Assembly: GCA_038901755.1 (NCBI GenBank) | Contig: JBCKPH010000001.1 | Coordinates: 2,410 to 66,409 of the forward strand | DNA length: 64,000 bases | From: Burkholderiaceae bacterium | GTDB lineage: Bacteria; Pseudomonadota; Gammaproteobacteria; Burkholderiales; Burkholderiaceae_C | Reading direction: 5' to 3' | Shown: in pieces, positions 1 to 64,000 of the stretch | How positions within the stretch are numbered: position 1 is the stretch's first letter | Layout of the letters: every line of letters starts with the position of its first letter | Notes under the pieces: model-generated | The model's database searches: none | What the model was told of the DNA's origin: nothing | What the model saw: only the letters and a program-made list of their open reading frames with translations | Program-made: the position numbers and the translations under genes

Positions 1-1
1 C

Positions 2-586
2 AAGTTTTTGCTGCCAACAGCTCTACTGGATGTGGTCACCATGCAGTTGCCGGTCTTGCTCATTACGGCGTGGTTCAGCAGTGATTCGGCGGGGCAGTTC
101 AGCATGGCTTGGCGCATATTGGCGCTGCCTATGTCTTTGATTGGCGGTGCCGTCGGGCTAGTATTTTTTCAACGTTTTTCAAAGGTGTGGCCCGATGTGC
201 CGGCGGCGCGCCGGTTGCTGTTTAAAACCTGGAAAATCCTGACCTTGGCGGGTCTGCTGCCCACGATGGTCGTGATGGTCTTTGGTGAGTCGATCTTTAC
301 TTTTGTGCTCGGTGAGGCTTGGCGTGAAGCCGGTGTCATGGCCGCCGTTATGGCCCCCATGTTGCTGGCCATGTTGGTCAGCTCGCCGACATCTTCATCC
401 TTTCTGGTGCTTGGGCTACAAAAATACAGTCTTTATTTTGGCGTGGCATTTATTACTTATCGGACGGGTTGTCTGTATTTTGGCGTGATTAAAGGAAACG
501 TTTTTCTCGGTCTTGCTGCTTGGGTTTTATGTGAGTTGAGCGCGATTATTATCTACAATATAATTGTTATTCGTCGAATGAAGTAA
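2..586 (+). CDS. Wzx/MOP-family polysaccharide flippase, C-terminal part (5' end outside window)
   Basis: ORF is open to the window edge. Product is a run of hydrophobic helices (LLPTMVVMVFGESIF, MAPMLLAMLVSS, AAWVLCELSAIIIYNIIVI), as in the C-terminal half of O-antigen/EPS flippases. It heads a block of sugar-modifying genes. Confidence 0.55.
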   Translation, partial: KFLLPTALLDVVTMQLPVLLITAWFSSDSAGQFSMAWRILALPMSLIGGAVGLVFFQRFSKVWPDVPAARRLLFKTWKILTLAGLLPTMVVMVFGESIFTFVLGEAWREAGVMAAVMAPMLLAMLVSSPTSSSFLVLGLQKYSLYFGVAFITYRTGCLYFGVIKGNVFLGLAAWVLCELSAIIIYNIIVIRRMK

Positions 587-587
587 T

Positions 588-1364
588 ATGAAATCTATAG
601 ATGTTAAATCAATATACAATGAAAAATATTTTCTTGAGGCTGTTGATGGTTACAAGGAATTTTCAGAATTTGACGGATCGTTTGGTTCGTTATTTGAGCG
701 ATATAAGAGAAATGTAAATATCCTTGAGCTTAGGCCTCAACACAAATATCTTGAAATTGGCTGTGGACGAGGTGAGATTTGTATTTGGCATGGTTTGAAT
801 GGGGGTATTGCCAAGGGCGTTGATTATTCGGCGGATGCAATTAATTTGGCTAAATCAAAAGCTAAGATATTAGACTCTTCTGTTGAATTTGTGGAGGCCT
901 CTTTTGGTACGTTACTAGAGCCGGATAATTATTACGATCGAATTCTTGCATCTGAATTCATTGAACACATTTCAAAGATTGAAGGTGTAGATTTCTTTAA
1001 GGTTGCATACTCAGCTTTGAAGCCAGGCGGGAAGCTTCTAGTTTACACAATGCCCAATACGTTGCAGCGTTGTTATGGTTATCCGATAATGAGGATATGG
1101 GCCTTCATCAAAGGTAAACGTTTACCAAAAAAGCAAGATGATACTTTGTCTGAGCATTACAAGCTTTATCATCTTAATGAACAAAATTATTTTGAGTTGA
1201 AGCACTCTGCATTAAGGGTTGGCTTCAAGAGGTTTGTGGTCGGATACGACATTGAGAGTGTCAAAAATAAAAGTGGCATTAAAAATTTGATATTGAAGTT
1301 TATTGAGATTACGCCGTTACGGCACTTGTTATTTTCAAATTTGTATTTGCTGGCTGAAAAGTGA
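588..1364 (+). CDS. Class I SAM-dependent methyltransferase
   Basis: Motif I LEIGCGRGE and post-II motif KPGGKLLVYT. Very low GC (about one third by eye) compared with the rest of the window. Confidence 0.75.
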   Translation: MKSIDVKSIYNEKYFLEAVDGYKEFSEFDGSFGSLFERYKRNVNILELRPQHKYLEIGCGRGEICIWHGLNGGIAKGVDYSADAINLAKSKAKILDSSVEFVEASFGTLLEPDNYYDRILASEFIEHISKIEGVDFFKVAYSALKPGGKLLVYTMPNTLQRCYGYPIMRIWAFIKGKRLPKKQDDTLSEHYKLYHLNEQNYFELKHSALRVGFKRFVVGYDIESVKNKSGIKNLILKFIEITPLRHLLFSNLYLLAEK

Positions 1365-2554
1365 ATCTTTTCATCATTCCATCCTGGTATCCCAATCCGC
1401 TCCAGCCGATTGCTGGCATCTTTACGCGTGAGCAGGCTGAGGCATTGGCTGACTTGGCGCCTGATGTGCGTGTCATGGTCAGTACCTGGGGGCATGACGC
1501 GGGTGGCATGGCAGTTCGGCTGGTTAGACAGTCGTTGACTGCCATGCAATGGCGCTTGGCGCAGCACGGTGATCAGATCACTTTGCGCAATGGTGTGCAC
1601 GAGATATTCAATCCAGCATTGACTTGGTCGTATCGACTGCCTTTTGGCGGCACTCGTTGTTTGCTGGCGGTTAATCGGAAAAACTTGCGATTGGCGATCA
1701 AAACCTATGGTGGGGTTGATCTCATGCATGCCCATGTCAGTTACCCCGCTGGTTATGTGGCATCGGTGTTGTCTCGCGAATTTGGAATTCCGTATGTGTT
1801 GACAGAACACATGGGCCCTTTTCCATTTCCGTCCTTGATGCGGCAAGGCCGTCCAATGCCTGAAATTGATCAGGCTTTTGCGGCTGCTGCCGCAGCGATA
1901 GCGGTTAGCCCTTCGCTAGCTGGAAGAATCGCATCCTTTGGTTATGTCGCGCCCTGTGTGATTCCGAATGTGGTGGATGAGCGGCGCTTTGCGCCTGGTG
2001 CGCCATGCGCTGACAAGTTTGTTTTTTTTACGCTGTGCGGCCTGACTGATCAAAAGGGCATCGACCATCTATTGCAAGCCATCGCCCAATGGAACCCATC
2101 GCCGGACCGCTTTGAATTCCGTATCGGTGGGGATGGTCCCATGCGCACTGCCTACCAGTCTTTGGCACAGCAGTTGGGTGTGGCTGATCGTGTGCATTGG
2201 CTCGGAGCGGTGAGTCGGGAAGATGCCCCGCAATTGTTCAGGGACTGCCATGTTTACGTGATGCCGTCGCGTCATGAAACTTTTGGTGTGGTCTTCGTCG
2301 AGGCCATCGCTACCGGCAAGCCCGTCATCGCCACCCGCTGCGGGGGACCAGAATCTATTGTGAACGACATCAATGGCGTGCTCGTGGATGTGGGTGATGT
2401 TTCTGGGCTGGCCGCAGCAATGCAAGCCATGGCCCGTAACTGGGATCAATTCAGTTTACTGGCTATACGTAAAGACTTTGAGCAGCGCTTCTCACGCCCC
2501 GCTGTGGTGGATCAATTGTTGTCGCTTTACCGGCGCGTTTTAAAGAAGGCCTGA
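1361..2554 (+). CDS. Glycosyltransferase, GT4 (GT-B) family
   Basis: C-terminal signature ETFGVVFVEAIATGKPVIATRCGGPESIV. GTGA start/stop overlap with the upstream gene. Confidence 0.8.
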   Translation: MNLFIIPSWYPNPLQPIAGIFTREQAEALADLAPDVRVMVSTWGHDAGGMAVRLVRQSLTAMQWRLAQHGDQITLRNGVHEIFNPALTWSYRLPFGGTRCLLAVNRKNLRLAIKTYGGVDLMHAHVSYPAGYVASVLSREFGIPYVLTEHMGPFPFPSLMRQGRPMPEIDQAFAAAAAAIAVSPSLAGRIASFGYVAPCVIPNVVDERRFAPGAPCADKFVFFTLCGLTDQKGIDHLLQAIAQWNPSPDRFEFRIGGDGPMRTAYQSLAQQLGVADRVHWLGAVSREDAPQLFRDCHVYVMPSRHETFGVVFVEAIATGKPVIATRCGGPESIVNDINGVLVDVGDVSGLAAAMQAMARNWDQFSLLAIRKDFEQRFSRPAVVDQLLSLYRRVLKKA

Positions 2555-2556
2555 CC

Positions 2557-4458
2557 ATGTGCGGCATCATTGGCGGCTGGTTGCCACAACCGGTTCATTC
2601 CATTTCACCGGCTTTTGATACCGGTCTGGCACTGTTAAGACACCGTGGCCCAAACGACCAGGGTTTGGAGCGATTTGACCGTGAAGGTGGACAAGCGGTG
2701 CTGGGCCACACGCGCCTGTCGATCATTGACCTGAGCGCTGGCGGCCATCAGCCCATGACGAGCCGTGATGGCCGCTATGCGTTGATTTTCAACGGTGAAA
2801 TTTATAACTACAAAGAACTACGGCAAGAGTTGCAAACGCTTGGCCATCAGTTTGCGTCCGTCTCTGATACCGAAGTGCTGCTTACCAGTTGGATCACTTG
2901 GGGCCAGCAGTGCTTGGCGCGTTTGCGCGGCATGTTTGCTTTTGTCGTGTACGACAAACTGGCCGGTAAGCTGGTGTGCGTGCGCGATGCGTTTGGTATC
3001 AAGCCGTTCTTTTACCAGTGGGGTGCAAACGGTTTTTTGTTTGCGTCCGAGGTGCCAGCCTTACTGGCTCTGCTACCGCAGCGACCGGGCTTGAACTTGC
3101 AGCGTGCGTACGATTATCTGGTGGGCGGCAGCTACGATGACTGTGCCGACACCTTCTTTGACGGCATTCAGCAACTTCTGCCCGGTCATGTGCTCACCCT
3201 GGATTTGCAGCAGCAAAGCGCACCAACGCTGGTGCGTTGGTGGTGGCCCAGCGTGGTCGAGCGCACCGATGTGTCATTTGCCGATGCAGCCGACCAACTG
3301 CGCACCATGTTCCTGGACAACATTCGTCTGCACTTGCGCAGCGATGTGCCATTGGGTGCCGCATTGTCGGGCGGTGTTGACTCCTCAGCTGTGGTTTGCG
3401 CCATGCGCCATGTGGCGCCCGACATGCCTATCCACACCTTCACCTACGTGGCCAGAGGGTCTGATGTGGATGAAGAGCACTGGGCTGACTTGGTTAACGC
3501 TCATGTTGGTGCCATTGCGCACAAGGTGATGGTGAAACCTGAAGAGTTGGTCACCGACCTGGACGACATGATTCAGGCGCAGGGCGAGCCGTTTGGCAGC
3601 ACCAGCATTTATGCCCAATACCGTGTGTTCAAGCTGGCACACGAGCATGGTGTGACGGTGACGCTGGACGGGCAGGGGGCTGATGAAATGCTGGCGGGCT
3701 ACAACGGCTACCCCGGTCCCCGCATGCGCAGCATGCTGGAAAAGGGAGAGGTGTTGGACCTTGTCAGATTCCTTAGAAAGTGGTCCCAGTGGCCGGGGCG
3801 TTCCATCAGACACGGAGCGAAGGCATGCATCGCGCAATTTTTGCCACAACAGTTGCGCAATACTGCGCACAAGCTGATGGGCAATAAACCGGCACCGGCA
3901 TGGCTGAATATTCCCGTACTTGAGGCCGCTGGTGTTGTGCGAGCATTCCCCGACATGATGCAACTGGAAGACAGCCCTGCCGGGCGGCGTCTGGTGGCAA
4001 CCCTTCGCCAAACCTTGGCTGGGCAAGGTCTGAATGCCTTGCTGCGCCACGGTGACCGCAACTCGATGCGCTGGTCGGTGGAAAGCCGAGTCCCATTCCT
4101 GACCACAGACATGGCCGAGTTTCTACTGCGCCTGCCTGAACACTATCTCCTTTCGGCTCAAGGTGAGACCAAGCACATCTTCCGTGCCGCAATGCGTGGC
4201 ATCGTGCCTGACGCCATCCTTGACCGGAAGGATAAGGTAGGCTTTTCTACCCCGGAGCGAGCTTGGTTGAAGCAGTTGGAAGGGCAAGTCATGACCTGGC
4301 TACAGGCCGCAGAGTCGTTGCCATTCCTGAATGCAATTGAGTGCCGCCATGAGGTCCAAGCCATGATAGATGGCAAAAAGCCGTTCAGCTTCCAAGCTTG
4401 GCGCTTGATCAATTTTTGTCGCTGGGTGCAAGTCTTTGAAGCGCGTGTTGGTAAATAA
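2557..4458 (+). CDS. asnB: Asparagine synthase (glutamine-hydrolysing)-type amidotransferase, WbpS-like position in a polysaccharide locus
   Basis: N-terminal nucleophile MCGIIGG. PP-loop LSGGVDSSAVVCAM. 633 aa. Confidence 0.85.
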   Translation: MCGIIGGWLPQPVHSISPAFDTGLALLRHRGPNDQGLERFDREGGQAVLGHTRLSIIDLSAGGHQPMTSRDGRYALIFNGEIYNYKELRQELQTLGHQFASVSDTEVLLTSWITWGQQCLARLRGMFAFVVYDKLAGKLVCVRDAFGIKPFFYQWGANGFLFASEVPALLALLPQRPGLNLQRAYDYLVGGSYDDCADTFFDGIQQLLPGHVLTLDLQQQSAPTLVRWWWPSVVERTDVSFADAADQLRTMFLDNIRLHLRSDVPLGAALSGGVDSSAVVCAMRHVAPDMPIHTFTYVARGSDVDEEHWADLVNAHVGAIAHKVMVKPEELVTDLDDMIQAQGEPFGSTSIYAQYRVFKLAHEHGVTVTLDGQGADEMLAGYNGYPGPRMRSMLEKGEVLDLVRFLRKWSQWPGRSIRHGAKACIAQFLPQQLRNTAHKLMGNKPAPAWLNIPVLEAAGVVRAFPDMMQLEDSPAGRRLVATLRQTLAGQGLNALLRHGDRNSMRWSVESRVPFLTTDMAEFLLRLPEHYLLSAQGETKHIFRAAMRGIVPDAILDRKDKVGFSTPERAWLKQLEGQVMTWLQAAESLPFLNAIECRHEVQAMIDGKKPFSFQAWRLINFCRWVQVFEARVGK

Positions 4459-4470
4459 AGGGAGGAAATT

Positions 4471-4952
4471 TTGAAGATAGTCACCATCATCGGCGCCAGG
4501 CCGCAGTTCATCAAAGCCGCCACGGTTTCGCGCGCAATTGCGGCGCGCCCAGACATTAGCGAGGTGCTGGTCCATACCGGCCAGCACTACGACGCTAATA
4601 TGTCCGACATCTTTTTTGAGCAGATGGCGATCCCCAAACCCAATTACCACCTCGCGGTATAGGCGGCGGCACGCACGGTGCAATGACCGGGCGGCAGTTG
4701 GAAAAGATTGAAGAGGTGTTGCTGACCGAAAAGCCCGATTGGGTCCTGGTCTATGGCGACACCAATTCCACCCTGGCCGGTGCGCTGGCTGCTGCCAAGC
4801 TCCACATTCCGGCGGTACACGTTGAAGCTGGCCTGCGTTCGTTCAACCGTCGCATGCCAGAAGAAATCAACCGTGTGCTGACCGATCACGTTTCAATCCT
4901 GCTGTTTGCCCCCACTGAAACAGCACGCAAAAACCTGCTGTCCGCGGGCTGA
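4471..4952 (+). pseudogene. UDP-N-acetylglucosamine (or UDP-diNAc-uronate) 2-epimerase, WecB/WbpI/WlbD family, frameshifted and 3'-truncated
   Basis: MKIVTIIGARPQFIKAATVS...HTGQHYD...NYHL, then a stop at 4660-4662. The family sequence [19 protein letters not shown]...[42 protein letters not shown] continues in another frame (ORF 4683..4952). It ends after about 155 of the roughly 370 expected residues. Confidence 0.8.
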
Positions 4953-4976
4953 TTGTCAAGAACTGTTTCCGAAGTC

Positions 4977-6083
4977 TCAGCCAGCGACCACCCTTGCAGT
5001 GGCAAGAGTCGCTGCAATGTGGCGCTGCTGGGACTCATGCATATCCGGCCCCATCGGCAAACTCAGCACCCGTGACGCCACTGCCGTTGCCACCGGACAG
5101 CAGTCCGAGCCGCCGAGGTGCTGATAGGCGGGCTGCCGGTTCAGAGGTACGGGGTAGTGCACGGCGGTCGGGATGCCCGCCTCCTTTAGCCGTTCCTGCA
5201 CCCGCCCTCGTTCATCCAGGAACACCGTGTACTGGGCAAATACGCTGGTTCGACCCGAGCGTTGTTGAACTCTTTCGATGCCAGCCTCGTCCATGAGCTG
5301 GTTGTACCGTTGCCCGATGGCCATGCGCTGCTCCAATTCCCAGCCAAAACGCTCCAGTTTGGCAAGCACGATAGCGCATTGCAAAGTGTCCATTCGTCCG
5401 CCCACGCCGATACGGGTGTGGACGTAACGCCCGCTCTGGCCGTGCACTCGGATTTCACGGCAGGCTTGCGCGAGGGCATCATCGCTGGTGAAAATCGCGC
5501 CGCCGTCGCCATAGCAGCCCAAGGGCTTGCTCGGAAAGAAGCTGGTGCAACCGAAGGTGCTCAGGTTGCAGCTCCTGCGGCTCTTGTAACTTGCGCCAAA
5601 ACTCTGCGCCGCATCCTCCATCACCGCGATACCGCCATGGCGCGCGGCAATCACGTTGATTTCGTCCATGTCGGCGACCTGGCCATACAGGCTCACCGGC
5701 ATGATGGCTTTGGTGCGCGGAGTGATCGCCGCTTCCATCTTCGTCACGTCAACGTTGCAGGTGTCGGATTCGATGTCGACGAAGACCGGCCTGGCGCCGG
5801 CCAGCACGATCATCTCCGCCGTCGCGGCGAAGGTGAACGGGGTGGTGATGACTTCATCGCCCGGGCCAACGCCCAGGGCCATCAAACTGATGAGAAGCGC
5901 CTCGGTGCCACTGGCCACTGTGATGCAATGTCTGACTCCGACGTAGCTGGCGAGCTTTTCCTCAAGTTCAAAGACCTCCGGCCCCATGATGTATTGGCCA
6001 TGCTCCAAAACGCGCCGGATTCTTTCCTCGATTTGCGGCTGCAGCGCCCGGTACTGGGCTTTCAGATCGATGAACGGCATCAT
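4977..6083 (-). CDS. wbpE: DegT/DnrJ/EryC1/StrS aminotransferase (WbpE/WlbC-like UDP-3-oxo-sugar aminotransferase)
   Basis: [19 protein letters not shown]...GTEAL..., PLP-aminotransferase fold. The long ORF 4977..6434 was trimmed to the ATG that forms an ATGA overlap with the upstream stop at 6080-6083. Confidence 0.85.
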
Positions 6084-6661
6084 GGATTGAGGCATACACA
6101 ATTTCCGCTCCGTAGCTGGTAGGTTTTGCCCGAGTGCGGGCACTTGGTCTCGGCGCTGCCCTGCAGTGGCAAATCCAGACGTTCGCCAAACTCGCTCATC
6201 CAACCTATTTGCCGTGCTGGCACGCCGGCCATTAGCGCGTAGGGCTTGACGTCGCGATTGACCACAGCTCCGGCGGCAACAAAGGCGTATTCGCCAATCC
6301 TGACGCCGCACACCACGGTGCAGTTGGCGCCTAGCGTGGCGCCACGCTTGACGAGGGTGTCGCGGTACTGATCCTTGCGACTCACTGCGGAGCGCGGGTT
6401 GTACACATTGGTGAAAACCACGCTGGGGCCGCAAAAAACATCGTCCTCAAGCGTGACATTGTCGTAAACGCTGACGTTATTCTGAATCTTGACGTCGTCT
6501 CCAATAAGCACTCGATTGCCCACAAATACGCCTTGACCCAAGGAACAATTGCGGCCGATCCTGGCACCGCCGCAGACATGCACCCAGTGCCAGATTCGCG
6601 TGCCCTCGCCAATCTGAGCGCCTTCGTCGACGATGGCCGTGGGGTGGGCGGTGAAAGTCAT
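6080..6661 (-). CDS. wbpD: Left-handed beta-helix N-acetyltransferase (WbpD/WlbB-like)
   Basis: Hexapeptide repeats. Close resemblance to WbpD ([10 protein letters not shown]...[16 protein letters not shown]...[10 protein letters not shown]...[15 protein letters not shown]). Confidence 0.85.
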
Positions 6662-7611
6662 AGCGCTGAGGATTTTAGAAAGGGATGGTAGTCCCCGGTG
6701 CGCCCCAGGGGAGTCGCCGTGCGGATGGTGGCCACCGTTTCGATTGCAACGCGATTTTCTTCAAGACCGAATCCGCGTCCGACAAGCACCTCCTGATAGC
6801 TGCGCGTGTGCAGGTCGGTAAAGCCTTCCGAGAATTCAATCTCGTTCCCATCGAGGGTGATGCAGCGGTACGTGCGCTGCCCCTTGGCGCGCAGTTCATG
6901 CGGCACATCATCTACGTCCACCGACAGGAACCAGCGCACACGGGCACGCTCGTATTCCAGAAAACCTGCAGCCTTGGTGTCAGAGAGGTGATGAACCTGG
7001 TTCGCCTGCAGAGCGCCAAACACAAAATGCAGCATGTCGAAAAAATGCACACCAATGTTCGTGGCGATCCCGCCCGATTTCTTGATGTCACTCTTCCATG
7101 ATTGCAAATACCAGTGCCCCCGAGATGTGACATACGTGAGTTCGACGTCATGCTTGGCAGCAACGGCCTGACCGCGAGTTTGATCCCTGAGCGCAATGAT
7201 CGCGTCGTGCAGCCTGAGTTGCAGGATGGTGTTGATCTTGCAGCCAGTCTCCCGCTCGATGTCCAGCAGACCGTCAATGTTCCAGGGATTGAGAACCAGG
7301 GGTTTCTCGCAGATGACATGCGCGCCCGATCGAAGAGCAAAGCGCATGTGCGAGTCATGCAGATAGTTGGGCGAACAAATGGAAACATAGTTGACTGCGT
7401 CGGCGCTCTTCGATCGACGCAGTTTGTCAATGTGCCGATCAAACCGCTCAAATTCGGTGAAGAAATCCGCGTCCGGGAAGTAACTGTCGAGGACCCCGAC
7501 GGAATCCCTTGGATCAAGCGCGGCAACAAGGCGGTTGCCGGTGTCCTTGATGGCTCGCAGGTGGCGGGGCGCGACATAGCCGGCAACTCCAATAAGGGCA
7601 AAGTTCGTCAT
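6658..7611 (-). CDS. wbpB: Gfo/Idh/MocA oxidoreductase (WbpB/WlbA-like UDP-GlcNAcA 3-dehydrogenase)
   Basis: [26 protein letters not shown] Rossmann start. The ORF track start at 7764 was trimmed to the ATG at 7611. The stop overlaps the wbpD-like start. Confidence 0.85.
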
Positions 7612-7678
7612 GGCGCGTCCACCTTGCGGGCAGTCTTTGATCTCGTAGCGAGCGTCCCAGTCCTTGTCGCAGCCATGA

Positions 7679-8926
7679 CTATCTTTCAATCGTGCCACGC
7701 CAGGCCGCAAGGTACCGATCCAGCACATTGGCGCGGGTGAACTGGACGCCAACTTTCGCCGCACCTTCTGTCAGGGCAGCCCAGGCACTCTTGCTCCGCA
7801 GTGATTCTCCGTCTCGACCCACCATGCCATGCTGTTTCGGGTCGTACACCATGCCGCAGTGATGTCGCCGGACAAATTCTGCGAGTTCGGTCAGGTGCGA
7901 GGACACGATGAGCGGGACACCGCGCGATAACGCCTCCGCCGCCTTGGTCGAAAAAAAGTTGCATCTCATTTTGAAACTGACGAAATAGCTATCATCAGCA
8001 AGCCGGCCGGGTATCACCAAAGCAAGCAAGCTGTCGTAGAAGTCCGCCATTTCCTCGTACCGGTATGTCCGGCAATCCATTTGCGCGAATCGCGCGTGCG
8101 CTGGCGTCGCCAGCTTCGGCGATGTATCTGGAACACTGTGCAGCATCTCAATGAGCAGTGACGCGTCGTTCCAGTCGCCCACCGAGCCCGCGTAGCCGAC
8201 ATGCCTGCTTTCCCAGCGCCGCTCGAAGGCAACGCTCCAATCCGCCTCACGACCCAGGCCATAGATCGGCGCATAGGTGACCGGCACGCCCGATTCCTTT
8301 TGAATCCGGTCGCGCGCGTACTCGAGCGGCAGGAACGACAGGTCCGCGCTTCGCAACAGTTCATGTTCCCATTGTTTCGCAAAACCGAACAGGAGATGGC
8401 CGACAAAGCCACGGGTCAGGGGAATCTCCTCGGGAAAAATACTTCGCATGTCGAATGAAACTCGCACGAAGTACTCGGGGCCAGCCTTCGACTTGATTTC
8501 CAATCCGAGTTGGGTGGCGTAATAACTGCGCCCATGAATGATAGTTTTCCTTCCTTTCTGAAGTTTCAGGATGCTCAAGACTCTGCCGGCGATCCAGCGC
8601 AGAACAAGACGGCGCACCGGAAACGACAGCAAGCCGCCGTTGGTGATCGGGGTCAGCAGAAAGTGGAACCGGATGCCCGACCTTGCGCATCGCTCCTGAA
8701 GCTGCCGGATGCCATCGTTGCGAAGAAGCAGAAACTTGAGGTAGGACAGGATGGGGATCGCCGCGATCCAGCTGACGTCGTAGCCCTGATGTGACAGGTC
8801 GGCGGCGGGCTCGAGCAATTGCGAGCGGTGCAGCCCGTCGATCGATGGGAAGTCGGTGCTTATGAACACCACGGAAAAATCCGGACCTGCTTTCTTGTTG
8901 CCGGTGAACGACCCAGAATCACTCAT
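7679..8926 (-). CDS. Putative glycosyltransferase (divergent GT-B)
   Basis: Only the C-terminal region looks GT-B-like (FSTKAAEALSRGVPLIVSSHLTELAEFV). Located in the polysaccharide locus. No firm family assignment. Confidence 0.45.
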   Translation of the reverse strand: MSDSGSFTGNKKAGPDFSVVFISTDFPSIDGLHRSQLLEPAADLSHQGYDVSWIAAIPILSYLKFLLLRNDGIRQLQERCARSGIRFHFLLTPITNGGLLSFPVRRLVLRWIAGRVLSILKLQKGRKTIIHGRSYYATQLGLEIKSKAGPEYFVRVSFDMRSIFPEEIPLTRGFVGHLLFGFAKQWEHELLRSADLSFLPLEYARDRIQKESGVPVTYAPIYGLGREADWSVAFERRWESRHVGYAGSVGDWNDASLLIEMLHSVPDTSPKLATPAHARFAQMDCRTYRYEEMADFYDSLLALVIPGRLADDSYFVSFKMRCNFFSTKAAEALSRGVPLIVSSHLTELAEFVRRHHCGMVYDPKQHGMVGRDGESLRSKSAWAALTEGAAKVGVQFTRANVLDRYLAAWRGTIER

Positions 8927-9063
8927 CGCAGAATACTAGCGCACTGCTTGGCATCGTCTTGATGCCCATGCCGTGGTGACATTTGTCATGTAGAGTCCAA
9001 GGAAAGTCAGTCGGCGACGTCAACGGGACTCGCAGGAGAACCTCGAGGTCGAAGGCTTCAGCA

Positions 9064-10050
9064 ATGTCTCCAGCAAGTTTCGAATCACGGTCAGATTGCC
9101 CGGCCTGCGGCGCGCTTGGGCGGCCGGCGTTCAGTCGTTCCTATGGCGATCCGACCTTGCGCGCCGCGCTCGTCGCCTTTTATTCCGAAGTCGGCGGCCT
9201 CGACTACTCGTGGCTCGAAGGCGCTCGATACAGCGTATCCAACTGCCCAGAATGCAGCACCTGGTTTCAATCGTCAATTCCCGCCGAGGCCATGCTCGGA
9301 AAACTGTACGAGGAATGGATCGATCCGGACAAGGCCCGGCTTCGTTTTCATGATGAGCTTGCTGCCCACGTGCATTTGGCCCGCGCTCGCGAGGTGCAGA
9401 TTGCGTTTTCACTCTCCTCTGCTGGCGCGCCGCGCGTTGCGCTCGATTACGGCTGCGGCTGGGGTGAATGGGGGCGCATGATTCAGGCCTTTGGCCATGA
9501 GGCTTGGGGTACCGAGCTATCGCAGACGCGACGCGAGTACGCACTTGGCCATGGCATACGCGCCGTTTCCGAGGCGGAACTGCCGGATGGGCACTTCGGA
9601 CAGATCAATCTGGATCAAGTGCTGGAACACCTGCCAGATCCAGGCACCTGCCTGCGAATGCTCGCACGCAAACTCCATCCTGCGGGGAGTTTGCGTATGG
9701 CGGTCCCGCATGCGGCGCGTGTCTCGCGAGCCCTGCGGAACTTCGACCGTGAACTCACGCGCCCTCGACTGGGCGCGCTGAACGCCATCGCGCCGCTTGA
9801 GCATCTCAACGCTTTCACGACGACCAGACTCCTGCAACTTGCATCAAGCTGCGGGCTCGCCAGGATCAAGCCGCAATGGTTCGCGCTGTTTCGCTCGTTG
9901 GTTTTCCCGCCCGGCATTCGCGGCAAACTCGTCACCTTCATCCGCCCCTTCTATCTCCGAAGTTCCTACACCACCCATCTATTCTTTCGGCGACGGCCCG
10001 GGCCCGTTGCCCGGCGCCGCGAAGCCACCCTCAGACCCCTTCCAGACTGA
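9064..10050 (+). CDS. SAM-dependent methyltransferase with N-terminal Cys4 ribbon
   Basis: CPACG...CPEC pair followed by motif I LDYGCGWGEWG. Start trimmed to the ATG at 9064. The 3' end overlaps the convergent gene by 20 bp. Confidence 0.65.
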   Translation: MSPASFESRSDCPACGALGRPAFSRSYGDPTLRAALVAFYSEVGGLDYSWLEGARYSVSNCPECSTWFQSSIPAEAMLGKLYEEWIDPDKARLRFHDELAAHVHLARAREVQIAFSLSSAGAPRVALDYGCGWGEWGRMIQAFGHEAWGTELSQTRREYALGHGIRAVSEAELPDGHFGQINLDQVLEHLPDPGTCLRMLARKLHPAGSLRMAVPHAARVSRALRNFDRELTRPRLGALNAIAPLEHLNAFTTTRLLQLASSCGLARIKPQWFALFRSLVFPPGIRGKLVTFIRPFYLRSSYTTHLFFRRRPGPVARRREATLRPLPD

Positions 10051-11095
10051 CCCCCACCTTGCCGCCAGCCTCGACGATGTCGCGCCAGGTCTGCGGGTCG
10101 ATCACTATGCCGCTCTGTGAGCGCTCGGCACGTGCCGAGCGCTCCGGTTCACCGGCCAGGCGCACGCCGTCGCCGTCGGGCGCAGCGGGGCCTTGCTTGA
10201 GCCAGTCGACGAAGGCCAGCGCTTCCTGCTGAAACGCCGCTTGGGTGCCGAGCCGGGCCGGATCAATGACCACGGTCAACATACCGTTCAGCACGGCCGA
10301 ACCAGGCTGCGCGGGCCGATGCCAGGTGCCGCTGCCGGTCAGCGCGCCGCCCAGCAGCTCGCAGGCGACCGCCAGGCCATAGCCTTTGTGTTCGCCGAAT
10401 GCGCGCAGCGCACCGAGCAGTCCGTTGGATTGCGGCACCACCACGACACCAGGGTCGGTCGTGGGCAGGCCGTTTTCATCGATCAGCAGGCCGGGCTCGA
10501 CCTGCTCGCCGCGGTTGTGCGCGACCCGCATCTTGCCCTGGGCCACGCGGCTGGTCGCGAAGTCAAGAACAAAGGGCTCGCGCCCCTTGAGCGGAATGCC
10601 GATGCAGCAGGGGTTGGTGCCGAAGCGGCCGTCGGCGCCGCCCCAGGGTGCCACGATGGGGCGCGACAGGACGTTGACGAAATGCAAGGACACCATACCC
10701 TCGGCCACCGCCATTTCGGCGAAATGGCCGATGCGGCCCAGGTGATGCGCCTGGGCCAGCGTCATGATGCAACTGCCATGCTCACGGGCGCGCGTCAGCG
10801 CCATACGCATGGCCTGTTCGCCAACCACCTGTCCATAACCACGCTGGCCGTCCAGCACCAGCAGCGAGCCACTGTCGAGCCGGATCTGCAACTGGGCGTT
10901 GGGCAGAAGTCCGCCTTCCTGCACCGCGGCGACGTAGCGCGGCAACATGCCCACGCCGTGCGAATCGTGGCCGCTCAAGTTGGCCAGCACCAGGTTGCCC
11001 GCCACGATGCGGGCCTCGTCGCTGTGGCTGCCGGCCGCGCGCAGCACCTGCGCGACGGCATCTTCCAGCTTGGCTGCGGTTAGGGTCTTGTCCAC
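10031..11095 (-). CDS. Ldh2-family (malate/L-lactate/ureidoglycolate-type) NAD(P)H-dependent dehydrogenase
   Basis: Ldh_2 family pattern ...LSGHDSHGVGMLPRYV...GYGQVVG...HLGRIGHFAE. Confidence 0.8.
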   Translation of the reverse strand: MDKTLTAAKLEDAVAQVLRAAGSHSDEARIVAGNLVLANLSGHDSHGVGMLPRYVAAVQEGGLLPNAQLQIRLDSGSLLVLDGQRGYGQVVGEQAMRMALTRAREHGSCIMTLAQAHHLGRIGHFAEMAVAEGMVSLHFVNVLSRPIVAPWGGADGRFGTNPCCIGIPLKGREPFVLDFATSRVAQGKMRVAHNRGEQVEPGLLIDENGLPTTDPGVVVVPQSNGLLGALRAFGEHKGYGLAVACELLGGALTGSGTWHRPAQPGSAVLNGMLTVVIDPARLGTQAAFQQEALAFVDWLKQGPAAPDGDGVRLAGEPERSARAERSQSGIVIDPQTWRDIVEAGGKVGVSLEGV

Positions 11096-11107
11096 GGTCC
11101 CTTGCAG

Positions 11108-12634
11108 CTACATCACCGCGCCGAGCTGCCAGGGAACAAACTCGTTCTGCCCGTAGCCATGCTGCTCGCTCTTGCTCGCCTGGCCCGAGGCGGTGGCAAG
11201 CACCATCTCGAAAATGCGCTGTCCCATGTCCTGCACCGAGCAATTGCCGTCGATGATCTCGCCGCAGTTGATGTCCATGTCGTCCTGCTGCCGCTGCCAC
11301 AGCGCGCTGTTGGTGGCAAGCTTCAGTGACGGCGATGGGGCGCAGCCGTAGGCCGAGCCGCGTCCCGTGGTGAAGCAGATCAGATTCGCGCCGCCCGCCA
11401 CCTGGCCGGTCGCGCTGACCGGGTCGTAGCCCGGCGTGTCCATGTAGACGAAGCCGTTCGCCGTAACCGGCTCGGCGTACTCGTAGACCGCCTGCAGATT
11501 CGAGGTGCCGCCCTTGGCGACCGCGCCCAGCGATTTTTCGAGAATGGTGGTGAGCCCGCCGGCCTTGTTGCCGGGCGTGGGGTTGTTGTTCATCTCGCCG
11601 CCGTTGATGCGGGTGTAATGCTCCCACCATTTCAGCCGCGCAAGCAGTTTTTCGCCGACTTCCCGCGACACGGCGCGCCGCGTCAGCAGGTGCTCGGCGC
11701 CGTAGATCTCGGGCGTTTCGCTCAGGATCGCGGTGCCGCCATGGGCCACCAGCAGGTCCACCGCCGCGCCCAGCGCCGGGTTCGCGCTGATGCCGCTGTA
11801 GCCGTCGGAGCCGCCGCATTGCAGGCCGATCATGATGTGCGCGGCGCTGCACGGTTCGCGCCTGGAGCGGTTCGCGCCAGGCAGCATCTGGCGGACCAGG
11901 GCGATGCCGCGCTCGATCGTCTTGCGCGTGCCGCCGCTGTCCTGGATGTTGAACACCTGCAGCGTTTCGCCTTCGCGCAGGCTGCTGTGCGCCAGCCAGG
12001 CGTTGATTTGATTCGACTCGCAGCCGAGCCCGACCACCAGCACGGCGGCAAAGTTGGCGTGCGTCGCGTAGCCGGCCAGGGTGCGCTGCAGCACCTGCAT
12101 GCCCAGGCCTTCGGTGTCCATGCCGCAACCGGTGCCGTGCGTCAGTGCCACCACGCCGTCGACATGGGGGAAGTCGGCCAACGCCTGCGGATTGATATGG
12201 CGTGAAAAATGGTCGGCAATGGCCCTGGCCACGGTCGCCGAGCAGTTGACGCTGGACAGGATGCCGATGTAGTTGCGGGTGGCGACGCGCCCGTCGTCTC
12301 GCTTGATGCCCATGAAGTTCGCCAGCCGCGGCTCTGTCACCGGTTTGACGTCGGCACCGAAGGCGTAGTCGCGCTCGAAATTGCCCTGGTCCGGGCCCAT
12401 GTCCAGGTTGTGGCTGTGCACATGCTCGCCTGCGGCAATCGGCTTGCTGGCAAATCCGACGATCTGGTTGTAGCGCCGCACCGGCGCGCCGGCCTCGATC
12501 GCGCGCAGCGCGAGCTTGTGGCCAGCCGGGATCAGGCCGCGCACCGTGACGCCTTCGGCCAGGGTGCCGCCCACCAGTTGCCGGCGCGCAATCAGCACGT
12601 CGTCATTGGGGTGCAGCTTGATGAAAGGCGCCAT
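11108..12634 (-). CDS. UxaA-family sugar-acid dehydratase (altronate/galactarate dehydratase type)
   Basis: N-terminal SAF domain (IKLHPNDDVLIARRQL...AGHKLALRAIEAGAPVRRYNQIVG) plus a large GD_AH_C-type domain. 508 aa. Confidence 0.85.
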   Translation of the reverse strand: MAPFIKLHPNDDVLIARRQLVGGTLAEGVTVRGLIPAGHKLALRAIEAGAPVRRYNQIVGFASKPIAAGEHVHSHNLDMGPDQGNFERDYAFGADVKPVTEPRLANFMGIKRDDGRVATRNYIGILSSVNCSATVARAIADHFSRHINPQALADFPHVDGVVALTHGTGCGMDTEGLGMQVLQRTLAGYATHANFAAVLVVGLGCESNQINAWLAHSSLREGETLQVFNIQDSGGTRKTIERGIALVRQMLPGANRSRREPCSAAHIMIGLQCGGSDGYSGISANPALGAAVDLLVAHGGTAILSETPEIYGAEHLLTRRAVSREVGEKLLARLKWWEHYTRINGGEMNNNPTPGNKAGGLTTILEKSLGAVAKGGTSNLQAVYEYAEPVTANGFVYMDTPGYDPVSATGQVAGGANLICFTTGRGSAYGCAPSPSLKLATNSALWQRQQDDMDINCGEIIDGNCSVQDMGQRIFEMVLATASGQASKSEQHGYGQNEFVPWQLGAVM

Positions 12635-12742
12635 GAGCCGATGGTATCAAGTGCGGGTCATCGTGGCCGGGCAGGGACGGTGAAGGACACATAATGTGCG
12701 TTGCCGCGCCAGCGCGGAAATGGCATCGATCAAAGGGACCCC

Positions 12743-13477
12743 ATGAGATTGCAAGGAAAAACCGCCCTGGTGACGGCCGCCGGGCAGGGCATCGGGCGCG
12801 CCACGGCGCTGGCCATGGCCGCCGAAGGCGCCAGCGTCTGGGCCACCGACGTCAAGCCCGAGCTGCTGGCAAGTTACCAGGGCGTGGCCAACGTGCAGAC
12901 GGCGCTGCTTGACGTCCTGGACAAGGCGGCGATTCATGCGCTGGTGGCGCGCCTGCCGGCGCTTGACATTCTGTTCAACTGCGCCGGATTTGTTCACAAC
13001 GGCAACATCCTGCAGGCAACCGACGCGGAATGGGACTTTGCCTTCAATCTCAACGTGCGTTCGCAGTTTTGGGCGATTCAGGCCGTCCTGCCGGGGATGC
13101 TGGCCAAAGGGGGCGGAAGCATCATCAACATGGCCAGCGTCGCCAGCAGTGTGCGCGGCCTGCCGAACCGCTTTGTTTATGGCGCCAGCAAGGCGGCGGT
13201 GATAGGGTTGACGAAAGCCGTCGCGGCCGATTTTGTGACGCAGGGCATACGCTGCAACGCCATCTGCCCCGGCACGGTGGATACACCTTCGCTGCAGGAC
13301 CGCATCAACGCCTACGACGATCCGGAGCAGGCGCGCAAGAACTTCATCGCACGCCAGCCGATGGGGCGCCTCGCGCAGGCGCACGAGATTGCGCCGCTGG
13401 TGGTGTTTCTGGCCAGCGATGAAGCCGCCTTTGCCACCGGCAACGCCTACGCGATTGACGGTGGCATGACGATATGA
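12743..13477 (+). CDS. SDR-family oxidoreductase
   Basis: MRLQGKTALVTAAGQGIGRA, catalytic YGASKAA. Start trimmed to the ATG at 12743. Confidence 0.85.
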   Translation: MRLQGKTALVTAAGQGIGRATALAMAAEGASVWATDVKPELLASYQGVANVQTALLDVLDKAAIHALVARLPALDILFNCAGFVHNGNILQATDAEWDFAFNLNVRSQFWAIQAVLPGMLAKGGGSIINMASVASSVRGLPNRFVYGASKAAVIGLTKAVAADFVTQGIRCNAICPGTVDTPSLQDRINAYDDPEQARKNFIARQPMGRLAQAHEIAPLVVFLASDEAAFATGNAYAIDGGMTI

Positions 13478-14220
13478 ACCAGCTCGATCTGCAGGGGCGC
13501 CACGCCGTCATCACGGGGGGCGCCACCGGGCTCGGGTTTGCCATTGCCAGGCGCATGCTCGACAGCGGCGCCCGCGTCACGCTGTGGGACCGCGACGCGG
13601 CCGGGCTGGATCGGGCCAGCGCTGAACTTGGCGGCGCGGTCGCTGCGGTGCGGGTCGATGTCAGCCAGCATGGTCAGGTCGTCGCGGCAGTGCAGAAGAC
13701 GCGCGAGCTTCATGCCGTGGTTGACCTGCTGGTCAACAGCGCCGGCATCACCGGCCCCAACACCAAACTTTGGGACTATCCGGTGGCCGATTGGCAAGCC
13801 GTGATGCAGGTCAACTTGAACGGCCTGTTCTTCTGCTGCCGCGAACTGGTGCCGCTGATGCGCGAAGCCGGCTACGGCCGCATCGTCAACATCGCGTCGG
13901 TCGCCGGCAAGGAAGGCAACCCGAACGCCAGCGCCTACAGCGCCAGCAAGGCGGCGGTGATTGCCCTGACCAAGTCGCTGGGCAAGGAACTCGCTGACAC
14001 CGGAATCCGTGTCAACTGCGTGACGCCGGCGGCGGTGCGGACGGCGATTTTCGATCAGATGACGCCCGAGCACATCGCCTTCATGCTGTCCAAGATTCCG
14101 ATGGGGCGCTTTGGCACGCCCGACGAAGTGGCCGCCCTGGTGTGCTGGCTTTGCACCGAGGAATGCTCGTTTGCAACCGGGGCTGTGTTCGACCTGTCGG
14201 GCGGGCGCTCGACCTACTGA
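13474..14220 (+). CDS. SDR-family oxidoreductase
   Basis: ITGGATGLGFA, YSASKAA. ATGA overlap with the upstream SDR. Confidence 0.85.
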   Translation: MNQLDLQGRHAVITGGATGLGFAIARRMLDSGARVTLWDRDAAGLDRASAELGGAVAAVRVDVSQHGQVVAAVQKTRELHAVVDLLVNSAGITGPNTKLWDYPVADWQAVMQVNLNGLFFCCRELVPLMREAGYGRIVNIASVAGKEGNPNASAYSASKAAVIALTKSLGKELADTGIRVNCVTPAAVRTAIFDQMTPEHIAFMLSKIPMGRFGTPDEVAALVCWLCTEECSFATGAVFDLSGGRSTY

Positions 14221-14253
14221 TCACCCACGCATAAAACTGGAAAGGCAAGAAAC

Positions 14254-15102
14254 ATGAAACTCGTTCGCTTCGGCAACTCCGGCAGGGAAAAGCCGGGTTT
14301 GATCGATGCCGAGGGCAAGCTGCGCGACTTGAGCGCCGTGGTCCAGGACATCGACCCGGATCAGCTCTCGGATGCGGCGCTGGCCAGGCTGCGCAAGCTC
14401 AAAACCGACAAGCTGCCGCTGGTCAGGGGTTCGCCACGCCTAGGCTGCCCGGTGGCTGCGGTCAGCAAGTTCATCGCCATCGGCTTGAACTACTCAGACC
14501 ATGCCGCTGAAACCGGCGCCGCCATCCCGAAGGAGCCGATCGTCTTCATGAAGGCCACCACCTGCATCCAGGGCGCGAACGACCCGGTGATGTTGCCAAG
14601 GGGCTCGGTCAAAACCGACTGGGAGGTCGAGCTTGGCGTGGTGATTGGCAAGCGCGCCCGCTATGTATCGCAAAGAGCGGCGCTCGACCATGTGGCGGGC
14701 TACTGCACCATCAACGATGTGAGCGAGCGCGAGTTCCAGATGGAGCGCGGCCCGCAATGGGACAAGGGCAAGGGTTGCGATACCTTCGGCCCGATCGGCC
14801 CCTGGCTGGTGACGCGCGACGAGATCACCAGCGTGCAAAGACTTTCGATGTGGCTGGACCTGAACGGCAAGCGCATGCAGACCGGCAGCACCCGAACCAT
14901 GATCTTCGGCGTGGCTAAACTGGTCAGCTACGTCAGCGAGTTCATGACGCTGATGCCCGGCGACATCATCACCACCGGCACGCCGCCCGGCGTGGGTCTG
15001 GGCATGAAGCCGCCGCTGTACCTGAAAAAGGGCGACGTCATGACGCTCGGCATCGAAGGGCTGGGCCAGCAGCGCCAGCTCGTGGTGCCGTTCAAGCGTT
15101 GA
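14254..15102 (+). CDS. Fumarylacetoacetate hydrolase (FAH)-family hydrolase
   Basis: MKLVRFGNSGREKPGLIDAEG...WEVELGVVIGK...GTPPGVG, typical of 2,4-diketo-3-deoxy-sugar-acid hydrolases and 2-keto-4-pentenoate hydratase relatives. Confidence 0.85.
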   Translation: MKLVRFGNSGREKPGLIDAEGKLRDLSAVVQDIDPDQLSDAALARLRKLKTDKLPLVRGSPRLGCPVAAVSKFIAIGLNYSDHAAETGAAIPKEPIVFMKATTCIQGANDPVMLPRGSVKTDWEVELGVVIGKRARYVSQRAALDHVAGYCTINDVSEREFQMERGPQWDKGKGCDTFGPIGPWLVTRDEITSVQRLSMWLDLNGKRMQTGSTRTMIFGVAKLVSYVSEFMTLMPGDIITTGTPPGVGLGMKPPLYLKKGDVMTLGIEGLGQQRQLVVPFKR

Positions 15103-15123
15103 CGGTTAGCCCGTTTGGGCTGA

Positions 15124-15198
15124 GCCTGTCTCAAGTTCGTAGGAACGCACGCAGAATACGATGCGATTGACGCAGCCACCGTGGAGAGTCAGCCATGA
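15124..15198 (+). pseudogene. higB: higB toxin remnant (C-terminal 24 codons only)
   Basis: Frame ending in an ATGA overlap with higA reads ACLKFVGTHAEYDAIDAATVESQP*. FVGTHAEYD.ID is the conserved C-terminus of HigB_toxin-family proteins. An in-frame stop at 15121 and the FAH gene end at 15102 leave no room for the rest. Confidence 0.6.
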
Positions 15199-15575
15199 AG
15201 AAAAACGTTTACGCTATTCATCCGATTCGCACTCAAGCCGATTACCAGGCCGCGCTGCGCTTGGTAGCGCCTTACTTTGATAGCGAACCCGAGCTGGACA
15301 GCAGCGCCGGCGCCCACTTCGAGGCCATGGTCACGCCGATCGAGGCTTACGAGGCAAAGCACTACCCCATCGCCGCCCCCGATCCGGTGGAAGCCATCAA
15401 GTTCCGCATGGAGCAGCAAGGGCTCAAGCCCAAAGACCTGGAGCCAATGATCGGGCAGCGCAACCGGGTCTATGAAGTGCTCAATGGCAAGAGGAAACTC
15501 ACCATGGCCATGGTCTGGAAGCTGCACACCGGGCTCGGCATACCTGCGGAGAGCCTGATCCGGCCTTCGGCCTGA
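15195..15575 (+). CDS. higA: HigA-family antitoxin (XRE helix-turn-helix)
   Basis: 126 aa. C-terminal HTH LKPKDLEPMIGQRNRVYEVLNGKRKLTMAMVWKLHTGLGIPAESLI. Confidence 0.75.
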   Translation: MKKNVYAIHPIRTQADYQAALRLVAPYFDSEPELDSSAGAHFEAMVTPIEAYEAKHYPIAAPDPVEAIKFRMEQQGLKPKDLEPMIGQRNRVYEVLNGKRKLTMAMVWKLHTGLGIPAESLIRPSA

Positions 15576-15644
15576 ATGCCTGCTGGTGTGCGTTGCAAAG
15601 CCTCGACCGCGTTTGCATGAATCTTTATTCGTTCCTCATCACCC

Positions 15645-15959
15645 ATGCCCGTCGTTGACATCGCCGCCCATCAGGCGCGGGCCAACCGTAGCCTGCACAA
15701 GGGCCGACAGACCAAGGCTGCCATCGTTGATGCGGCGCTGGGACTGGCGACGCAGATCGGTTTGGAGGGCTTGAGCATCGGCGCCTTGGCCGAGGTGACG
15801 AAGATGAGCAAGTCCGGCGTTTTTGCCCACTTCGGCTCGCGCGAGGAGCTGCAGATCTCCGTCATTCGCCAGTACTTTCACCGTTTTGAGGCCGAGGTCT
15901 CGTGTTTCGCGCGCCAAAGCCGAACAACTGTCTTGATGTTCCACCCGTTCCAGGAGTAA
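15645..15959 (+). CDS. TetR/AcrR-family regulator, apparently truncated to the HTH domain (104 aa)
   Basis: KGRQTKAAIVDAALGLATQIGLEGLSIGALAEVTKMSKSGVFAHFGSREELQ is the TetR DNA-binding domain. The ORF stops 5 bp before the next gene, and no ligand-binding domain is present in any frame. Confidence 0.65.
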   Translation: MPVVDIAAHQARANRSLHKGRQTKAAIVDAALGLATQIGLEGLSIGALAEVTKMSKSGVFAHFGSREELQISVIRQYFHRFEAEVSCFARQSRTTVLMFHPFQE

Positions 15960-15964
15960 ACGCC

Positions 15965-17761
15965 ATGCCCAGCTACACGCCGCCGCTTCGCGACATGCAA
16001 TTCGTCATGCATGAGGTGTTCAAGGTCTGCGATGACTTCAAGGACATGCCGCGGCACGCCGATGTCGACGCAGCCACCATCAACGCCGTGCTCGAAGAGG
16101 CTGGCAAGTTCGCCTCCGAGGTAACGCTGCCGCTGAACATCAGCGGCGACACCGAGGGTTGCAAGATTGATCACGCGACGCATGAAGTCACGGTGCCCAA
16201 GGGCTTCAAGGAGGCCTACGCAAAATTTGTCGAGGGCGGCTGGGCCGGGCTGAGCTGCGACCCCGATTTCGGCGGCCAGGGCCTGCCCCTGGTCGTGAAT
16301 CAGTGTTTCCACGAGATGCTGAACGCGGTGAACCAGGCCTGGACCATGTACCCCGGACTGACCCACGGCGCCTACGCCGCTGTGCACGCCCACGGTACGG
16401 CCGAGCAGAAGCAGACCTACCTGCACAAGATGACCAGCGGCGAGTGGACCGGCACCATGTGCCTGACCGAACCCCATTGCGGCACCGACCTGGGCCTGAT
16501 GCGGACCCGGGCCGAGGCGCAGGCCGATGGCAGCTTTCGGCTCACTGGCAACAAGATCTTCATCAGCGCCGGTGAACATGACATGGCGAGCAACATCGTG
16601 CATCTGGTGCTGGCGCGCCTCACCGACGCGCCACCCGGAATCAAGGGCGTCAGCCTGTTCCTGGTGCCGAAATTCAACGCCAACGCCGACGGCAGCCTCG
16701 GCTCACGCAATGGCATTTACTGCGGCGGCCTGGAACACAAGATGGGCATCCATGGCAACGCGACCTGCCAGATCGTGCTCGATGGCGCTGTCGGCACCAT
16801 GGTCGGGCAACCCAACAAGGGCATGAACGCGATGTTCGTGATGATGAACGCGGCTCGCCTGGGTGTCGGCAACCAGTCGCTGGGCCTGACCGAAATGGCC
16901 TACCAGAACGCCCTGGCCTACGCCAAGGAACGGCTGCAAATGCGTTCCCTGTCCGGGCCGAAGGCGAAGGACAAGCCGGCTGACCCGATCATCGTGCACC
17001 CCGACGTGCGCAAGATGCTGTTGACGGCGCGGGCCTATGCCGAGGGCGGTCGCGCCCTGGCTATCTACTGCTCGGTGCTGCTGGAGAAGGAGCACTTTCA
17101 CCCGGATGAGCGGGTGCGCAAGGACAGCGGCGAGATGTTGTCCCTGCTGACCCCGATCGTCAAGGCCTTCCTGACCGACAACGGCTGGATCGCAACCTCG
17201 GCCTGCCAGCAGGTGTTTGGCGGCCACGGCTACATCAAGGAATGGGGCATGGAGCAGTATGTGCGCGATGCCCGCATCAACATGATTTACGAAGGCACCA
17301 ACACGATCCAGAGCCTGGACCTGCTGGGGCGCAAGGTCCTGGGCAACAACGGGGCCACGCTGAAGAAGTTCGGCCGGCTCATCGCGGCCTTGGTCGAGCA
17401 GGAGGGCGTGAACGAAAAGATGGCCGAGTTCATCAACCCCATCGCCTACCTGGGTGACCAGATGACGAAACTGACGACCGAGCTTGGTTTCAAGGGTTTC
17501 CAGAATGCCGACGAGGTTGGCGCGGCGGCAGTGGACTACCTGCGCGTGGCGGGCCATCTGGTGTTCGGCTATTTCTGGGCCCGGATGGCACAGGTCGCGC
17601 TGCGCGAAATCGCGGCCGGAAGCACGGATCCGTTTTACCAGGCCAAGTTGCAGACGGCGCGCTTCTATTTTGCGAAACTGTTCCCCGAGACGGCCTCCCT
17701 GATGCTGTCGGCCCGTGCTGGCGCCAAGGTGTTGATGGACACCGAAGCCGTGTTTGCCTAG
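15965..17761 (+). CDS. Long (about 600 aa) acyl-CoA dehydrogenase
   Basis: MPSYTPPLRDMQFVMHEVF..., ACAD N/M/C domains plus a C-terminal extension. AGGAG ribosome-binding site upstream. Start trimmed from 15902. Confidence 0.9.
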   Translation: MPSYTPPLRDMQFVMHEVFKVCDDFKDMPRHADVDAATINAVLEEAGKFASEVTLPLNISGDTEGCKIDHATHEVTVPKGFKEAYAKFVEGGWAGLSCDPDFGGQGLPLVVNQCFHEMLNAVNQAWTMYPGLTHGAYAAVHAHGTAEQKQTYLHKMTSGEWTGTMCLTEPHCGTDLGLMRTRAEAQADGSFRLTGNKIFISAGEHDMASNIVHLVLARLTDAPPGIKGVSLFLVPKFNANADGSLGSRNGIYCGGLEHKMGIHGNATCQIVLDGAVGTMVGQPNKGMNAMFVMMNAARLGVGNQSLGLTEMAYQNALAYAKERLQMRSLSGPKAKDKPADPIIVHPDVRKMLLTARAYAEGGRALAIYCSVLLEKEHFHPDERVRKDSGEMLSLLTPIVKAFLTDNGWIATSACQQVFGGHGYIKEWGMEQYVRDARINMIYEGTNTIQSLDLLGRKVLGNNGATLKKFGRLIAALVEQEGVNEKMAEFINPIAYLGDQMTKLTTELGFKGFQNADEVGAAAVDYLRVAGHLVFGYFWARMAQVALREIAAGSTDPFYQAKLQTARFYFAKLFPETASLMLSARAGAKVLMDTEAVFA

Positions 17762-17827
17762 CATCGTTGCTCCGTTTTGCTTTTCCGCTTTTCCCACCCC
17801 CCAACTCAATTTTTTCAGGAGATCTCA

Positions 17828-18265
17828 ATGATCAAGCATCTGTTCACGGGCACGGCCCTCATGTTTTCCATGAGCGCGGCGTTCGCGCAAATGTCGCCGG
17901 TGGGCAATTGGCACAGCATCGACGACAAGACCAATGAGATCAAGTCCGAGATTGTGGTGAGCGAGACGGCCGGCGTGATCAGCGGCAAGATCACCAAGCT
18001 GCTGCGCAAGGAAGCCAAGCAGGATGCGGTCTGCGACGAATGCAGCGATGACCGCAAGGGCAAGCCCATGATCGGGCTGGAGATTATCCGTGGCGCGAAG
18101 AAGACCGAAGGCAAGGAGGTTTGGGAAGAGGGCAAGATCCTGGACCCGGAGAACGGCAAGACCTATACCCTGAGGCTCACGCCGATCGAAGGCGGCAAGA
18201 AACTTGAAGTGCGCGGCTCGGTCTTTGGCATCGGCCGCACCCAAACCTGGGTTCGCGTGCAGTGA
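17828..18265 (+). CDS. DUF2147-domain periplasmic protein
   Basis: Signal peptide MIKHLFTGTALMFSMSAAFA, then GNWHSIDDKTNEIKSEI...ILDPENGKTYTLRL...LEVRGSVFGIGRTQTW. Confidence 0.7.
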   Translation: MIKHLFTGTALMFSMSAAFAQMSPVGNWHSIDDKTNEIKSEIVVSETAGVISGKITKLLRKEAKQDAVCDECSDDRKGKPMIGLEIIRGAKKTEGKEVWEEGKILDPENGKTYTLRLTPIEGGKKLEVRGSVFGIGRTQTWVRVQ

Positions 18266-20679
18266 GCAGGTCCCGATTTACCGTGAAGCGAGCGGCGGTG
18301 CTGGGCGCCGGCGTGATGGGCGCGCAGATCGCGGCCCATCTGGTTAACGTCAAGGTGCCGGTGCTGCTGTTTGACCTGCCGCCTAAGGAGGGGCCAAAGA
18401 ACGGCATCGTGACCAAGGCAATTGAAGGGCTGAAGAAACTCAAGCCTTCGCCATTGGGTGTCGTCGATGACGCGTCGCTGATCGAGCCAGCGAATTACGA
18501 GGAACATCTGGGGCGCTTGCGCGACTGTGATCTGATCATCGAAGCAATCGCCGAGCGCATGGACTGGAAGCTCGACCTGTACCGCAAGATCGCCCCCTTT
18601 GTTGCGCCGCACGCCATCGTTGCTTCCAACACCTCGGGGCTGTCGATCAACCGGTTGGGTGAGGGCCTGCCAGAGGAGTTGAAGCCGCGTTTCTGCGGCA
18701 TCCATTTCTTCAACCCGCCACGCTACATGTATCTGGTGGAATTGATTCGGACACCGGCGACCGACGCCGGCATGCTGGACGACCTCGAGACCTTTGTCAC
18801 CAGCACGCTGGGCAAGGGCGTGGTGCGAGCCAAGGATTCACCCAACTTCATCGCGAATCGGGTCGGCGTGGCCGGCATGCTCGGCACCATGAAAGAGGTG
18901 GAGAAGTACCGGCTCGGTTTTGATGTTGTGGATGACCTGACCGGCAAACGGCTGGGCCGTGCCGGATCAGGAACCTTTCGCACCGCCGACGTGGTGGGGC
19001 TCGATACCCTGGGCCATGTCATCAAGACCCTGCAGGACAACCTGAGCCTGGAAAGCGACCCGTTCTTTGAAAGTTTTGCCACGCCAGCGGTGCTGAAGAC
19101 GCTGATCGAGATGGGCAACCTCGGGCAGAAGACACAGGCTGGTTTCTACAAGAAGGTGGGCCGCGACATCCTGCAGTTCGACCTGGAAAAAGGGGACTAT
19201 GTGGCGGCCGGGCAGAAGGCTGACGAGGTGTACGGCCGCATGCTGAAAAAGCCAGCGGGCGAGCGGCTCAAGTTGCTGCGCGAGAGTGAAGGCGCACCGG
19301 GCCGCTTCCTCTGGGCCATCCTGCGCAACAGCTTTCACTACGCCGCAGTCCATCTAGAGTCGATTGCCGAAACGGCGCGTGACGTCGATCTTTGCATGCG
19401 CTGGGGCTTCGGCACCCAGCAGGGACCGTTCGAGCTGTGGCAGGAGGCGGGCTGGAAGCAGGTCGCGCAATGGGTCCGGCAAGACATCGACGCCGGCAAG
19501 GCCCTGTGCCAGGCGCCGCTGCCGGACTGGGTGTTCAGCGGGCCGGTGGCCGAGTCGAATGGTGGTGCCGGGGGCGTTCATACAGCAGAGGGTTCCTGGA
19601 GCCCGTCAGCGGGCAGGTTTCTGCCACAACACAGTCCGCCGGTCTATGCACGGCAGCATTTCCGCGAGGCCGTGTTCGGCTCGAACCCCGCGCGTTTTCG
19701 AATCGCGGGCAAGACCCTGCACGAGGACGACGCGATCCGACTCTGGACGCTGGACGACCAGGTAGTGATTGCCAGCATCAAGAGCAAGATGCATGCGATC
19801 AGCCCGGACGTGGCCGAAGGCCTGTCGCTTGCCGTCGATCTGGCGGAGCGCGACTATCAGGGCGTGGTGATCTGGTCGGGCGAAGAGCCTTTCAGCGTCG
19901 GCGCCGACCTGCAAGCCATGCTGCCGGCCTTCATGATGTCCGGCGTGTCGGCGATCGACGAGGTCGAACACGAACTGCAGCGCATCATGCTGAAGCTGCG
20001 CTACGCCAACGTGCCGGTGGTCGCGGCGATTCGCGGCATGGCGCTCGGTGGCGGTTGCGAGATGGCCGTGTATTCGGCGCGGCGCGTCGCCGCGATGGAA
20101 AGTTACATCGGTCTGGTGGAGGTCGGTGTCGGCCTGGTGCCAGGCGCTGGCGGCTTGGCCTACATTGCGCGGCGCGCGGCCGAGAACGCAGCACTGAGCA
20201 CCCACAAGGACCTGCTGCCGTTCCTGACCGAAGGTTTCACCGCTGCGGCGATGGCCAAGGTCGGAACGAGCGCCCTGGAATCGCGCAAGCTTGGCTACCT
20301 GCTGGAGAGCGACCTGATCGTTCCGAACAAGGATGAATTGCTGTTTGTCGCGATCAATGAGGTTCGCGCCATGCACCGCTCGGGCTACCGGCCGCCGCAC
20401 CGGCGCCTGTTCCCGGTGGCCGGACGCAGCGGCAGCGCCACCATCAAGGGTTCGCTGGTCAACATGCGCGACGGCGGCTTCATCAGCGCGCATGATTTCC
20501 ACATCGCCGGGCTGATCGCCAACGTGGTCTGCGGGGGTGAGGTGGACAGTGGCACCCTGGTCAGCGAGGAGTATCTGATGACTCTGGAGCGCCAGGCCTT
20601 CTGCTCGCTGCTGACTCACCCCAAGACGCAGGAGCGCATCATGGGCATGCTCGGCTCGGGCAAGCCGCTGCGCAACTAG
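18262..20679 (+). CDS. Bifunctional 3-hydroxyacyl-CoA dehydrogenase / enoyl-CoA hydratase
   Basis: N-terminal NAD site AVLGAGVMGAQIAAH. Crotonase fold in the C-terminal third. 805 aa. Confidence 0.9.
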   Translation: MSRSRFTVKRAAVLGAGVMGAQIAAHLVNVKVPVLLFDLPPKEGPKNGIVTKAIEGLKKLKPSPLGVVDDASLIEPANYEEHLGRLRDCDLIIEAIAERMDWKLDLYRKIAPFVAPHAIVASNTSGLSINRLGEGLPEELKPRFCGIHFFNPPRYMYLVELIRTPATDAGMLDDLETFVTSTLGKGVVRAKDSPNFIANRVGVAGMLGTMKEVEKYRLGFDVVDDLTGKRLGRAGSGTFRTADVVGLDTLGHVIKTLQDNLSLESDPFFESFATPAVLKTLIEMGNLGQKTQAGFYKKVGRDILQFDLEKGDYVAAGQKADEVYGRMLKKPAGERLKLLRESEGAPGRFLWAILRNSFHYAAVHLESIAETARDVDLCMRWGFGTQQGPFELWQEAGWKQVAQWVRQDIDAGKALCQAPLPDWVFSGPVAESNGGAGGVHTAEGSWSPSAGRFLPQHSPPVYARQHFREAVFGSNPARFRIAGKTLHEDDAIRLWTLDDQVVIASIKSKMHAISPDVAEGLSLAVDLAERDYQGVVIWSGEEPFSVGADLQAMLPAFMMSGVSAIDEVEHELQRIMLKLRYANVPVVAAIRGMALGGGCEMAVYSARRVAAMESYIGLVEVGVGLVPGAGGLAYIARRAAENAALSTHKDLLPFLTEGFTAAAMAKVGTSALESRKLGYLLESDLIVPNKDELLFVAINEVRAMHRSGYRPPHRRLFPVAGRSGSATIKGSLVNMRDGGFISAHDFHIAGLIANVVCGGEVDSGTLVSEEYLMTLERQAFCSLLTHPKTQERIMGMLGSGKPLRN

Positions 20680-20688
20680 GAGCGCAAC

Positions 20689-21885
20689 ATGAAACAGATC
20701 CAGGACGCCTACATCGTCGCTGCAACGCGCACCCCCATCGGCCGCTCGCACCGGGGCTTCTTTCGCAACACGCGGCCTGATGACTTGCTGGCGGCGGTGC
20801 TCAAGTCGGCGCTGGGCCAGGTCCCTGGCCTGGACCCGAAAGCCATCGAAGACCTTATCTGTGGCTGCGCCATTCCCGAGGCACAGCAGGGCCTGAACGT
20901 GGCGCGCATCGGCGCCGTGCTGGCCGGCTTGCCCAATAGCGTGGGTGGCATCACGGTGAACCGCTTTTGTGCCTCGGGCCTGTCCGCCGTGCAGATGGCG
21001 GCGGATCGCATCCGTGTCGGCGAGGCCGAGGTGATGATTGCCGCCGGCACCGAGAGCATGAGCATGGTGCCGATGATGGGTAACGCGCCGTCGTTGTCGC
21101 CCGCGATCTTCGGCGACGATGAAAACGTTGGCATTGCCTACGGCATGGGATTGACGGCCGAAAAGGTGGCGCGGCAATGGCAGGTGTCGCGCGAGAGGCA
21201 GGACGAGTTTGCCTACCAGTCGCATATGAAGGCGTTGGCAGCAATGAAGGCTGGCCATTTCAGCGACGAGATGACCGCGGTCGAGGTGACGGAGCGAACG
21301 CCCAATCTGGAAACGGGCGAGGTCAGCACCAGTTCACGCACGGTGAGCCTGGACGAGGGGGCGCGCGCCGACACCAGCCTGGAAGGACTGGCCAAACTGC
21401 GCGCCGTGTTTGCCGCGCGCGGCAGCGTCACCGCCGGCAACAGCTCGCAAACGTCGGACGGCGCCGGGGCGCTGATCCTGGTCAGCGAAAGGGCGCTGAA
21501 GCAGTTCAATCTCACGCCGCTGGCGCGCTTTGTCAGTTTTGCCTCGCGTGGCGTGCCGCCGCACATCATGGGCATTGGGCCGATCGAAGCCATTCCGGCG
21601 GCGCTGCGCTCGGCTGGCCTGAAGCAGGACGACATGGACTGGATCGAGTTGAACGAAGCCTTCGCCGCGCAGTCGCTGGCCGTCATCAACACGCTTGGAC
21701 TGGACCCGGCCAAGGTCAATCCCATGGGCGGCGCGATTGCGCTCGGCCATCCGCTCGGCGCCACCGGCGCCATCCGTTCGGCCACCGTGGTGCACGCCTT
21801 GCGGCGCAACAAGCTGCGCTACGGCATGGTCACCATGTGCGTCGGCATGGGGCAGGGCGCGGCCGGTATCTTCGAGCGGGTTTGA
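20689..21885 (+). CDS. Acetyl-CoA C-acyltransferase (thiolase)
   Basis: NRFCASGL active-site Cys region. C-terminal NPMGGAIALGHPLGATG...CVGMGQG. Confidence 0.9.
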   Translation: MKQIQDAYIVAATRTPIGRSHRGFFRNTRPDDLLAAVLKSALGQVPGLDPKAIEDLICGCAIPEAQQGLNVARIGAVLAGLPNSVGGITVNRFCASGLSAVQMAADRIRVGEAEVMIAAGTESMSMVPMMGNAPSLSPAIFGDDENVGIAYGMGLTAEKVARQWQVSRERQDEFAYQSHMKALAAMKAGHFSDEMTAVEVTERTPNLETGEVSTSSRTVSLDEGARADTSLEGLAKLRAVFAARGSVTAGNSSQTSDGAGALILVSERALKQFNLTPLARFVSFASRGVPPHIMGIGPIEAIPAALRSAGLKQDDMDWIELNEAFAAQSLAVINTLGLDPAKVNPMGGAIALGHPLGATGAIRSATVVHALRRNKLRYGMVTMCVGMGQGAAGIFERV

Positions 21886-21939
21886 GCGTGAGCCGCCGGG
21901 CCGCTCCCAAGGCGAACAGCGCAGCGCGCAGCTTGTCCA

Positions 21940-22167
21940 ATGACCCAAGCCAAGGTTGCGCTCGTGATCGGCGCGGGTGACGCCACCGGTGGCGCCATCG
22001 ACACCGCCTTCATCCGCGACAACTTTCCCGAGCGTTATGCGCTGAAGCAGAACGACGGCATCCTGAAGCCCGAGAACATCGCCGACCAGTACTGGATGCT
22101 GCACAGCCAACCGCGCGCTGCCTGGACCTTCGAGCTCGATCTTCGTCCATGGATCGAGAAGTTCTGA
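21940..22167 (+). pseudogene. SDR remnant with large internal in-frame deletion (75 aa)
   Basis: The Rossmann start KVALVIGAGDATGGAI is joined directly to a C-terminal tail DTAFIRDNFPERYALKQNDGILKPENIADQYWMLHSQPRAAWTFELDLRPWIEKF. The catalytic core of about 170 aa is missing. Confidence 0.55.
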
Positions 22168-22234
22168 GCGATCGGTCGCCCGCCGACAACCCGAAGTCAC
22201 CCGCAAACCCAGTGACAGCAGCCTGAGGACCCCC

Positions 22235-22999
22235 ATGAGCGACATACTGACCCACGCCGAAGCCGGCGTCATGACCGTTACGCTGAACCGCGTGGACAAG
22301 AAGAACTCGATCACGTCCGACATGTACGCGGCGCTGGCCGACGCCCTGCAGCAGGCCGAGGCCGATGCCGCCATCCGCGTGCTGGTGTTCCAGGGACACG
22401 CCACCATCTTCAGCGCCGGCAATGACATTGGCGACTTCCTGCACCGGCCACCCTCCGGCGCCGATTCACCGGTGTACCGATTCCTGCGGGGCATTGCCGG
22501 CTTTTCCAAGCCGCTGATCGCGGCGGTCTGCGGCCCGGCGGTCGGCGTCGGCACCACCATGCTGCTGCATTGCGACCTGGTCTACGCCGGCGACAACGCG
22601 GCCTTCAGTCTGCCGTTTGTCAACCTCGGCCTGTGCCCGGAAGCCGCCTCCACCCTGCTGCTGCCGCAGATGCTGGGTTACCACCGCGCCGCCGAGGCGC
22701 TGCTGCTGGGCGAGCCTTTCATGGCCGAGGCCGCGCTTGAGGTAGGCCTGGTGAACCGCGTGTTGCCGCCGACCGAGGTCAACGACTACGCCCAGACGCA
22801 GGCACGCAAGCTCGCGACCAAACCGATCAGTGCACTGATTGAAACCAAGCGGCTGCTGAAGAAAGGCCAGGCCGCGCTGCTGCTGCAGCAGATGGCCGAC
22901 GAGGGCGAGACCTTTCGGCGCCTGCTGGTCGAGCCGGCGGCGCGCGAGGCCTTCACCGCTTTCATGGAACGGCGCAAGCCGGACTTCAGCAAGATTTGA
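22235..22999 (+). CDS. Enoyl-CoA hydratase/isomerase family protein
   Basis: Crotonase fold (FSAGNDIGDF...AAVCGPAVGVGTTMLLHCDL). Confidence 0.85.
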   Translation: MSDILTHAEAGVMTVTLNRVDKKNSITSDMYAALADALQQAEADAAIRVLVFQGHATIFSAGNDIGDFLHRPPSGADSPVYRFLRGIAGFSKPLIAAVCGPAVGVGTTMLLHCDLVYAGDNAAFSLPFVNLGLCPEAASTLLLPQMLGYHRAAEALLLGEPFMAEAALEVGLVNRVLPPTEVNDYAQTQARKLATKPISALIETKRLLKKGQAALLLQQMADEGETFRRLLVEPAAREAFTAFMERRKPDFSKI

Positions 23000-23013
23000 A
23001 ACAGGAGACAAGC

Positions 23014-23841
23014 ATGTCACTCAAGGGCAAGACACTCTTCATCAGCGGCGCCTCGCGCGGCATCGGTCTGGCCATCGCCAAGCGCGCCGCGGCCGACGGC
23101 GCCAATATCGTGGTGGCGGCGAAAACCACCGAGATCAATCCCAAGCTGCCCGGAACCATCTACTCGGCGGCGGCCGAGATCGAGGCTGCGGGCGGCCAGG
23201 CGCTGGCCCAGCAGTGTGACATCCGGGACGAGGCCTCGGTGCTGGCGGCGGTGCAGGCGGCGATCGAGCGCTTTGGCGGCATCGACGTGCTGGTCAACAA
23301 CGCCAGCGCCATCAACCTGACCAACACCGAAGCGACGCCGATGAAGCGCTACGACCTGATGAACGGCGTCAATGCGCGCGGCACCTATCTGTGCACCATG
23401 GCCTGCTTGCCGGCACTGAAGAAGTCCGCCGCCGCCGGGCGCAATCCCCATGTGCTGACCATGTCACCTCCGCTGTCGATGAAGACCCACTGGTTCGAAC
23501 GCCACACCGCCTACTCCATGGCCAAGTACGGCATGAGCATGTGCACGCTGGGTCACGCCGGCGAGTTCAAGCACTTCGGGATTGGGGTGAACAGCCTGTG
23601 GCCACGCACCGTCATCGCCACCGCGGCGCTGCAGATGATTCCGGGCATTGACCTGAATCTGTGCCGCAAGCCGGAAATTCTGGCCGACGCCGCCTATTTC
23701 ATTCTGACCAGTCCATCGAGTCGCAGCGGCAACTTCTTTATCGACGACACGCTGCTGGCCGAGCATGGCGTGAACGACCTGGACAAGTATTCTGTGAAGC
23801 TGGGCACAAGAAACTTCCTGCCGGATTTCTTTCTCGATTGA
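23014..23841 (+). CDS. SDR-family oxidoreductase (HSDL2-like)
   Basis: MSLKGKTLFISGASRGIGLAIA, YSMAKYG. AGGAG ribosome-binding site upstream. Start trimmed from a TTG at 22996. Confidence 0.85.
   Translation: MSLKGKTLFISGASRGIGLAIAKRAAADGANIVVAAKTTEINPKLPGTIYSAAAEIEAAGGQALAQQCDIRDEASVLAAVQAAIERFGGIDVLVNNASAINLTNTEATPMKRYDLMNGVNARGTYLCTMACLPALKKSAAAGRNPHVLTMSPPLSMKTHWFERHTAYSMAKYGMSMCTLGHAGEFKHFGIGVNSLWPRTVIATAALQMIPGIDLNLCRKPEILADAAYFILTSPSSRSGNFFIDDTLLAEHGVNDLDKYSVKLGTRNFLPDFFLD
23821..23841 (+). repeat. Direct repeat, copy 1 (last 7 codons of the SDR gene): CCGGATTTCTTTCTCGATTGA
   Basis: Matches 24738..24758 at 20 of 21 positions. Weaker similarity extends about 9 bp further upstream. Confidence 0.8.
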
Positions 23842-24022
23842 GCTGCCTTGCTGTCGATTTCGCGTCGACTCGTTCGTCGTGTCGTCCGAAGCCGGGCCCG
23901 GATTACGCATCATCACCAAGAAGAACCGAACATGCGACTCATGATCATTGTGAGGGCGTCGCCGCAGTCGCAAGGAGTTGATCGCCGGTTACACGCTGAT
24001 CCAGTTTGACCCGTGCCGCAGC

Positions 24023-24044
24023 TGTGTATAAAATTCTATACACA
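24023..24044 (+). promoter_or_regulatory. Perfect palindrome TGTGTATA-AAATTC-TATACACA, likely TA operator overlapping a TATAAAAT -10-like box
   Basis: 8-6-8 inverted repeat ending 9 bp upstream of the toxin ATG (24053). Confidence 0.5.
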
Positions 24045-24052
24045 ATGGTTTG

Positions 24053-24397
24053 ATGAACGACGAAAAAGAAATCCGCTGGGTGGGGTCTTCCTACGACGGT
24101 CTGCTGGCGTTTCCACAGGAGCCACGCCGGGAAGCGGGCTTCCAGTTGGGCAAGGTGCAGGCTGGACTCGATCCAACGGACTGGAAGCCGTTCGACGATG
24201 TGGGTGCGGGTACGAAAGAGATTCGCATCAAGGACGCAAGCGGCATCTACCGTGTGATGTACGTCGCCAAGTTCGAGGAAGCCATCTATGTCCTGCACTG
24301 CTTCCAGAAGAATACCCAGGCTACCAGCAAGCAGGACAAGGCCATTGCCGAGGCGCGTTACCGCGCCGTGGTCAACATGAGAAAGGCGAAGAAATGA
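24053..24397 (+). CDS. RelE/ParE-superfamily toxin (phage Gp49-like / HigB-2 type)
   Basis: IRWVGSSYDGLLAFPQEPRREAGFQLGKVQAGLDPTDWKPFDDVGAGTKEIRIKDASGIYRVMYVAKFEEAIYVLHCFQKNTQATSKQD. ATGA overlap with the downstream HTH gene. Confidence 0.75.
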   Translation: MNDEKEIRWVGSSYDGLLAFPQEPRREAGFQLGKVQAGLDPTDWKPFDDVGAGTKEIRIKDASGIYRVMYVAKFEEAIYVLHCFQKNTQATSKQDKAIAEARYRAVVNMRKAKK

Positions 24398-24726
24398 AGA
24401 TCGATACCGAAATCCGCCACGTGACGAAGCCGGGGGCAAACCTCTTCCTGGAGTTGGGGTTCGCGCCCGCCGAGGCCAGACGTTTGCAAGCAGCCTCCCG
24501 CAAACAGATCAATGACACACGCTTATTGAAGCAGCAACTGATGGACGAACTGTCCAGCTGGATTTCCGAACATCACCTGAAGCAAGCCGAGGCCGCCGAG
24601 ATTCTGATGGTCTCGCGTCCGCGTGTGTCCGATGTCGTCAACGGGAAAACGGCCAAATTCACCCTCGACACGCTGGTGGAAATGCTCAGCCGCGTCGGCA
24701 AGCCGGTCAAGCTGGCGATCGGTTGA
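24394..24726 (+). CDS. XRE-family HTH antitoxin
   Basis: 110 aa. HLKQAEAAEILMVSRPRVSDVVNGKTAKFTLDTLVEML helix-turn-helix. Translationally coupled to the toxin. Confidence 0.75.
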   Translation: MKIDTEIRHVTKPGANLFLELGFAPAEARRLQAASRKQINDTRLLKQQLMDELSSWISEHHLKQAEAAEILMVSRPRVSDVVNGKTAKFTLDTLVEMLSRVGKPVKLAIG

Positions 24727-24737
24727 TCGCTTTCATT

Positions 24738-24758
24738 CCGGATTTCTTTGTCGATTGA
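24738..24758 (+). repeat. Direct repeat, copy 2: CCGGATTTCTTTGTCGATTGA
   Basis: Would encode PDFFVD*, a displaced or alternative 3' end of the SDR gene at 23014..23841. Confidence 0.8.
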
Positions 24759-24830
24759 AGCCCGGTCCGAAAACGAGCACGAGGCCTGAACCGAAACGGG
24801 ACAACAATAGCGGGAATTCGATTCATTCCC

Positions 24831-26705
24831 ATGGGCTCCAACGAACAACGGCTCGAGGCCCATAGCGGCATGCTCGTCAGCGGGCTGACGCGGATCTTCG
24901 GCGACTTCAACCAGGAAATGCTGCGACGGGTGCTGCCGCGCGTGGAATGGATCGAGCTTGGCGGCGGCACGTTGCTGTTCCGCCAGCATGAGCGCGATGA
25001 GAGCCTGTTCTTTGTCGTCAGCGGGCGACTCCGTGCCTTTACCGTGGACGAGGCGGGAACACGCAAGGTGATTGGCGAGATTGCCCGCGGCGAAACCGTC
25101 GGCGAGATGGCGTTCTTCACCGGCGAGCCACGCACCGCCAGCGTCGCCGCGGTGCGCGATAGCGTGCTGGCGCGTTTTTCCAAGGAGGTGTTTCGCGAAC
25201 TGCTGCTGGCCTACCCCCTGGTCTCGCTGAACATGACGCGTCTGGTGATCGAGCGCCTGAAGCGCGCCACCCACGGGCGCCAGACGGTCAACAAGCCGGT
25301 CACGATCGGCGTCGCAGCCATCACCGCGCAGGTCGACCAGCATGGGTTCGCGGCAGCGCTGGCCGAGCGGCTCGCGCATCATGGCAAGACCGTGGTCCTT
25401 AGTTCGCAAGGGATCGACCAGCGGCTCGGCTACCCGGGCGCCGCGCAGGTGCCGTTGCATGAAACCGAGCGCGCACGCCAGGTGACTTTGGCACTGGAGC
25501 AGATCGAAACCGAGCACCAGTTCGTGTTGTTTGTCGCCGACGCGATGCCCTCGGAATGGACCCGGCGTTGCACCCGCCAGTGCGATGAGCTGCTGTTGCT
25601 GGCCGACGCCGATCAACCCGCCACAAGCCATCCGATCGAGCTTGAATACTTTGCCGCAGCCGATGGCGAGCGCGACGAGGTCAGGCGCCGGCTGGTGCTG
25701 CTGCACCCTGAGCATCGTCTTTCTCCAAGCGGGACGCGGCGCTGGCTGGAAGGTCGCACGCTGGCTGCCGGGCATGTCCATCTGCGGCGCAACCTGGCGC
25801 GCGACTGGCAACGCCTGGGCCGCCTGCTCAGTGGCCGCACCGTCGGTCTCGTGTTGTCGGGCGGCGGAGCCCGGGGCTTTGCCCATCTTGGCGTGTTGCG
25901 CGCGCTGGAGGAGGCCGGTATCCGCGTGGACCTGGCGGCCGGCACCAGCATCGGCGCCGTCATCGCCGCATTTGCCGCGATGGATTTGCCGATGGCGCAG
26001 GTGATGGACGCGGTGCGCCGCGCCTTCAAGGCCAACCCGACCGGCGACTTCAACCTGGTGCCGCTGATTTCCCTGATGCGTGGCGAACGCCTGAAGCGGG
26101 CGATTGACCAGGCCATCGTGGAAGGTTGCGGCCAGCATATTGATATCGAAGACCTCTGGAAGGGCTATTTTTGCATCAGCAGCAATTACTCGGCGGCCCG
26201 TGAGGCGGTACTGACGCGGGGCCACCTGGCCAAATCGATTCGCGCCAGCGTCTCGATTCCCGGCGCCCTGCCGCCCGTCATGCTGGATGGCGAGCTGCAC
26301 ATCGATGGCGGTTCATTCAACAATTTTCCGACCGACGTGATGGGCCGCATGGGGGCGGCCCGCATCGTCGGCGTCAACCTGCTGCGCGAGCGTGATATGA
26401 AGTATGAGATGGACGAGGTGCCGAGCTGGTTTGAACTGCTGCGCGACAAACTGCGAGGCGCTCGCAGCAGGTACCAACTGCCTTCGCTGACTTCGCTGCT
26501 GCTCAACACCAGCCTGATGTACAGCCACGCGCGCCAGCAACAGGCGCAGGCTGACGTCGATCTGTACTTTGCGCCGGGGGTCGAGCAGTACGGCATGCTG
26601 GAGTGGTCACAGTTTGACCGCATCGTCGAGGTTGGCTACCAGCATGGCTTGGCGCAGCTTGCCCAGGCGCCGGCGGCCTTGCTTGCTCAGCTGCGCGACC
26701 AATAG
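24831..26705 (+). CDS. Cyclic-nucleotide-binding domain / patatin-like phospholipase (NTE-type)
   Basis: CAP_ED-type domain (FFVVSGRLRAF...GETVGEMAFFTGEPRTASVAAV). Patatin motifs GGGARG, GTSIG and DGG. Confidence 0.85.
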   Translation: MGSNEQRLEAHSGMLVSGLTRIFGDFNQEMLRRVLPRVEWIELGGGTLLFRQHERDESLFFVVSGRLRAFTVDEAGTRKVIGEIARGETVGEMAFFTGEPRTASVAAVRDSVLARFSKEVFRELLLAYPLVSLNMTRLVIERLKRATHGRQTVNKPVTIGVAAITAQVDQHGFAAALAERLAHHGKTVVLSSQGIDQRLGYPGAAQVPLHETERARQVTLALEQIETEHQFVLFVADAMPSEWTRRCTRQCDELLLLADADQPATSHPIELEYFAAADGERDEVRRRLVLLHPEHRLSPSGTRRWLEGRTLAAGHVHLRRNLARDWQRLGRLLSGRTVGLVLSGGGARGFAHLGVLRALEEAGIRVDLAAGTSIGAVIAAFAAMDLPMAQVMDAVRRAFKANPTGDFNLVPLISLMRGERLKRAIDQAIVEGCGQHIDIEDLWKGYFCISSNYSAAREAVLTRGHLAKSIRASVSIPGALPPVMLDGELHIDGGSFNNFPTDVMGRMGAARIVGVNLLRERDMKYEMDEVPSWFELLRDKLRGARSRYQLPSLTSLLLNTSLMYSHARQQQAQADVDLYFAPGVEQYGMLEWSQFDRIVEVGYQHGLAQLAQAPAALLAQLRDQ

Positions 26706-26855
26706 CCTGATATTCTAAAATCGCGAATCAGATCCTCGACAATTCGCTGATTGGCGAGGACTCGGTGCTACGCTACATGCATGGATACGCGGCAAGTCTG
26801 CCGAGTGCCATGAATGTTTGATGCGAATCTGGGAACAATGCAGTGAAGGGGTATC

Positions 26856-27845
26856 GTGCCAATCCGATTTCGCCTGATCAAGATCCTCCTGATGGCGAGC
26901 GTGCTTGCCATGACACAGGCGGCGCACGCACAATCCGCGCTACCGGCTCAGGCGCTTCCGAGAATCGGCGTTTTGTCGCCGTTCAACAGTTCGACCGATG
27001 GTTTTCGCGACGCCTTCCAGCAGCGCCTTAAAGAGCTCGGTTACGTTGCGGGGCAAAACATCCGGCTGGAATACCGGGCTGCGGAGGGCATCGCCGATCG
27101 GCTCCCTCAACTCGCGAGCGACCTCGTAAGCCTCAAGGTCAGTGTGATCGTGACCACTACCGCATCAGGCGCCCAGGCGGCGAAGCAGGCCACCACGACC
27201 ATTCCCATCATCATGGCGGGAGTGGATGATGCGGTTGAACAAGGATTCGTTTCGAGCCTGGCCAATCCCGGGGGCAACGTGACGGGCGTCTCATGGCTCA
27301 ACATCGACCTAAGTGCCAAACGGGTAGAACTTCTAAAGCGTACCCTGCCCGCCATCTCGCGCGTCGCCTATCTGCGCGAGGCGACCGGCGCCGCGACGAC
27401 TCTACGAGCTACCGAGTCAGCGGCCCGCCGTTTGGGCATCGGCCTGATGGTCATCGAAGTCCGCGCGCCGAACGAGATTGATGGCGTATTTTCGGCGCTG
27501 ACTCGCGAGCGGATTGGGGCGCTTATCGTCGCCCAGGGGCCCATGCTGAGCAGCCAGGAGTCGCAGCTTGTCGCGCTTGCGGCGAAGCACGGATTGCCAA
27601 CGATTTTTTCTTATCGAAAGGCGGTTGAGGCGGGGGGATTGATGAGCTACGGACCAAAACTGGTCGAGCTGTATTGGCGCGCAGCGGAGTATGCGGAGCG
27701 CATTCTCAAGGGCGCCAAACCGGGCGATCTGCCAGTAGAACAGCCCACCAGATTTGAGTTGGTGATCAACCTGAGGACCGCAAGCACGCTAGGCGTCAAG
27801 ATTCCTCAGTCCGTGCTAATCAGCACCGACGAAGTCATCCGTTAA
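26856..27845 (+). CDS. ABC transporter substrate-binding protein (ABC_sub_bind family), orphan
   Basis: Signal peptide, then RIGVLSPFNSS...NIRLEYRAAEG...PGGNVTGVS...FELVINLRTA. GTG start. No permease or ATPase adjacent. Confidence 0.8.
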   Translation: MPIRFRLIKILLMASVLAMTQAAHAQSALPAQALPRIGVLSPFNSSTDGFRDAFQQRLKELGYVAGQNIRLEYRAAEGIADRLPQLASDLVSLKVSVIVTTTASGAQAAKQATTTIPIIMAGVDDAVEQGFVSSLANPGGNVTGVSWLNIDLSAKRVELLKRTLPAISRVAYLREATGAATTLRATESAARRLGIGLMVIEVRAPNEIDGVFSALTRERIGALIVAQGPMLSSQESQLVALAAKHGLPTIFSYRKAVEAGGLMSYGPKLVELYWRAAEYAERILKGAKPGDLPVEQPTRFELVINLRTASTLGVKIPQSVLISTDEVIR

Positions 27846-27852
27846 GGCGCAT

Positions 27853-28629
27853 TCACTTCGGCGCGATGGGATCTTCCGGTCGCACGAATATCACAGCGGG
27901 AACACCCTCCTGGCTGATATTCAACTGGATGATTACGAACGGCGCATCGCCCGGGTTTTCCCACTGGTGCACCAAGTCGTAGGGTTCGAAAAGGATCGCG
28001 CCGGCCGGTTTCGGCACCGTCTTGCCACCGGTCGTGAACATGCCGGTGCCACTGAGGAAATAGTAGACCGCCGCGCCGGAACGGCGATGGGGCGGATTGA
28101 TCGGAAACCGCGGTGGAAAAGTCACGCGCACCATAGTGAACTCGTACGGGCCAGGCTTGAGTCCTGGAATCGGTGACACGGTTCGGAACAACTCGATGAC
28201 GCTGAGCGAACCACTGTCCGTGGGCTTGTTCAATTCGTCGGCCGTCAGAAGGACAAAATGCAGGAAGACAGCTGGCTCGCTCCCGACCGCGCTGAACCTG
28301 GTGCTTCCAACAGGGACCACGACTCCTTCCTCTTTTCTGACAGCCTGGCGATCGGCGCCGCTGGCCATTTCCATAGACCCACTCAGGGTGAAAGCAATGC
28401 CGACGGCTCCATTGTTGTAGGTGACAGTCTGCCTGGCCGGCACGCTAATCCGCCGCACCACGAAGTGGCGCGGCGCATCCACCACACTTGGCAAACGGGT
28501 ACTGGCGAGCACGGCTCGAATGGTTGTCGTCGCCGGTGCGCTGGAGGCAGTTTGCGCGCCTGCGGAAGTCGATAGCAGGCATCCGGGAATCAGGGCGAAC
28601 GCGATTGCCAAGTGAATCAATCGAGGCAT
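27853..28629 (-). CDS. Secreted cupin-like protein (possible bicupin)
   Basis: Signal peptide MPRLIHLAIAFALIPGCLLSTSAGA. Two beta-barrel-like halves, the second being HRRSGAAVYYFLSGTGMF...LVHQWENPG. Family call is weak. Confidence 0.5.
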   Translation of the reverse strand: MPRLIHLAIAFALIPGCLLSTSAGAQTASSAPATTTIRAVLASTRLPSVVDAPRHFVVRRISVPARQTVTYNNGAVGIAFTLSGSMEMASGADRQAVRKEEGVVVPVGSTRFSAVGSEPAVFLHFVLLTADELNKPTDSGSLSVIELFRTVSPIPGLKPGPYEFTMVRVTFPPRFPINPPHRRSGAAVYYFLSGTGMFTTGGKTVPKPAGAILFEPYDLVHQWENPGDAPFVIIQLNISQEGVPAVIFVRPEDPIAPK

Positions 28630-28818
28630 ATTCCTACTCTCTTGTTTGAGGTGTACGCATCGGGCGGCACGATATTAATCCTTTTTGAGCGCCGCCGTGG
28701 ATAGAAACGGCCATCCTGGCGCAAACACGCCGGCAATGGCGCCCATCGAGATCCGCGACGTCTCCCTTGTGAATCGCCTTGAGGAGCACAGTGCGTGGGA
28801 GAAGCCCCGATTTCCCCG

Positions 28819-29826
28819 TCATCGCTTGATCGACTGAACGCGTGCCGCCCGCTTTTCGAGTTCTTCGCCTTCCCTGACCCGGTTCGTTGCACGGTAGAGC
28901 GCCGCCAGATCGATCAGACTTTCGGCCACGTCAGGATGGTCCGGGCCGAAGGCAACCTCCCTGATCGCCAGCGCGCGCTTGTAGAGCGGCTCGGCCTGCG
29001 CATACTGCTTTTGGGCGCGGTGAATCTCCGCCAGATTGCTCAGGCAGGTGGCCACATTCGGATCGTCCGGAATCTGTGCTTTCTCGAAGATGGCCAGCGC
29101 GCGCTTGTAGTGCGACTCGGCCAGCGCGAACTGGCTCTGGCCGCGGTACACCTCGGCCAGGTTGTTCAAGCTGGTGGCCACGAAGCGATGCTCCGGGCCG
29201 AAGGTTTTCTCCCTGATCGCCAGCCTGCGCTTGTACAGTGGCTCGGCCCGCGCGTATTGGCCCTGGTCGCGGTAGATTGCAGCCAGGTTGCCCAGGCTGA
29301 CGACGACCTCGGGATGCTCGGCGCCGCGGGTTCGCTCCCTGGTCGCCAAGGCGCGCACGAACAGCGGCTCGGCCTGCAGGTACAGCTTCTGGTTGCCATA
29401 GAACTCCGCGAGATCGACCAGGCTCGCGACGGCATCCGGATGGTCCGGCCCCTGGACTTTCTCCCGGATCGCAAGCGCGCGCTTGTACAGCGGCTCGGCC
29501 TGCCCGTACTGCTTCTGAAAGGTGTAGAGAGACGCGAGGTTGCTCAGGCTGGTCGCGACATCGGGATGCTCAGTGCCGACATTTTTCTCGGCAAGCTCCA
29601 GCATCTTCCTTGCCACCTCCACCGCGTTGGCGTAGTTGCCCATGCGATATTGCCGGGCCGACTCCTGACCGAGCCTTTCCCATTCGGCGCCCGCTCCGGT
29701 TTGCGCCAACGCCGAGAGTGGCAGCAGGCAGGCCAGCAGCAGGACCGCCAAACAATTTCTGATGTAATCGATCAGAGGGTGACTCCGTGTTTTGCGAGAA
29801 ACAGAGCGCCGCGGCGGCAAACGCAA
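28819..29826 (-). CDS. Tetratricopeptide-repeat protein (TPR_12 / kinesin-light-chain-like), secreted
   Basis: About seven 42-aa units of the form NLA.LY..QGQYA.AEPLYKRALAIREK..GP.HPDVA. N-terminal hydrophobic signal. Confidence 0.8.
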   Translation of the reverse strand: MRLPPRRSVSRKTRSHPLIDYIRNCLAVLLLACLLPLSALAQTGAGAEWERLGQESARQYRMGNYANAVEVARKMLELAEKNVGTEHPDVATSLSNLASLYTFQKQYGQAEPLYKRALAIREKVQGPDHPDAVASLVDLAEFYGNQKLYLQAEPLFVRALATRERTRGAEHPEVVVSLGNLAAIYRDQGQYARAEPLYKRRLAIREKTFGPEHRFVATSLNNLAEVYRGQSQFALAESHYKRALAIFEKAQIPDDPNVATCLSNLAEIHRAQKQYAQAEPLYKRALAIREVAFGPDHPDVAESLIDLAALYRATNRVREGEELEKRAARVQSIKR

Positions 29827-29922
29827 GGCGTCAGATTGCGCCCGGTGCCTGTCGGATACGGCGTTCTTGCAGCTTGTATTGTCCGAGCAAACCGAATTGA
29901 AACTCGGCGCTCCGCAGCGAAG

Positions 29923-30210
29923 TCAGCGCACCTCGAACCTGGTCCTGGACTGCGCGGCCGTGCTGGCCGCCGCATCGAGCGCGGTTTCCTGCGCGCCCGC
30001 CACGCGCGCCGAGCGCGGGCCTTCGTGCAGACGCGCGCGCAGGGCTGCGATGTCGGCCTCACGGCCATGGATGACGATCTCGACGCTGCCGTCCGGCAGG
30101 TTCGCAGCCCAGCCGGCAAGGCCGAGGCGCGCGGCCTCGTGCTGTGCCCACGCCCTGAAGCCGACGCCCTGGACCCGGCCGGAGACGACAAAGCGTTTGC
30201 TCACCGGCAT
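29923..30210 (-). CDS. Acylphosphatase
   Basis: [13 protein letters not shown] motif. 95 aa from the ATG at 30210. Confidence 0.8.
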
Positions 30211-30241
30211 CGGGCAAGCTCGGGCCTGAGGCGCTGGCGTG

Positions 30242-31111
30242 TCAACCGGTTTCATAGCGCTTGCCTCGCGCCAGCAGTTCCGGCGTACCGATCAGCCGGT
30301 TCAGGCCGTCGAAATCAAGCATCTGCGCTGCCCAGGGTGCCGTGGTCTGGTGTTGATGCAGACTGGCGTAGTAGCCCTGCAGCGTGTGGGCCACCGCGCG
30401 CGCCGTTCCGCCGGGAAAGATGACGATGCGAAAGCCGCGCCGACCAAGGGCCTGCGCGTCCTGCAGCGGCGTCTTGCCGCCCTCGACCATGTTGGCCAGC
30501 AGCGGCACGCGGTGGGCGAATCTCTTGCAGGCGGCGTCCACTTGCTCGGAACTGCGCAGTGCCTCGATGAAGAGGGCGTCCACGCCGCAGGCCAGGTAGG
30601 CTTCGGCGCGCTCCAGCGCGGCATCGAGTCCCTCGATGGCCAGGGCGTCCGTGCGCGCCAGGATCAGTGTGTCGCGACTGTGGCGCGCGTCCAGCGCTGC
30701 GCGCAGCTTGCCGCACATCTCGTCCCGCGCCAGCACGGACTTGCCGTCCAGGTGGCCGCAGCGCTTGGGAAAGCTCTGGTCTTCCAGCTGGATCATCGCC
30801 GCGCCGGCCCGCTCGAACCCGCGCACGGTGCGCTGCACATTCAGCGCGTTGCCAAAGCCGGTGTCACCGTCGACGATCACCGGCAGGTTTACTCGCTCGG
30901 TGATGCGAGCCAGCGTGTCCTCGACCTCGGTGAAGGTGGTCAGTCCGACATCGCTCCTGCCAAGCCGGGTGTATGCGATCGAGGCGCCCGACAAGTAGAT
31001 CGTCTCGAAGCCGGCCTGCTCGGCAACCAGCGCCGAGAGCGCGTCGTACACGCCCGGGGCAAGCATGATGCGGGGCTGCGCCAAGCGTTGTTTTAGGGTT
31101 AGGGTCATCAT
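30242..31111 (-). CDS. Isocitrate lyase/PEP mutase-family lyase (PrpB/oxaloacetate decarboxylase-like)
   Basis: DGDTGFG and [15 protein letters not shown] motifs. ATGA overlap with the upstream gene. Confidence 0.85.
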
Positions 31112-32499
31112 GCGACTCCGCTATCTTGGGCCATGGAACGTGCGGCGACATGGGCACCCGCGACCGCGCTCAACAGGCCGTTGCCCGACAGGTAGCCCCA
31201 GACGGCATCGCCCGATACACCGCGGGCCGCGCCGCCGGCCGCCCACAGGTTGGGAAACGGGCTTCCATCCTCGCGCCGGACACGGCAGTGCGCATCGATG
31301 TCCAGCCCGCCTTGGGTGTGGAACAGGGCGCCGGTAACCTTGACCGCGTGCAGCGGCCAGCCCAGGCCGCGAACAAAGCAGCGGCCCAACGGATCGGAGG
31401 CTCCAGGGGCGATCGAATCCAGCGTTCGCTGCAGCGCGACCATGTCGCAGCCGACGATCGAGGCCAGTGCCCGGATGTTGCTGGCGCTGCGCAGGGCGCC
31501 GGCCGCTTCGGCTTCGCGGAAGTCGGGAAAGTCACGCGCCAGTGCCAGCAAGGGATCGTCAAACAGGTTCCAGGCCATGCCGCCCGGTTGCGACAGCACA
31601 TGCACGGCCGCCTCGCTGTAGCCCTGGGTCTCGTCATGAAAGCGCTCGCCGCGACTGTTGATCTGCACGCCACCCTGCATGATCACGGCCCAGGTCATCA
31701 ACGCGCCCTGCGGCACCACCCAGGAGCCGTGGCCCTGGTAGCCGCCCAGGTCGGCACAGGCCGCTCCCAGCCCTCGTCCCCAGGCGATGGCGCTGCCGTC
31801 GTTGCCGGCATGGCCGGCAAAGGGCGCGCCCCGCATGTCGGGCAGCAACTCGGCGACCATTGCCGCATTGCCGCCAAAGCCGTTGCAGGACAACAGCAGC
31901 CTGTCGCAGCGAAGATGCTCGAGTGAACCGTCGGGGCGTTCGTAGGCCAGCCCGTGGACCCGGCCCTGCGCGTCGGAGTGCAGCGTGCACACCCTTGCCT
32001 GCGTCAGCAGGTCGGCGCCGGCGGCACGGGCGGCCTGTTCCAGCGCCGCCACCAGCGCCGCTCCCGTGCGCTGCGGCAGGCAGTGCATGCGGCGCACCGC
32101 GTGACCGGGGTAGAGGAAGCCGTCCAGCAGTTCGAGGGCCAGCCCATGACCATGCAGCATCTCCAGGGCCGGTGCGCTGGCCTTGGTGTAAGCCTGCACC
32201 AGATGCGCGGCGGCCTGACCATGCGCCTTCTGGCTGATGTCGGCGGCGAAAGATTCGGCGCTGTCGGCGACACCGGCCGCCTGCTGCCAGCGCGTCGGTG
32301 CTGCCGGGATGAAGCCCGAGGACAACGCGGTCGAACCCTGCGGCGAGGCGTCCCGTTCCAGCAACACGCATTCCATTCCGATCTGGCGCAGCGCAATTGC
32401 CGCCGTCAGGCCGCAGGCGCCGGCCCCGACGATGCCCACCGCCGTCTGCGGTGCATCGCCCGGCAGTTGCGACGCGGGTGCGACGGCAGCCGGTCTCAT
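31108..32499 (-). CDS. FAD-dependent oxidoreductase (FAD_binding_2; fumarate reductase / KstD / TcuA-like flavoprotein)
   Basis: GIVGAGACGLTAAIAL dinucleotide fold. C-terminal FHTQGGLDID...NLWAAGGAA. Trimmed from 32967 to the ATG at 32499, which forms an ATGA overlap. Confidence 0.8.
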   Translation of the reverse strand: MRPAAVAPASQLPGDAPQTAVGIVGAGACGLTAAIALRQIGMECVLLERDASPQGSTALSSGFIPAAPTRWQQAAGVADSAESFAADISQKAHGQAAAHLVQAYTKASAPALEMLHGHGLALELLDGFLYPGHAVRRMHCLPQRTGAALVAALEQAARAAGADLLTQARVCTLHSDAQGRVHGLAYERPDGSLEHLRCDRLLLSCNGFGGNAAMVAELLPDMRGAPFAGHAGNDGSAIAWGRGLGAACADLGGYQGHGSWVVPQGALMTWAVIMQGGVQINSRGERFHDETQGYSEAAVHVLSQPGGMAWNLFDDPLLALARDFPDFREAEAAGALRSASNIRALASIVGCDMVALQRTLDSIAPGASDPLGRCFVRGLGWPLHAVKVTGALFHTQGGLDIDAHCRVRREDGSPFPNLWAAGGAARGVSGDAVWGYLSGNGLLSAVAGAHVAARSMAQDSGVA

Positions 32500-33968
32500 G
32501 CGGTTGGGCGGTGCAGGTACTGCCCGCGCGGCTTGCCCAGGACTTGCCCGTTCTCGTAGATTTTCATGCCACGCAGGAAGGTGGCGTCCACCCGCGCCGA
32601 TAGTTCGATGCCTTCGAAGGGCGTGTAACCCTGGGTTGAGGGCGAGTCCTTGGCGTGGATGGTCCAGCTGCGCGCCGGGTCGACGATCGCGATGTCGGCG
32701 TCGAAGCCCACGTCGATGTCGCCCTTGTGGTTGAGGCCGTAACGCTGCGCCGGGTTCCAGCTCGTCACGCGCGCCATGTGGTTGTAGTCCATGCCGCGCC
32801 GGCTGCCCTCGCTGACGAGGGCCGGCAGCAGGTATTCGGTGCCCCCAAAGCCGCTCTTGGCCAGCCAGATGTTGCCGAAGTAGCGGGCTGAGACCTTCAC
32901 TTCGTGGCGGCAACAGGCATGGTCCGACGCGACCCAGTCCAGCTCGCCAGCGAGCAGGGTCTGCCACAGGTACTCAACGTCCTCGCGCGGCCGGATCGGC
33001 GGATTGACCTTGGCCAGTACGGAGGCCTTGGACGTGATGTCCAGCATCAGGTGGCCGATCGTGACTTCGCGCTTGAAGTCGATGTGCGGAAAGACATCGG
33101 CCATCATCAGCGCGGCCTGCACCGCCTTCCTCGAGCTCAGGTGCAGCAGGTTGATGTTGGGCAGCGCGGTTTCGTTGGCCAGGTAGCTGGCGATGAATAC
33201 CGCCAGGCCTTCCGAATGCGGCGGGCGCGAGGCGTGGTACGCCGCCAGGCCCTTCAGCGACTTGTCCTTTTCGACGATTTTCGTGTAGGCCGTCATCACC
33301 TCGGCGGTCTCGCAGTGCAGCGACAGCGAGATCTGGCGTGCCCGCTCGGGCATCTGCTCGCGCGCCGCCTGGACGCCGCGCATCACGAACTCGAAATGCG
33401 CGTAGTCGTAGCGCTCGTCCTCGCCGATCATCAGGAAGTCGCGCTGCGTGTTGCTCGCCCCGTGCAATCCGTGCGAGCCATAGAACATGAAGATCTTGAA
33501 GCTGCAGACGCCATGCTTCTTGATCAGCATGGGTATCTCGCCGATGTGTTCGCCGTTCATCGGCGCCAGGTGGTAGCCGTAATCGACGTGGAAACGACCC
33601 GCGCTCGTCTTCAGGACTTCGGGGAAAAACTTGCGGTACGGGCCACCCTTGTTCAGGTAGTACTGCCCGGTGCGGAAGTAGTTCAGGCTCGAGGTCACGC
33701 CCCCCATGGCGGCGGCCTTGCTCTCGGTGACAGCGTCCTCGGCCAGGGGCGCATAGATGCCGCTGTGCATGTGGGCGTCCACCACGCCCGGAAAGGCGAG
33801 CCGCCCCTTGCCGTCATGCACAGCCTTGGCCAACGCGACGTCGATGCCGGGGGCTACGCGCGCAAACTTGCCATCGGTAATCGCTATGTCTGAGGCATGC
33901 ACAACATTGCCGTGCGGCCTGACGACACGCACGTTTTTGATCAACAGGTCATAGAGGGGTTGGCTCAT
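32496..33968 (-). CDS. Cyclic amidohydrolase (D-hydantoinase/dihydropyrimidinase/dihydroorotase-like)
   Basis: LLIKNVRVVRP...PGVVDAHMH metal-binding HxH. 490 aa. Confidence 0.8.
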   Translation of the reverse strand: MSQPLYDLLIKNVRVVRPHGNVVHASDIAITDGKFARVAPGIDVALAKAVHDGKGRLAFPGVVDAHMHSGIYAPLAEDAVTESKAAAMGGVTSSLNYFRTGQYYLNKGGPYRKFFPEVLKTSAGRFHVDYGYHLAPMNGEHIGEIPMLIKKHGVCSFKIFMFYGSHGLHGASNTQRDFLMIGEDERYDYAHFEFVMRGVQAAREQMPERARQISLSLHCETAEVMTAYTKIVEKDKSLKGLAAYHASRPPHSEGLAVFIASYLANETALPNINLLHLSSRKAVQAALMMADVFPHIDFKREVTIGHLMLDITSKASVLAKVNPPIRPREDVEYLWQTLLAGELDWVASDHACCRHEVKVSARYFGNIWLAKSGFGGTEYLLPALVSEGSRRGMDYNHMARVTSWNPAQRYGLNHKGDIDVGFDADIAIVDPARSWTIHAKDSPSTQGYTPFEGIELSARVDATFLRGMKIYENGQVLGKPRGQYLHRPTA

Positions 33969-34230
33969 TCAATACTCCTTGTTTAACTTTGACCATTCGG
34001 CTCTGATGTTTCCGACCTTGATGACAGGGCCCCACTTGCGGTTCTCACTCTGGATGAAAGCCAGGTAGCCGGCGCCACCCGGGGCAGCGGCGTCATGCCC
34101 AGCTCTGACAGCCGGCCTGCATGTCGGGCGCATTGACGATGGCCTGCGGCGTAAGCACGGCCAACACCGGACCGTACTCGGGGCCGTATTCAGGCTCAAG
34201 CCTGCGAGCTATGGTCGTCTTATCTCCCAT
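33969..34230 (-). pseudogene. Bug/TctC-family binding-protein remnant (C-terminal about 80 codons, frameshifted)
   Basis: Pieces in three frames: ...YGPVLAVLTPQAIVNAPDMQ / RLSELGMTPLP / GYLAFIQSENRKWGPVIKVGNIRAE. They mirror the C-terminus of the intact neighbour (...FAAHVKREIAKWAQVVKTSGAKVD). Confidence 0.5.
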
Positions 34231-34273
34231 GGCATTGCCTGCTTGCAGGTGTCTTTGGTTGATCGTCCACCGC

Positions 34274-35242
34274 TCAGTCCACCTTGGCGCCGCTGGTCTT
34301 CACCACCTGTGCCCACTTGGCGATTTCGCGCTTCACATGGGCGGCGAATTCCGCCTGCGTCGAGCCCACCGGCTCGGCCCCGAGCGCGGCGAGCTTTTCG
34401 CGCACGTCGGGCAAGCGCAGGATGCGCTGAACCTCGGCCGAGAGCTTGTCCACCACGAACTGGGGCGTGCCCTTCGGCGCGAACAGGCCGGACCATGCGT
34501 CGGCATAGAAGCCGGGATAGCTTTCGGCGACCGTCGGCAAGTCGGGAAGCGTCGGCGCACGGTGCAGGCTGGTCACAGCGATCGCGCGCAGTTTGCCGGC
34601 CTTCACATGCGGCAGCGCCGAAGGCAGACCATCGACCATCAACTGCACCTGACCAGCCAGCAGGTCCGACACCGCCGGGGCACTGCCCTTGTAGGGCACA
34701 TGGGTGATATCGATGCCGGCGGCGGACTTGAGCATTTCCATGCCCAGATGCGCCGCCGTGCCATTGCCCAGCGAGGCATAGTTAAGCTTGCCAGGCTCCC
34801 GCTTGGCCAGCGCCACCAGCTCGGCCAGCGTGCTGGCGGGCACGGACGGGTGCACCACGATCACGTTGGGCACCACCGCGACCTGGCTGATTGGCACGAA
34901 ATCGGCCACCGGATCGTACGGCATCTTGCTGTACAGCGACGTGTTGATTGCGTGCGAGCCCGTCACACCCATCACCAGCGTGTAGCCGTCAGGCGCCGAC
35001 TTGGCGACGATATCCGAGCCCACGTTACCGCCTGCGCCAGCCCGGTTGTCAATGAGCACTGGCGAGCCCCATTTTTCGCTCATTTTGGTGGCGATCAGGC
35101 GTGCCACCATGTCAGTTGCGCCACCCGGCGGGAACGGCACCACGATACGGATGGGCTTGTTGGGAAACGTGTCGGCCTGCGCAAAGGCGGCGAGAGGCAG
35201 GCTGAGCAGCAGGCAGGCCGCAAGAGGGCGTAGAAGTTCCAT
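34274..35242 (-). CDS. Bug-family tripartite tricarboxylate transporter substrate-binding protein (TctC)
   Basis: Signal peptide MELLRPLAACLLLSLPLAAFA, then PNKPIRIVVPFPPGGATD. Trimmed from 35473. Confidence 0.85.
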   Translation of the reverse strand: MELLRPLAACLLLSLPLAAFAQADTFPNKPIRIVVPFPPGGATDMVARLIATKMSEKWGSPVLIDNRAGAGGNVGSDIVAKSAPDGYTLVMGVTGSHAINTSLYSKMPYDPVADFVPISQVAVVPNVIVVHPSVPASTLAELVALAKREPGKLNYASLGNGTAAHLGMEMLKSAAGIDITHVPYKGSAPAVSDLLAGQVQLMVDGLPSALPHVKAGKLRAIAVTSLHRAPTLPDLPTVAESYPGFYADAWSGLFAPKGTPQFVVDKLSAEVQRILRLPDVREKLAALGAEPVGSTQAEFAAHVKREIAKWAQVVKTSGAKVD

Positions 35243-35261
35243 GGTACTCAAAGGTTGAGGG

Positions 35262-36665
35262 TTAAGTCGGATGACGTTGCGTCGCCATCGATTCAGCGAC
35301 GGTTTGGGCGGGCGCGAGCTGCTGCCACAAGCTGCACAGATCGGCATCGGGTGCATCGAACAGGGTGTTACAGAATAGCGCCGCACACTCGGCTGCCACG
35401 CTGCGCGAAACGTAATGACTGAACTTGGCGGACAGCGCTTGACGGTCCAGCGGCTGCCCGGCGTCACCGGCAATGCTGCTGACCGATTCCTGCAGGCGGT
35501 CCTGCTCGTGCGCCACCGCCAATGTTGCGCCCCGCTGCCCGCGTGCCGTCAGATCGGTGTCCGTCTGCAGTACGACGAGGGCCTCCAGCCGGCGCAGCTC
35601 CGGATCGTCAAAGCGCGCGGGCGCATAAACGGAAGGATCAATATCACCGAAACGCAAAATTGCCGCCACGCCGAAGGACAGGCTGAACTGGGCCTGGATC
35701 GGCGTACGCGGTGCGCGGTTGCCGCAGTAGACGATGGCTTCGTTGTACACCGTGAGCACGATGCTCCGGATGCCCTGCGTGCGGCCCGGCAGGCGCTGGC
35801 GGATACGCTGGGCCGCGAGCGCGCCGTAGTGCACGTGGCGCACGGCGGCGAAAGGCTTGAGGTAAGCGTCCAGCAGCAGCGTCGCTGCAGCCTCCGGAAG
35901 TGCCTGCGGCGCTGCGGCCGTGTACTCGCTCGCGTAGTGCGCCAACGCGTCGGGGGGCGCGTCGACGCCAGCGGCACTTGCGAACGCGGCCTGCAAGCCC
36001 AGCAACGCGCTGTGCGCCAGGTAGGTGTTGCGCGCGGTGCAACCTGCGGGGACCGGCAGGTAAAGGCTGGTCGCGAGCTGGCAGGCCGCGATATCGATGG
36101 CCTGCACGATGCCTGCTGCGGGCAGTCCCAGGAGGCGCGCCACGCCGGCCGCAACGCCAAGGGCTGGCCAGTTGGCATCGACATGCATGCTTGGCCGGAT
36201 GCGCAGCCAGGCGCCGGCGCGTGCACCGACTTCATAGCCCAGGACGAACGCATCGACGAACTGGCCCAGCGTCATGCCGCGTTGCAGCGCCAGCGGCATC
36301 AGCGCCGCGACCAGCGGCACACCAGGCCGGCCATGTGCAAGCGCATGGCCTTCGCAGGCCTCGTCCCACGTCGCGGCCATGGCCAGAACCTGCGTGGCGC
36401 CGTGCATGGCCATCGGCATGCCGCCGGGAAAGCGAAAAGCGCCGGGCTCGATTTCGGCCAGGACAGCCTCAAGCCGCTGTACCTCTTGCGCATGGCGACC
36501 CGCAATCGCACAGCCCAGCGTGTCAAGCAGCAACCGGCGCGCCTGCAGTGCTGCCGCAGGGGAGGCCCGCTGCCCTGCGTGCAGTGCGACCGTCGCATGC
36601 AGCACCGAAAGGTGGCCGTCCCAGTGGCGCACTTCCCCGGAAAACGGCTGGCTGTCAGAGCGCAT
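35262..36665 (-). CDS. MmgE/PrpD-family protein (2-methylcitrate dehydratase superfamily)
   Basis: 467 aa. Family pattern ...LLLDTLGCAIAG...; overlaps the upstream gene by 11 bp. Confidence 0.8.
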   Translation of the reverse strand: MRSDSQPFSGEVRHWDGHLSVLHATVALHAGQRASPAAALQARRLLLDTLGCAIAGRHAQEVQRLEAVLAEIEPGAFRFPGGMPMAMHGATQVLAMAATWDEACEGHALAHGRPGVPLVAALMPLALQRGMTLGQFVDAFVLGYEVGARAGAWLRIRPSMHVDANWPALGVAAGVARLLGLPAAGIVQAIDIAACQLATSLYLPVPAGCTARNTYLAHSALLGLQAAFASAAGVDAPPDALAHYASEYTAAAPQALPEAAATLLLDAYLKPFAAVRHVHYGALAAQRIRQRLPGRTQGIRSIVLTVYNEAIVYCGNRAPRTPIQAQFSLSFGVAAILRFGDIDPSVYAPARFDDPELRRLEALVVLQTDTDLTARGQRGATLAVAHEQDRLQESVSSIAGDAGQPLDRQALSAKFSHYVSRSVAAECAALFCNTLFDAPDADLCSLWQQLAPAQTVAESMATQRHPT

Positions 36666-37158
36666 GCGATGTTTTCCCGAAACGCCGACGCAATTGCTTC
36701 ATCAATCCCCCGGCGCGCACCATGTTCATCAAAAATTCAGGCACCGGCTCGCACACCAGCGGACGCCCGTCCGGCGCCTGCAAGGCCGGCGCCTGCGCGT
36801 CGAGGGCCACGTACGCACCATCCTGCAGGGACCCGGCGTCGGCACAAGTGAGAAGCAACAAACCCACATTGAACGCATTGCGGAAATAAAGTCCGCTGTA
36901 CGACGGTGCAATCACGGCGGCCACCCCCAAAAGTGCCAGCACGGCAGCAGCCTGCTCGCGAGAAGAGCCGATGCCGAAGTTGGGGCCCGCCACGATGACA
37001 TCACCACGCCGCACCTGGGCAGCAAACTCGGGCCGGACCGATTCCAGGCAATGCGGCGCAATGCCTTCAATGCCCAGTTTCATGTAGGGGCCAGGGGCGA
37101 GGACATCGGTGTCTATATCTGCACCGAACTTCCAGACCCTGTGCGTCGGCGTGTTCAA
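36655..37158 (-). CDS. Aconitase-superfamily small subunit (LeuD-like swivel domain)
   Basis: FGADIDTDVL...GPNFGIGSSREQAA. Confidence 0.85.
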   Translation of the reverse strand: MNTPTHRVWKFGADIDTDVLAPGPYMKLGIEGIAPHCLESVRPEFAAQVRRGDVIVAGPNFGIGSSREQAAAVLALLGVAAVIAPSYSGLYFRNAFNVGLLLLTCADAGSLQDGAYVALDAQAPALQAPDGRPLVCEPVPEFLMNMVRAGGLMKQLRRRFGKTSHAL

Positions 37159-38453
37159 GCATTGACTCCCGCTACAAGCATCTCACGCGGGTCACACACC
37201 CGCCCGGCCACCGCAGACGCCGCCACGGTGTAGGGCGAGGCCAGATAGACCTCGGTGGTGGCCGAGCCCATGCGGCCCTTGAAATTGCGCGCGGTGCTGG
37301 AAATCACGGCTTTGGCGTCGGCAAGCGCATCGCCAAAACCTGCGCAGGCGCCACAGGCCGTGGCCCCAATCTCCGCGCCTGCGTCGCGGAACACCTGCAT
37401 CACGCCCTCAGCTTCGGCCACTGCCTGGTCATGCTGGCTGGCCGGGGCAACAATGAGCCGTACACCTGTAGCGGCTTTGCGCCCCTTCAACACGCATGCC
37501 GCGGCGCGCAGGTCGTCGAGCTTGGCACCCGTACAGGCACCAATGTAGGCCACGTCGATGCGTGTGCCTGCAAAGTGGCCCACGTCACGCGTGTTGGCCG
37601 GGCTGTGCGGCGCCGCCACCTGCGGTGCCAAAGTGCTGGCGTCGAAGAGGTGACGGGTCATCGCAGCGCCTTCGTCGCTGCACCAGTGCGTGCAGTCGCC
37701 GAAAGAGGCACCGGTACCGGTAGCGCGCAGCCAGTCCAAGGTGGTCTGGTCAGGCGCTATCAGGCCGACCTGCGCGCCCAGCTCGGCGCTCATGTTGGAC
37801 AGCGTCATGCGTTCCTGCATGGGCAAAGCCTGAACCGCAGAGCCAGCGAACTCGACCGCCTGGTACTGGCCGCCGTTCATTCCAAAACGGCCAATCATGT
37901 GCAGCATCATGTCCTTGGCGCTGACGCCAGCGGGAAGGAGCCCCTCCCAGGCCATCTGGATCGTCTGCGGCACACGCAGCCAGATTTCACCGGTCACCAC
38001 CACGCTTAGCATCTCGGTGCTGCCGATACCAAACATGTAGGCACCGAAAGCTCCACCCGTGGGCGAATGCGAATCGCCTCCGACACAGAACATGCCCGGG
38101 CGGATGTGGCCATGCTGCGCCACCACCACATGGCAGATCCCTTGGCTGTCATACACATGGGGCAAGTCCTGTTCCCGCGCCCAGTCGCGGGCAATACGAA
38201 CAATCTCGCGTGACTCGTCATCGCGCTCCGGCACGTAGTGATCCATCACCAGCACAACGCGCGACTTGTCCCAGATCTGCGCGCCCAGCTCTTCAAGCAT
38301 GGGCTTGAGCCGACGCGGGCCGGACGAGTCGTGAAACATCGCCAGGTCAACCTTGCAGGTGACGATCTCACCGGGCATGACAGCCTCCCGGCCAGCCGCA
38401 CGTGCGATCAGCTTCTGCGCCAGGGTACGGTCAGGGCGAGGGGTCGGGATCAT
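37155..38453 (-). CDS. Aconitase-superfamily large subunit (LeuC/homoaconitase-like)
   Basis: GGDSHSPTGGAFGA, plus Cys ligand regions IGACTG and CGACAG. Confidence 0.85.
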   Translation of the reverse strand: MIPTPRPDRTLAQKLIARAAGREAVMPGEIVTCKVDLAMFHDSSGPRRLKPMLEELGAQIWDKSRVVLVMDHYVPERDDESREIVRIARDWAREQDLPHVYDSQGICHVVVAQHGHIRPGMFCVGGDSHSPTGGAFGAYMFGIGSTEMLSVVVTGEIWLRVPQTIQMAWEGLLPAGVSAKDMMLHMIGRFGMNGGQYQAVEFAGSAVQALPMQERMTLSNMSAELGAQVGLIAPDQTTLDWLRATGTGASFGDCTHWCSDEGAAMTRHLFDASTLAPQVAAPHSPANTRDVGHFAGTRIDVAYIGACTGAKLDDLRAAACVLKGRKAATGVRLIVAPASQHDQAVAEAEGVMQVFRDAGAEIGATACGACAGFGDALADAKAVISSTARNFKGRMGSATTEVYLASPYTVAASAVAGRVCDPREMLVAGVNA

Positions 38454-39289
38454 ATGCTTGCCCTCCGGTTGCCACGAAGCGGGTCCGGGCGACTGGCAGC
38501 CGACAGGTTTTCCTTGACCGAGATCTTCGCGTCGATGCTGCCCACCTTGGACACTTCCATCTGGTATTGGTAGCGGTCAGGACGGTACAGGCCATGCAAC
38601 CATTGCACCGGACGGTCATTGACGTCGAACACCAGCCGGCGCACCGCGAGCAGTGCCGTGCCGACGGGCACCGCCAGCTGCGTCGCCACCGCGGCATCGG
38701 CCTGGCGCGCCGATACCGTTTGCCGCGCCCAGCCCAACTCGACGCCCGACTCCTCGAGCAGGCGCAGGATCGGCTTGTCCGCAAGTTCCCGGCGGCTGAA
38801 GCGTCCCGCCAGATCCTCGGGCAGGTAGGCGGTGATGTGCGACAGCGGGCCTTCCCTCAGCGCGCGCCGGCGCACCACCTTGACGACGCGCGAGCCGGGT
38901 GGCACCTGCAACGCTTCGGTCACATCGTCGGATGCCCGGATGACCTTGCATTCAAGCACCCGCACCGTGGTGTGCATGCTCATGCTGATGATGTTCTGCA
39001 ACAGGCCGGTCAGACGCGATGGCGCCGCCTTGCGGCGCGAGGCGGCGGAATCGGGCGCTGGGCCGCGCACTTCTCGCATCGGCCGGGTGCCGCGGCCGGC
39101 CTCGCGCACGATCAGGCCCTCACCGGCGAGCTGCTCCAGCGCCCTGCGCACGGTAACACGGCCGGCGCTGAACTGCCGGCTCAGCGCCGTCTCGGCCGGC
39201 ATGCCCTCGGCATAGTGCCCTTCATGCAGCTGCTCGCGCAACACCAGGTAGATCTGGTGGTACTTGGGCAGGGGGAGCGCGGCATTCAT
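38450..39289 (-). CDS. GntR-family regulator with UTRA effector domain
   Basis: Winged HTH LPKYHQIYLVLREQL...LSRQFSAGRVTVRRALEQLAGEGLIVREAGRGT. Trimmed to the ATG at 39289. Confidence 0.85.
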   Translation of the reverse strand: MNAALPLPKYHQIYLVLREQLHEGHYAEGMPAETALSRQFSAGRVTVRRALEQLAGEGLIVREAGRGTRPMREVRGPAPDSAASRRKAAPSRLTGLLQNIISMSMHTTVRVLECKVIRASDDVTEALQVPPGSRVVKVVRRRALREGPLSHITAYLPEDLAGRFSRRELADKPILRLLEESGVELGWARQTVSARQADAAVATQLAVPVGTALLAVRRLVFDVNDRPVQWLHGLYRPDRYQYQMEVSKVGSIDAKISVKENLSAASRPDPLRGNRRASI

Positions 39290-39299
39290 GTGGACAGCT

Positions 39300-39746
39300 T
39301 TAATGAATGGTGGCCGCGCCACCGACCTCTAAGGTCTCGACGGCAAACAGGTCCTGCAGCGGCGCGTCCCGCAGCACGTGGTACAGCACGAAACGGTAGG
39401 CTTCTCTGGCGTCGAGTTCGCTGGGCGTGAACGCAAAGGCCAGATTGCCCGCCGTCGACACCCGGCCCGGGTAGGCATGATGCAACAGGTTTTGCTTGAA
39501 CACGCCCGCCGCCGTGCGCGCCAGCTCGGCCGTGTCGGCGATGCCGGCGATCAGCACATCGGGCTGCGTGGCCAGCGCGCGCGCCAGGGTCTCGCTGCCG
39601 CATTGCCCGACGATGTGGCGGCAACCGAGCAAGTCAGCTTCAGAGGGCTCGGCCATGGCTCCGATCGGACTCAGCTTCATAAGCTGCGCTGGACCCGCAT
39701 TCTTGCTGCGGATCACATGGGCCAGAGAGCTCAGCGGTATGTTCAT
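39300..39746 (-). CDS. Hypothetical protein; only the first about 22 residues resemble DUF4387 (possible fusion of gene fragments)
   Basis: MNIPLSSLAHVIRSKNAGPAQL resembles the conserved N-terminus of DUF4387 (AtuA-associated) proteins. I cannot assign the remaining about 125 aa to a family. Confidence 0.3.
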   Translation of the reverse strand: MNIPLSSLAHVIRSKNAGPAQLMKLSPIGAMAEPSEADLLGCRHIVGQCGSETLARALATQPDVLIAGIADTAELARTAAGVFKQNLLHHAYPGRVSTAGNLAFAFTPSELDAREAYRFVLYHVLRDAPLQDLFAVETLEVGGAATIH

Positions 39747-39892
39747 CGGAATGGCTTCAAGCATGTCTGCTGGACAGCCTCTGCGATGCGCGCGCCGTGC
39801 CAATGCAGCACCCGTGCCGTGGCCAGGCCGATGCCCGCGCCCGCGCCCGTGACCAGCGCATGCCGGCCGCTCATTTCGGACAGAGGGTTCAT
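39743..39892 (-). pseudogene. SDR N-terminal fragment (49 codons)
   Basis: MNPLSEMSGRHALVTGAGAGIGLATARVLHWHGARI, then unrelated sequence and a stop. Nothing beyond the Rossmann start is present. Confidence 0.55.
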
Positions 39893-39895
39893 CGG

Positions 39896-40597
39896 TCAGA
39901 GGCCCAGATAGTTCTTCCTCAGGTCGGGATCGCGCGCCAGCTCGGCGGCCGTTCCCTGCATCGCGACCGAGCCGTTCTCGATGATGTAGCCCCGATGCGC
40001 GATCGCCAGCGACTGCACCGCGTTCTGCTCCATCAGCAGGATCGACAGGCCCTCCCGGTTGATCGTCCTGATCAGCGCGAACATCTCCTCGACCAAAATC
40101 GGCGAGAGCCCGAGCGATGGCTCGTCCATGATCAGCAGCTCGGGGTCCGACATCAGGCCGCGCCCGATCGCCAGCATCTGCTGCTCGCCCCCGGACAGAG
40201 TGCCGGCCGACTGCGCATAGCGCTCCTCGAGCCGCGGAAAAATGCCGATCACGCGTGCCATGTTGCGCGCGCGGTTGGCCTTGCCCCGCACCAGGCTGCC
40301 CAGCTCCAGGTTCTCGCGCACGTTCAAATTGGGGAAGATGCGACGACCCTCGGGCACGTGAATCAGACCGCGGCGCACAACCTCGGTCGAACTCAGCCCG
40401 ACCAGGTTCTCGCCATTGAAGCGGATCGATCCCGAGAACGGACGGTACAGGGCTGAGAGGTTGTTGTTCAGCGTCGACTTGCCAACACCGTTGCTGCCGA
40501 GCACCGCAACGACCTCGCCCTGGCCCACATCCAGGTCGATCCCGCGCAGGATCTCGACGCTGCCGTATCCCGCGTGCAGTTTGCGCACTTCAAGCAT
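39896..40597 (-). CDS. livF: Branched-chain amino acid-type ABC transporter ATPase (LivF-like)
   Basis: Walker A GSNGVGKST, signature LSGGEQQML. Confidence 0.85.
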   Translation of the reverse strand: MLEVRKLHAGYGSVEILRGIDLDVGQGEVVAVLGSNGVGKSTLNNNLSALYRPFSGSIRFNGENLVGLSSTEVVRRGLIHVPEGRRIFPNLNVRENLELGSLVRGKANRARNMARVIGIFPRLEERYAQSAGTLSGGEQQMLAIGRGLMSDPELLIMDEPSLGLSPILVEEMFALIRTINREGLSILLMEQNAVQSLAIAHRGYIIENGSVAMQGTAAELARDPDLRKNYLGL

Positions 40598-41345
40598 GGA
40601 GGGCTCGCGCCGGCGCCCCGCTGCCCTGCGCTGTCGCGCCGCGTCCCAGATAGGCCTCGATCACGGCGGCGTTGACGACCACCTCCTGCGGCGTGCCCTG
40701 GGCGATGATCTTGCCGTAGGACAGCACATGGATGTGGTCGGACAGGCTCATCACCGCGTGCATCACATGCTCGATCAGCAGCACGGTCACGCCGCCGTCG
40801 CGGATCTTGCGGATGATGTCGATGATCTCCAGGATTTCCGACGGGTTCAGGCCCGCCATCACCTCGTCGAGCAGCAACAGCCTGGGCGAGGTCGCCAGCG
40901 CGCGGGCCAGTTCCAGGCGCTTGCGTCCTGCCACGGTCAGGCTGGCCGCCGGCTGCTCCAGCAGGTGTTCCATGCCAACCTGCCGCGCCACCGCCTGTGC
41001 ATGCGCCCAGGCCTCTTGCTGGCGGGCGAACTTCTGGTAGGCGCCGACAGCGATGTTTTCCTGGACCGTGAGATGGGCAAAGGGTTGCGTGATCTGGAAC
41101 GTGCGCACCATGCCGCGACGGGCGATCCGGTGCACCGGCAGGCCGGTGATGTCCTCGCCCAGAAACCTGACCGTTCCCGCGTCGATCGGCAGGAAGCCGG
41201 TGATCGAGGCGAACAAGGTCGTCTTGCCGGCGCCATTGGGCCCGATCAACGCGACGATGCGGCCCTCGTCGACCGACAGGCTGGCGTCGTCGACCGCGCG
41301 CAAGCCGCCGAAGATCTTGGTCAGGCCGCTGACCTGCAGCATCAT
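40590..41345 (-). CDS. livG: ABC transporter ATPase (LivG-like)
   Basis: [11 protein letters not shown]. Trimmed from 41777 to the ATG at 41345, which forms an ATGA overlap. Confidence 0.85.
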   Translation of the reverse strand: MMLQVSGLTKIFGGLRAVDDASLSVDEGRIVALIGPNGAGKTTLFASITGFLPIDAGTVRFLGEDITGLPVHRIARRGMVRTFQITQPFAHLTVQENIAVGAYQKFARQQEAWAHAQAVARQVGMEHLLEQPAASLTVAGRKRLELARALATSPRLLLLDEVMAGLNPSEILEIIDIIRKIRDGGVTVLLIEHVMHAVMSLSDHIHVLSYGKIIAQGTPQEVVVNAAVIEAYLGRGATAQGSGAPARALHA

Positions 41346-42313
41346 GAGCCGTCGCTCCCGGGTTTGCGCCGGCGCTTGAAGAGATCGACCAGTCCGTTGG
41401 GCAGGAAGGCGATGATGATCACCAGCAGGGCGCCGTAGAGCACCAGAGACAGGCCCTGAATCTGCGTCATCGTCCGGGTGACGTCGCTGACCAGCGCCAG
41501 CAGTACCGAACCGATCAGCGGCCCGTACACGGTGCCCGAGCCGCCGATCATGCTGACCAGCAGCATCTCGACCGACTTGTCCACGCCGAACACGATGGTC
41601 GGGTCGATGTAGAGGAAATATTGCGCGAAGAAGCTGCCGCCCACGCCGCACAGCCCGCCCGACAGCAGCATCACCTTGACCTTCTCGGCAAAGACGTTGA
41701 TGCCCAGGGCCTTGGCCGCGTCCTCGTTCTCGCGGATCGCCGCCAGGCGCGCGCCGAAGCGCGAGCGGCGCAGCCATTCGGCCAGCGCAATCGACAGAAT
41801 GGTGAGCGCCAGGACGGTGAAGTAGAAGCCGCTGCGTTCCTCGAACTGGAAGTTCGCCGCGCTCGCCTTCATCGGAATCAGCATGCCCAGACCACCGCGT
41901 GTGATCTCGAGGGAATTGGCGATGATGCGCAGCACCTCGGCAAAAGCCAGGGTGATCAGCGCGAAATAGGAACCCTTCAGCCCCGCGCGAAACGACAGCA
42001 CGGCGATGATGCCGCCCACCGCGGCACCCGCCAGCGCCGCGGCCGGCAGGCCGAACCAGGGCGAGAAGCCGTAGCGCAACTGCAGGATGGTCGAGGCATA
42101 GGCGCCGACGCCAAAGAACGCCACATGGCCGAAGGACAGTTGCCCGGCAAAACCGCCCGAAATGTTCCAGGACTGTCCGATGAACGCGTAGAACAGGGCC
42201 AGCACGCCGAAGTTCACGAGGAAGGGGGAGCTGAAGACGAACGGAAACGCAAGTGCCAGCGCCAGCACCAGCAGGTGCAGCTTCCAGGGAATGGGTGGCG
42301 GCCGGCGCGTCAT
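41342..42313 (-). CDS. livM: ABC transporter permease (LivM-like)
   Basis: Polytopic membrane protein of the branched-chain amino acid permease family. Confidence 0.85.
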   Translation of the reverse strand: MTRRPPPIPWKLHLLVLALALAFPFVFSSPFLVNFGVLALFYAFIGQSWNISGGFAGQLSFGHVAFFGVGAYASTILQLRYGFSPWFGLPAAALAGAAVGGIIAVLSFRAGLKGSYFALITLAFAEVLRIIANSLEITRGGLGMLIPMKASAANFQFEERSGFYFTVLALTILSIALAEWLRRSRFGARLAAIRENEDAAKALGINVFAEKVKVMLLSGGLCGVGGSFFAQYFLYIDPTIVFGVDKSVEMLLVSMIGGSGTVYGPLIGSVLLALVSDVTRTMTQIQGLSLVLYGALLVIIIAFLPNGLVDLFKRRRKPGSDGS

Positions 42314-43179
42314 GCCCGCGCCCCGAAAAGCCCCGAGGGACGCAGCAGCAGGATCAGGATGAAGATCAGGGAAATGCCGATCTGGCCGAGGCTCTCACCG
42401 AGAAAGAGTCCGCCAAAGGATTCGGTCAAGCCGACGATCAGGCCGCCCACCACGGCACCGAGAAAACTGCCCATGCCACCCAGCACCACGACCGTGAAGG
42501 CCACCAGCACAAAGACATGGCCGATGGTGGGCGAGACGTAGAAGATCGGCATCAACAAACAGGCGGCCGCGCCCAGGGTGGCCAGTCCGATGCCGTAGGA
42601 GATGGCGAAGATGCGTTCGACGTCGATGCCGACCAGGCGGGCGCCGATCCGTTCCTTGGCCACGGCGCGGATGGAGCGACCGATGTCGGTGCGCTGCATG
42701 AAGAGTCCCAGCGCCAGGCAAAGCGCCATCGCAACCACAAAGGAAATCAGCTTGGGCAGCGGCACCAGGGTGGGACCGAGTTCGACCATGCGATCCGAAT
42801 AGGCCACCGAGATGGTTCGCGAGTCTCCCTTGAAGAACATCAGGGCCAGGTTCTCGATCAGGATCGAAAGCCCCAGCGTGATGAGCAGGATGTTCTCGTC
42901 CTTGCCACCGGCCAGCCGGCCGATCAGGCCCTTGTACAGCGCATAGCCCAGCAGGTACATCGCCGGGATCATGATGAACATCGACAGGTAGGGATCGACC
43001 TTGAGCAGGGTCAAGAGGTAGTACACGCCGAACATGGCGAGCATGAGCATGCTGCCGTGGGCGAAGTTGATGATGTGCAGCACGCCATAGATCAGGGTCA
43101 GCCCCGAGGCCACCAGCGTGTAGATGCCGCCAAGCAGCAGGCCGTTGATGGCCGCCGAGGCGAGAATGGTCAGATCCAA
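42310..43179 (-). CDS. livH: ABC transporter permease (LivH-like)
   Basis: Polytopic membrane protein. Start MDLTILASAAINGLLLGGIYTLVA. Confidence 0.85.
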   Translation of the reverse strand: MDLTILASAAINGLLLGGIYTLVASGLTLIYGVLHIINFAHGSMLMLAMFGVYYLLTLLKVDPYLSMFIMIPAMYLLGYALYKGLIGRLAGGKDENILLITLGLSILIENLALMFFKGDSRTISVAYSDRMVELGPTLVPLPKLISFVVAMALCLALGLFMQRTDIGRSIRAVAKERIGARLVGIDVERIFAISYGIGLATLGAAACLLMPIFYVSPTIGHVFVLVAFTVVVLGGMGSFLGAVVGGLIVGLTESFGGLFLGESLGQIGISLIFILILLLRPSGLFGARA

Positions 43180-43195
43180 GGCTTTCCCCTTGTGA

Positions 43196-43234
43196 GGGCC
43201 CAGGCGTCAGGCAGCATGCCAGACGCCTGGGCCC
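43196..43234 (-). other. Intercistronic stem-loop (13-bp perfect GC-rich stem, 13-nt loop)
   Basis: GGGCCCAGGCGTC-aggcagcatgcca-GACGCCTGGGCCC, in the 79-bp gap between the binding-protein gene and livH. Confidence 0.6.
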
Positions 43235-43258
43235 TCGGCCAGCGAGCGACAGTGAGGG

Positions 43259-44476
43259 TTAGCTGAACTTCGTGCGCGGGTAGGTCGGTTTGGCGGCGGC
43301 AAATTCGTTGGGCCAGACCACATCGATGTCGGTCTTCGAGGCCTGCAACAGGGCGGCCCGCCCACCCTGGTTCTGCCCGTCGACGAACTTGGTCGGTCCG
43401 TAGGGAAGGATGTGATCGGACCAGGTGCTGGCCGCCAGTGCGGCGATGACCTTTTCCTTGTCGGCGCTGCCGGCCCGCTGCAGGGCATCGGCGTATAGCA
43501 TGATGCTGGTGTAGGAGAGGTAGACCTCGAAGGTGAAGAGACCGCCTCCGGCCTCCACTCGCTTGCGCATGGCGACCGCCTTGGCGCTCTTGGGGTTGTA
43601 CCAGTGGTTGAAGTCCATCATGTGCTGCGCCACCTCGGGCTGCTCCTGAACCAGCTTGAAGTTGAAGCCGCCGCCAAGCACGCTGAACATGGCCGCCACG
43701 TCGACCTTTTGCTGGTGCAGGGTTCGGGCCAGCAGCACGTACTCGTTCTGGTAATTGCTCATGATCACCAGATCGGGCTTGAGGCCTTTGATGCGCAGCG
43801 CCACGTTGGAAAAATCGCGCGTCGGGTTGGCGTGCTTGATGGTCTCCAGGGGCTGGATGCCGATGCTCGGCAACTTGTCCCCCAGCAACTTGGCCGTTCC
43901 GGTGCCGAACTCCGATTCCTCATGAACCAGCACCGCCGTCTTGGCGACGCCGTTCGCGGACTTGTTGATCTCACCCAGGGCCAGAATGGCGTCGTCGACG
44001 CATTTCCCGAATCCGGGCTTGAGACGGAACACATTCTTCAGTCCCCGGTTCACGATCAGGTCGGACGCACCGACGTCGATCAGGAACGGCGTGTTGTACT
44101 TGGCGGCGGCCTGCGTCGCGGGAAGGGCGATGCCGCTGGCGAAACAACCCAGGTAGGCTGAGACGCCTTCTTGCTGCATGCGCTCAACCTCGCTCACACC
44201 GATCTCGGGACGCGACTGGGAGTCTCCCAGCAGGGCGTCCAGTTTGGCTCCGCCCATGGACCTGATACCGCCCGCCGCATTGACCTCGTCAATGGCCATG
44301 CGCGCGCCCATGCGCGACTGCCCACCGCTGTAGGCCAGTCCGCCGCTGACCGGATGTACCAGGCCGATCTTGACTGCGGCCGGCTGAGCCAGCAGCAGTC
44401 CGGGTGCGCCAAGTGCGGCGCTGGCCGCGCCCGCTTGGAGAATCAAACGGCGAGAAAGACGAATGCTGGATGTCAT
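43259..44476 (-). CDS. ABC transporter substrate-binding protein (LivK/Peripla_BP_6 type)
   Basis: Tat/Sec-like signal SRRLILQAGAASAALGAPGLLLA. Family fold pattern. Confidence 0.85.
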   Translation of the reverse strand: MTSSIRLSRRLILQAGAASAALGAPGLLLAQPAAVKIGLVHPVSGGLAYSGGQSRMGARMAIDEVNAAGGIRSMGGAKLDALLGDSQSRPEIGVSEVERMQQEGVSAYLGCFASGIALPATQAAAKYNTPFLIDVGASDLIVNRGLKNVFRLKPGFGKCVDDAILALGEINKSANGVAKTAVLVHEESEFGTGTAKLLGDKLPSIGIQPLETIKHANPTRDFSNVALRIKGLKPDLVIMSNYQNEYVLLARTLHQQKVDVAAMFSVLGGGFNFKLVQEQPEVAQHMMDFNHWYNPKSAKAVAMRKRVEAGGGLFTFEVYLSYTSIMLYADALQRAGSADKEKVIAALAASTWSDHILPYGPTKFVDGQNQGGRAALLQASKTDIDVVWPNEFAAAKPTYPRTKFS

Positions 44477-44505
44477 GCGGAGTCCTCAGGAAGGTGGAAG
44501 TGACA

Positions 44506-44525
44506 TTGTTCCATCAGTAGAACAA
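44506..44525. promoter_or_regulatory. Inverted repeat TTGTTC-N8-GAACAA in the 5' leader of the liv operon
   Basis: Seen directly. Lies between the predicted -10 box and the binding-protein start codon. Confidence 0.3.
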
Positions 44526-44534
44526 TTGAACTGC

Positions 44535-44563
44535 ACTATGACTGCGTCGCGGCGCTGTGTCAA
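44535..44563 (-). promoter_or_regulatory. Sigma70-like promoter for the liv operon (TTGACA-17 nt-CATAGT on the minus strand)
   Basis: Consensus -35 box with 17-nt spacing, about 60 nt upstream of the ATG at 44476. Confidence 0.4.
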
Positions 44564-44609
44564 CTCGATGCGTGCTTGATGGATGTGCCGACGCAGTTAT
44601 TTTTACCAA

Positions 44610-44646
44610 GCAAGTGCTTGCCAAAAATATGCGGATTTGGTATGGT
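44610..44646 (+). promoter_or_regulatory. Sigma70-like promoter TTGCCA-17 nt-TATGGT, overlapped by inverted repeat GCAAG-TG-CTTGC (possible TetR operator)
   Basis: -35 box at 44618-44623, -10 box at 44641-44646. The inverted repeat at 44610-44621 overlaps the -35 box. Confidence 0.4.
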
Positions 44647-44653
44647 GCGATGC

Positions 44654-45355
44654 ATGAGCCTGTCGCCCGCGCGCGCCGTTCACGCGCTGCGCACCCCCCT
44701 GCCGAGGACCGAGCCTGGCGACCCGACCGGGCTGCCGCGGCCGCGCGGCCGGCCGCGCAAGACGCCTGACGAGCGCGACGACGGAAACCGACGCCTGGCG
44801 CTGGTCGCTTGCGCCGCGCGGCTGTTCCGGCGCAAGGGCTTCGACGCCACCAGCACGCGCGATATCGCCGCCGCCGTGGGCATGCGCAGCGGCTCGCCGT
44901 TCTACCACTTCAAGAGCAAGGGCGCGCTGCTGTACGCGGTGATGGAAGAGGGCATGGGTTCGGCGATCGCGCGCCAGCAAAGCGTCCTGCAGCGGGCGCA
45001 ACAACAGGCACTTGACCCGGCGGGTCAGTTGGCGCTGCTAATCCGCAACCATTTCGACGTGCTGCTCGGTCCGGACAGCGACTTCATTCCGGTCATGTTG
45101 TACGAATCGCGCTCAATCACGGCGCGCCAGCGCAAGCTGCTGGCCAAGCTGAAGGACGAATACGAGGCGTCGTGGACGCCGGTGCTGCAGGCGCTGCACG
45201 CCGCCGGCCGCCTGCGAGCTGAAGTGAAGCTGGCGCGATTGCTGATGTTCGGCGCGCTCAACTGGTCGGTGAAATGGTTCGACCGGAAGAAGGACGCCTC
45301 GCTCGACGAACTGGCCAAGGCGGCGATGGCGTTATTTGTGCAGGTGGGCGCATGA
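44654..45355 (+). CDS. TetR/AcrR-family transcriptional regulator
   Basis: RGRPRKT...RRLALVACAARLFRRKGFDATSTRDIAAAVGMRSGSPFYHFKSKGALL. Start is ambiguous (ATG at 44642 or 44654). 44654 would make the mRNA nearly leaderless given the predicted -10 box. Confidence 0.8.
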   Translation: MSLSPARAVHALRTPLPRTEPGDPTGLPRPRGRPRKTPDERDDGNRRLALVACAARLFRRKGFDATSTRDIAAAVGMRSGSPFYHFKSKGALLYAVMEEGMGSAIARQQSVLQRAQQQALDPAGQLALLIRNHFDVLLGPDSDFIPVMLYESRSITARQRKLLAKLKDEYEASWTPVLQALHAAGRLRAEVKLARLLMFGALNWSVKWFDRKKDASLDELAKAAMALFVQVGA

Positions 45356-45371
45356 GCCACGCGGCGAGGGG

Positions 45372-45390
45372 CCCCATGCCGGGCATGGGG
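45372..45390 (+). other. Perfect 9-1-9 palindrome CCCCATGCC-G-GGCATGGGG after the TetR gene
   Basis: Seen directly. No T-tract follows, so its function (terminator or operator) is open. Confidence 0.35.
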
Positions 45391-45467
45391 ATCGACGCCA
45401 AGGCGAATGGCGCTAGGACGCCGACGCCCGGGCGCGGGCTGATCCACCAAATTTCGGAGGTGGCCCA

Positions 45468-46505
45468 ATGACGTACAGATCGGTATTCCGCCCCGGCCTG
45501 TTCGAGCGCAAGGTCGTGCTGGTGACGGGGGGCGGTTCGGGCATTGGCCGCTGCACGGCGCATGAGCTGGCCGCGCTCGGCGCCCATGTCGTGCTGGTTG
45601 GGCGCAAGCTGGACAAGCTGCAAGCCGTGGCCGGCGAAATCGCTGCCGACGCAGCCGGCCAAGGCAGCGGAGTGAGTTTTCATGTTTGCGACATCCGGCA
45701 GGAAGACATGGTGCGTGACATGGTGGCAGCAGTCGTCGCCAGCCATGGCCAGATCGACGCATTGGTCAACAATGCCGGCGGCCAGTACATGGCGCCGCTG
45801 GAGCAGATCTCGGCCAAGGGCTGGGACGCGGTGCTGCACACCAATCTGACCGGCGGCTTCCTGATGGCGCGCGAGTGCTATCTGCAGTCCATGCAGCAGC
45901 AGGGCGGCGCCATCGTCAACATCGTTGCCGATATCTGGGGCTCGATGCCCGGCATGGGCCACAGTGGTGCGGCGCGCGCCGGCATGGTCAGCTTCACCGA
46001 GACGGCGGCGCTGGAGTGGGCCAAAAGCGGAGTCCGGGTGAACGCCGTGGCGCCGGGCTACATCGCCTCCAGCGGCATGGACCATTACCCGAGCGAGGCC
46101 GGCCCCCGGTTGCGCCAGATGAGCCAGACCGTGCCGGCAGGCCGCTTTGGCAACGAGGCCGAGACTGCGGCGGCGATTGTGTTCCTGCTTAGCCCGGCGG
46201 CGTCCTTCATCAGCGGCAGCGTGTTGCGGGTCGACGGCGCGCGGCCGCAGGTGCGCATGGGCTGGGGCCAGGTGGCCGCGCCCGCGGACGTGCAGCTGCG
46301 CGATGCGGTCAAGCCCTACGACGGGTTTCACCGGGCAGTGACGCCCAAAGTATTGAGGCAAGACCCTCACCCCTACCCTCTCCCGCAAGCGGGAGAGGGG
46401 GTTGATGTAACTTCTCCCTCTCCCTCCGGAGGGGAGCAGGAATCTTCTCCCTCCTCGTCCGGGACAGGGCGGGCACGTTCTCCCTCTCCCGGCGGGAGAG
46501 GGTAG
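45468..46505 (+). CDS. SDR-family oxidoreductase (AtuB / trans-2-enoyl-CoA reductase-like) with repeat-encoded C-terminal tail
   Basis: VVLVTGGGSGIGRC, SGAARAG. The last 47 aa and the TAG stop lie inside the repeat array 46364..46514. Confidence 0.85.
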   Translation: MTYRSVFRPGLFERKVVLVTGGGSGIGRCTAHELAALGAHVVLVGRKLDKLQAVAGEIAADAAGQGSGVSFHVCDIRQEDMVRDMVAAVVASHGQIDALVNNAGGQYMAPLEQISAKGWDAVLHTNLTGGFLMARECYLQSMQQQGGAIVNIVADIWGSMPGMGHSGAARAGMVSFTETAALEWAKSGVRVNAVAPGYIASSGMDHYPSEAGPRLRQMSQTVPAGRFGNEAETAAAIVFLLSPAASFISGSVLRVDGARPQVRMGWGQVAAPADVQLRDAVKPYDGFHRAVTPKVLRQDPHPYPLPQAGEGVDVTSPSPSGGEQESSPSSSGTGRARSPSPGGRG

Positions 46506-46514
46506 GGGTGAGGG
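46364..46514 (+). repeat. Hairpin-repeat array A (4 units, 151 bp) with inverted termini CCCTCACCCCTACCCTCTCCCGC / GCGGGAGAGGGTAGGGGTGAGGG
   Basis: Seen directly. CT-rich arms (C/G)TTCTCCCT recur at 46411, 46444 and 46477 (33-bp spacing). Confidence 0.85.
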
Positions 46515-46522
46515 CGACGACG

Positions 46523-48190
46523 ATGGCAATTTATCAATCATCGTGGAACCCGCAAAGTGGCGCGGCTCTGCAGCGCAGCCAGGCCATGAGCGAGCGTATC
46601 GCTCAGTTGCGAGCGCTGGAGCAGCGCGCGGCCCTTGCCTCGGCCAAATCGAAACCGGTGTTCGAGAAACGCGGCCAACTGCTGCCGCGCGAGCGAATCG
46701 CGCTGCTGCTGGACCCGGGCGCGCCCTGGCTGCCGCTTTGTTCGCTGGCCGGCTTCATGCAGGACGGCCACGAGGTGGCGAAATCGGTGCCCGGTGGCGG
46801 CATTGTGGCCGGCATCGGTTTCATCAGCGGCGTGCGCTGCATGGTGGTGGCGAGCGATTCGGGCATCGACGCCGGCGCGATGCAGGCCAAGGGGCTGGAC
46901 AAGATGCTGCGGGTGCAGGAGATCGCGCTGCAGAACAAGCTGCCGTTCGTGTTTCTGGTGGAGAGCGCCGGCGCCAACCTGATGCTGTACCGGGTCGAAG
47001 GCTTTGTCCAAGGCGGCGCCCTGTTTCGCAACCTGGCGCGGCTGTCGGCGGCCGGCCTTCCGGTGATCACCGTGCAGCATGGCTCGGGCACCGCCGGCGG
47101 CGCCTACATGCCGGGCCTGTCCGATGTGGTGATCATGGTGCGAGGCCGGTCCCGCGCCTTCCTGGCCGGGCCGCCGCTGCTGATGGCCGCCACCGGCGAG
47201 GTGGCGACCGAAGAGGAACTCGGTGGCGCCGAGATGCACAGCACCATCTCCGGGCTGGGCGAGTACCTGGCCGAGGACGACCGGCAGGCGCTGGGCATCG
47301 CTCGCGAAGTGGTGGCTCGCAGCGCCCTCACCGCAACCGTCACCCGGGGGGAGAGCAGGCAAGACGGACACCCTCTCCCGCTTGCGGGAGAGGGCAGGGG
47401 TGAGGGTCCCCAACCACCCTGCCACCCGGCCGATGGGCTGCTTGGCATCATGCCCGACAACCTGCGCGAGCCGCTCGACATGCGCGAGGTGATGGCGCGC
47501 ATCGTTGATGGCTCCGAGCTGCTGGAGTTCAAGGCGCTGTACGGCGCGCAGACGCTCTGCGTGCAGGCCGCGCTCGGTGGCTACTCAGTCGGCATCATCA
47601 GCAACAACGGGCCGATCGACGTCGCCGGAGCGAACAAGGCGACGCACTTCATCCAGTTGATGTGCCAGCAGGGTTCGCCGCTGATCTACCTGCAAAACAC
47701 CACCGGCTACATGGTCGGCAAGGAGAGCGAGCAGGGCGGCATGATCAAGCATGGCTCGAAGATGATCCAGGCGGTGACCAACGCCAGCGTGCCGCAGTTC
47801 ACCGTGATGTGCGGCGCCTCCTACGGCGCGGGCAACTACGGCATGTGTGGCCGTGCCTACGCGCCGCGTTTTCTGTTCAGCTGGCCGAGCGCGCGCACCG
47901 CGGTGATGGGTGGCGAACAGGCGGCGCGGACCATGCAGATCGTCACCGAGGCGGCGCTGCTGCGCAAGGGGCTGACTGTCAACCCGGCCGAATCGAAAAC
48001 GCAGTACGACAAGATCGTGGCGCGCTTCGAGTCCCAGGCCGACGCTTTCTACACCTCGGGCCTGCTGCTGGACGACGGCGTGATCGACCCGCGTGATACC
48101 CGCGATGTGCTGATCCAGTGCCTGCAGATGGCCGACGAAGCGGCGCGTCGCACGCTGCGGCCGATGCAGTTCGGGGTGGCCCGAATGTAA
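46523..48190 (+). CDS. Acyl-CoA carboxylase carboxyltransferase (beta) subunit, AtuC/LiuB/MccB-like
   Basis: Carboxyl_trans family (GQLLPRERI...GGAYMPGLSD...GASYGAGNYGMCGRAY). Start set to the ATG at 46523. Confidence 0.9.
   Translation: MAIYQSSWNPQSGAALQRSQAMSERIAQLRALEQRAALASAKSKPVFEKRGQLLPRERIALLLDPGAPWLPLCSLAGFMQDGHEVAKSVPGGGIVAGIGFISGVRCMVVASDSGIDAGAMQAKGLDKMLRVQEIALQNKLPFVFLVESAGANLMLYRVEGFVQGGALFRNLARLSAAGLPVITVQHGSGTAGGAYMPGLSDVVIMVRGRSRAFLAGPPLLMAATGEVATEEELGGAEMHSTISGLGEYLAEDDRQALGIAREVVARSALTATVTRGESRQDGHPLPLAGEGRGEGPQPPCHPADGLLGIMPDNLREPLDMREVMARIVDGSELLEFKALYGAQTLCVQAALGGYSVGIISNNGPIDVAGANKATHFIQLMCQQGSPLIYLQNTTGYMVGKESEQGGMIKHGSKMIQAVTNASVPQFTVMCGASYGAGNYGMCGRAYAPRFLFSWPSARTAVMGGEQAARTMQIVTEAALLRKGLTVNPAESKTQYDKIVARFESQADAFYTSGLLLDDGVIDPRDTRDVLIQCLQMADEAARRTLRPMQFGVARM
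47325..47406 (+). repeat. Hairpin-repeat array B (1 degenerate + 1 intact unit), ending CCCTCTCCCGCTTGCGGGAGAGGGCAGGGGTGAGGG
   Basis: Same terminal motif as arrays A and C. Left boundary is approximate. Confidence 0.75.
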
Positions 48191-48203
48191 TGAAAGCGCC
48201 AGG

Positions 48204-48380
48204 AAGTTTCGGTCGCTTCGCTCCCGCGATACTTTTGAGCGGTTTAAGTAGCGAAAAAGCTTGGGGGATTTGCCGGTGCGCCTGCGCCTGCGAAGCTGGG
48301 CAGCGTCGACAAATCAATGGTCGACCTACGCTATGCACGCATCGAGGCATTACGCTACGGTCGACCCCGGCGCTTTTTCG
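48204..48380 (+). repeat. Intergenic repeat, copy 1 (about 80-bp element split by a 98-bp insert at 48267..48364)
   Basis: 48204-48266 plus 48365-48380 align with 57401-57482 at roughly 75% identity (AAGTTTCG.TCGCT...GATACTTT...AAAAAGCTTGG...CCCGGCGCTTTTT). Confidence 0.6.
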
Positions 48381-48397
48381 AAAAATGGAGAACGCAA

Positions 48398-49591
48398 TTG
48401 AACTACACCCACGAACATCTTGAAATCCAGAAGACGCTGAAGCGCTACATCGACGAGCACATCAATCCCCACGTGGACGAATGGGAAGAGGCCGAGATGT
48501 TTCCGGCGCATGTAGTGTTCAAGGGGCTGGGCCAGCTTGGTCTGCTGGGCCTGACCAAACCCGAGGAGTATGGCGGCGCCGGGCTCGACTACTCGTACTC
48601 GGTGGCCATGGCCGAGGCGCTGGGCCATATCGACTGCGGTGGCGTGCCGATGGCGATTGGTGTGCAAACCGACATGGCCACACCTGCGCTGGCGCGCTTT
48701 GGCAGCGACGAGTTAAGGCGCGAGTTCCTGGCGCCGGCGATTGCCGGTGACATGGTGGGTTGCATTGGCGTCAGCGAGCCCGGCGCCGGCAGCGACGTGG
48801 CTTCCATCAAGAGTCATGCGCGCAAGGACGGTGACGACTACCTGATCAGCGGCCAGAAGATGTGGATCACGAACAGCCTGCAGGCGGACTGGATGTGCAT
48901 GCTGGTCAACACCGGCGACGGCCCGAGCGGAGCGGGCAACAATCCGCACAAGAACAAGAGCCTGGTGATGGTGCCGATGCGGGATGGCCCGAACGGCAAG
49001 CTCACCAAGGGCATCGAGGTGGCGCGCAAGATTCGCAAGATCGGCATGAATTCCAGCGACACCGGCCTGATCTACTTCGACGAGGTGCGGGTGCCGCAAC
49101 GCAATCGCATCGGCGCCGAGGGCTCGGGCTTCATCTACCAGATGATGCAGTTTCAGGAGGAGCGACTTTGGGCCGCTGCCAAGGCCCTGCTTTCGCTGAA
49201 CAAGCTGATCGAAGTCACGGTCGAATGGGCGCAGCAGCGCAAGCTGTTTGGCGCCACGCTGGCCGATCAACAGTGGGTGCAGTTCAAGCTGGCCGAGGTC
49301 AAGACCGAGGTCGAATGCCTGCGCGCGCTCACCTACCGGGCCTGCGACCTCTATGTGTCGGGCCAGGACGTGACCGAACTGGCTTCCATGGCCAAGCTCA
49401 AGGCCGGCCGGCTTGGGCGCGAGGTGGCCGACACCTGCCTGCAGTTCTGGGGCGGCATGGGCTTCACCTGGGAGAACAAGGTGTCGCGCGCCTACCGCGA
49501 CGGCCGACTCGGCTCCATCGGCGGCGGCGCCGACGAGGTGATGCTGGGCATCATCGCGAGGTACATGGGCATGGCAAAGAAACGCCCATGA
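48398..49591 (+). CDS. Acyl-CoA dehydrogenase (AtuD/LiuA-like)
   Basis: ACAD family. Start set to a TTG at 48398, 7 nt after a GGAG, giving MNYTHEHLEIQKTL. Confidence 0.85.
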   Translation: MNYTHEHLEIQKTLKRYIDEHINPHVDEWEEAEMFPAHVVFKGLGQLGLLGLTKPEEYGGAGLDYSYSVAMAEALGHIDCGGVPMAIGVQTDMATPALARFGSDELRREFLAPAIAGDMVGCIGVSEPGAGSDVASIKSHARKDGDDYLISGQKMWITNSLQADWMCMLVNTGDGPSGAGNNPHKNKSLVMVPMRDGPNGKLTKGIEVARKIRKIGMNSSDTGLIYFDEVRVPQRNRIGAEGSGFIYQMMQFQEERLWAAAKALLSLNKLIEVTVEWAQQRKLFGATLADQQWVQFKLAEVKTEVECLRALTYRACDLYVSGQDVTELASMAKLKAGRLGREVADTCLQFWGGMGFTWENKVSRAYRDGRLGSIGGGADEVMLGIIARYMGMAKKRP

Positions 49592-51753
49592 AGCGCTTGC
49601 TGATCGCCAACCGCGGCGAAATCGCCCGCAGGGTGATCCGCAGCGCGCACCGAATGGGCATCGAAACCGTTGCGGTGTATTCCGACGCCGACTCCAGCGC
49701 GCTGCATGTGGCCGAGGCGACAACGGCCTTTGCGCTGGGCGGCAACGCCTCGGCCGACAGTTACCTGCGCATCGACCGGCTGCTCGAAGCCGCGCGCGCC
49801 ACCGGTGCCGACGCGGTGCACCCGGGATATGGCTTCCTGAGTGAAAACGCCGGCTTCGCCCAGTCCGTGCTGGATGCCGGTCTGACCTGGGTCGGCCCGC
49901 CGCCCGCCGCCATTCGGGCCCTGGGCAACAAGGCCAGCGCCAAGCAGTTGGCACAGCGGCTGGGCGTAGCCTGCCTGCCTGGTTACCAGGGCGAGGACCA
50001 GACGGACGCGCGTTTTGCCGCCGAGGCGCGAAGAATAGGCTATCCGGTGATGGTCAAGGCCAGCGCCGGCGGCGGTGGTCGTGGTATGCGGCTGGTCGGC
50101 AGCGCCGAGCACTTGTCTGCCGCCTTGCAGGGCGCGCGCTCCGAGGCGTCAAGCAGCTTCGGCAGCGCTGAACTGCTGATCGAACGCGCCTTGCTGGACC
50201 CGCGCCATGTCGAGGTGCAGGTGTTCGCCGATGCGCATGGCCACTGCATCCATCTGGGTGAGCGCGACTGTTCGGTGCAGCGGCGGCATCAGAAGATCAT
50301 CGAGGAGTCGCCCAGCCCGGCGGTCGATTCAGCGCTGCGCGAGGCCATGGGCCAATGCGCCGTGAAGCTGGCGCTCGCGGCAGGCTATGTGGGTGCGGGA
50401 ACGGTGGAGTTTCTGCTCGAGGCGAGCCCTCACCCCAACCCTCTCCCGGAGGGTGAGGGGGTCCGAAGCAACCTCCCTTTTCCGGAGGGTGAGGGGGTCC
50501 GAAGCAATCTTCCTCTCCCGGATAGAGAGGGGGTCCGAAGCAACCTCCCTTTTCCGGAGGGTGAGGGAGTCCGAAACAGTCTTCCTCTCCCGGATAGAGA
50601 GGGCGTCAAAAACAATCTCCCTCTCCCGCTTGCGGGAGAGGGTAGGGGTGAGGGCATCTGTGAGTTCTTCCTGATGGAAATGAACACCCGGCTGCAGGTG
50701 GAGCACCCGGTGACGGAATTGCTGACCGGCCTGGACCTGGTGGAGTGGCAGTTGCGCATCGCGCGCGGCGAGCCGCTGCCGCTGACGCAGGAGCAGGTGC
50801 GGTGGCAGGGCCATGCGATCGAGGTGCGGCTCTGCGCCGAGGACGAAAACTTCGCGCCGCACTCGGGCCTGGTCCGGCAGTTCCAGGCGCCCGAGGGGGT
50901 GCGCTTCGACCACGCCCTGCACCAGGACCTGGCGGTGCCGCCCTATTACGACTCGATGCTGGGCAAGATCATCAGCCACGGGCTGGACCGCGCCCAGGCC
51001 ATCGCGCGGCTGCGCGCCGCGCTGGCCCAGACCCTTGTGCTGGGCCTGCCGACGAATCGAGGATTTCTGGACGCCTGTCTGGCGCATCCGCAGTTTGTTG
51101 CTGGCGAAGCGCGGATTCCGTTCCTGGCGAACCAGGCCGGCGCCCTGCGTGAGCAACTTCAACAGCGGGAGCGGCGCTTGTTGTTGCCTTGCGTGGTGGC
51201 GCTGCTCTACATGGATGCGCCGGCGACGGGCACCGGCCTGCCATGCCCATTTGCCAGGCCCGCGAAAGTGCGTTGGCGCGACCAGTTGTTGGCCCTATCG
51301 GTGCTGGAGCTCGGGCCAGGCCTGCTGCGCGTCGAGTCAGAGGGGCGGCGGCATGATGTGCTGTGGACGCGCCAGGATGCGGGGTTGCTGCGGGTTACGC
51401 TGGACGGGTTGAGGCACCAGGTTGCCGCCGTGCGGCTGGACGTTCAGCGCTGGCATCTGCAATGCGATGGCGTTGAACTCTGGTTGGAAGACGCGTCCTT
51501 CGAGCCGGCGATACAGGCGGGCGGCTCTCGTGCGACAGACGAACTGCGGGCGCCGTTCAACGGCAAGTTGATCGCGCTACCTGCCAGCGCCGGCCTCTCG
51601 CTGCGCCGCGGCGACCCGCTTGCCGTGATCGAATCGATGAAACTCGAGCATGCGCTATGCGCGCCGCGCGACCTGACTGTCAAGACCCTGTCGGTGCAAG
51701 TCGGCCAGCAGGTCGCGACGGCGCAGTTGCTGATGACCTTCGAACCGGCATGA
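49588..51753 (+). CDS. Acyl-CoA carboxylase biotin carboxylase + BCCP (alpha) subunit, AtuF/LiuD/MccA-like, carrying a 76-codon repeat insertion
   Basis: MKRLLIANRGEIA, MVKASAGGGGRGMR, EMNTRLQVEHPVTE, and the biotinyl-Lys motif IESMKLEH. ATGA overlaps at both ends. Confidence 0.9.
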   Translation: MKRLLIANRGEIARRVIRSAHRMGIETVAVYSDADSSALHVAEATTAFALGGNASADSYLRIDRLLEAARATGADAVHPGYGFLSENAGFAQSVLDAGLTWVGPPPAAIRALGNKASAKQLAQRLGVACLPGYQGEDQTDARFAAEARRIGYPVMVKASAGGGGRGMRLVGSAEHLSAALQGARSEASSSFGSAELLIERALLDPRHVEVQVFADAHGHCIHLGERDCSVQRRHQKIIEESPSPAVDSALREAMGQCAVKLALAAGYVGAGTVEFLLEASPHPNPLPEGEGVRSNLPFPEGEGVRSNLPLPDREGVRSNLPFPEGEGVRNSLPLPDREGVKNNLPLPLAGEGRGEGICEFFLMEMNTRLQVEHPVTELLTGLDLVEWQLRIARGEPLPLTQEQVRWQGHAIEVRLCAEDENFAPHSGLVRQFQAPEGVRFDHALHQDLAVPPYYDSMLGKIISHGLDRAQAIARLRAALAQTLVLGLPTNRGFLDACLAHPQFVAGEARIPFLANQAGALREQLQQRERRLLLPCVVALLYMDAPATGTGLPCPFARPAKVRWRDQLLALSVLELGPGLLRVESEGRRHDVLWTRQDAGLLRVTLDGLRHQVAAVRLDVQRWHLQCDGVELWLEDASFEPAIQAGGSRATDELRAPFNGKLIALPASAGLSLRRGDPLAVIESMKLEHALCAPRDLTVKTLSVQVGQQVATAQLLMTFEPA
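50427..50654 (+). repeat. Hairpin-repeat array C (6 units, exact 36-bp period, 228 bp) with inverted termini
   Basis: The linker (TCCGAAGCAA in the first three copies, TCCGAAACAG and TCAAAAACAA in the last two) starts at 50462, 50498, 50534, 50570 and 50606. Termini are CCCTCACCCCAACCCTCTCCCG / CGGGAGAGGGTAGGGGTGAGGG. Confidence 0.9.
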
Positions 51754-53009
51754 GCGATTCGACGATGAACCCATCAGGCGATGCTGCGGCAGCCTTGCGC
51801 GAGGACATCGTCGCCCTGACCGACACGGTGCGGCGCTTTGCCTTGAGCGAGGTCGCGCCCCACGTGGAAGCCTGGGAGGAAGCTGGCGAGATACCGCGCG
51901 CGCTGTACCGCAGGGCCGCCGAACTGGGCCTGCTTGGCCTGGGTTACCCGGAGTCGCTGGGCGGCACGCCGGCACCGTTTGCGCTGCGCCATGCGATGTC
52001 GGTGACGCTGAGCCGCTACGGCGGCAGCGGCGGTCTGATGGCCAGTCTGTTTTCGCTCAACATCGGCCTGCCGCCGCTGCTGCGTCATGGCAGCGCGGCG
52101 CTGCAGCAGGAAATCGTGCCGCCGGTGCTGCGTGGCGAAAAAATTGCCGCGCTGGCTATCACCGAGCCGGGCGGCGGATCCGATGTAGCCAGCATCCGCA
52201 CTACCGCCAGGCGCGAAGGCGATGACTATCTGATCAACGGCGAAAAGACGTTCATCACCTCGGGCATGAGGGCCGACTGGATCACCATGGCGGTGCGCAC
52301 CGGCGAGCCGGGCAGCAAGGGCGAAGAAGGAAGCGCGCACAAGGACGAGAGCAACAACCCGCACAAGGGTGAGAGCAGCAACGCGCACCGAGGCGCGCGA
52401 GGCATTTCGATGATCGTTGTTCCCGGCGCTGCGCTGGGCCTGAGCCGCAGCGCGCTGCGCAAGATGGGTTGGTGGTGTTCCGACACGGCGCACCTGCGCA
52501 TGGACAACATGCGGGTGCCGGCGCGTTACCTGCTTGGGGAAGAGGGCGGCGGCTTCAAGATCATCATGAGCAATTTCAACGGCGAGCGGCTCGGCATGTC
52601 GGCCATGGCGCTGGGTTTTTCCCAGGCCTGCTACGACGAGGCGCTGGACTGGGCACGCCAGCGCCAGACCTTCGGCGTGGCGTTGGTCCAGCACCAGGTG
52701 ATCCGCCACAAGCTGGTCGACATGCAAATGCGCATTGCATCGACCCAGGCCTGGCTGGACGCGGTGACGGCGCGCCTGGACGCGGGCGACAGCTCGCCCG
52801 ACTGGGTGGCCCAGGTCTGCATGCTGAAGAACCACGCGACGCAGGCCATGCAGTTCTGCGCCGACCAGGCGGTGCAGATCCTGGGCGGCATGGGTTTCAT
52901 GCGCGGCACCCGCAGCGAGCGCATCTACCGCGAGGTCAAGGTCATGATGATTGGCGGCGGCGCCGAGGAAATCATGAAGGAACTGGCCGCGCGCCAACTC
53001 GGAATCTAG
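51750..53009 (+). CDS. Acyl-CoA dehydrogenase
   Basis: ACAD family (ITEPGGGSD...). ATGA overlap with the alpha subunit gene. Contains an in-frame 24-nt tandem repeat. Confidence 0.85.
   Translation: MSDSTMNPSGDAAAALREDIVALTDTVRRFALSEVAPHVEAWEEAGEIPRALYRRAAELGLLGLGYPESLGGTPAPFALRHAMSVTLSRYGGSGGLMASLFSLNIGLPPLLRHGSAALQQEIVPPVLRGEKIAALAITEPGGGSDVASIRTTARREGDDYLINGEKTFITSGMRADWITMAVRTGEPGSKGEEGSAHKDESNNPHKGESSNAHRGARGISMIVVPGAALGLSRSALRKMGWWCSDTAHLRMDNMRVPARYLLGEEGGGFKIIMSNFNGERLGMSAMALGFSQACYDEALDWARQRQTFGVALVQHQVIRHKLVDMQMRIASTQAWLDAVTARLDAGDSSPDWVAQVCMLKNHATQAMQFCADQAVQILGGMGFMRGTRSERIYREVKVMMIGGGAEEIMKELAARQLGI
52335..52388 (+). repeat. In-frame tandem repeat, 24-nt unit, about 2.3 copies
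   Basis: GCGCACAAGGACGAGAGCAACAAC / CCGCACAAGGGTGAGAGCAGCAAC match at 20 of 24 positions, followed by GCGCAC... The repeat encodes AHKDESNN-PHKGESSN-AH. Confidence 0.6.
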
Positions 53010-53010
53010 G

Positions 53011-53499
53011 ATGCCCATGTCCAAACAAGTCGTTGCCAGCGTCGAATTCGAGCCCGCGTTTATCGCCGCGCTGAGGCAGATCTTTGAAGAGATGATTCCG
53101 TTCAACCGGCTGCTCGGGCTGCGGGTCACCCAGATCGCGCCCACTGGGGTGAGCGCCAGCATCAGCATGAAACCCGAGCTGATCGGCCACGTCGGCCAGC
53201 AGCGGCTGCATGGCGGCGTTATCAGTGCCGGACTTGACACCATGGGAGGCCTGGCCATCATGGCCGCGATCGGAGCCAGGCACATGGATGAGCCGGTGCT
53301 GAAACGGATGGAGCGTTGTCAGCGCATCAGCACCATCGACCTGCGTGTCGATTACCTGCGGCCAGGCCTGGGCCAGACCTTCGAGCTGCGCGGCCAGGTG
53401 CTGCGGCTCGGCTCGCGCGTGGCCAGCACCCGCATGGAGTTCCTGGGTTCCGATGGCCAGTTGTTGTCCGCGGGCAGTGGCGCCTACATGGTCTCCTGA
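53011..53499 (+). CDS. PaaI/YigI-type hotdog-fold thioesterase
   Basis: ...RLHGGVISAGLDTMGG...STIDLRVDYLRP... Confidence 0.8.
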   Translation: MPMSKQVVASVEFEPAFIAALRQIFEEMIPFNRLLGLRVTQIAPTGVSASISMKPELIGHVGQQRLHGGVISAGLDTMGGLAIMAAIGARHMDEPVLKRMERCQRISTIDLRVDYLRPGLGQTFELRGQVLRLGSRVASTRMEFLGSDGQLLSAGSGAYMVS

Positions 53500-53596
53500 C
53501 AGCCGGTCGATTGCGTTGGTGACAGGGCCGGCGGCAGGTCCCCGATAACATCTGGCTTTCCCAGGTCGAGCGGGCGCCGCCTGCCTGACCCATTGC

Positions 53597-54184
53597 ATGG
53601 AGAACCGCATGGCGCTGAGCGCGGCAACACCCCGAAAACATATTCATCGCCGCAACATCGAATTCCACGGCTACCTGCGCGACGATGGCCTGTGGGACAT
53701 CGAGGCCGAGCTGAAGGATGTGCGGGACTATGCCTACCGCTCGCGCGACAGCGGCGAGAAACCCGAGGCGAGCATGGTGCACAACATGCTGCTGCGGGTC
53801 ACGGCGGACGACCAGATGACGGTGATCGCGATTGAAACCGGCATGCCGGCGACGCCGTTTTTGGAATGCTCCCAGGTCCAGGACCCGATGCAAAAACTTG
53901 TCGGCGCGCGCCTGGGCAGTGGCTGGCGCCGCACCATCGACGCAGCCATCGGCGGCGTCAACGGCTGCACGCACATGCGCGAGCTGCTGTTCAACCTGGC
54001 GACGGCGGCGTTTCAGACCGTGCCGGTCTATCGCATGCACCAGCGGCGGGACCAGGGGCTGCCGCTGCCGCGCTTCAGCAAGCCACCGCCGCATTTTGGC
54101 AAATGCATGTCGTGGGACTTCAATGGCCCGGTCATGCAGCGGGTGGCGCCCGAGTTCTACCGCTGGAGCGAGCCGAAGGAGTAG
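53597..54184 (+). CDS. DUF2889-domain protein
   Basis: IHRRNIEFHGYLRDDGLWDIEAEL...GVNGCTHMRELL pattern. Confidence 0.7.
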   Translation: MENRMALSAATPRKHIHRRNIEFHGYLRDDGLWDIEAELKDVRDYAYRSRDSGEKPEASMVHNMLLRVTADDQMTVIAIETGMPATPFLECSQVQDPMQKLVGARLGSGWRRTIDAAIGGVNGCTHMRELLFNLATAAFQTVPVYRMHQRRDQGLPLPRFSKPPPHFGKCMSWDFNGPVMQRVAPEFYRWSEPKE

Positions 54185-54246
54185 GCTTTTCGTTCGCTGT
54201 GGCTCGCCGCCACGGCAACGCTTGCTCGAACCGGCCGGCCAGAAAA

Positions 54247-54268
54247 AAGCCGCCCCGAGGGGCGGCTT
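54247..54268 (-). terminator. Intrinsic terminator between convergent genes (T-tract on the minus strand)
   Basis: AAGCCGCCCC-GA-GGGGCGGCTT. On the minus strand the stem is followed by TTTTTT. Confidence 0.6.
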
Positions 54269-54292
54269 GGTCAGCGGTCCTGCGCTTGGCGA

Positions 54293-55468
54293 TCAGTTGG
54301 CGTATTCGGTGAGGACTTTCCATTTGCCGCCCTGGATTTGCGACAGGCGGGACTGATTGAACGCCTGGCGCTTGTTGGGGCCGTAGCCGGATTCCATGGC
54401 GCCGAAGATGTCGCTGGGGAACTTGACGGTTTCCAGCGCCTTGACGAAGTTGTCGCTGGTCAGGTTCGGCCCTGCCTTCTGCGCCGCCACGATCACGGTC
54501 TCGATCGCCTGGTAACCATAGATCGAGAACACGGTGGGTTCCTCGTTGAACTTGGTCTGGTACTTGGTGGCCCAGAAACGCAGGGGCTGCGAAGCGTCGT
54601 CCAGGTAGGGGTTCTGCACCGTCATGGCCGAATACAAACCCTCCATGGCCTGCCGGCCCAGCTTGTGGATCAGGTCGGTGTAGACCGCTTGGGAACCGAG
54701 GAAAACCGGGTTGAAGCCGGTCTTGCGGCTTTCACCGATGGTGCCGATGGTCTCGCGGATGATGGTGCCGAGGATCACCATGTCGCAACCGGCCGCCTTC
54801 ATGCGCGCCACCTGCGACGAGAAGTCGGTCGCGCCGGTCTTGAAGGTGGTCTTCTCGGCCAGCGTCATGTTCATGGTCTTCAGGCCCGCTTCGGCACCGG
54901 AGGCCACCTCCTGACCGAAATCGTCATCCTGGACGATGCTGCAGACCTTCTTGACCCCCTTTTCCTTGGCCAGCCTGGGCACAAAGACCCGCATCTGGTC
55001 GAAGTAGCTGGGCCCAGGGGCGAACTTGAGTTTGTGGAAGGGCTCGTACATCTGTTGCGAGGCCGTGATCGGGAAGATGTTCGGCACGCCCTTGGCGAAC
55101 TGGATCGGCATCGTCGCCAGATTGTTGGTGGTGCCGATATGCGCGACCATGGCGAATATCTTGTCCTGGTTCACCAGTTTCTGCGCTGCCAGCACGGCCT
55201 TCTTCGGGTCGTACTGCGAATCCTCGATCAGCAGCTTGATCTTGCGGCCATGAATGCCGCCGGTCTGTTCGTTGAGTTCATCAACGCGCAGTTGCATGCC
55301 GAACCGGACCTGCTTGCCAAAGGCGGCAATCGGCCCAGACAGGTCCTGGATCGAGCCGATCAGGATTTCATTCTTGCTGACGCCCTGGGTCGGCGTGGCT
55401 TTCTGCGCCAGGGCGAGGCTGCTGGCAAGGGACAGCGCGACCAGGGCTGCGGCGGTCTTTAGTTTCAT
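54293..55468 (-). CDS. ABC transporter substrate-binding protein (LivK/Peripla_BP_6 type)
   Basis: Signal peptide MKLKTAAALVALSLASSLALA. AGGAGA ribosome-binding site. Trimmed from 55516. Confidence 0.85.
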   Translation of the reverse strand: MKLKTAAALVALSLASSLALAQKATPTQGVSKNEILIGSIQDLSGPIAAFGKQVRFGMQLRVDELNEQTGGIHGRKIKLLIEDSQYDPKKAVLAAQKLVNQDKIFAMVAHIGTTNNLATMPIQFAKGVPNIFPITASQQMYEPFHKLKFAPGPSYFDQMRVFVPRLAKEKGVKKVCSIVQDDDFGQEVASGAEAGLKTMNMTLAEKTTFKTGATDFSSQVARMKAAGCDMVILGTIIRETIGTIGESRKTGFNPVFLGSQAVYTDLIHKLGRQAMEGLYSAMTVQNPYLDDASQPLRFWATKYQTKFNEEPTVFSIYGYQAIETVIVAAQKAGPNLTSDNFVKALETVKFPSDIFGAMESGYGPNKRQAFNQSRLSQIQGGKWKVLTEYAN

Positions 55469-55527
55469 GGTGTCTCTCCTGTTGAAAAGTGGTGGTGGTG
55501 GAACGGTGGCAATCATGTTATCAGCGG

Positions 55528-57384
55528 CTAGCGGTACATCGCGTCAATTTGCGCCGCGTACTTCTTCTCGACCAGTTTTCGTTTCAGCTTCATGGTCGGT
55601 GTCAACTCTTCGTCCTCGGCGCTCAACTGGGTATCGAGCAGGAAGAACTTCTTCATCTGCTCGACCCGGGCAAACTTCTTGTTGACCCGCTCCATTTCGG
55701 CGTGGATCAATTCTTGCACTTCCTTCGATTTGGTCAAGCTGGCGTAGTTGCTGAAGGGCACATCGTTGTCCTGGGCGAACTTTTCGACGTTTTCCTGGTC
55801 GATCATGATAATCACCGTCAGGTAGGGGCGCTTGTCGCCCACCACCACGGCGTCCGTGATGTAGGGCGAGAACTTCAGCTCGTTTTCAAGTTCACTGGGG
55901 GTGATGTTCTTGCCGCCCGCGGTGATGATGATGTCCTTCATGCGGTCGATGATGCGAAAGTAGCCGTCCTGGTCCATGGTGCCGACGTCTCCGGTATGCA
56001 GCCAGCCGTCCTGGTCGATCGTCTCGGCGGTTTTCTCCGGCTGGTTCAGGTAGCCCATGAACACATTGGGTCCGCGGATCAGCAGCTCGCCGGTCTGGGC
56101 GTCCACCCGCACTTCGATGCCGTCGGTGGCCCGGCCAACGGTGCCTGGGCGTATCCCATCCACATTGGTGAAGGTTCCGAGCGCGCCAGATTCGGTCTGG
56201 CTCCAGACCTCCAGCATCGGGATGCCCAGCGCCAGGTACCAGCGGATCAGCTCGGGCGAAATCGGCGCGGCGGCCGACAGCAGGGCGCGGGCGCGGTGGA
56301 TGCCGATCATCTTGCGCACGTTGTTCAGCGCCAGCCAGCGGCCCAGCTCGAACTTGAACTTCAGCATGGCGCCGACTGGCTGGCCGGCAAGAATCTTGTC
56401 GGCGACCTGGCCCCCGACGCCGATGGCCCAGCCGTAGGCCAGTTGCTGCAGCGCCGACGCTTCCTTGATGCCGATGATGACGCCTGAATAAAACTTCTCC
56501 CAGACCCGCGGCACGGCGAACAGAAAGGTTGGCGCAATTTCGCGCACGTTCTCCGGAATCGTGTCAGGGTTCTCGACGAAGTTGAGCGTGCTGCCGGTAT
56601 AGACCGAGGAATACTCGCCGGCCAGCCGCTCGGCAATGTGGCACAGCGGCAGGAAGCACATGCGTTCGTCCAGTTCCATCGCGGGGACGTGAACGTTGGC
56701 CTGGCGCACGCTGAAGACCATGCCGGCATGGCTCTGCATGGCGCCCTTGGGCTTGCCGGTGGTGCCCGAGGTATAGACCAGGATCGCCAGGTCCTCGGGA
56801 CGGATGGCGGCAATGCGCTGCTCGATCACCTGCGGCTGCTGCTGCAACCAGGCGCGGCCCGCTTCACGCAGGGCAGCGAGCGACATCACGCCAGGATCGT
56901 CCAGGTCGCGCAGCCCCTCCATGTCGAACACGACAATCTTTCGCAGGCGGGGCAGTTGCGCGCGCACCTCGAGCACCTTGTCGAGCTGCTCCTCGTCCTC
57001 GGCGAACAGGATCGTGCTGCCCGAGTCCTCGCACAGGTAATGCACCTGCCCGACCGCGTCGGTTGGGTAGATGCCGTTGGTCACGCCGGCGCAGCTGAGA
57101 ATCGCCATATCGGTCCAGACCCATTCGATTGCCGTGTTGGCCAGGATCGAGGCGCGTTCGCCGGGTGCAAACCCCAGGCTCAGCAGGCCACCGGCAATCT
57201 CGCGCACCGCCACGGCGGCCTGGTCCCAGGTCCAGCTGTGCCAGATGCCAAACTTCTTCTGCCGCAGCCAGACCTTCGGACCGCGCGCGGCGACCGCGTT
57301 CCAGAACATGCGCGGCAGCGTGTCGCCGGCCATTTGCACCGCCGTGTTGGGCTGGTACTGGGTCAGTGTCCAGAGGTTGCTCAT
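55528..57384 (-). CDS. Long-chain-fatty-acid--CoA ligase (AMP-binding family)
   Basis: YTSGTTGKPKGA AMP-binding motif. 618 aa. Confidence 0.9.
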   Translation of the reverse strand: MSNLWTLTQYQPNTAVQMAGDTLPRMFWNAVAARGPKVWLRQKKFGIWHSWTWDQAAVAVREIAGGLLSLGFAPGERASILANTAIEWVWTDMAILSCAGVTNGIYPTDAVGQVHYLCEDSGSTILFAEDEEQLDKVLEVRAQLPRLRKIVVFDMEGLRDLDDPGVMSLAALREAGRAWLQQQPQVIEQRIAAIRPEDLAILVYTSGTTGKPKGAMQSHAGMVFSVRQANVHVPAMELDERMCFLPLCHIAERLAGEYSSVYTGSTLNFVENPDTIPENVREIAPTFLFAVPRVWEKFYSGVIIGIKEASALQQLAYGWAIGVGGQVADKILAGQPVGAMLKFKFELGRWLALNNVRKMIGIHRARALLSAAAPISPELIRWYLALGIPMLEVWSQTESGALGTFTNVDGIRPGTVGRATDGIEVRVDAQTGELLIRGPNVFMGYLNQPEKTAETIDQDGWLHTGDVGTMDQDGYFRIIDRMKDIIITAGGKNITPSELENELKFSPYITDAVVVGDKRPYLTVIIMIDQENVEKFAQDNDVPFSNYASLTKSKEVQELIHAEMERVNKKFARVEQMKKFFLLDTQLSAEDEELTPTMKLKRKLVEKKYAAQIDAMYR

Positions 57385-57400
57385 AGCGGGGCTCGTCGCA

Positions 57401-57482
57401 AAGTTTCGCTCGCTGGCGCTCGCACGATACTTTGCACCGGATTAGTCAGCAAAAAAGCTTGGAGCGGCCCGGCGCTTTTTTG
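57401..57482 (+). repeat. Intergenic repeat, copy 2 (uninterrupted), with A6/T6-flanked hairpin and a minus-strand promoter-like TTGCTG-17 nt-TATCGT
   Basis: Hairpin CAAAAAAGC(57450-58)/GCTTTTTTG(57474-82). -35 box at 57447-57452 and -10 box at 57424-57429, read on the minus strand. Confidence 0.55.
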
Positions 57483-57505
57483 ATGATAGAAGATACCGGA
57501 AGAGT

Positions 57506-58303
57506 TTATCGCCATGTCTTCTTCTTCTTCCAGCGCCGCTCGCCACGCACGCCCACTTCTTTCATGCCGAGGTAGAACTCCTTGATGTCTTCCTTCTCGC
57601 GCAGCTTGGCGCAGGTGTCTTCCATCACGATGCGGCCGTTCTCCAGCACGTAGCCGTAGTCGGCTGCGTTCAGCGCCATATTGGCGTTTTGCTCGACCAG
57701 CAGGATGGTGGTGCCGCGTTCGCGGTTGATGCGAACCACGATCTCGAAAATTTCCCGGGTCAACTTCGGTGACAGACCCAGACTGGGCTCGTCGAGCAGC
57801 ATCAGATCGGGCGCGGCCATCAACGCGCGTGAAATCGACAGCATCTGCTGCTCTCCGCCCGACAACAGGCCGGCGTTCTGGCCCGAGCGCTCGCGCAGGA
57901 TGGGAAAGTAGGCGAAGACCAGCTCCATGTCTTTTGCCATCGCGTCCCGGTCGGAACGGGTGTAGGCCCCCATCAGCAGGTTGTCGCGCACCGACAGCAG
58001 GGGAAACACCTCGCGGCCCTCGGGCACATGACTGATGCCCTGCTGCACGATGAATGCCGGGTCGCGCGCCGTGATGTCCTGCCCCTTGAACTCGATCGAA
58101 CCGCGGCGTGGGTCGATGATGCCCGAGATGGTCTTGAGAATGGTGGTCTTGCCGGCGCCGTTGGAGCCAAGCACGGTGGCGATTTCGCCGCGACGCACCT
58201 GCAGGCTGGCGCCGCGGATCGCCTTGATCGGTCCATAGGCGCTCTCGACATTAAGCAGGCGCAGCACCGGCTGGTCGCTGACCGGGGGTGGCGAGGCGCT
58301 CAT
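57506..58303 (-). CDS. livF: ABC transporter ATPase (LivF-like) with basic C-terminal tail
   Basis: GSNGAGKTT, LSGGEQQML. Trimmed to the ATG at 58303. Ends ...RGERRWKKKKTWR. Confidence 0.85.
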   Translation of the reverse strand: MSASPPPVSDQPVLRLLNVESAYGPIKAIRGASLQVRRGEIATVLGSNGAGKTTILKTISGIIDPRRGSIEFKGQDITARDPAFIVQQGISHVPEGREVFPLLSVRDNLLMGAYTRSDRDAMAKDMELVFAYFPILRERSGQNAGLLSGGEQQMLSISRALMAAPDLMLLDEPSLGLSPKLTREIFEIVVRINRERGTTILLVEQNANMALNAADYGYVLENGRIVMEDTCAKLREKEDIKEFYLGMKEVGVRGERRWKKKKTWR

Positions 58304-58309
58304 ATCTGG

Positions 58310-58336
58310 CTTTCTCCCTGCCGGAGGGAGAGGGAA
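58310..58336 (-). repeat. Solo hairpin unit of the CT/GA repeat family (minus strand TTCCCTCTCCCTCCGGCAGGGAGAAAG)
   Basis: Resembles unit 2 of array A (TTCTCCCTCTCCCTCCGGAGGGGAGCAGG). Lies in the 46-bp livG-livF spacer. Confidence 0.5.
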
Positions 58337-58349
58337 CAAAACACCAGGC

Positions 58350-59147
58350 TCATGCTGTCCTCCTGAGCGAGGTCACGTCATCGACCGAGCCGAGGTAGGC
58401 TTCGATGACGCCAGGGTCGTCCCGCACCTCGGCCGGCGTCCCCATGGCGAGCATGGCGCCCTGGTTCATCGCCAGCACCCGGTCCGACACCTTGGAGACC
58501 AGGCTCATGTCGTGCTCGACCATCAGCACAGTGATGCCCAGCTCGTACTGAATGTCCTTGATCCAGAACGCCATGTCGCCGGTTTCCTCGACGTTCAGGC
58601 CCGAGGACGGCTCGTCCAGCAGCAACAGCTTCGGGCCGGTCGACAAGGCTCGCCCCAATTCCACCACCTTGCGCACGCCGTAGGGCAGACCGGCCACCAT
58701 CGAGTCGCGGTAATGTTGCAGGTCGAGCAGGTCGATCACCTGCTCGACTTTTTCCCGCGCCTCGATTTCGGCAGCGCGCGTCTTGGCCGTGAAGAAGATT
58801 TCGCTCCACAAGCTCGTGCTGCGGTGTGTATGGCGCCCGACCAGCAGGTTGTGCAACACCGAGGCGTGTTCGAACAGCTCGATGTTCTGGAAAGTGCGCG
58901 CAATGCCCAGCGTTGCAATCTGGTGCGGAGGCTCTCTCGTCAAGTTGCGGCCTTCGAAATAGATCTCGCCCGCGCTCGGCGTGTAGAGCCGGCTGATCAG
59001 GTTGAACACCGTGGTCTTACCTGCGCCGTTCGGCCCGATCAGCGTGAACACCTCGCCGCGCTTCACTTCAAAGCTCACGTTGTCAACCGCCAGCACGCCG
59101 CCAAAGCGCATGCTCAGGTTCCTGGCCGAAAGCAGGGTTTCGCTCAT
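58350..59147 (-). CDS. livG: ABC transporter ATPase (LivG-like)
   Basis: [11 protein letters not shown], and SSGLN in place of the signature motif. Confidence 0.85.
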
Positions 59148-60220
59148 GACAGTCGATCAGACTTCTGGAATGTCTTCTGCCGCTTGAACATGCCCTTGCG
59201 GTAGAACGGAAACAACTGCAGGTAAGCGCGCATCTTGAGCCAGCGGCCGTACATGCCCATCGGCTCGAACAACACGAAGGCGATCAGGATGACGCCGAAC
59301 ACCACGCCCTGCAATCCTGGCGCATCGCCGACCACCGCCGGCAGGTAGCCCTTCGACAAAGCGATCAATTGCGGTACGCTGATGACAAAAATGGCGCCGA
59401 GAAACGCGCCATGCACTGAGCCGAGCCCGCCGACCACGATCAACAGCAGCAATTCGATTGACTGCAGCAGACCGAACTGCTCGGGCGAGAGGAACTTGAA
59501 GTTGTGCGCGTACAGCGCGCCGGCAATACCAGTCATCGCCGCCGACAGCGCAAACGAGGTTGTCTTGTAGCGCGCCAGGTGCACGCCCATGCTCTGCGCC
59601 GACACCTCGGAATCGCGAATCGCGACAAAGGCGCGGCCAGTGGAGGAGCGCAGCAGATTCAGGATCGCGAGCGTGCACAACACCGTCAGCAGCAAGCACA
59701 GGTAATAGAACTCCTCGCCGCTGTCCAGTTTCCAGCCAAAAATGTCGGGGGCTTTGACGTGCATTCCCTTGCTGCCGCCGGTCACACTGTCCCAGCGCGC
59801 AAACACCTCTTCCACGATAAAGCCGAAGGCCAGGGTGGCTATGCCCAGATAGATTCCCTTGACGCGCAGCGCCGGTAGCGCGACCACGATGCCTACCGCG
59901 GTCGACAGGCCGGCGGCGATGGCCAGCGCAAGCGGAAAGGGCAGACCCATGTTGGTCATCACGGCGTGGGTGTAGGCGCCGACCCCGAGGAAGGCGGCGT
60001 GACCAATCGAGAACTGGCCGGTGAACCCCGCCAGCAGCATCAACCCCAGGCCGGCGATCGAGAAGATCAGCACAAAGGTGAGTTGCGCCAGCCAGTATTC
60101 GGCAATCACCCAGGGAGCGGCCAGCAGCGCCAGCATCAGCAGCGAGTACCAGAACTTGTGCCCGCCATGCTTGGCGAGCCGGAGGTCCTGCTCGTAGTCG
60201 GTCTTGAAGATGAAGCGCAT
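59144..60220 (-). CDS. livM: ABC transporter permease (LivM-like)
   Basis: Polytopic membrane protein. Trimmed to the ATG at 60220. Confidence 0.85.
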
Positions 60221-60302
60221 GTCAGCCGACGCCGGGCCGCCCCAAGGCGGCTGAACGCCCCCTCGGGGGGCAGCGAACAATGTGAGCGTGGGGGCCCATG
60301 TT

Positions 60303-61178
60303 CTATACCTTCTTGTGCATGGTGTCGCCGAAGATGCCAGTGGGCTTGATCCACAGCATCACCAGCACCGCGATGTAGGGTGCAATATCCTTCCACCCTT
60401 CAGCAGCGTAAAAGCCTGCCATCGACTCCACCACGCCGATGATCAGGCCGCCGACGATGGCCCCCGGCAGGCTGCCAAAGCCGCCGATCACCGCGGCCGG
60501 AAAGGCCTTGAGACCGATAAATCCCATGTTGGCATGGACAAAGGTGATGGGCGCCAGCAGCAGTCCGGCAATCGCCGCCACCGCCGCCGCCAGGCCCCAG
60601 ACCATGCCATTGAGCGTCTTCACCGGGATGCCCATGTAGTAGGCGGCCAACTGGTTCTGCGAGGAGGCCTGCATGGCGATGCCGATCTTGCTGTACTTGA
60701 ACACCGCGTACAGGATCAGACAGAGCAGGGCGGTGCAGCCAATCACCGCCATCTGCTCGACGTTGAGCACCAAGCCGCCCAGTTTCCAGATCTGGTCCTT
60801 GTAGGGAACCGGCAGCACATGGGTTTCGGTGCCGATGATCGGGATCATCGTGACCAGGCCGCGCAGCACATAGCCGATGCCGATGGTCAGCATCACGATG
60901 GTGAATGCCGGCTGTCCAAGGATCGGGCGGATCACCACCCGCTCCAGCACGACGCCGGCCAGACCCATGGCGACGATGGCGCTGATCACGGCGAGCCAGA
61001 ACGGAAAGCCCAGAAAAGTCATCAGCGCCAGCCCGCAGAACGCGCCCAGCATCATCAGGTCGCCCTGCACGAAGCTGACGGTTTCGGTGGCCTTGTAGAT
61101 CAGCACGAAACCGAGCGCAATCAGGCCGTAGATGCAGCCGATCGCCACGCCGCTGATCACCAGTTGAACAAACTGCAC
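60303..61178 (-). CDS. livH: ABC transporter permease (LivH-like)
   Basis: VQFVQLVISGVAIGCIYGLIALGF. A GTG start at 61178 was chosen, and the upstream part of ORF 60303..61325 rejected. Confidence 0.8.
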   Translation of the reverse strand: MQFVQLVISGVAIGCIYGLIALGFVLIYKATETVSFVQGDLMMLGAFCGLALMTFLGFPFWLAVISAIVAMGLAGVVLERVVIRPILGQPAFTIVMLTIGIGYVLRGLVTMIPIIGTETHVLPVPYKDQIWKLGGLVLNVEQMAVIGCTALLCLILYAVFKYSKIGIAMQASSQNQLAAYYMGIPVKTLNGMVWGLAAAVAAIAGLLLAPITFVHANMGFIGLKAFPAAVIGGFGSLPGAIVGGLIIGVVESMAGFYAAEGWKDIAPYIAVLVMLWIKPTGIFGDTMHKKV

Positions 61179-61295
61179 CCGGTATTCCCGTCCTTGAATA
61201 GAGCAATGCTGTCGTTTATAACCAGCGGCGGCCAGACTGTCCTCGGGATGTACCCTAGGGCAAGGGAAACTCCCAACGTCCTGAAAGGCAGAGCC

Positions 61296-62102
61296 ATGAA
61301 CGATTCCGTTGTAGTGACACGGCAAGGTCCAGTCACCATCGTCACGCTCTCACGCCAGGAGGTACGCAATGCGGTGGACCGGGACACCGCGCAGCGCCTG
61401 CATCAGGCCTTTCTCGCATTCGACGCCGACCCCGAGGCCAGGGTCGCCGTGTTTCATGGCGCTCACGGGCATTTCTGCGCCGGTTGGGACCTGCAGGCCG
61501 GCGCGCGCATGTTGGCCGAGGCCGGCGCGCAAGCGGTGGCGCCCTTGTCCACGCTTGAGTTCGAGCCCGAGGACGAGCAGCCACCCGGCCCGATGGGACC
61601 GAGCCGTTTGCTGCTATCGAAACCGGTGATTGCCGCGGTCAGCGGCGCCGCCGTTGCTGGCGGCATGGAACTGGCGCTCTGGTGCGACATGCGGGTGATG
61701 GAACAGGATGCCTATTTCGGCGTCTATTGCCGCCGCTTCGGTGTGCCGCTGATCGACGGCGGCACGGTGCGCCTGCCAAGGCTGATCGGCATGGGACACG
61801 CCATGGACCTGATCTTGACCGGGCGCCGCGTCGATGCGGCAGAGGCCCTGGCGATTGGCCTGTGCAACCGCGTCGTTCCTTCAGGCCAGGCGCTCGACGC
61901 GGCGCTGGTGCTGGCGCAGCAACTCAGCGCCTTTCCGCAAGCCACCATGCGGGCCGACCGGCTGAGCGCCTATGCCCAATGGAACCTGGACCTGCCGCAG
62001 GCACTGCACCAGGAATGGCAGCGTGGCAAGCAATGCATCGGCGAAGGTCTGCAAGGCGCCGCGCGCTTTGCTGCGGGGCAGGGCAGGCATGGAAAGTTTT
62101 GA
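61296..62102 (+). CDS. Enoyl-CoA hydratase/isomerase family protein
   Basis: Crotonase fold (HFCAGWDL...AAVSGAAVAGGMELALWCD). Real start is within the 606-aa shadow ORF 60282..62102. Confidence 0.85.
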   Translation: MNDSVVVTRQGPVTIVTLSRQEVRNAVDRDTAQRLHQAFLAFDADPEARVAVFHGAHGHFCAGWDLQAGARMLAEAGAQAVAPLSTLEFEPEDEQPPGPMGPSRLLLSKPVIAAVSGAAVAGGMELALWCDMRVMEQDAYFGVYCRRFGVPLIDGGTVRLPRLIGMGHAMDLILTGRRVDAAEALAIGLCNRVVPSGQALDAALVLAQQLSAFPQATMRADRLSAYAQWNLDLPQALHQEWQRGKQCIGEGLQGAARFAAGQGRHGKF

Positions 62103-62114
62103 CGCCATTGTGTT

Positions 62115-62141
62115 AACGTATCCCTGAAAACGTATATACGT
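62115..62141 (+). promoter_or_regulatory. Probable vapBC operator: AACGTAT-N8-AACGTATATACGT (12-bp perfect palindrome ACGTATATACGT at 62130-62141)
   Basis: Seen directly. Sits just upstream of the AGGAGG ribosome-binding site and the vapB ATG. Confidence 0.45.
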
Positions 62142-62155
62142 CCAGGAGGCCCGAT

Positions 62156-62467
62156 ATGCAATCCACCGCCAAAGTGTTTACCACCGGCAACAGCCAGGCC
62201 GTTCGCCTGCCCAAGGCCTTTCGCGTCAGTGCCAGTGAAATGTGGATCAGCAAGAACGAGGTTACCGGCGAAATCATCCTCAAGCCCAAGGACGAAGACC
62301 AGCGCCGACGAAATCTTGAAAAACTGTTCAGGATGATTGAGGAAGACCCGTTGCCTGACGAATTTTTGTCAGAGGCTTCCCGTCAAAACGATCCGCCGCG
62401 CAACCCGTTTGAAAACGGCGCGCAAGACGAGCCCAAAAGGCGCGCCCGTCGCGGAGTGAAAAAGTGA
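62156..62467 (+). CDS. vapB: VapB-family antitoxin (AbrB/SpoVT fold)
   Basis: VFTTGNSQAVRLPKAFRV. GTGA overlap with vapC. Confidence 0.75.
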   Translation: MQSTAKVFTTGNSQAVRLPKAFRVSASEMWISKNEVTGEIILKPKDEDQRRRNLEKLFRMIEEDPLPDEFLSEASRQNDPPRNPFENGAQDEPKRRARRGVKK

Positions 62468-62871
62468 TCCGCTACATGGCGGATACCAACATCCTGGGCT
62501 ATTTCGCAAGACGCGCCTCCCCGTCATTGCAGCTGCGAATGATGGCGGCGATGCAAAACAACGAGATCGCCATCTCGGTCATTACGCGGGCTGAAACACG
62601 TTTTGGTTTGGCGCTGCTGAGTGCGCAAGACAAGCGCCGCGTGTCCATCAACCTGCTGTTGCAAGAGATCCCCGCCCTGGCTTGGACGCCGGAAGCGGCC
62701 GACCGTTATGGCGAAATCGCGTCGCATCTGCACAAGACCGGCAAACCCATTGGAGAGATGGACGCCATGATTGCCGCTCAAGCCATCGTTGCCGACCTGA
62801 CCTTAGTGACCCACAACACCCGGCATTTCAAGCGCGTTGACGGCTTGAAACTGGAAGACTGGACGGTTTGA
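62464..62871 (+). CDS. vapC: VapC PIN-domain ribonuclease toxin
   Basis: MADTNIL (first acidic residue), ...EMDAMIAAQA..., THNTRHF. Confidence 0.85.
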   Translation: MIRYMADTNILGYFARRASPSLQLRMMAAMQNNEIAISVITRAETRFGLALLSAQDKRRVSINLLLQEIPALAWTPEAADRYGEIASHLHKTGKPIGEMDAMIAAQAIVADLTLVTHNTRHFKRVDGLKLEDWTV

Positions 62872-62909
62872 GCAGGGCCGAAGCATCGGGGTGCCCGCTC
62901 CGGGGACGT

Positions 62910-63320
62910 TTACTCTTTCGGTATCGGCCTGGGTTTCCCTTCGTCGTCGATCGCCACGTAGGTGACGCTGGCCTCGGTGACCTTGGCATATCGCCCCTGG
63001 TCGCGAAAGCGTTCGGCGTACACCTCCACCTGCACCGTGATCGAGGTCCTGCCAATGCGTGTGATGCTGGAGAAAAACGACAGGATGTCGCCGACCCGCA
63101 CCGGCTGCTTGAAAATGAACTGGTTGACAGCCACCGTGGCCATGCGACCGCGCACCTGGCGCGCCGGCAGCACCGAGCCGGCCAGATCGACCTGGGCCAT
63201 GACCCAGCCGCCGAAGATGTCACCGTTGGCATTGCAGTCGGCCGGCATCGGAATCACCTTGAGCACCAGCTCCTTGTCTGTGTGCAGGCTGGCCTCGGTT
63301 GGGCTTGGGTTTTCGGACAT
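62910..63320 (-). CDS. Acyl-CoA thioesterase (YciA-like hotdog fold)
   Basis: NANGDIFGGWVMAQVDLAG...VNQFIFKQPVRVGD. Trimmed to the ATG at 63320. Confidence 0.8.
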   Translation of the reverse strand: MSENPSPTEASLHTDKELVLKVIPMPADCNANGDIFGGWVMAQVDLAGSVLPARQVRGRMATVAVNQFIFKQPVRVGDILSFFSSITRIGRTSITVQVEVYAERFRDQGRYAKVTEASVTYVAIDDEGKPRPIPKE

Positions 63321-63361
63321 TGGCACAATCTCGGGGTAGCAACAAAGAGAATTGTCCCGCA

Positions 63362-64000
63362 ATGCGCGGCCTCACCGGTTTTTCCTCCACCACTGCCCTG
63401 CCGCCGCCCGAGGCGCCACGCGTCAACGCGGATCTGGCGACGCTCAAGCGCCTGCTCCCTTACCTGTGGACCTACAAATGGCGGGTCGCGGCGGCGCTAG
63501 CGTTCATGGTCGGCGCCAAGCTGGCCAACATTTCGGTGCCGCTGCTGCTGAAGGAGCTGGTCGACGCGCTGGCAATCAAGCCCGGTGACAGCATTGCCCT
63601 GCTGGTGGTGCCGCTCGGCCTGCTGGTGGCCTACGGCCTGCTGCGTTTTTGCACTTCGCTCTTCACCGAACTGCGCGAGCTGATCTTTTCCAAGGCGACC
63701 GAAGGGGCCGCGCGCAGCATCTCGCTGTCGGTGTTCCGGCATCTGCATGCGCTCAGCCTGCGTTTTCACCTGGAGCGCCAGACGGGAGGAATGACGCGCG
63801 ACATCGAGCGCGGCACCCGCGGCGTGCAGTCGCTCATTTCCTATTCGCTCTACAGCGTCATCCCGACGCTGCTCGAGGTGACGCTGGTGCTGACCCTGCT
63901 GGCGGTCAAGTTCGACATCTGGTTTGCCTGGATCACCATCACCGCCCTTTTCTTCTACATCGTCTTCAGTGTCTCGGTGACCGAGTGGCGCACCAAGTTT
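63362..64000 (+). CDS. ABCB-type (ATM1/HMT1-like) ABC exporter, fused permease-ATPase, N-terminal part (3' end outside window)
   Basis: Own translation from the ATG at 63362: ...LKRLLPYLWTYKWRVAAALAFMVGAKLANISVPLLLKELVD...RFHLERQTGGMTRDIERGTRG... The frame is open to the window end (213 codons). It is not listed in the ORF track. Confidence 0.8.
   Translation, partial: MRGLTGFSSTTALPPPEAPRVNADLATLKRLLPYLWTYKWRVAAALAFMVGAKLANISVPLLLKELVDALAIKPGDSIALLVVPLGLLVAYGLLRFCTSLFTELRELIFSKATEGAARSISLSVFRHLHALSLRFHLERQTGGMTRDIERGTRGVQSLISYSLYSVIPTLLEVTLVLTLLAVKFDIWFAWITITALFFYIVFSVSVTEWRTKF

Follow-up and report, generated by a model that had tools for sequence, protein, structure and literature searches.

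A translated BoxC/PIT/TM repeat at the SDR/carboxyltransferase junction of a Burkholderiaceae acyl-CoA carboxylase operon

What becomes of two neighbouring genes of an operon when a palindromic repeat lies across their junction? In a 64-kb window (the whole stretch of DNA analysed, 64,000 nucleotides from a Burkholderiaceae bacterium), a composite palindromic element (46364..46514, no strand assigned) spans the 3′ end of an SDR gene and stops just short of a carboxyltransferase (CT) gene. An earlier note, made from the letters alone, had proposed that the element donates to the SDR its last 47 residues and its stop codon, and to the CT gene its only Shine-Dalgarno (SD)-like sequence, possibly making the start of the latter structure-gated. 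The element, the SDR stop and the CT ATG were all found where that note had placed them.

The SDR ORF (45468-46505, + strand) encodes 345 amino acids and ends with the TAG at 46503..46505 (+), which lies inside GGGTAGGGG; no earlier in-frame stop occurs in the ORF, and a second, back-up TGA follows in frame at 46509-46511. As delimited by Pfam and ortholog alignments, the native core comprises residues 1-298 (45468..46361, +) and belongs to the AtuB-like citronellol/citronellal dehydrogenase family (Pfam adh_short_C2 and adh_short, E = 1e-47 to 1e-49), with orthologs aligning as far as residue 296-298 and no further. The 47 extra codons (46362..46502, +) are repeat-encoded except for the first two bases of codon 299. 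They specify DPHPYPLPQAGEGVDVTSPSPSGGEQESSPSSSGTGRARSPSPGGRG, a low-complexity tail with ten S, nine P and nine G among its 47 residues (60% S/P/G). In an AlphaFold model built on a 37-sequence alignment, residues 303-345 had a pLDDT of 31-40 and no secondary structure, in a whole model that was itself poor (mean pLDDT 58.6) and could not prove disorder of the tail. The tail is probably a disordered, tolerated by-product.

Comparison of SDR lengths and C-termini across related genomes agreed with an element-derived tail. Among the 120 closest orthologs, about 110 are 293-306 aa long (49 of them exactly 298 aa), end at ...TPKVFQ(x)* and have no comparable tail. Every ortholog that does have a similar tail carries repeat DNA, and tails of this kind in genomes lacking the repeat were what would have spoken against the proposal. 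A further protein search used the 89 aa of C-terminus and tail as query; it returned only 46 short fragments, with one more read-through tail, P0121. The derivation of the SDR's tail and stop codon from the element is thus supported by sequence comparison. Mending of the gene by precise excision was considered and rejected: removing the element restores no stop in the window (judged by eye) or in the related locus L083, and the ancestral SDR stop must therefore have been lost after or during insertion.

The element was also present in two further assemblies, GCA_038901875.1 and GCA_038902075.1, which differ from the window by two synonymous changes over an aligned 261-nt region, one at the element's first base (C to T) and the other upstream of the element. 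Short-read metagenome-assembled genomes are error-prone at repeats, and mis-assembly or a mis-called ORF could in principle mimic such a junction. However, the three assemblies agree on the element except for the one synonymous substitution, its presence in the two additional ones speaks against mis-assembly, filled sites homologous to this one are found in independent genomes and metagenomes, and the ORF contains no earlier stop. We therefore give an artefact hardly any credence.

The element is 151 bp long and its termini are perfect 23-nt inverted repeats, the arms (46364-46386 and 46492-46514) being 100% complementary with 105 nt between them. A 21-nt terminus pattern occurs five times in the window, with none expected from 100 shuffles. 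When the region 46350-46530 was folded, the minimum free energy was -115.3 kcal/mol (z = -7.6; none of 200 shuffles equally stable), with the right terminus paired to the left as the earlier note had suggested. That note had also described an array of four hairpin units; four do exist, but they are not equal, the end units (-20.6 and -19.8 kcal/mol) being perfect and the internal pair (-16.4 and -10.9 kcal/mol) degenerate. The element is composed of two inverted 33-36-nt units flanking two degenerate 33-nt hairpin units. The left unit (46364..46399, -) has the reverse complement CCCTCTCCCGCTTGCGGGAGAGGGTAGGGGTGAGGG and the translation PHPYPLPQAGEG; it is identical to 50619-50654(+) and shares 35 of 36 positions with 47371-47406(+). 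The right unit (46482..46514, +) reads CCCTCTCCCGGCGGGAGAGGGTAGGGGTGAGGG. The internal units (46400..46477, +) follow a 33-nt period and form direct-repeat family D1, with three direct copies starting at 46412, 46445 and 46478 (spacing 33 and 33).

Judged by its sequence, the repeat family is the already described BoxC/PIT/TM (intrastrand triplex) family and not a new one. Under the ITxF definition (PMC4666352), a TM unit consists of one C-block and two G-blocks, consecutive, each 6-15 nt long with at most one mismatch and separated by loops of 1-6 nt. A tri-block pattern search recovered five such units in the 64-kb window, at 46364-46399(-), 46482-46514(+), 47371-47406(+), 50427-50459(-) and 50619-50654(+). 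The layout is CCCTCTCCC-loop-GGGAGAGGG-loop-GGGGTGAGGG, arranged in an inverted pair as in E. coli, and Table 1 of PMC4666352 lists TMECO sequences with exactly the blocks of the right unit. A blastn search with the 151-bp element found matches in 4631 of 5426 E. coli genomes; at the best places, an intergenic inverted pair without annotation matched both element ends at 86% identity, and this pair is 106 bp in size and of the same architecture as the element. The window units likewise occur singly (47371-47406) or as an inverted pair (46364-46514), the two forms in which TM units are found. All five are translated or straddle a junction; the intergenic location described for E. coli, a non-defining trait, is thus not shared. 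TM units are made of C-blocks and G-blocks, and five of their six reading frames are open. It is because of these open frames that the SDR ORF runs 47 codons through the element. The notion that this reflects an 'ORF-transparent design' and hence selection was dropped, five open frames of six being ordinary for a 36-nt GC-rich sequence.

Other repeat classes were considered and set aside. With its length of 151 bp (MITEs range from about 50 to 500 bp) and its perfect 23-nt terminal inverted repeats, the element resembles a MITE in size and termini. A classical MITE was nevertheless ruled out, as no flanking direct repeat, i.e. no target-site duplication, was present in the window, L012, L083, L084, L085 or L086. 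In the empty/filled pair L088/L086, compared by eye on the sequences because MAFFT mis-aligned them owing to the large insert, the flanks had diverged and no duplication was visible. No transposase was found among the operon genes scanned. A RAYT-mobilised REP/REPIN was ruled out because the tetranucleotide GTAG/CGTC is neither conserved nor correctly positioned: GTAG is confined to GGGTAGGGG, at the hairpin's 3′ side, whereas REP needs it at the 5′ end of the palindrome, and sibling and orthologous copies have GCAG, GTTG or GTCG in its place. Finally, BRE identity, defined by a match to the roughly 90-bp BRE consensus, was ruled out on sequence, TM blocks being absent from the BRE sequences in the supplement of PMC3110155. 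An Rfam 15 covariance-model scan of 44000-52000 (E <= 1) gave no match.

How, then, is the downstream gene started? The CT gene (46523..48190, +; Pfam Carboxyl_trans, E = 4e-114) encodes an acyl-CoA carboxylase carboxyltransferase subunit of the AtuC/geranyl-CoA carboxylase beta-like type. Its ATG agrees with the starts of orthologs, tblastn alignments of the N-terminus beginning at residues 1-5 in almost every relative that has retained the gene, and is the gene callers' choice in L081 and L082. The only alternative start found, a GTG at 46508, lies inside the element with GGGAGAGGG 5 nt upstream; its use is possible and less likely, with orthologous N-termini and gene callers favouring ATG 46523. 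Between the element's end at 46514 and this ATG lies the spacer CGACGACG (46515..46522, +), which has the 8 nt counted in the earlier note. Directly before it, the purine-rich end GGGGTGAGGG (46505..46514, +) was confirmed as the only SD-like sequence ahead of the CT start: in a scan for duplexes with the anti-SD 3-12 nt from the ATG, solely element bases paired (-5 to -7.9 kcal/mol), while the spacer itself gave -2.6 kcal/mol or weaker.

In most relatives with an adjacent CT gene, the stop codon of the SDR overlaps with the start of CT or lies right next to it (ATGA, or a distance of -8 to +8 nt), and their AAGGTG Shine-Dalgarno is placed within the SDR's last codons. The motif AAGGUG was found 5-8 nt upstream in ten of the 12 element-free starts scanned, pairing with the anti-SD at -5.8 kcal/mol. 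As reconstructed from these relatives, the ancestral SDR/CT junction is a translationally coupled ATGA overlap with its own SD, and it follows from this overlap and the SD in the SDR's end that the element broke the ancestral coupling. The suggestion that the element is a source of new regulation thus does not stand; given the arrangement in relatives, existing coupling was replaced rather than regulation created.

In the predicted fold, the purine-rich end pairs with 46364-46373, and the SD is paired to SDR codons 299-307. The pairing of the two termini raises the modelled cost of opening the CT ribosome-binding site to 30.5 kcal/mol, as compared to 11-23 kcal/mol in element-free relatives and 15-20 kcal/mol at other operon genes. 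A ribosome placed on the left terminus lowers the modelled cost for CT to 11.0 kcal/mol, and one at the SDR stop, which ends 17 nt ahead of the CT ATG, lowers it to 4.8 kcal/mol; all these energies describe equilibrium thermodynamics, without co-transcriptional folding or helicases. By position and in the model, the junction would therefore have the hallmarks of translational coupling, i.e. a stop near a start or a masked site. The structure-gated start proposed in the earlier note survives in part: the SD is masked in the fold, but the likeliest gate would be the ribosome on the SDR tail, which amounts to ordinary coupling by unmasking.

Together, these results make it likely, in our judgement, that the locus is a composite TM repeat at the AtuB-like SDR/CT junction of an atu/liu-type acyl-CoA carboxylase operon, a tolerated insertion across which coupling has been kept by unmasking. 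Before the element arrived, SDR and CT overlapped (ATGA) and were translationally coupled. With the element in place, the SDR ORF continues through it and stops only at the TAG/TGA found in one frame of the right terminus. On naked mRNA, the C-rich left terminus would lock the SD of CT in a perfect 23-bp terminal stem; ribosomes on the SDR tail would melt this stem and terminate beside the CT start, such that CT translation would stay coupled to SDR translation through unmasking and re-initiation. On the folding model, coupling has probably been preserved in this manner. Classical examples of coupling by unmasking are the MS2 coat-replicase pair and the E. coli IF3-L35-L20 operon. As modelled for the present junction, the downstream site is there sequestered by sequence of the upstream ORF and freed by translating ribosomes; unlike the repeat-borne, modelled structure here, theirs is native and experimentally proven.

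Alternatively, the element might be an evolved switch, such as an RNA thermometer or a device gated by a ligand, sRNA or protein, that sets CT output independently of SDR translation; this would be the structure-gated start of the earlier note in its strong form. An SD held in a perfect 23-bp stem and a ribosome-binding site very costly to open would suit such a switch, as would the retention of the element in three assemblies and the fact that C46364T, the change seen in L081 and L082, preserves pairing as a G-U wobble. Yet the entire left arm lies in a translated ORF and would be melted by each passing ribosome, a stem of -115 kcal/mol is much too stable for a thermometer, no Rfam match was obtained, nearest relatives are without the element, stop position and SD spacing vary between lineages, and unrelated repeats occupy the same site. 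We regard such a switch as quite improbable.

A role in RNA stability or processing, with the hairpin acting as an RNase III target or a 3′-exonuclease block that uncouples SDR and CT mRNA levels, would draw on a stem that is long, nearly perfect and intramolecular. Other small repeat families have been reported to affect mRNA stabilisation, termination or promoter activity (PMC3110155, PMC3184786). Action at the level of RNA stability or processing has been shown for REP/BIME, ERIC and Correia elements. Here, translation across the element should leave it mostly unfolded. A promoter/terminator scan returned nothing resembling either at the junction, and the hairpin is no intrinsic terminator, as it is followed by CGACGACGATGG and not by a U-tract; the E. 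coli studies that PMC4666352 cites saw neither terminator nor promoter activity of PIT/TM. A stability role, which is compatible with a tolerated, coupled insertion and does not exclude it, thus appears unlikely.

The distribution of repeats at this junction bears on the choice between a tolerated insertion and a designed switch. At least four SDR lineages have TM elements at the junction, and their nearest neighbours, 84-95% identical, are without. L037 and L074 have BRE repeats at this junction, and L006 and L010 a third, unrelated family; with two unrelated repeat families at the SDR/CT junction elsewhere, the junction can be taken as a permissive landing site. Outcomes differ between lineages. 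In L083-L085 the distance from terminus to ATG is 2 nt, so the 8-nt spacing is no conserved feature. The SDRs of L012 and L086 end about 100 nt short of CT after a tail of only 14-17 residues, and a ribosome at that stop leaves the modelled site masked (27.9 and 32.6 kcal/mol, respectively). Since these two operons presumably work although masked, the SDR need not be read through as far as the right end. Such differing outcomes, together with the unrelated repeats at the site, favour a tolerated insertion over a designed switch, and the arrangement looks not like an evolved regulator but like a product of recurrent repeat insertion that has survived as neutral or nearly so.

All five TM units of the window fall within 4.3 kb of one operon, and 36-mers are identical between sites. 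Besides the pair at the junction, a sibling unit lies in frame in the inter-domain linker of CT (47371..47406, +; HPLPLAGEGRGEG), and a sibling 228-nt TM-bounded array lies in frame in the biotin carboxylase subunit (50427..50654, +). The left terminus at the junction is read in the same frame as in this array, giving SPHPNPLPEGEG. The right end reads GRG* because 151 = 3x50+1, whereas the array, with 228 nt (3x76), reads GEGRGEG; both readings had been given in the earlier note. Could the tail then be a functional protein module under selection, such as a flexible linker or a peptide that docks onto the carboxylase subunits? PHPxPLPxGEG ... GEGRGEG motifs are in frame in the CT linker and the biotin carboxylase loop, at the same protein positions in other genera, and several members of one clade keep their read-through tails. 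However, about 110 of the 120 closest orthologs do without such a tail and L012 and L086 have cut it short, its internal sequence varies between lineages with the repeat-encoded ends alone conserved, its composition is dominated by S, P and G, and the 33-nt unit length keeps the frame automatically. A selected module is, on this evidence, very unlikely.

A further reading places the cause at the level of DNA: non-B structures of TM/BoxC (intrastrand triplex or cruciform) would stall replication and provoke repair, slippage or template switching, the features of the junction being incidental scars. Comparison of E. coli strains showed significantly more rearrangement at TM loci, and single-stranded DNA of the E. 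coli TM sequence was reported to fold in vitro into a stable purine-motif triplex, but no triplex was detected in vivo in E. coli (PMC4666352). At our locus, the flanks of filled sites have diverged from those of empty sites and show no target-site duplication, array lengths step by 33 nt within one clade (322 versus 344 aa), and the window's five TM units, identical 36-mers included, are clustered as described above. This reading would account for the element's origin and variation, not for continued CT translation, and complements the tolerated, coupled insertion; as the explanation of the locus it is possible but on balance unlikely.

The three operon sites, i.e. the SDR/CT junction, the CT linker and the biotin carboxylase loop, are re-used by TM across genera, and this re-use together with the clustering of five units in one operon is more than pure neutrality explains. 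We thus consider, with little confidence, that BoxC/TM landing in Comamonadaceae is non-random, through site- or structure-targeted copying of a repeat family that has been an orphan for 30 years, and an 'operon-safe' block design that imposes obligatory, hairpin-mediated coupling. The stop and SD at the TM 3′ end were counted in that block design. Near-identical TM copies occur within a genome.

How does the locus compare with known repeats? BoxC/PIT/TM(ECO) is known from over 260 genomes besides those of E. coli (Bachellier et al. 1990s; Hoyne et al. 2000, 2002; Holder et al. 2015, PMC4666352). The likeness covers the blocks CCCTCTCCC, GGGAGAGGG and GGG(G)TGAGGG, which are identical, loops of 3-6 nt, occurrence as single units or inverted pairs about 100 bp apart, locally variable flanks, and the lack of a transposase and of a target-site duplication. 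E. coli TM units were reported to be always intergenic, with no trend in ORF distance and no effect on expression (PMC4666352); in contrast, the units here are translated at three sites of one operon, with one copy across a gene junction, and the pair encloses extra 33-nt hairpin units where the E. coli pair encloses a unique spacer. BRE (Hot et al. 2011, PMC3110155) shares the host group (Comamonadaceae, Bordetella), the tandem arrays, the occasional position within ORFs or over ORF ends and, in L037 and L074, the very junction, but its sequence (GGCCGCCCAAGG...CCCCCTCGGGGGGCAGC...) makes it a separate family. RPE (Ogata et al. 2000), ERIC/YPAL, BOX and BRE are palindromic repeats tolerated in genes or their 3′ ends, where they add peptide (PMC3184786); RPE belongs to a different family and is not known to supply one gene's stop and the next gene's SD together. 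Neisseria REP2 (Morelle et al. 2003, in PMC3184786) is likewise a dispersed repeat that gives a downstream gene its ribosome-binding site, but adds a promoter and an ATG and is without terminal inverted repeats, whereas the present element contributes SD-like purines only.

The locus is a tidy case of a known phenomenon, not a new system; it illustrates known principles cleanly and leaves the current understanding of gene expression unchanged. It shows that the BoxC/PIT/TM family, widespread in more than 260 genomes (PMC4666352) and without known function or mobilisation mechanism, can be translated, that one TM copy can give a stop codon to one gene and a ribosome-binding site to the next, and that ancestral ATGA-type coupling is replaceable by repeat-borne coupling, which would be hairpin-mediated. 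For annotators, S/P/G-rich C-terminal tails like PHPxPLPxGEG...GRG* are to be read as repeat scars, not domains. Three repeat families at one operon junction offer a natural empty/filled series for the arrival and the cost of repeats.

By analogy, the closest functional counterpart of the junction element is MIRU (Supply et al. 1997, via PMC3184786). MIRUs also sit in junctions of polycistronic operons and carry ORFs, their ends overlap the adjacent genes, and translation is continuous across the insert (PMC3184786). They differ in belonging to an unrelated family and host and in having a small ORF of their own, whereas at the present junction it is the upstream gene that is lengthened. A MIRU-like bridging ORF of 39 aa was seen at 45352-45471.

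The repeat array between the genes for the AtuB-like short-chain dehydrogenase (SDR) and the carboxyltransferase subunit (CT) of an acyl-CoA carboxylase (46364-46514, 151 bp) has at its two ends 23-nt inverted repeats, complementary throughout (CCCTCACCCCTACCCTCTCCCGC and GCGGGAGAGGGTAGGGGTGAGGG). As the earlier note had described, it comprises four hairpin units with paired termini: one perfect unit at each end (-20.6 and -19.8 kcal/mol) and, between them, two degenerate ones (-16.4 and -10.9 kcal/mol) with a direct-repeat period of 33 nt. All other facts stated in that note were confirmed as well. The 64-kb window contains five copies of the 21-nt terminus pattern, against none in 100 shuffles. 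Folding prediction for the RNA spanning 46350-46530 gave a single long hairpin (-115.3 kcal/mol, z = -7.6). The same element is present in two further assemblies of the same species, which rules out an assembly artefact; relative to the window, they show two synonymous differences, a C-to-T at the element's first base and another upstream of the element.

Each terminal unit is laid out as CCCTCTCCC-loop-GGGAGAGGG-loop-GGGGTGAGGG, and the identical three blocks are found in 23 K-12 copies tabulated by Holder et al. 2015 (PMC4666352). The repeat is BoxC of E. coli, which Hoyne and Maher rediscovered as PIT (potential intrastrand triplex) and which subsequently received the name triplex motif (TM or TMECO; Holder et al. 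2015, PMC4666352); the family is known from >260 genomes (PMC4666352). In blastn, 4631 of 5426 complete E. coli genomes matched the element; the best matches covered both ends at 86% identity in a 106-bp unannotated intergenic inverted pair of the same architecture. Three other identities were rejected: the betaproteobacterial repeat element (BRE), which differs in sequence, a GTAG-tagged REP, after comparison of TM copies, and a MITE, as there is no target-site duplication. Rfam returned no match to the element.

A pattern built from the published definition (PMC4666352) located five TM units in the window: 46364-46399(-) and 46482-46514(+) at the left and right ends of the element, 47371-47406(+) inside CT, and 50427-50459(-) and 50619-50654(+) within an array in the biotin carboxylase gene. 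All five fall within 4.3 kb of one operon, and the three 36-nt units (46364-46399, 47371-47406 and 50619-50654) differ from one another by no more than 1 nt. This near-identity, together with the clustering, suggests that units were recently copied locally from site to site or that gene conversion took place among the sites.

The SDR ORF (45468-46505, 345 aa), a classical short-chain dehydrogenase labeled citronellol/citronellal dehydrogenase (AtuB-like) in databases, runs through the element to TAG 46503-46505, behind which a further in-frame stop follows (TGA 46509); each remaining forward frame is closed just past the first unit, by TGA 46403 or TAA 46408. For comparison, we collected the 120 closest SDR proteins (handles P) and 80 orthologous loci from Comamonadaceae and relatives (handles L). 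Exactly 298 aa was the length of 49 of the 120 proteins, and about 110 measured 293-306 aa, with the C-terminus reading ...TPKVFQ(K/S/DV)*. The 47 additional residues of the window SDR start exactly where its orthologs end (...TPKVLRQ|DPHPYPLP...), which bears out the proposal that both tail and stop codon derive from the element. Ser, Pro and Gly account for 60% of the tail, which has four hydrophobic residues, and AlphaFold assigned residues 303-345 a pLDDT of 31-40 and no secondary structure, in a model that is weak as a whole (mean pLDDT 58.6). Conservation of such tails between lineages is limited to their repeat-encoded ends. Most likely, the tail is a disordered, tolerated appendage.

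In most loci where SDR adjoins CT, SDR stop and CT start overlap as ATGA, or the two codons are no more than about 8 nt apart. AAGGTG is conserved in SDR Lys-Val codons 5-8 nt upstream of the CT start; of 12 element-free starts scanned, 10 have it paired with the anti-Shine-Dalgarno (anti-SD) sequence at -5.8 kcal/mol. This argues that the ancestral genes formed a tightly coupled pair. The window has AAAGTA at the homologous codons. Further ATGA overlaps of stop and start join TetR to a 39-aa ORF, this ORF to SDR, and acyl-CoA dehydrogenase to biotin carboxylase; the element split one link in the operon's chain of overlapping genes.

TM DNA occupies the SDR/CT junction in at least four SDR lineages, the nearest neighbors of each being free of it: the window, Hydrogenophaga sp. 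A37 (L012), a Hydrogenophaga-like metagenomic contig (L086), with an SDR sharing 95% identity with that of element-free L088, and a clade of metagenomic sequences (L083-L085, P0091, P0121). In the window, L083, L084, P0091 and P0121, SDR reaches the right terminus and stops there (GRG*, GRGQG* or GRGKG*); in L085 it stops ahead of the last unit. In L012 and L086, SDR already ends past the first unit (...GEGA*), an arrangement showing that it need not be read as far as the right terminus. Between the right terminus and the CT ATG lie 8 nt (window), 7 nt (L012 and L086) or 2 nt (L083-L085). Within one clade, tails differ by 22 residues, equivalent to two 33-nt units, which indicates that arrays grow and shrink by frame-preserving steps. 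Comparison of the empty/filled pair L088/L086 revealed no target-site duplication; the flanks have diverged and the AAGGTG motif is lost. At the same junction, L037 and L074 carry a BRE, and L006 and L010 a third repeat family. We conclude that the junction is a permissive landing site used by several repeat families, and that the window represents one among several viable outcomes of insertion there.

The BRE copies, of a type described by Hot et al. 2011, lie at about 6880-6965 (L037) and about 6906-7000 (L074) and read GGCCGCCC..AAG..CCCCC.GGGGGGCAGC..GTGGGGG, with the ancestral ATGA still seen at their left edge. The third, palindromic family (CCGTTCGCCCTGAGCTTGTCGAAGGGC ... GCCCGAACGGAG) immediately follows the ancestral ATGA, in about two copies in L006 (6880-7057) and one in L010 (6880-6976), and the relocated CT start is preceded by a GGAG from the repeat's 3′ end.

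The CT start itself (ATG 46523), 8 nt beyond the element's end as the earlier note had placed it, aligns with ortholog N-termini. Within the 25 nt upstream, anti-SD-pairing hexamers at 3-12 nt spacing were confined to the right terminus (-5.0 to -7.9 kcal/mol) and the 8-nt spacer contributed no pairing to the 16S 3′ end, in agreement with the suggestion that the terminus provides the only SD-like sequence for CT. A promoter scan detected no promoter-like site at the junction. The cost of opening -20 to +14 of the CT start, computed for naked mRNA at equilibrium, was 30.5 kcal/mol, compared with 11-23 kcal/mol in five element-free orthologs and 15-20 kcal/mol for the operon's other genes. Modeling a ribosome as a forced 30-nt footprint lowered this cost to 11.0 kcal/mol when placed on the left terminus and to 4.8 at the SDR stop. 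L083 followed the same trend (42.0, 20.5 and 6.7), and in L012 and L086 the trend extended to the left-terminus footprint alone. The structure-gated start postulated earlier is thus retained as a predicted masking of the SD, with the upstream ribosome as the putative gating agent. Ribosomes completing the SDR tail would melt the SD-hiding stem and terminate 17 nt upstream of the CT ATG, permitting re-initiation or fresh initiation there. In the most economical reading, CT is probably translated through such unmasking, which would functionally recreate the coupling once given by the ATGA overlap.

In-frame gene fusion, 3′-end extension or an intragenic position has been documented for RPE, ERIC/YPAL, BOX, RUP and BRE; MIRU reading frames overlap both neighbors in operon junctions, and Neisseria REP2 supplies a ribosome-binding site (PMC3184786). 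E. coli BoxC/TM, in contrast, has been reported to lie strictly between genes and to leave expression unaffected, with neither promoter nor terminator activity, no trend in distance to ORFs and raised structural variability at its loci (PMC4666352). Here, a single copy gives tail, stop and SD, replacing an ancestral overlap; what is new is the repeat family and the combination of features, in-frame or junction repeats themselves being already documented.

Elsewhere in the operon, the CT unit (47371-47406) lies in frame in the inter-domain linker (HPLPLAGEGRGEG; site region 47330-47406), just downstream of what looks like a decayed inverted partner (about 47335-47370, LTATVTRGES). The same protein position holds TM units in several other genera, with at least nine loci of other species occupied (L002, L004, L005, L006, L007, L016, L019, L023 and L057), some by full inverted pairs (TLTPTLSRMRERG ... 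PLPLAGEGRGEG); this suggests either that the insertion is old or that the site was re-used. In biotin carboxylase, an array of 228 nt (50427-50654), bounded by TM units and containing 36-nt internal ones, sits in frame in the ATP-grasp region (VEFLLE|...|FFLMEMNTRLQVEHP), and this loop is TM-occupied in at least one other genus: Hydrogenophaga aromaticivorans (L007) carries a short insert (ESPHPNPLPEGEGV) there at 11655-11687. Clustering and shared sites could reflect a single old insertion with later losses and gene conversion, or repeated targeted gains.

The gene order at 44576-51753 (TetR, AtuB-like SDR, carboxyltransferase, acyl-CoA dehydrogenase, biotin carboxylase/BCCP) resembles, by family names, the Pseudomonas atu cluster for acyclic terpene utilisation (geranyl-CoA carboxylase). 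Between TetR and SDR, the 39-aa ORF (45352-45471, MSHAARGPMPGMGIDAKANGARTPTPGRGLIHQISEVAQ), with an ATGA overlap at each end, covers a 113-nt spacer with a hairpin unique in the window (CCCCATGCCGGGCATGGGG, 45372-45390); given that TetR and SDR overlap directly in L084, L086 and L088, this region may be a second, MIRU-like junction insertion. Finally, an isolated short hairpin at 58315-58335 (CTCCCTGCCGGAGGGAGAGGG) has the GGGAGAGGG block without the third block and may be a degenerate TM remnant or a chance match.

Follow-up and report, generated by a model that had tools for sequence, protein, structure and literature searches.

Four of the five consecutive genes of one acyl-CoA carboxylase operon carry translated repeats, and the question raised by this locus is how such repeats came to lie within conserved enzymes and why they persist there. 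The observation itself is confirmed: a reading made earlier from the sequence alone had claimed one repeat family in three arrays, translated in several genes of a single operon, and the three composite palindromic elements E1, E2 and E3 (Table 1) bear this out. The explanation that we favour as a whole, at a probability of roughly 0.78, is that of old BoxC/TM insertions at permissive sites, tolerated and locally unstable. All positions refer to the window, the whole 64-kb stretch of DNA that was analysed.

Table 1. Positions of the operon genes, the repeat elements and the related insertions in the window.
Feature	Position	Strand	Basis
SDR gene, 345 aa	45468..46505	+	Pfam adh_short / adh_short_C2
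E1, 151 nt, composite BoxC/TM: two inverted terminal units and two degenerate internal hairpins	46364..46514	.	
Carboxyltransferase (beta) subunit, CT, 555 aa	46523..48190	+	Pfam Carboxyl_trans
E2, 82 nt: degenerate left unit and intact right unit	47325..47406	.	
ACAD1 (acyl-CoA dehydrogenase)	48317..49591	+	Pfam
Biotin carboxylase / BCCP (alpha) subunit, BC, 721 aa	49588..51753	+	Pfam, PDB
E3, 228 nt (76 aa) array	50427..50654	.	Tandem-repeat period, alignment
ACAD2 (acyl-CoA dehydrogenase)	51750..53009	+	Pfam, PDB; start overlaps BC stop as ATGA
ACAD2 lineage-specific 24-aa insertion, middle-domain loop	52320..52391	+	Ortholog alignment, PDB
46-nt spacer between two ABC-ATPase genes, with degenerate two-block hairpin 58310-58334	58304..58349	.	

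Organization and integrity of the operon

From its gene content the operon is predicted to be geranyl-CoA-carboxylase-like: as in atu/liu-type acyl-CoA carboxylase operons, CT and BC/BCCP subunits of the MCC/GCC clade are found with ACAD genes and a TetR regulator, and the order TetR-SDR-CT-ACAD-BC-ACAD-4HBT is kept among orthologous loci. The closest solved structure to CT is the geranyl-CoA carboxylase beta subunit (PDB 5IKL_B, E = 9e-165); BC is best matched in the PDB by MCC alpha of P. aeruginosa (3U9S), and its homologs carry the JGI name geranyl-CoA carboxylase alpha. Orthologs of the SDR are 294-298 aa long, end in PKV(L/F)Q(T/S) and overlap the carboxyltransferase start, and those of BC are mostly about 645 aa long vs 721 aa here. 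The operon had been described as translationally coupled, which holds for the ATGA overlaps at the ACAD1/BC and BC/ACAD2 junctions but not for the gaps between SDR and CT, now 17 nt, and between CT and ACAD1, 126 nt and containing a different repeat. ACAD1, the first 27 aa of whose ORF are probably not translated, is the only operon gene with neither E1-E3 nor the 24-nt repeat of ACAD2; BoxC units are absent from it, and it has a lineage-specific 6-aa insertion, SGAGNN, whose DNA matches the ACAD2 repeat unit at 14 of 15 nt.

The operon is still under purifying selection, the dN/dS of its five genes being 0.14 against locus L004 and 0.13 against L002. Lineage-specific insertions in four of the five genes, one of them a 76-aa insert between two strands of the ATP-grasp active-site sheet, might suggest relaxed selection or incipient pseudogenisation, in which a decaying operon gathers repeats. 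Such decay is made very improbable by these dN/dS values, by ORFs that are intact in all four or five assemblies compared and by the conservation of all catalytic-motif columns of BC in the ortholog alignment. The ORFs and dN/dS are the only grounds on which the inserts are taken to be translated.

The repeat family and its identity

The repeat unit, CCCTCTCCC-loop-GGGAGAGGG-nn-GGGGTGAGGG, is 33-37 nt long and has three blocks of 9-10 nt: a pyrimidine block, the purine block complementary to it and a mirror purine block, with loops of 1-6 nt in between. These are all present at five termini, 46364-46399(-), 46482-46514, 47371-47406, 50427-50459(-) and 50619-50654, as CCCTCTCCC-GCTTGC-GGGAGAGGG-TA-GGGGTGAGGG and variants; the internal units of E3 and E1 have two blocks only. 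Matches to CCCTCTCCCGNNNNCGGGAGAGGG with at most 3 mismatches occur at 46376, 47371 and 50619 only (0 expected from 100 shuffles), and those to GGGTAGGGGTGAGGG at 46364(-), 46500, 47392, 50427(-) and 50640 (0.1 expected). Inverted units bound each element, with arms 95-100% complementary; E1 and E3 have inverted terminal units, and the 48-nt allele of E3 is a perfect palindrome. Folded as single-stranded DNA, E1, E2 and E3 reach -53, -25 and -55 kcal/mol (z = -7.4, -3.4 and -3.2), and a search of Rfam across 44-59 kb gave 0 matches at E <= 1.

Judged by these blocks, the operon repeats are BoxC/PIT/'TM' elements, a pan-bacterial family. In 1690 E. coli genomes there are copies, such as one in the nrdA-nrdB spacer, to which the operon units are 94% identical over 36 nt, and a pattern scan of genome contigs gave exact 30-nt matches in at least 120 contigs, the matches listed spanning more than 15 phyla and not including the source species. 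BoxC, or PIT, was reportedly described by Bachellier in the 1990s and by Hoyne and Maher in 2000 and 2002; to our knowledge, some 30 years of work on BoxC/PIT/TM have treated it as an oddity confined to intergenic DNA and without an assigned function, and we know of no transposase for BoxC. No transposase was found among the window ORFs examined, a result from one window that is uninformative for the genome. The low-GC left end of the window is a polysaccharide-synthesis cluster, itself without a transposase.

The blocks of the operon unit are identical to those of TMECO (Table 1 of PMC4666352), a motif present in over 260 bacterial genomes besides those of E. coli (Holder et al. 2015, PMC4666352), and they match the G4 motif dGGGAGAGGG(TTA/CC)GGGTGAGGG, which Kaplan et al. 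(2016, PMC5100583) described as a switch between G-quadruplex, hairpin and duplex. Intrastrand triplex and G4 formation have been shown in vitro for the E. coli sequence (PMC4666352, PMC5100583); by analogy, the operon unit may be able to adopt hairpin, intrastrand-triplex or G-quadruplex folds, of which the hairpin alone was computed here.

Several other families were considered and rejected. The 5' unpaired GTAG tag of REP/REPIN sequences is absent; of the six termini, three have GTAG on the 3' side of the stem and the rest GCAG or GTTG, and orthologous elements read GCTG, GCGG or GTAG-A at this position. The operon sequence is absent from the supplements to the GTAG/CGTC REP families of Di Nocera et al. 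The elements have terminal inverted repeats, as a MITE would, but when filled sites were compared with empty ones E1, E2 and E3 proved to have no flanking direct repeat. BRE, the Betaproteobacterial repeat element, was rejected as the operon family because no motif is common to both: the BRE core is absent from E1-E3, and GGGAGAGGG and CCCTCTCCC are absent from the published BRE list. Matches to the BRE core were found only at window position 60257 and in Polaromonas BC inserts. The intergenic spacer that includes 60241-60296 has one BRE-like unit, at these positions.

Insertion sites in the host genes

E1 had been placed inside the SDR ORF. It is translated, being read through as a 48-aa SDR tail (from about 46362), but this tail lies beyond the ortholog C-terminus and outside the conserved SDR, the element being inserted at the SDR/CT junction. 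E1 donates the SDR stop codon (TAG, 46503-46505, inside GGGTAGGGG) and carries a Shine-Dalgarno-like GAGGG 8 nt upstream of the CT ATG (46523). Its length is identical in L002 and L004, and L125 has a 151-nt element of the same architecture at the orthologous place upstream of CT. E2 is translated as LTATVTRGESRQDGHPLPLAGEGRGEG within a hypervariable CT linker, which varies in length and sequence across every ortholog and PDB 5IKL_B; the orthologous copy in L125 is longer, with three hairpins.

E3 consists of a left unit (C-end and hairpin), four internal 36-nt hairpin-plus-spacer units and a right unit (hairpin and G-end). It holds 5.3 copies of the 36-nt unit, and the alternation of internal A and B units gives a 72-nt higher-order period at 90% identity. 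The encoded peptide, PHPNPLPEGEGVRSN...LPLPLAGEGRGEG, is flanked by GTVEFLLEA and FFLMEMNTRLQVEHPV and substitutes for a 3-residue beta-hairpin turn corresponding to residues 286-288 of 3U9S. The AF2 model gives residues 280-357 a pLDDT of about 26 and no secondary structure, the flanking strands being 270-277 and 360-366; the E3 loop of about 80 residues in the ATP-grasp domain is predicted to be disordered. A search of the 80-aa E3 peptide against 1.84 billion representatives gave 79 matches, mostly unrelated eukaryotic 12-aa tandem repeats, with few true relatives (for example the alpha/beta hydrolase P0134, with a C-terminal array); expanded translated arrays are therefore rare, and single units are too short for a peptide search at the protein level.

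In many Comamonadaceae this BC loop is occupied by the BoxC/TM family or by the unrelated BRE repeat. Inserts are present in 38 of the 119 best BC homologs, 20 of this family, 16 BRE-like (2 with both) and 4 of other kinds, and the insert sequences are unrelated between lineages. On a crude NJ tree, the two families require at least 10 and 13 state changes by Fitch parsimony, the homologs having been ranked by an insert-containing query, which favours insert-bearing homologs. The loop appears to be a recurrent sink in which palindromic repeats from two unrelated families have lodged. It tells against the favoured explanation that a selective filter alone poorly explains the frequent occupation of one loop among many surface loops.

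Repeated occupation could also arise by targeted insertion, in which a DNA-level signal directs the units (and BRE) to the codons of the BC hairpin turn and to ATGA-type junctions. The state changes counted for two unrelated families in one loop favour this, as do the three junction cases (E1, the ACAD1/BC junction of L125 and the ABC-ATPase spacer), the recB site that REPs are reported to share between two Xanthomonas species (PMC3733652) and L132, where BRE copies directly adjoin a BoxC unit in the BC loop as if an existing repeat attracts the next. Against it, comparison of filled with empty sites revealed neither a target-site duplication nor a common target motif, and the sampling favours insert-bearing homologs. 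In L131, moreover, a CCCTCTCC remnant stands beside BRE in the BC loop, so that what look like independent gains may in some cases go back to a single old insertion that later decayed, was lost or was transferred by recombination. Directed insertion is conceivable, but we hold it to be unlikely.

In ACAD2, the insertion follows GSK and precedes GxxGIS, at a point where PDB 3OIB lacks residues, and contains a 24-nt tandem repeat (52336-52388, 2.2 copies by TRF). This repeat had been called unrelated to the arrays, rightly: it is not palindromic (z = 0.1 on folding) and is a coding minisatellite in its own right, independent of the arrays, that occupies an equivalent surface loop. A solo unit of the family had also been claimed at 58310. 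The hairpin there has two blocks and 7 bp (z = -0.9) and is not a bona fide unit; its G-arm (GGGAGA, minus strand) lies at the expected ribosome-binding site of the downstream gene. In L125, L126, L127 and L128 the two ATPase genes have a 4-nt overlap, so the element is probably a degenerate junction insertion.

In other genomes, at least 10 of 122 sampled units lie in-frame inside known proteins: UvrA, IleRS (two genomes), a TPP enzyme, MurD, an E2 acyltransferase, transketolase, UDP-GlcNAc 2-epimerase, a TonB receptor and DUF4838. Occurrence in many other ORFs, which the sequence-only reading had named as speaking against any special clustering, is therefore partly found across genomes. The operon inserts resemble protein-coding palindromes in being in-frame and, judged by the model and by alignment to solved structures, they appear to lie at surface loops or termini with the host protein apparently kept functional.

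Variation between strains and age of the cluster

Among strains that are 97-99% identical, E3 occurs as alleles of 48, 192 or 228 nt and the ACAD2 repeat as 1 to 3 or more units (region of 109, 133 or 157 nt), in a comparison that uses short draft contigs of 13-19 kb and may partly reflect assembly error. Polymorphism of unit number between strains, which had been put forward as a check, is thus present. The density of substitutions rises 2-6 fold exactly at E3, the values upstream vs downstream being 6 vs 36, 8 vs 36 and 9 vs 20 per kb (Fisher p = 2e-6 and 2e-5 for the first two). In L002, a divergent tract of 17 changes begins inside E2, and the left hairpin of E2 is nearer to the family consensus, with a patch of changes back towards it. 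The consensus patch, the jump at E3 and the tract from E2 are signs of exchange at the arrays, as had been proposed.

Sister contigs are short, and two contig ends coincide with another repeat family, as would be expected if arrays or copy numbers had been mis-assembled from repetitive read pile-up. E1 and E2, on the other hand, are reproduced base for base in three independent assemblies, allele-specific substitutions are seen in the E3 units, and orthologous elements occur in unrelated metagenome and isolate assemblies. An assembly artefact is extremely improbable and, as regards the presence of the elements, largely excluded.

Recent local spread, which had been suggested for the cluster, is contradicted by L125, whose BC is only 76% identical and which shares E1, E2 and the E3 founder (BC site-1) unit at orthologous positions; the cluster is therefore old and not a recent local burst. 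The idea of special clustering survives in part, as all bona fide family copies of the window sit in the operon, and at least 3 elements occur in 4 of 120 family-positive 8-kb segments of other genomes (among the matches listed), but the cluster is not unique. It would be explained by old inherited insertions, few permissive sites and the BC loop as a recurrent sink, with no recent burst.

Terminal units are more conserved between distant lineages than element interiors, which could reflect selection on DNA/RNA structure or gene-conversion homogenisation. This conservation and the retention of the elements across a deep split may be taken to mean that the inserts are adaptive, whether at the protein level, as a tunable disordered loop beside the ATP-grasp active site or as tails and linkers with an effect on holoenzyme assembly, or at the RNA/DNA level, as intra-operon hairpins that set mRNA stability, translation rate or subunit stoichiometry, copy number then serving as a contingency switch; E1 supplies a stop codon and a Shine-Dalgarno-like sequence for CT, copy-number changes are always in-frame, and the host genes are under purifying selection. 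Most orthologs, however, have no insert and are presumably functional, unrelated sequences occupy the same loop in different lineages, and a 36-nt unit makes in-frame changes automatic. For PIT/TM in E. coli, tests cited in PMC4666352 showed no promoter, terminator or expression role. An adaptive role is on these grounds improbable.

A model for origin and persistence

Under the preferred explanation of old, tolerated and locally unstable BoxC/TM insertions, units entered the operon in an ancestor of this Comamonadaceae lineage at the SDR/CT junction, the CT inter-domain linker and the beta-hairpin turn of the BC ATP-grasp domain. These are places where an extra disordered Pro/Gly/Glu-rich peptide is structurally harmless, and the units are translated because they are stop-free in most frames and the internal repeat, at 36 nt, is a multiple of three. 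That the arrays are open in several frames, as had been noted, is true of the 48-nt founder (4 of 6), E2 (4 of 6) and E3 (3 of 6) but not of E1, which is open in the two minus-strand frames only. E3 expands and contracts by 36/72-nt steps, and substitution tracts start or end at E2 and E3. The elements seem to persist through tolerance, not usefulness, and once present they appear to act as local instability sites.

It is also conceivable, if a long shot, that BoxC/TM is preferentially captured at beta-hairpin turns and gene junctions, and not just tolerated in genes, yielding heritable and rapidly varying disordered loops as well as recombination breakpoints within core enzymes of metabolism and DNA repair. 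If true, preferential capture would act across phyla as a general source of protein-length polymorphism and intragenic mosaicism, and the BC loop, which joins two strands with ATP-grasp Mg-ATP ligands, would be a tunable element.

Implications

In-frame 'protein-coding palindromes' are already known for RPE, REP and BRE. What is new here is that the BoxC/TM unit also appears to be translated inside conserved enzymes in many phyla, that it can grow into coding minisatellites, that it marks the edges of divergent tracts within genes and that one enzyme loop seems to be a sink for two unrelated repeat families. Genome annotation and structure prediction should be prepared for Pro/Gly/Glu-rich loops that derive from BoxC/TM and are modelled with low confidence, and BoxC/TM arrays disrupt short-read assemblies. 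The sister strains form a natural allelic series of 16-, 64- and 76-aa inserts, which bears on the tolerance of the ATP-grasp hairpin to disorder.

Comparison with known repeat systems

The operon repeats resemble BoxC/TM in their blocks, unit length, inverted tandem pairs, cross-phylum spread and strain-to-strain local variability, the last seen here as copy-number alleles and substitution jumps at two loci only. In E. coli, BoxC/TM has been reported to be always intergenic. Here, in contrast, E1 is read through and E2 and E3 lie inside conserved domains or linkers, units and arrays being in-frame within conserved enzymes and apparently translated. The hairpin module has also grown into a 36-nt coding minisatellite.

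The Rickettsia palindromic elements (RPE) were reportedly described by Ogata and colleagues in 2000 and 2002. As with RPEs (covered in PMC10969869) and the GTAG/CGTC REPs, for which intragenic copies, REP-end TAG stops and repeat clusters encoding 43-82 aa have been described (Di Nocera et al. 2013, PMC3733652), palindromes lie in-frame in unrelated housekeeping genes without destroying them, loops or termini are the sites, stop codons come from repeat ends, clusters encode tens of residues, and uvrA and tRNA synthetase genes are struck repeatedly. The sequence family is unrelated, however, and the operon units lack the canonical GTAG or CGTC tag at the 5' end; RPEs, with a length of 100-150 bp, are confined to Rickettsia, whereas the operon unit is pan-bacterial.

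BRE is found in Comamonadaceae, with most copies in Polaromonas, and forms copy-number-variable tandem arrays, some copies lying wholly within coding sequences (Hot et al. 2011, PMC3110155). In Polaromonas-type orthologs the BC loop that holds E3 here is occupied by BRE-like units, but the BRE unit, of about 90 nt with a GCCCCCTCGGGGGGCAGC...AGCGTGGGGG core, is not the operon family. As in coding minisatellites (VNTRs), strains differ by in-frame changes in the copy number of the ACAD2 24-nt repeat and of the 36-nt E3 units; the classical examples are contingency loci in surface or virulence genes, whereas the hosts here are cytoplasmic metabolic enzymes.

Host operon and repeat architecture

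The repeats are carried by a five-gene geranyl-CoA-carboxylase-like operon, in which the best solved-structure match of the carboxyltransferase (CT) is the geranyl-CoA carboxylase beta subunit (5IKL_B, E = 9e-165), and the solved structure nearest to the biotin carboxylase (BC) is P. aeruginosa MCC alpha (3U9S). The synteny TetR-SDR-CT-ACAD-BC-ACAD-thioesterase is kept in Comamonadaceae. The SDR stop lies 17 nt from the CT start and CT lies 126 nt from the first acyl-CoA dehydrogenase (ACAD1), while ATGA overlaps are found at the ACAD1/BC and BC/ACAD2 junctions. Across the five genes dN/dS is 0.13-0.14; the insert-bearing genes are therefore under purifying selection.

The sequence-only reading held that four of these five genes carry translated repeats, an observation that was confirmed with corrections: the palindromic elements E1-E3 lie in three genes, and ACAD2 carries a 24-nt repeat (52336-52388, 2.2 copies) without palindromic character (folding z = 0.1). 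Searches with the hairpin core and the G-rich end matched at E1-E3 only, with approximately zero matches expected from shuffled sequence, and a looser scan of the whole 64 kb gave no extra copy beyond a weak two-block hairpin at 58310. Every element has inverted units at both ends, CCCTCACCCC-nn-CCCTCTCCCG ... CGGGAGAGGG-nn-GGGGTGAGGG, and as single-stranded DNA all three fold far more strongly than shuffles. The interior of E3 is built from 36-nt hairpin-plus-spacer units in which two subtypes alternate, so that the period is 72 nt (90% identity); in its 48-nt founder palindrome, four of the six frames are open.

Features of the operon and in-frame BoxC insertions in other genomes
Feature	Coordinates	Strand	Detail	Basis
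SDR gene	45468-46505	+		Pfam
CT gene	46523-48190	+	carboxyltransferase	Pfam
ACAD1	48317-49591	+	acyl-CoA dehydrogenase	Pfam
BC gene	49588-51753	+	biotin carboxylase/BCCP subunit	Pfam
ACAD2	51750-53009	+	second acyl-CoA dehydrogenase	Pfam
E1	46364-46514		composite palindromic element	
E2	47325-47406		composite palindromic element	
E3	50427-50654		composite palindromic element	
Sequence within predicted insert peptides			SNLPFPEGEGVR	translated ORF
In-frame BoxC insertion, UvrA			four elements, one Ottowia ORF	Pfam
In-frame BoxC insertion, IleRS			two genomes	Pfam
In-frame BoxC insertion, TPP enzyme				Pfam
In-frame BoxC insertion, MurD				Pfam
In-frame BoxC insertion, 2-oxoacid dehydrogenase E2				Pfam
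In-frame BoxC insertion, transketolase				Pfam
In-frame BoxC insertion, UDP-GlcNAc 2-epimerase				Pfam
In-frame BoxC insertion, TonB-dependent receptor				Pfam
In-frame BoxC insertion, DUF4838 protein				Pfam

Family identity and coding copies in other genomes

The repeat unit is the BoxC/PIT/'TM' element, of which E. coli copies such as CCCTCTCCCTGTGGGAGAGGGCCGGGGTGAGGGC have been tabulated (Holder et al. 2015, PMC4666352). The same study reported that BoxC/TM folds in vitro into a class II intrastrand triplex and is present in >260 genomes, that its E. coli copies are 'always located intergenically' and frequently form inverted pairs, that no transposon association was found, and that inter-strain variability around it is much above that of control spacers. 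The same G-rich arm has been described as a G-quadruplex-hairpin-duplex switch, likewise confined to intergenic positions in E. coli (Kaplan et al. 2016, PMC5100583). The unit was matched at 94% identity in 1690 E. coli genomes, for example in the nrdA-nrdB spacer, and also in plasmids of several genera; genomes from >15 phyla are among the matches listed for the exact 30-nt pattern. Rfam holds no model for the unit.

In-frame BoxC copies occur in other proteins too. In 35 of the 122 pattern matches listed from other genomes, the frame stays open for 80 codons or more to either side. Pfam was applied to 20 of these 35, and at least 10 of the 20 have matched domains flanking the unit and are unambiguous in-frame insertions. 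Arrays that are both translated and expanded, as E3 is, are rare: when the 80-aa E3 peptide was searched with HMMER against all 1.84 billion representatives, 79 matches were returned, most of them unrelated low-complexity proteins and only a handful true relatives. No account of in-frame coding insertions was found for BoxC/TM in the literature.

Insertion sites in the host proteins

The exact insertion sites of E1-E3 were established by comparison with orthologs and solved structures. SDR orthologs are 294-298 aa long and end in ...PKV(L/F)Q(T/S), overlapping the CT start, whereas the window SDR frame reads 48 residues further through E1 to a TAG stop inside GGGTAGGGG; E1 is therefore a gene-junction insertion turned C-terminal tail, and its final bases, GAGGG, stand 8 nt ahead of the CT ATG. 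E2 occupies a CT stretch that varies in length and sequence among all orthologs and the solved GCC beta structure. E3 substitutes for residues 286-288 of MCC alpha, a beta-hairpin turn between ...GTVEFLL and FFLMEMNTRLQVEHPV, whose flanking strands we take, from published biotin carboxylase structures, to bear the ATP-grasp Mg-ATP ligands. In the AlphaFold2 model, BC residues 280-357 have a pLDDT of ~26 and no secondary structure, with confident strands at 270-277 and 360-366 either side.

The 24-nt repeat of ACAD2 belongs to a 24-aa lineage-specific insertion in a middle-domain loop, between GSK and G-x-x-G-I-S. ACAD1 is free of palindromes; it has a 6-aa insertion at the homologous loop, and the DNA there (48938-48952) is identical to the ACAD2 repeat unit (52353-52367) at 14 of 15 nt (AACAAYCCGCACAAG, encoding NNPHK); the NNPHK stretch is lineage-specific extra sequence in both paralogs. 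Ectopic conversion between the two, later seeding the 24-nt repeat, is one possibility.

Strain variation

The inserts are polymorphic in copy number. Three sister assemblies, 97-99% identical to the window, were compared (L002, L003 and L004); in addition, GCA_038902115.1 encodes the exact window BC protein on a contig 100% identical to window 48297-61753. E1 and E2 are of constant length among the sister strains. E3 measures 228 nt in the window and 192 nt in L002; in L003 and L004 it is 48 nt long and perfectly palindromic (PHPYPLPLAGEGRGEG). The internal 36-nt modules are therefore an array of variable number set inside a founder palindrome. The ACAD2 repeat region has alleles of 109, 133 or 157 nt, so that the unit-number variation between strains looked for at the outset is present at both loci.

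Exactly at E3, substitutions per kb jump 2-6 fold against all three sisters (6 vs 36, 8 vs 36 and 9 vs 20; Fisher p = 2e-6, 2e-5 and 0.06, respectively). Many downstream differences are common to all three, which indicates that the divergent tract belongs to the window strain and has its boundary at E3. Of the L002 differences, 17 form a run that begins inside E2 and reaches ~330 nt downstream. From these patterns, we infer that the inserts behave as slippage and recombination hotspots.

Downstream of the operon, divergence from L004 climbs to 20-30% per 400 nt over window 53000-55400, across the thioesterase, DUF2889 and binding-protein genes, and drops after ~55.4 kb, marking a mosaic tract of recombination. 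At its contig start, L003 1-378 is an ACAD1 piece (window 48530-48907) inverted beside the remainder of the gene, either a rearrangement or a mis-assembly.

Age and clustering of the insertions

The three insertions are deeply conserved. In L125, a metagenomic contig whose BC is 76% identical to that of the window and whose lineage has no SDR, a 151-nt element with E1 architecture lies directly upstream of CT, an orthologous E2 is longer than in the window, one unit sits at the ACAD1/BC junction, and BC holds single units at site 1 (the hairpin loop that holds E3) and at a second loop ~280 nt downstream; its ~10 kb of flanks contain no element. The cluster is therefore older than that split, and the proposal that local spread produced it is contradicted as far as a recent burst is concerned, leaving the first overall interpretation supported in part, for the translated repeats and their polymorphism. 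The orthologous loci L126 and L127 (Caenimonas soli) have zero elements.

All three bona fide elements of the window lie within 4.3 kb of its 64 kb (p ~0.013 for three uniform points, post hoc). Of 120 listed family-positive 8-kb segments of other genomes, 97 have a single element, 19 have two, three have three and one has four, so that a cluster of three or more is roughly a 3% event and not unique. In orthologous loci, which were selected for their BC inserts, the coding insertions of BoxC and BRE (an unrelated Betaproteobacterial repeat element) are all inside the operon and the flank copies all intergenic.

Paired units were also seen in the two BC loops, ~280 nt apart (L125 10870-10902 and 11152-11184; the further ortholog L128 10867-10901 and 11148-11180). 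They are left-type (C-end plus hairpin) and right-type (hairpin plus G-end), inverted, and bracket the MEMNTR-encoding catalytic segment.

Recurrent occupation of one BC loop

The site-1 loop of BC is recurrently occupied. Among 119 best homologs, 81 have a native turn of 4-9 residues, 20 a PHPxPLPxGEG unit of the BoxC family, 16 an unrelated insert ending ...PPGGSxxHxVxSVG (two of them also with BoxC), and four another insert. The second insert is BRE-like, its alignment to the published BRE core beating 300 of 300 shuffles. By parsimony on an NJ tree of insert-masked proteins, at least 10 (BoxC) and 13 (BRE-like) state changes are needed, counts that come from a crude tree and a sample skewed towards homologs with inserts. 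Since BRE copies come directly after a BoxC unit in ortholog L132 and a CCCTCTCC remnant lies ahead of BRE in L131, some apparent gains may trace back to a single old insertion that later took up a secondary insertion and decayed. No target-site duplication or common target motif is visible at the insertion sites examined.

A BRE core also lies inside CT of the Polaromonas-type ortholog L131 (5564-5582), close to residue 97, which makes a third site. At 574 aa vs ~547 aa, this CT shows another coding insertion in the operon, by the BRE family.

Other repeats and features of the window

A third repeat family of ~75 nt, AAGTTTCGSTCGCT...CGATACTTT....CGG.TTA.T.AGC.AAAAAGCTTGG, has copies 78% identical at 48205-48270, in the CT-ACAD1 spacer, and at 57400-57465, upstream of an acyl-CoA synthetase gene; the latter is missing from L003. 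Contigs L001 and L002 both end at these copies, suggesting that the element is present in multiple copies in the genome. A BRE-like unit, with a GCCCCCTCGGGGGGCAGC core ... AGCGTGGGGG, lies at 60241-60296 between two branched-chain ABC permease genes; BRE-core matches occur in the same spacer at two Polaromonas-type loci, L128 (21332) and L132 (19031), which makes the intergenic copy look either old or functional.

At 28895-29583, a 126-nt unit is repeated in tandem ~4.6 times (68-78% identity) and probably encodes, on one strand, a TPR/Sel1-type protein of 42-residue repeats. Window 1-10000 has a GC content of 0.46-0.60 vs 0.60-0.69 elsewhere and holds a polysaccharide-synthesis cluster (flippase-like protein, methyltransferases, GT4 glycosyltransferase, asparagine synthase-like protein, DegT aminotransferase, hexapeptide acetyltransferase and GFO oxidoreductase). 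The cluster is probably an O-antigen/EPS locus subject to horizontal exchange, and no transposase was detected in it.

Interpretation and comparison with known systems

The locus is a clear, well-resolved case of protein-coding palindromic repeats from a family so far called intergenic. The inserts would persist because they landed at sites where extra disordered residues do no harm, and because a majority of frames, four of six in the founder, are open; the 36-nt length of the internal unit may also contribute. The documented coding-insertion behaviour of Rickettsia RPEs matches that of the BoxC/TM copies described here, and that of BRE (PMC3110155) parallels it. The same behaviour is known from the GTAG/CGTC REPs, which are found intragenically, donate TAG stops from the repeat ends, encode 43-82 aa in clusters, and have struck uvrA multiple times (PMC3733652). 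In an Ottowia sp. MAG (L067 1-5523), one UvrA-like ORF of 1841 aa contains four separate BoxC/TM elements, thus resembling the published uvrA genes repeatedly struck by REPs.

Follow-up and report, generated by a model that had tools for sequence, protein, structure and literature searches.

How does a metabolic enzyme come to carry an array of hairpin repeats close to a catalytic residue without loss of its reading frame, and what kind of DNA is this array? The question is raised by a carboxylase gene in the stretch of 64,000 nucleotides analysed here (the window), part of contig JBCKPH010000001.1 of a Burkholderiaceae bacterium. The features discussed below are collected in Table 1, where TM stands for triplex motif.

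Table 1. Positions of the host gene, the array and its relatives in the window
Feature	Position	Strand	Basis
Host gene, biotin-carboxylase/BCCP alpha subunit of acyl-CoA carboxylase (721 aa)	49588..51753	+	Pfam domains
Composite element: left TM, four hairpin-plus-linker units, inverted right TM	50426..50655	+	Repeat finding
Left TM	50427..50459	-	Exact match to the TMECO pattern of Holder 2015
Amplified internal units	50460..50618	+	Tandem-repeat and inverted-repeat analysis
Right TM, CCCTCTCCC-GCTTGC-GGGAGAGGG-TAG-GGGTGAGGG	50619..50654	+	Exact match to the TMECO pattern
Second in-frame copy, in the carboxyltransferase (beta) gene 46523-48190	47324..47406	+	TMECO pattern
Third copy: left TM 46364-46399, two degenerate hairpins, right TM 46482-46514	46363..46515	+	TMECO pattern

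The host carboxylase and the architecture of the array

The host ORF contains the Pfam domains Biotin_carb_N, CPSase_L_D2 (in two stretches), Biotin_carb_C and Biotin_lipoyl. Its homologues bear the JGI name 'geranyl-CoA carboxylase alpha subunit', the closest solved structure is that of P. aeruginosa MCC alpha (3U9S_A, E 1e-152), and the protein is an alpha subunit of the geranyl/methylcrotonyl-CoA carboxylase type. The catalytic-strand residues E274, E364, N366 and R368 all fall in invariant alignment columns. The dN/dS of the gene is 0.14–0.20 against the sister genomes, within an overall range of 0.14–0.24, and dS among these genomes is 0.03–0.07; purifying selection is indicated by these comparisons. 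From sequence conservation we infer that the loop formed by the insert is probably kept in the mature, active enzyme.

Within the biotin carboxylase domain, the array sits in the turn of the beta-hairpin by which the two active-site strands are joined. This turn is tight in orthologues (where the site is empty, for example, LEAGEFFLM) and in solved structures (in 3U9S, a 3-residue turn at residues 285–289), and the insertion into it is clean and in frame. The extra segment proposed in the initial annotation is plainly visible, the gap between GAGTVEF(L) and EMNTR being 9–10 residues in 78 of 119 scorable close homologues and 87 residues here. Its end, placed there about 5 residues before EMNTR, lies 7 residues before the Glu of that motif. 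Inserts of more than 14 residues occur in this loop in 37 of the 119 scorable homologues and are of different kinds. The question of a surface loop, also raised in the initial annotation, is addressed by an AlphaFold2 model with a confident overall fold: the strands flanking the insert (269–277 and 360–366) are confident, while segment 288–355 has pLDDT <50 and no secondary structure, so that the insert is predicted to be a disordered loop on the beta-hairpin turn.

A length of 228 bp, a 36-bp period and an in-frame position, all noted initially, were recovered by Tandem Repeats Finder and by the ORF with its carboxylase domains. Period 36 covers 50439-50628 (5.3 copies, 79% matches) and period 72 covers 50440-50622 (2.5 copies, 90% matches); the 72-bp super-period results from the alternation of two hairpin types. 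The inverted termini are equally real, an inverted-repeat search giving arms of 23 nt at 50426-50448 and 50633-50655 that are 96% complementary, and the 22-nt terminus is matched 5 times in the window, the expectation from shuffled sequence being 0.00. Read on the plus strand, the left TM is CCCTCACCC-CAA-CCCTCTCCC-GGA-GGGTGAGGG and encodes PHPNPLPEGEG, while the right TM, with its four G-tracts, may be capable of forming a G-quadruplex. Each internal unit consists of a 12-nt linker (GGTCCGAAGCAA and variants) and a degenerate hairpin of a CT-arm and a GA-arm. The linker spacing is exactly 36 bp as first described: the block GGGGGTCCGAAGCAA has exact copies at 50457, 50493 and 50529, which place TCCGAAGCAA at 50462, 50498 and 50534, and one degenerate copy follows 36 bp on. 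In translation the composite element corresponds to residues ~280–356 (ASPHPNPLPEGEG...LPLPLAGEGRGEG), and the insert loop would yield peptides such as SNLPFPEGEGVR.

Fold calculations support the folding of the element into hairpins, and the three 9-mers of the TM have, as judged from their letters, the mirror/inverted symmetry that a triplex requires. The sense RNA of the array folds with -131.7 kcal/mol (z -4.9), the antisense RNA with z -3.4; a reading in terms of G·T wobble or sense-strand RNA structure was considered, but the sense fold is only modestly better than the antisense and the difference is not decisive. The initial annotation thought it noteworthy that the frame steps around stop codons. 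This is unremarkable, since the element has no stop codon at all in three of its six frames; the lack of stops in most element frames would follow from the polypyrimidine/polypurine composition.

Family identity and further copies

The ends of the array match a published pattern exactly, which is at odds with the initial description of an undescribed REP-like repeat. In the TM a C-rich 9-mer is followed, after a loop, by two G-rich 9-mers that are themselves separated by a 3-nt loop; in E. coli it has the TMECO form 5'-CCCTCNCCC N3-6 GGGNGAGGG N3 GGGNGAGGG (Holder et al. 2015 NAR 43:10126, PMC4666352). Elements of this family, in E. coli and other bacteria, also bear the names BoxC and PIT (potential intrastrand triplex) and go back to work by Bachellier et al. 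in the 1990s and to Hoyne et al. 2000 and Hoyne & Maher 2002, the latter two as cited in Holder et al. 2015. Exact matches in the window occur at 46364-46399(-), 46482-46514(+), 47371-47406(+), 50427-50459(-) and 50619-50654(+), with 0.00 expected, and fall into three dispersed loci, each of them arranged as an inverted pair of TMs. For E. coli an exclusively intergenic location is reported (PMC4666352; bioRxiv 10.1101/032615), whereas all three loci of the window are translated and two lie within enzyme domains, and the host is a Polaromonas-like betaproteobacterium, unlike E. coli. An intergenic position has been reported as a property of copies in E. coli and stands outside the sequence definition; the element is thus still filed in the BoxC/PIT/TMECO family. 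Besides the exact pattern, it shares with that family the frequent inverted pairs, the multiple copies, the lack of an adjacent transposase and the local instability between strains, which has already been published for the surroundings of TM elements in E. coli (PMC4666352) and appears here as 0, 4 or 5 units at dS 0.03–0.07. Promoter or terminator activity, an in vivo triplex footprint and a link to gene function were all found lacking in tests of E. coli copies (PMC4666352), and the published work reports that a mobility function was never found near TM motifs.

The distribution of the family is broad. A 20-nt TM core was found at no fewer than 120 loci (a lower bound) in one-genome-per-species contigs from many phyla and at at least 120 loci in viral contigs, and in nearly all of the matches listed the core is followed by a loop and GGGAGAGGG. 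Inverted TM dimers with linkers of ~10–14 nt are present in other phyla (e.g. L019, L028, L057, L084). On these matches, the TM core family is cosmopolitan across bacterial phyla. An Rfam scan of 46000-51000 gave no match that reached the gathering score of its family; the sole match at E <= 1 was a sub-threshold mir-4660 at 46363-46515 (21.6 bits vs 87, E 0.76).

Further copies nearby, as anticipated initially, are provided by two more loci in the same operon, so in-frame copies are not unique to the carboxylase alpha gene. In the carboxyltransferase gene a degenerate left TM, a linker and the intact right TM 47371-47406 encode ...ALTATVTRGESRQDGHPLPLAGEGRGEG. The left half is less decayed in the sister genome L002, and the orthologue in L130 lacks the segment. 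The third copy, with a DNA fold z-score of -6.2, is entered by an SDR ORF (45468-46505) whose last ~47 codons and TAG stop are derived from the element; the L130 orthologue of this ORF ends in ...TPKVFA and a stop, with no element. The right end of this copy is 8 nt upstream of the carboxyltransferase ATG at 46523, and its TM arm may serve as Shine-Dalgarno sequence of that gene. By inspection, which had no empty site of the same lineage for comparison, no direct repeat that could be a target-site duplication flanks any of the three copies.

In-frame TMs were also found in other phyla: HsdR, IspG and UDP-galactopyranose mutase carry the motif within a single Pfam domain, heme A synthase has it in a loop, and in Mfd it falls between domains. 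A search of 5.8 billion sequences with the 79-aa insert peptide gave uninformative E-values; PHPNPLPEGEG and PLPLGEGRGEG were present in many short ORFs and in a few real domains. A metagenome scan with the linker pattern GGGTCCGAAGCAAYCTY gave, among the matches listed, only chance-like hits and none within an array of TMs; a loose upstream filter was passed by two of them, which represent one unrelated sequence. If the 36-bp unit arose in situ, copies elsewhere are unnecessary.

Origin of the array and competing explanations

Many Comamonadaceae orthologues carry a single 36-nt TM, which encodes SPHPNPLPEGEG, at this site in the same codon phase. Its third codon positions are identical at 11 of 11 sites in distant orthologues, compared to 41–65% in flanking codons. 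The alignments show the older state to be this single 36-nt TM, shared by Comamonadaceae orthologues. Its presence and absence are patchy on a neighbour-joining tree of 120 homologues, a crude tree, and a GCGAGC flank common to three clades hints at common ancestry or at exchange of TM alleles. Such strong conservation of synonymous sites could reflect a function at the nucleic-acid level instead of neutrality; it can be explained equally by recent insertion or by gene conversion among genomic copies.

Young events are evident among the sister genomes. L003 and L004 have, at the identical site, a bare perfect palindrome of 50 bp; L002 has the palindrome plus 4x36 bp and the window the palindrome plus 5x36 bp, that is 0, 0, 4 and 5 extra units, although exact copy numbers in short-read draft assemblies may be wrong. 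Comparison by eye revealed private duplications of 72 bp in the window and 36 bp in L002. At dS of only 0.03–0.07 these differences mark the array as a young in-situ expansion. They also revise the initial notion of six units as six independent insertions, the internal units being a recent tandem amplification within an inverted TM pair that was already in place. By dS the window pairs with L003 and L002 with L004; since the 0-unit alleles thus pair with different array-bearing alleles, the history requires two collapses or recombination.

These observations make it quite probable that the array is an inverted BoxC/PIT/TMECO pair, in frame and tandemly amplified in situ, which is tolerated as a disordered loop and represents selfish or neutral DNA. 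The sequences show that this lineage has a second, inverted TM and that between the two TMs a 36-bp hairpin-plus-linker unit has undergone tandem amplification, with gain and collapse possibly occurring by replication slippage or unequal recombination at the strongly self-pairing repeats. As the unit measures 36 bp, each gain or loss would remain in frame. Translation would yield a Pro/Gly/Glu-rich disordered loop on a surface turn with the catalytic strands intact, a loop presumably tolerated and not useful, from which selection would remove only variants that break the frame or contain a stop. To our knowledge, a 36-bp tandem amplification between two TMs has no earlier description.

An array of hairpin units with short linkers (BIME-like) and an inverted doublet (as in REPINs) would likewise be presented by a REP/BIME or REPIN cluster, palindromic repeats that depend on a RAYT (Y1) transposase for mobilisation, and some copies even read GTAG where the internal loop is TAG. 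This GTAG is not conserved, however: loop 2 is TAG, CAG or TTG here and TTA or CCG in E. coli, and the conserved GTAG/CGTC expected at the foot of the palindrome is absent, the sole GTAG coming from the variable loop. REPs are known as lineage-specific, while the TM core is common to many phyla, and with the exact match to another published family, TMECO, the REP/RAYT reading was rejected as very improbable. A further alternative is a selected role of the nucleic acid itself, either as a contingency locus with a copy number that tunes translation or mRNA stability of the operon or as a hairpin, triplex or G-quadruplex structure bound by a cellular factor. The synonymous sites of the TM are far more conserved than those of the host gene, conservation of the core extends across phyla, folding of the sense RNA is strong and somewhat better than that of the antisense, copy number differs between close strains and a TM arm occupies the expected Shine-Dalgarno position of the carboxyltransferase. 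Such a role is nevertheless unlikely in view of the negative tests on the E. coli copies for promoter, terminator, in vivo triplex footprint and gene-function link (PMC4666352), the patchy presence among orthologues, and the equal ability of recent insertion or gene conversion to explain the conservation.

The in-frame maintenance, the 12-residue version at one site in many orthologues and the purifying selection on the gene might also suggest a genuine protein feature, such as a flexible Pro/Gly/Glu linker or an interaction module maintained by selection. Yet identical DNA recurs between genes and in other frames of unrelated proteins, conservation operates at the DNA level with synonymous sites included, disorder is predicted for the insert, close strains fare well without any unit, and the segment measures only 9–10 residues in 78 of 119 scorable homologues. 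The same evidence upholds the initial view of a DNA element and not a protein domain, and largely refutes the domain reading, which retains hardly any probability. As for an assembly artefact, in the array or in its copy number, the related assemblies are fragmented drafts (contigs of 13–19 kb), and tandem repeats of 36/72 bp, 180 bp in all, are difficult for short reads. An independent sister assembly, however, contains a homologous but non-identical 4-unit array, the flanks are continuous and in frame, and the window is identical to the NCBI contig across 13,457 nt, which leaves this explanation a negligible chance.

Related systems, DUF559 genes and significance

The analogy to Rickettsia palindromic elements (RPEs), drawn in the initial annotation, is apt for the behaviour of the element. 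RPEs, said to have been described by Ogata et al. in 2000 and 2002, are reportedly palindromic repeats that lie in frame in functional genes and give rise to tolerated, surface-exposed peptides. The likeness is confined to this behaviour, in-frame palindromic DNA translated into a tolerated surface-exposed segment; there is no sequence relation, and the TM belongs to a different family. RPEs are 100–150 bp long, known from Rickettsia only and not known to be tandemly amplified; the TM core measures no more than ~36 nt and extends across phyla. Among other repeats, coding minisatellites or VNTRs share the head-to-tail arrangement, a unit that is a multiple of 3 (36 bp, or 12 codons) and in-frame copy-number polymorphism between strains (5, 4, 0 and 0 copies here). 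The units of the present array differ from them in being hairpins of a dispersed repeat family bounded by terminal inverted repeats, and the host is a cytoplasmic metabolic enzyme and not a surface or regulatory protein. With MITEs and REPINs the element has in common terminal inverted repeats, small size, strong fold-back and dispersed copies, but no target-site duplication is visible at the three copies. We know of no transposase for TM elements. As in those families there is a possible autonomous partner, since DUF559 genes are bracketed by TM hairpins; this candidate belongs to the Vsr-like endonucleases, and if it takes part at all, elements would probably spread in a different way.

Among loci selected for the presence of a TM, five of six DUF559 genes have TM-like hairpins on either side. 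The bracketed genes come from Variovorax, Acinetobacter, Rhodoplanes, Gastranaerophilales and a viral contig, and two of them are themselves inserted in frame, inside MetRS and PriA. In E. coli the stop codon of ycjD lies within a TM-like hairpin, with a full TMECO ~170 nt downstream. A broad regular expression, run with a control, detected TM-like peptides in the termini of 35 of 120 DUF559 homologues vs 1.6% of control windows, where an earlier and narrower expression had given 6 of 120. It is possible, and proposed here tentatively, that a cosmopolitan mobile unit has TM hairpins as its ends or recognition sites and, in its autonomous form, a DUF559 (Vsr-like, PD-(D/E)XK) endonuclease gene, with solitary TMs, inverted pairs and arrays as its non-autonomous derivatives. 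If true, this would explain why TMs are conserved across phyla, have entered coding regions and are surrounded by local instability, and would answer what moves TM elements, a question posed since the 1990s. With the DUF559 association, the missing mobilising enzyme has a candidate that can be tested.

BoxC/PIT/TMECO elements have been known for ~30 years and were described as strictly intergenic, with no assigned function or mobility mechanism. The present locus indicates that they can be tolerated inside essential parts of an enzyme, here 7 residues from the catalytic Glu, without killing the gene, and that they are kept at the DNA level over deep divergence. They give rise to rapid tandem expansions that preserve the frame and lengthen proteins by long disordered loops, which is a tangible way of creating new peptide segments and strain-level polymorphism of protein length. 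They can also supply stop codons, and possibly ribosome-binding sites, to adjoining genes. Their translated motifs (PHPNPLPEGEG, PLPLAGEGRGEG, LTPTLSRKRER etc.) would explain many odd inserts and spurious 'hypothetical proteins', and the genomes with 0, 4 and 5 units form a natural allelic series for effects on the carboxylase.

Structure and family of the carboxylase insert

The operon is an atu/liu-like acyl-CoA carboxylase operon, with genes in the order TetR, small ORF, SDR, carboxyltransferase (beta), acyl-CoA dehydrogenase, biotin carboxylase/BCCP (alpha), acyl-CoA dehydrogenase, 4HBT thioesterase and DUF2889. In the alpha-subunit gene, which truly starts at ~49588 (MKRLLIANRGE...), a 228-bp in-frame insert (the BC element) splits the CPSase_L_D2 domain into two stretches; Biotin_carb_N, Biotin_carb_C and Biotin_lipoyl are also present. 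Named homologues are mostly from Polaromonas and other Comamonadaceae, and many are labelled 'geranyl-CoA carboxylase alpha subunit' by JGI. The alignment with the closest solved structure, Pseudomonas aeruginosa methylcrotonyl-CoA carboxylase alpha (3U9S_A, E 1e-152), is interrupted between residues 285 and 289, a three-residue turn.

The period, arms and exact linkers of the array are as first described in the initial annotation. A 72-bp period fits better than 36 bp (Table) because two hairpin variants alternate. The linker block GGGGGTCCGAAGCAA recurs exactly, the ends are 23-nt arms (GCCCTCACCCCAACCCTCTCCCG / CGGGAGAGGGTAGGGGTGAGGGC, 96% complementary), and the window contains the 22-nt terminus five times, where shuffled sequence would give 0.00. 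That the frame avoids TGA and TAG is true but unremarkable, since the element is fully open in three of its six frames.

The element belongs to the TMECO family of triplex motifs (TM), defined as 5'-CCCTCNCCC N3-6 GGGNGAGGG N3 GGGNGAGGG (Holder et al. 2015, PMC4666352) and earlier named BoxC (1990s) and PIT, potential intrastrand triplex (Hoyne and Maher). The window holds five exact matches (0.00 expected), and the BC element has one at each end, forming an inverted pair. The same paper reports 3610 copies across 262 proteobacterial genomes, with 23 in E. coli MG1655 that are 'always located intergenically', five sites being inverted pairs. Single strands form a stable triplex in vitro while giving no footprint in vivo, promoter and terminator activity is absent, flanking sequence is hypervariable from strain to strain, and a mobility function is 'never' found nearby (PMC4666352). 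The G-rich strand is also G-quadruplex-capable, with likewise 0 such motifs inside ORFs (preprint, bioRxiv 10.1101/032615).

Coordinates of the features (window positions, or positions within loci, L, from other genomes and viral contigs)
Feature	Locus	Position	Remark
BC element	window	50426-50655	in alpha-subunit gene 49588-51753 (+); TMECO match at both ends
Period 36	window	50439-50628	5.3 copies, 79% matches (Tandem Repeats Finder)
Period 72	window	50440-50622	2.5 copies, 90% matches (Tandem Repeats Finder)
Exact linker starts	window	50457, 50493, 50529
TM copy, end of SDR gene	window	46363-46515	TMECO match at both ends
Junction of that copy with the carboxyltransferase start	window	46506-46525	G-rich right arm GGGGTGAGGGC
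TM dimer, carboxyltransferase gene	window	47324-47406	TMECO match at 47371-47406
NNPHKNK segment	window		upstream dehydrogenase, 48317-49591
24-bp VNTR	window	52336-52388	acyl-CoA dehydrogenase gene 51765-53009
126-bp tandem repeats	window	28934-29571	4.6 copies, 69% matches
GC-rich turn insert	L127	3883-4023
GC-rich turn insert	L128	3835-4023
GC-rich turn insert	L129	3897-3918
In-frame TM, HsdR	L018	~1381
In-frame TM, IspG	L046	~5995
In-frame TM, UDP-galactopyranose mutase	L061	~2706
In-frame TM, heme A synthase	L120	~6194
In-frame TM, Mfd	L007	3474-3532
DUF559 gene, TM-bracketed	L005	1307-1800
DUF559 gene, TM-bracketed	L054	2407-2840
DUF559 gene, TM-bracketed	L073	1290-1730
DUF559 gene, TM-bracketed	L011	820-1470
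DUF559 gene, TM-bracketed	L149	130-690
ycjD (DUF559), E. coli K-12	L131	7200-7770

Array turnover and the carboxylase turn

The same operon is found in three sister assemblies (L002, L003 and L004). At exactly this position, all that L003 and L004 carry is a 50-bp perfect palindrome, GCCCTCACCCCTACCCTCTCCCGC-TT-GCGGGAGAGGGTAGGGGTGAGGGC; besides the two arms, L002 has 4 x 36 bp and the window 5 x 36 bp. Outside the insert, the sister genes differ by a dS of 0.03-0.07 with dN/dS of 0.14-0.24; copy number changes over very short divergence, and the host gene is under purifying selection. Read by eye, the final two units match between the window and L002, and each has a private duplication (72 bp and 36 bp, respectively). 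The internal units are therefore a fast-turnover tandem amplification within a pre-existing inverted repeat, and the array did not arise by six independent insertions. By pairwise dS the window is nearest L003 and L002 nearest L004, both partners having 0 units, so that either the array has shrunk to the palindrome alone more than once or the strains have recombined with one another. Units would be gained and lost via slipped-strand mispairing or unequal recombination at the hairpin-forming repeats; with a 36-bp unit each change would be frame-neutral, and selection may purge only stop-bearing or frame-breaking variants.

AlphaFold2, run on a 63-sequence alignment, predicts the carboxylase fold with confidence (mean pLDDT 82.6), with strands 269-277 and 360-366 intact, and between them a disordered loop (residues 288-355, pLDDT <50) lacking secondary structure. 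All catalytic-strand residues are invariant, which, with the low dN/dS, speaks for a functional gene whose product tolerates the insert as a disordered loop. The loop is presumably translated and the enzyme active.

The gap expected in orthologues was found: 78 of 119 scorable homologues have only 9-10 residues at the turn (e.g. LDENGDFFLM), and 37 carry inserts of >14 residues. About 15 homologues have a single 12-residue SPHPNPLPEGEG, and in four of these, for which DNA was examined, the segment is encoded by a genuine 36-nt TM that shares its position and codon phase. Among these four distant orthologues the TM third codon positions are 11/11 identical, against 41-65% in flanking codons, so the DNA as such is under constraint, or else new insertions or gene conversion keep renewing it. 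TM-bearing genes are scattered on a rough NJ tree, and in other orthologues this turn has inserts of unrelated sequence that are GC-rich and fold strongly, sometimes adjoining a TM. By these comparisons, the turn is an insertion hotspot with DNA-level conservation. The GC-rich insert of Polaromonas-type orthologues L127-L129 (about 100-190 bp) encodes ...AGAAEPA.PGRRRSAPPGGS...SVGA; in L127 it lies between 19-bp direct repeats (GAAGCGACAAGCGTGGGGG) resembling a target-site duplication, and a 26-nt piece recurs at an unrelated locus (L089).

The TM family match, the sister alleles and the third-position conservation bear out the original view of a DNA element in frame rather than a protein domain. 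The REP-like family then proposed does not stand: the element fits BoxC/PIT/TMECO exactly, and a REP/RAYT identity is very improbable. A selected nucleic-acid function of the array would accord with the third-position identity at the turn and is considered unlikely. A selected peptide in the carboxylase is also very improbable: the loop is predicted to be disordered, and sister alleles have 0 units. An assembly artefact, which tandem repeats might invite, is likewise very improbable; 13,457 nt of the window are identical to NCBI contig JBCKOT010000013.1 (GCA_038902115.1).

Translated copies within and beyond the operon

In this operon TM copies typically lie in coding sequence, and such coding copies are present elsewhere too. 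The SDR gene reads through its copy, so that the final ~47 codons (DPHPYPLPQAGEG...SPSPGGRG) and the TAG stop are element-derived; an orthologue without the element ends ...TPKVFA*. The right arm of this copy stops 8 nt 5' of the carboxyltransferase ATG (46523), a putative Shine-Dalgarno position, and thus one copy may supply both stop and ribosome-binding site. Within the carboxyltransferase gene the left half of the in-frame dimer is decayed in the window and better kept in L002.

A second in-frame coding VNTR in the operon has a 24-bp unit (~ESNNPHKG); counted by eye, its copy number is about 2 in the window, 3 in both L002 and L004, and 1 in L003. It is missing in more distant orthologues, which read RTGEAGSKGAGGISM, and the upstream dehydrogenase has a related one-off segment (Table). 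The degenerate 126-bp repeats elsewhere in the window are probably the coding region of a repeat protein with TPR-like periodicity at 42 codons.

In other genomes, 33 of 129 core-motif matches listed are spanned by an open frame of at least 60 codons on each side. By Pfam, true in-frame inserts each interrupt one domain in HsdR (SWI2_SNF2), IspG (GcpE) and UDP-galactopyranose mutase (GLF), and further ones lie inside heme A synthase, Mfd and PriA. The five tabulated hosts, with single or paired TM elements, span several phyla, AT-rich organisms included. The frame varies by host (PHPNPLPEGEG, LSPSPLGEGWGEG, LTPTLSRKGRG), which fits the open frames of the BC element.

Distribution and DUF559 endonucleases

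The 20-nt core CCCTCACCCCNACCCTCTCCC occurs at a minimum of 120 loci in a one-genome-per-species collection, where about one chance match would be expected (our rough estimate). Among the matches listed are Alpha-, Beta-, Gamma- and Deltaproteobacteria, Planctomycetota, Chloroflexota, Cyanobacteria, Verrucomicrobiota, Bacteroidota, Actinomycetota and others. Almost all of those listed run on into a 3-12-nt loop and GGGAGAGGG, and several are dimers of a TM, a 10-14-nt linker and an inverted TM; the ~36-bp hairpin spacing is therefore a family trait.

In MetRS of Variovorax (L005) and PriA of a Gastranaerophilales genome (L054), a TM, a ~110-aa ORF and an inverted TM are inserted in frame, and both ORFs are DUF559 (PF04480, E 1e-33 to 1e-45). 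Among the TM-selected loci listed from genomes and viral contigs, 5 of 6 DUF559 genes, from unrelated taxa or contigs, have a TM-like hairpin on either side. The orientation of these TMs varies, with outward tails in L054 against inward ones in L005, L073 and L011; 0.77 Mb of unrelated metagenome loci contain no DUF559 gene, nor does the 64-kb window. E. coli ycjD has its stop codon within a degenerate TM hairpin, in the loop, and a full TMECO follows ~170 nt 3', beyond a piece of the ycjD 3' end that is present in duplicate. TM-like peptides occur in the termini of 35/120 DUF559 homologues versus 1.6% of control windows. No mention of this association was found in the literature that could be searched, and the DUF559 endonuclease is a candidate mover of TM elements.

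Three things are new relative to the literature: TM elements that are translated, a TM conserved within the loop of an enzyme, and a coding VNTR seeded by TMs next to an active site. As the core also occurs on at least 120 stretches of viral-classified IMG/VR contigs, phages or prophages could ferry TM elements between hosts.
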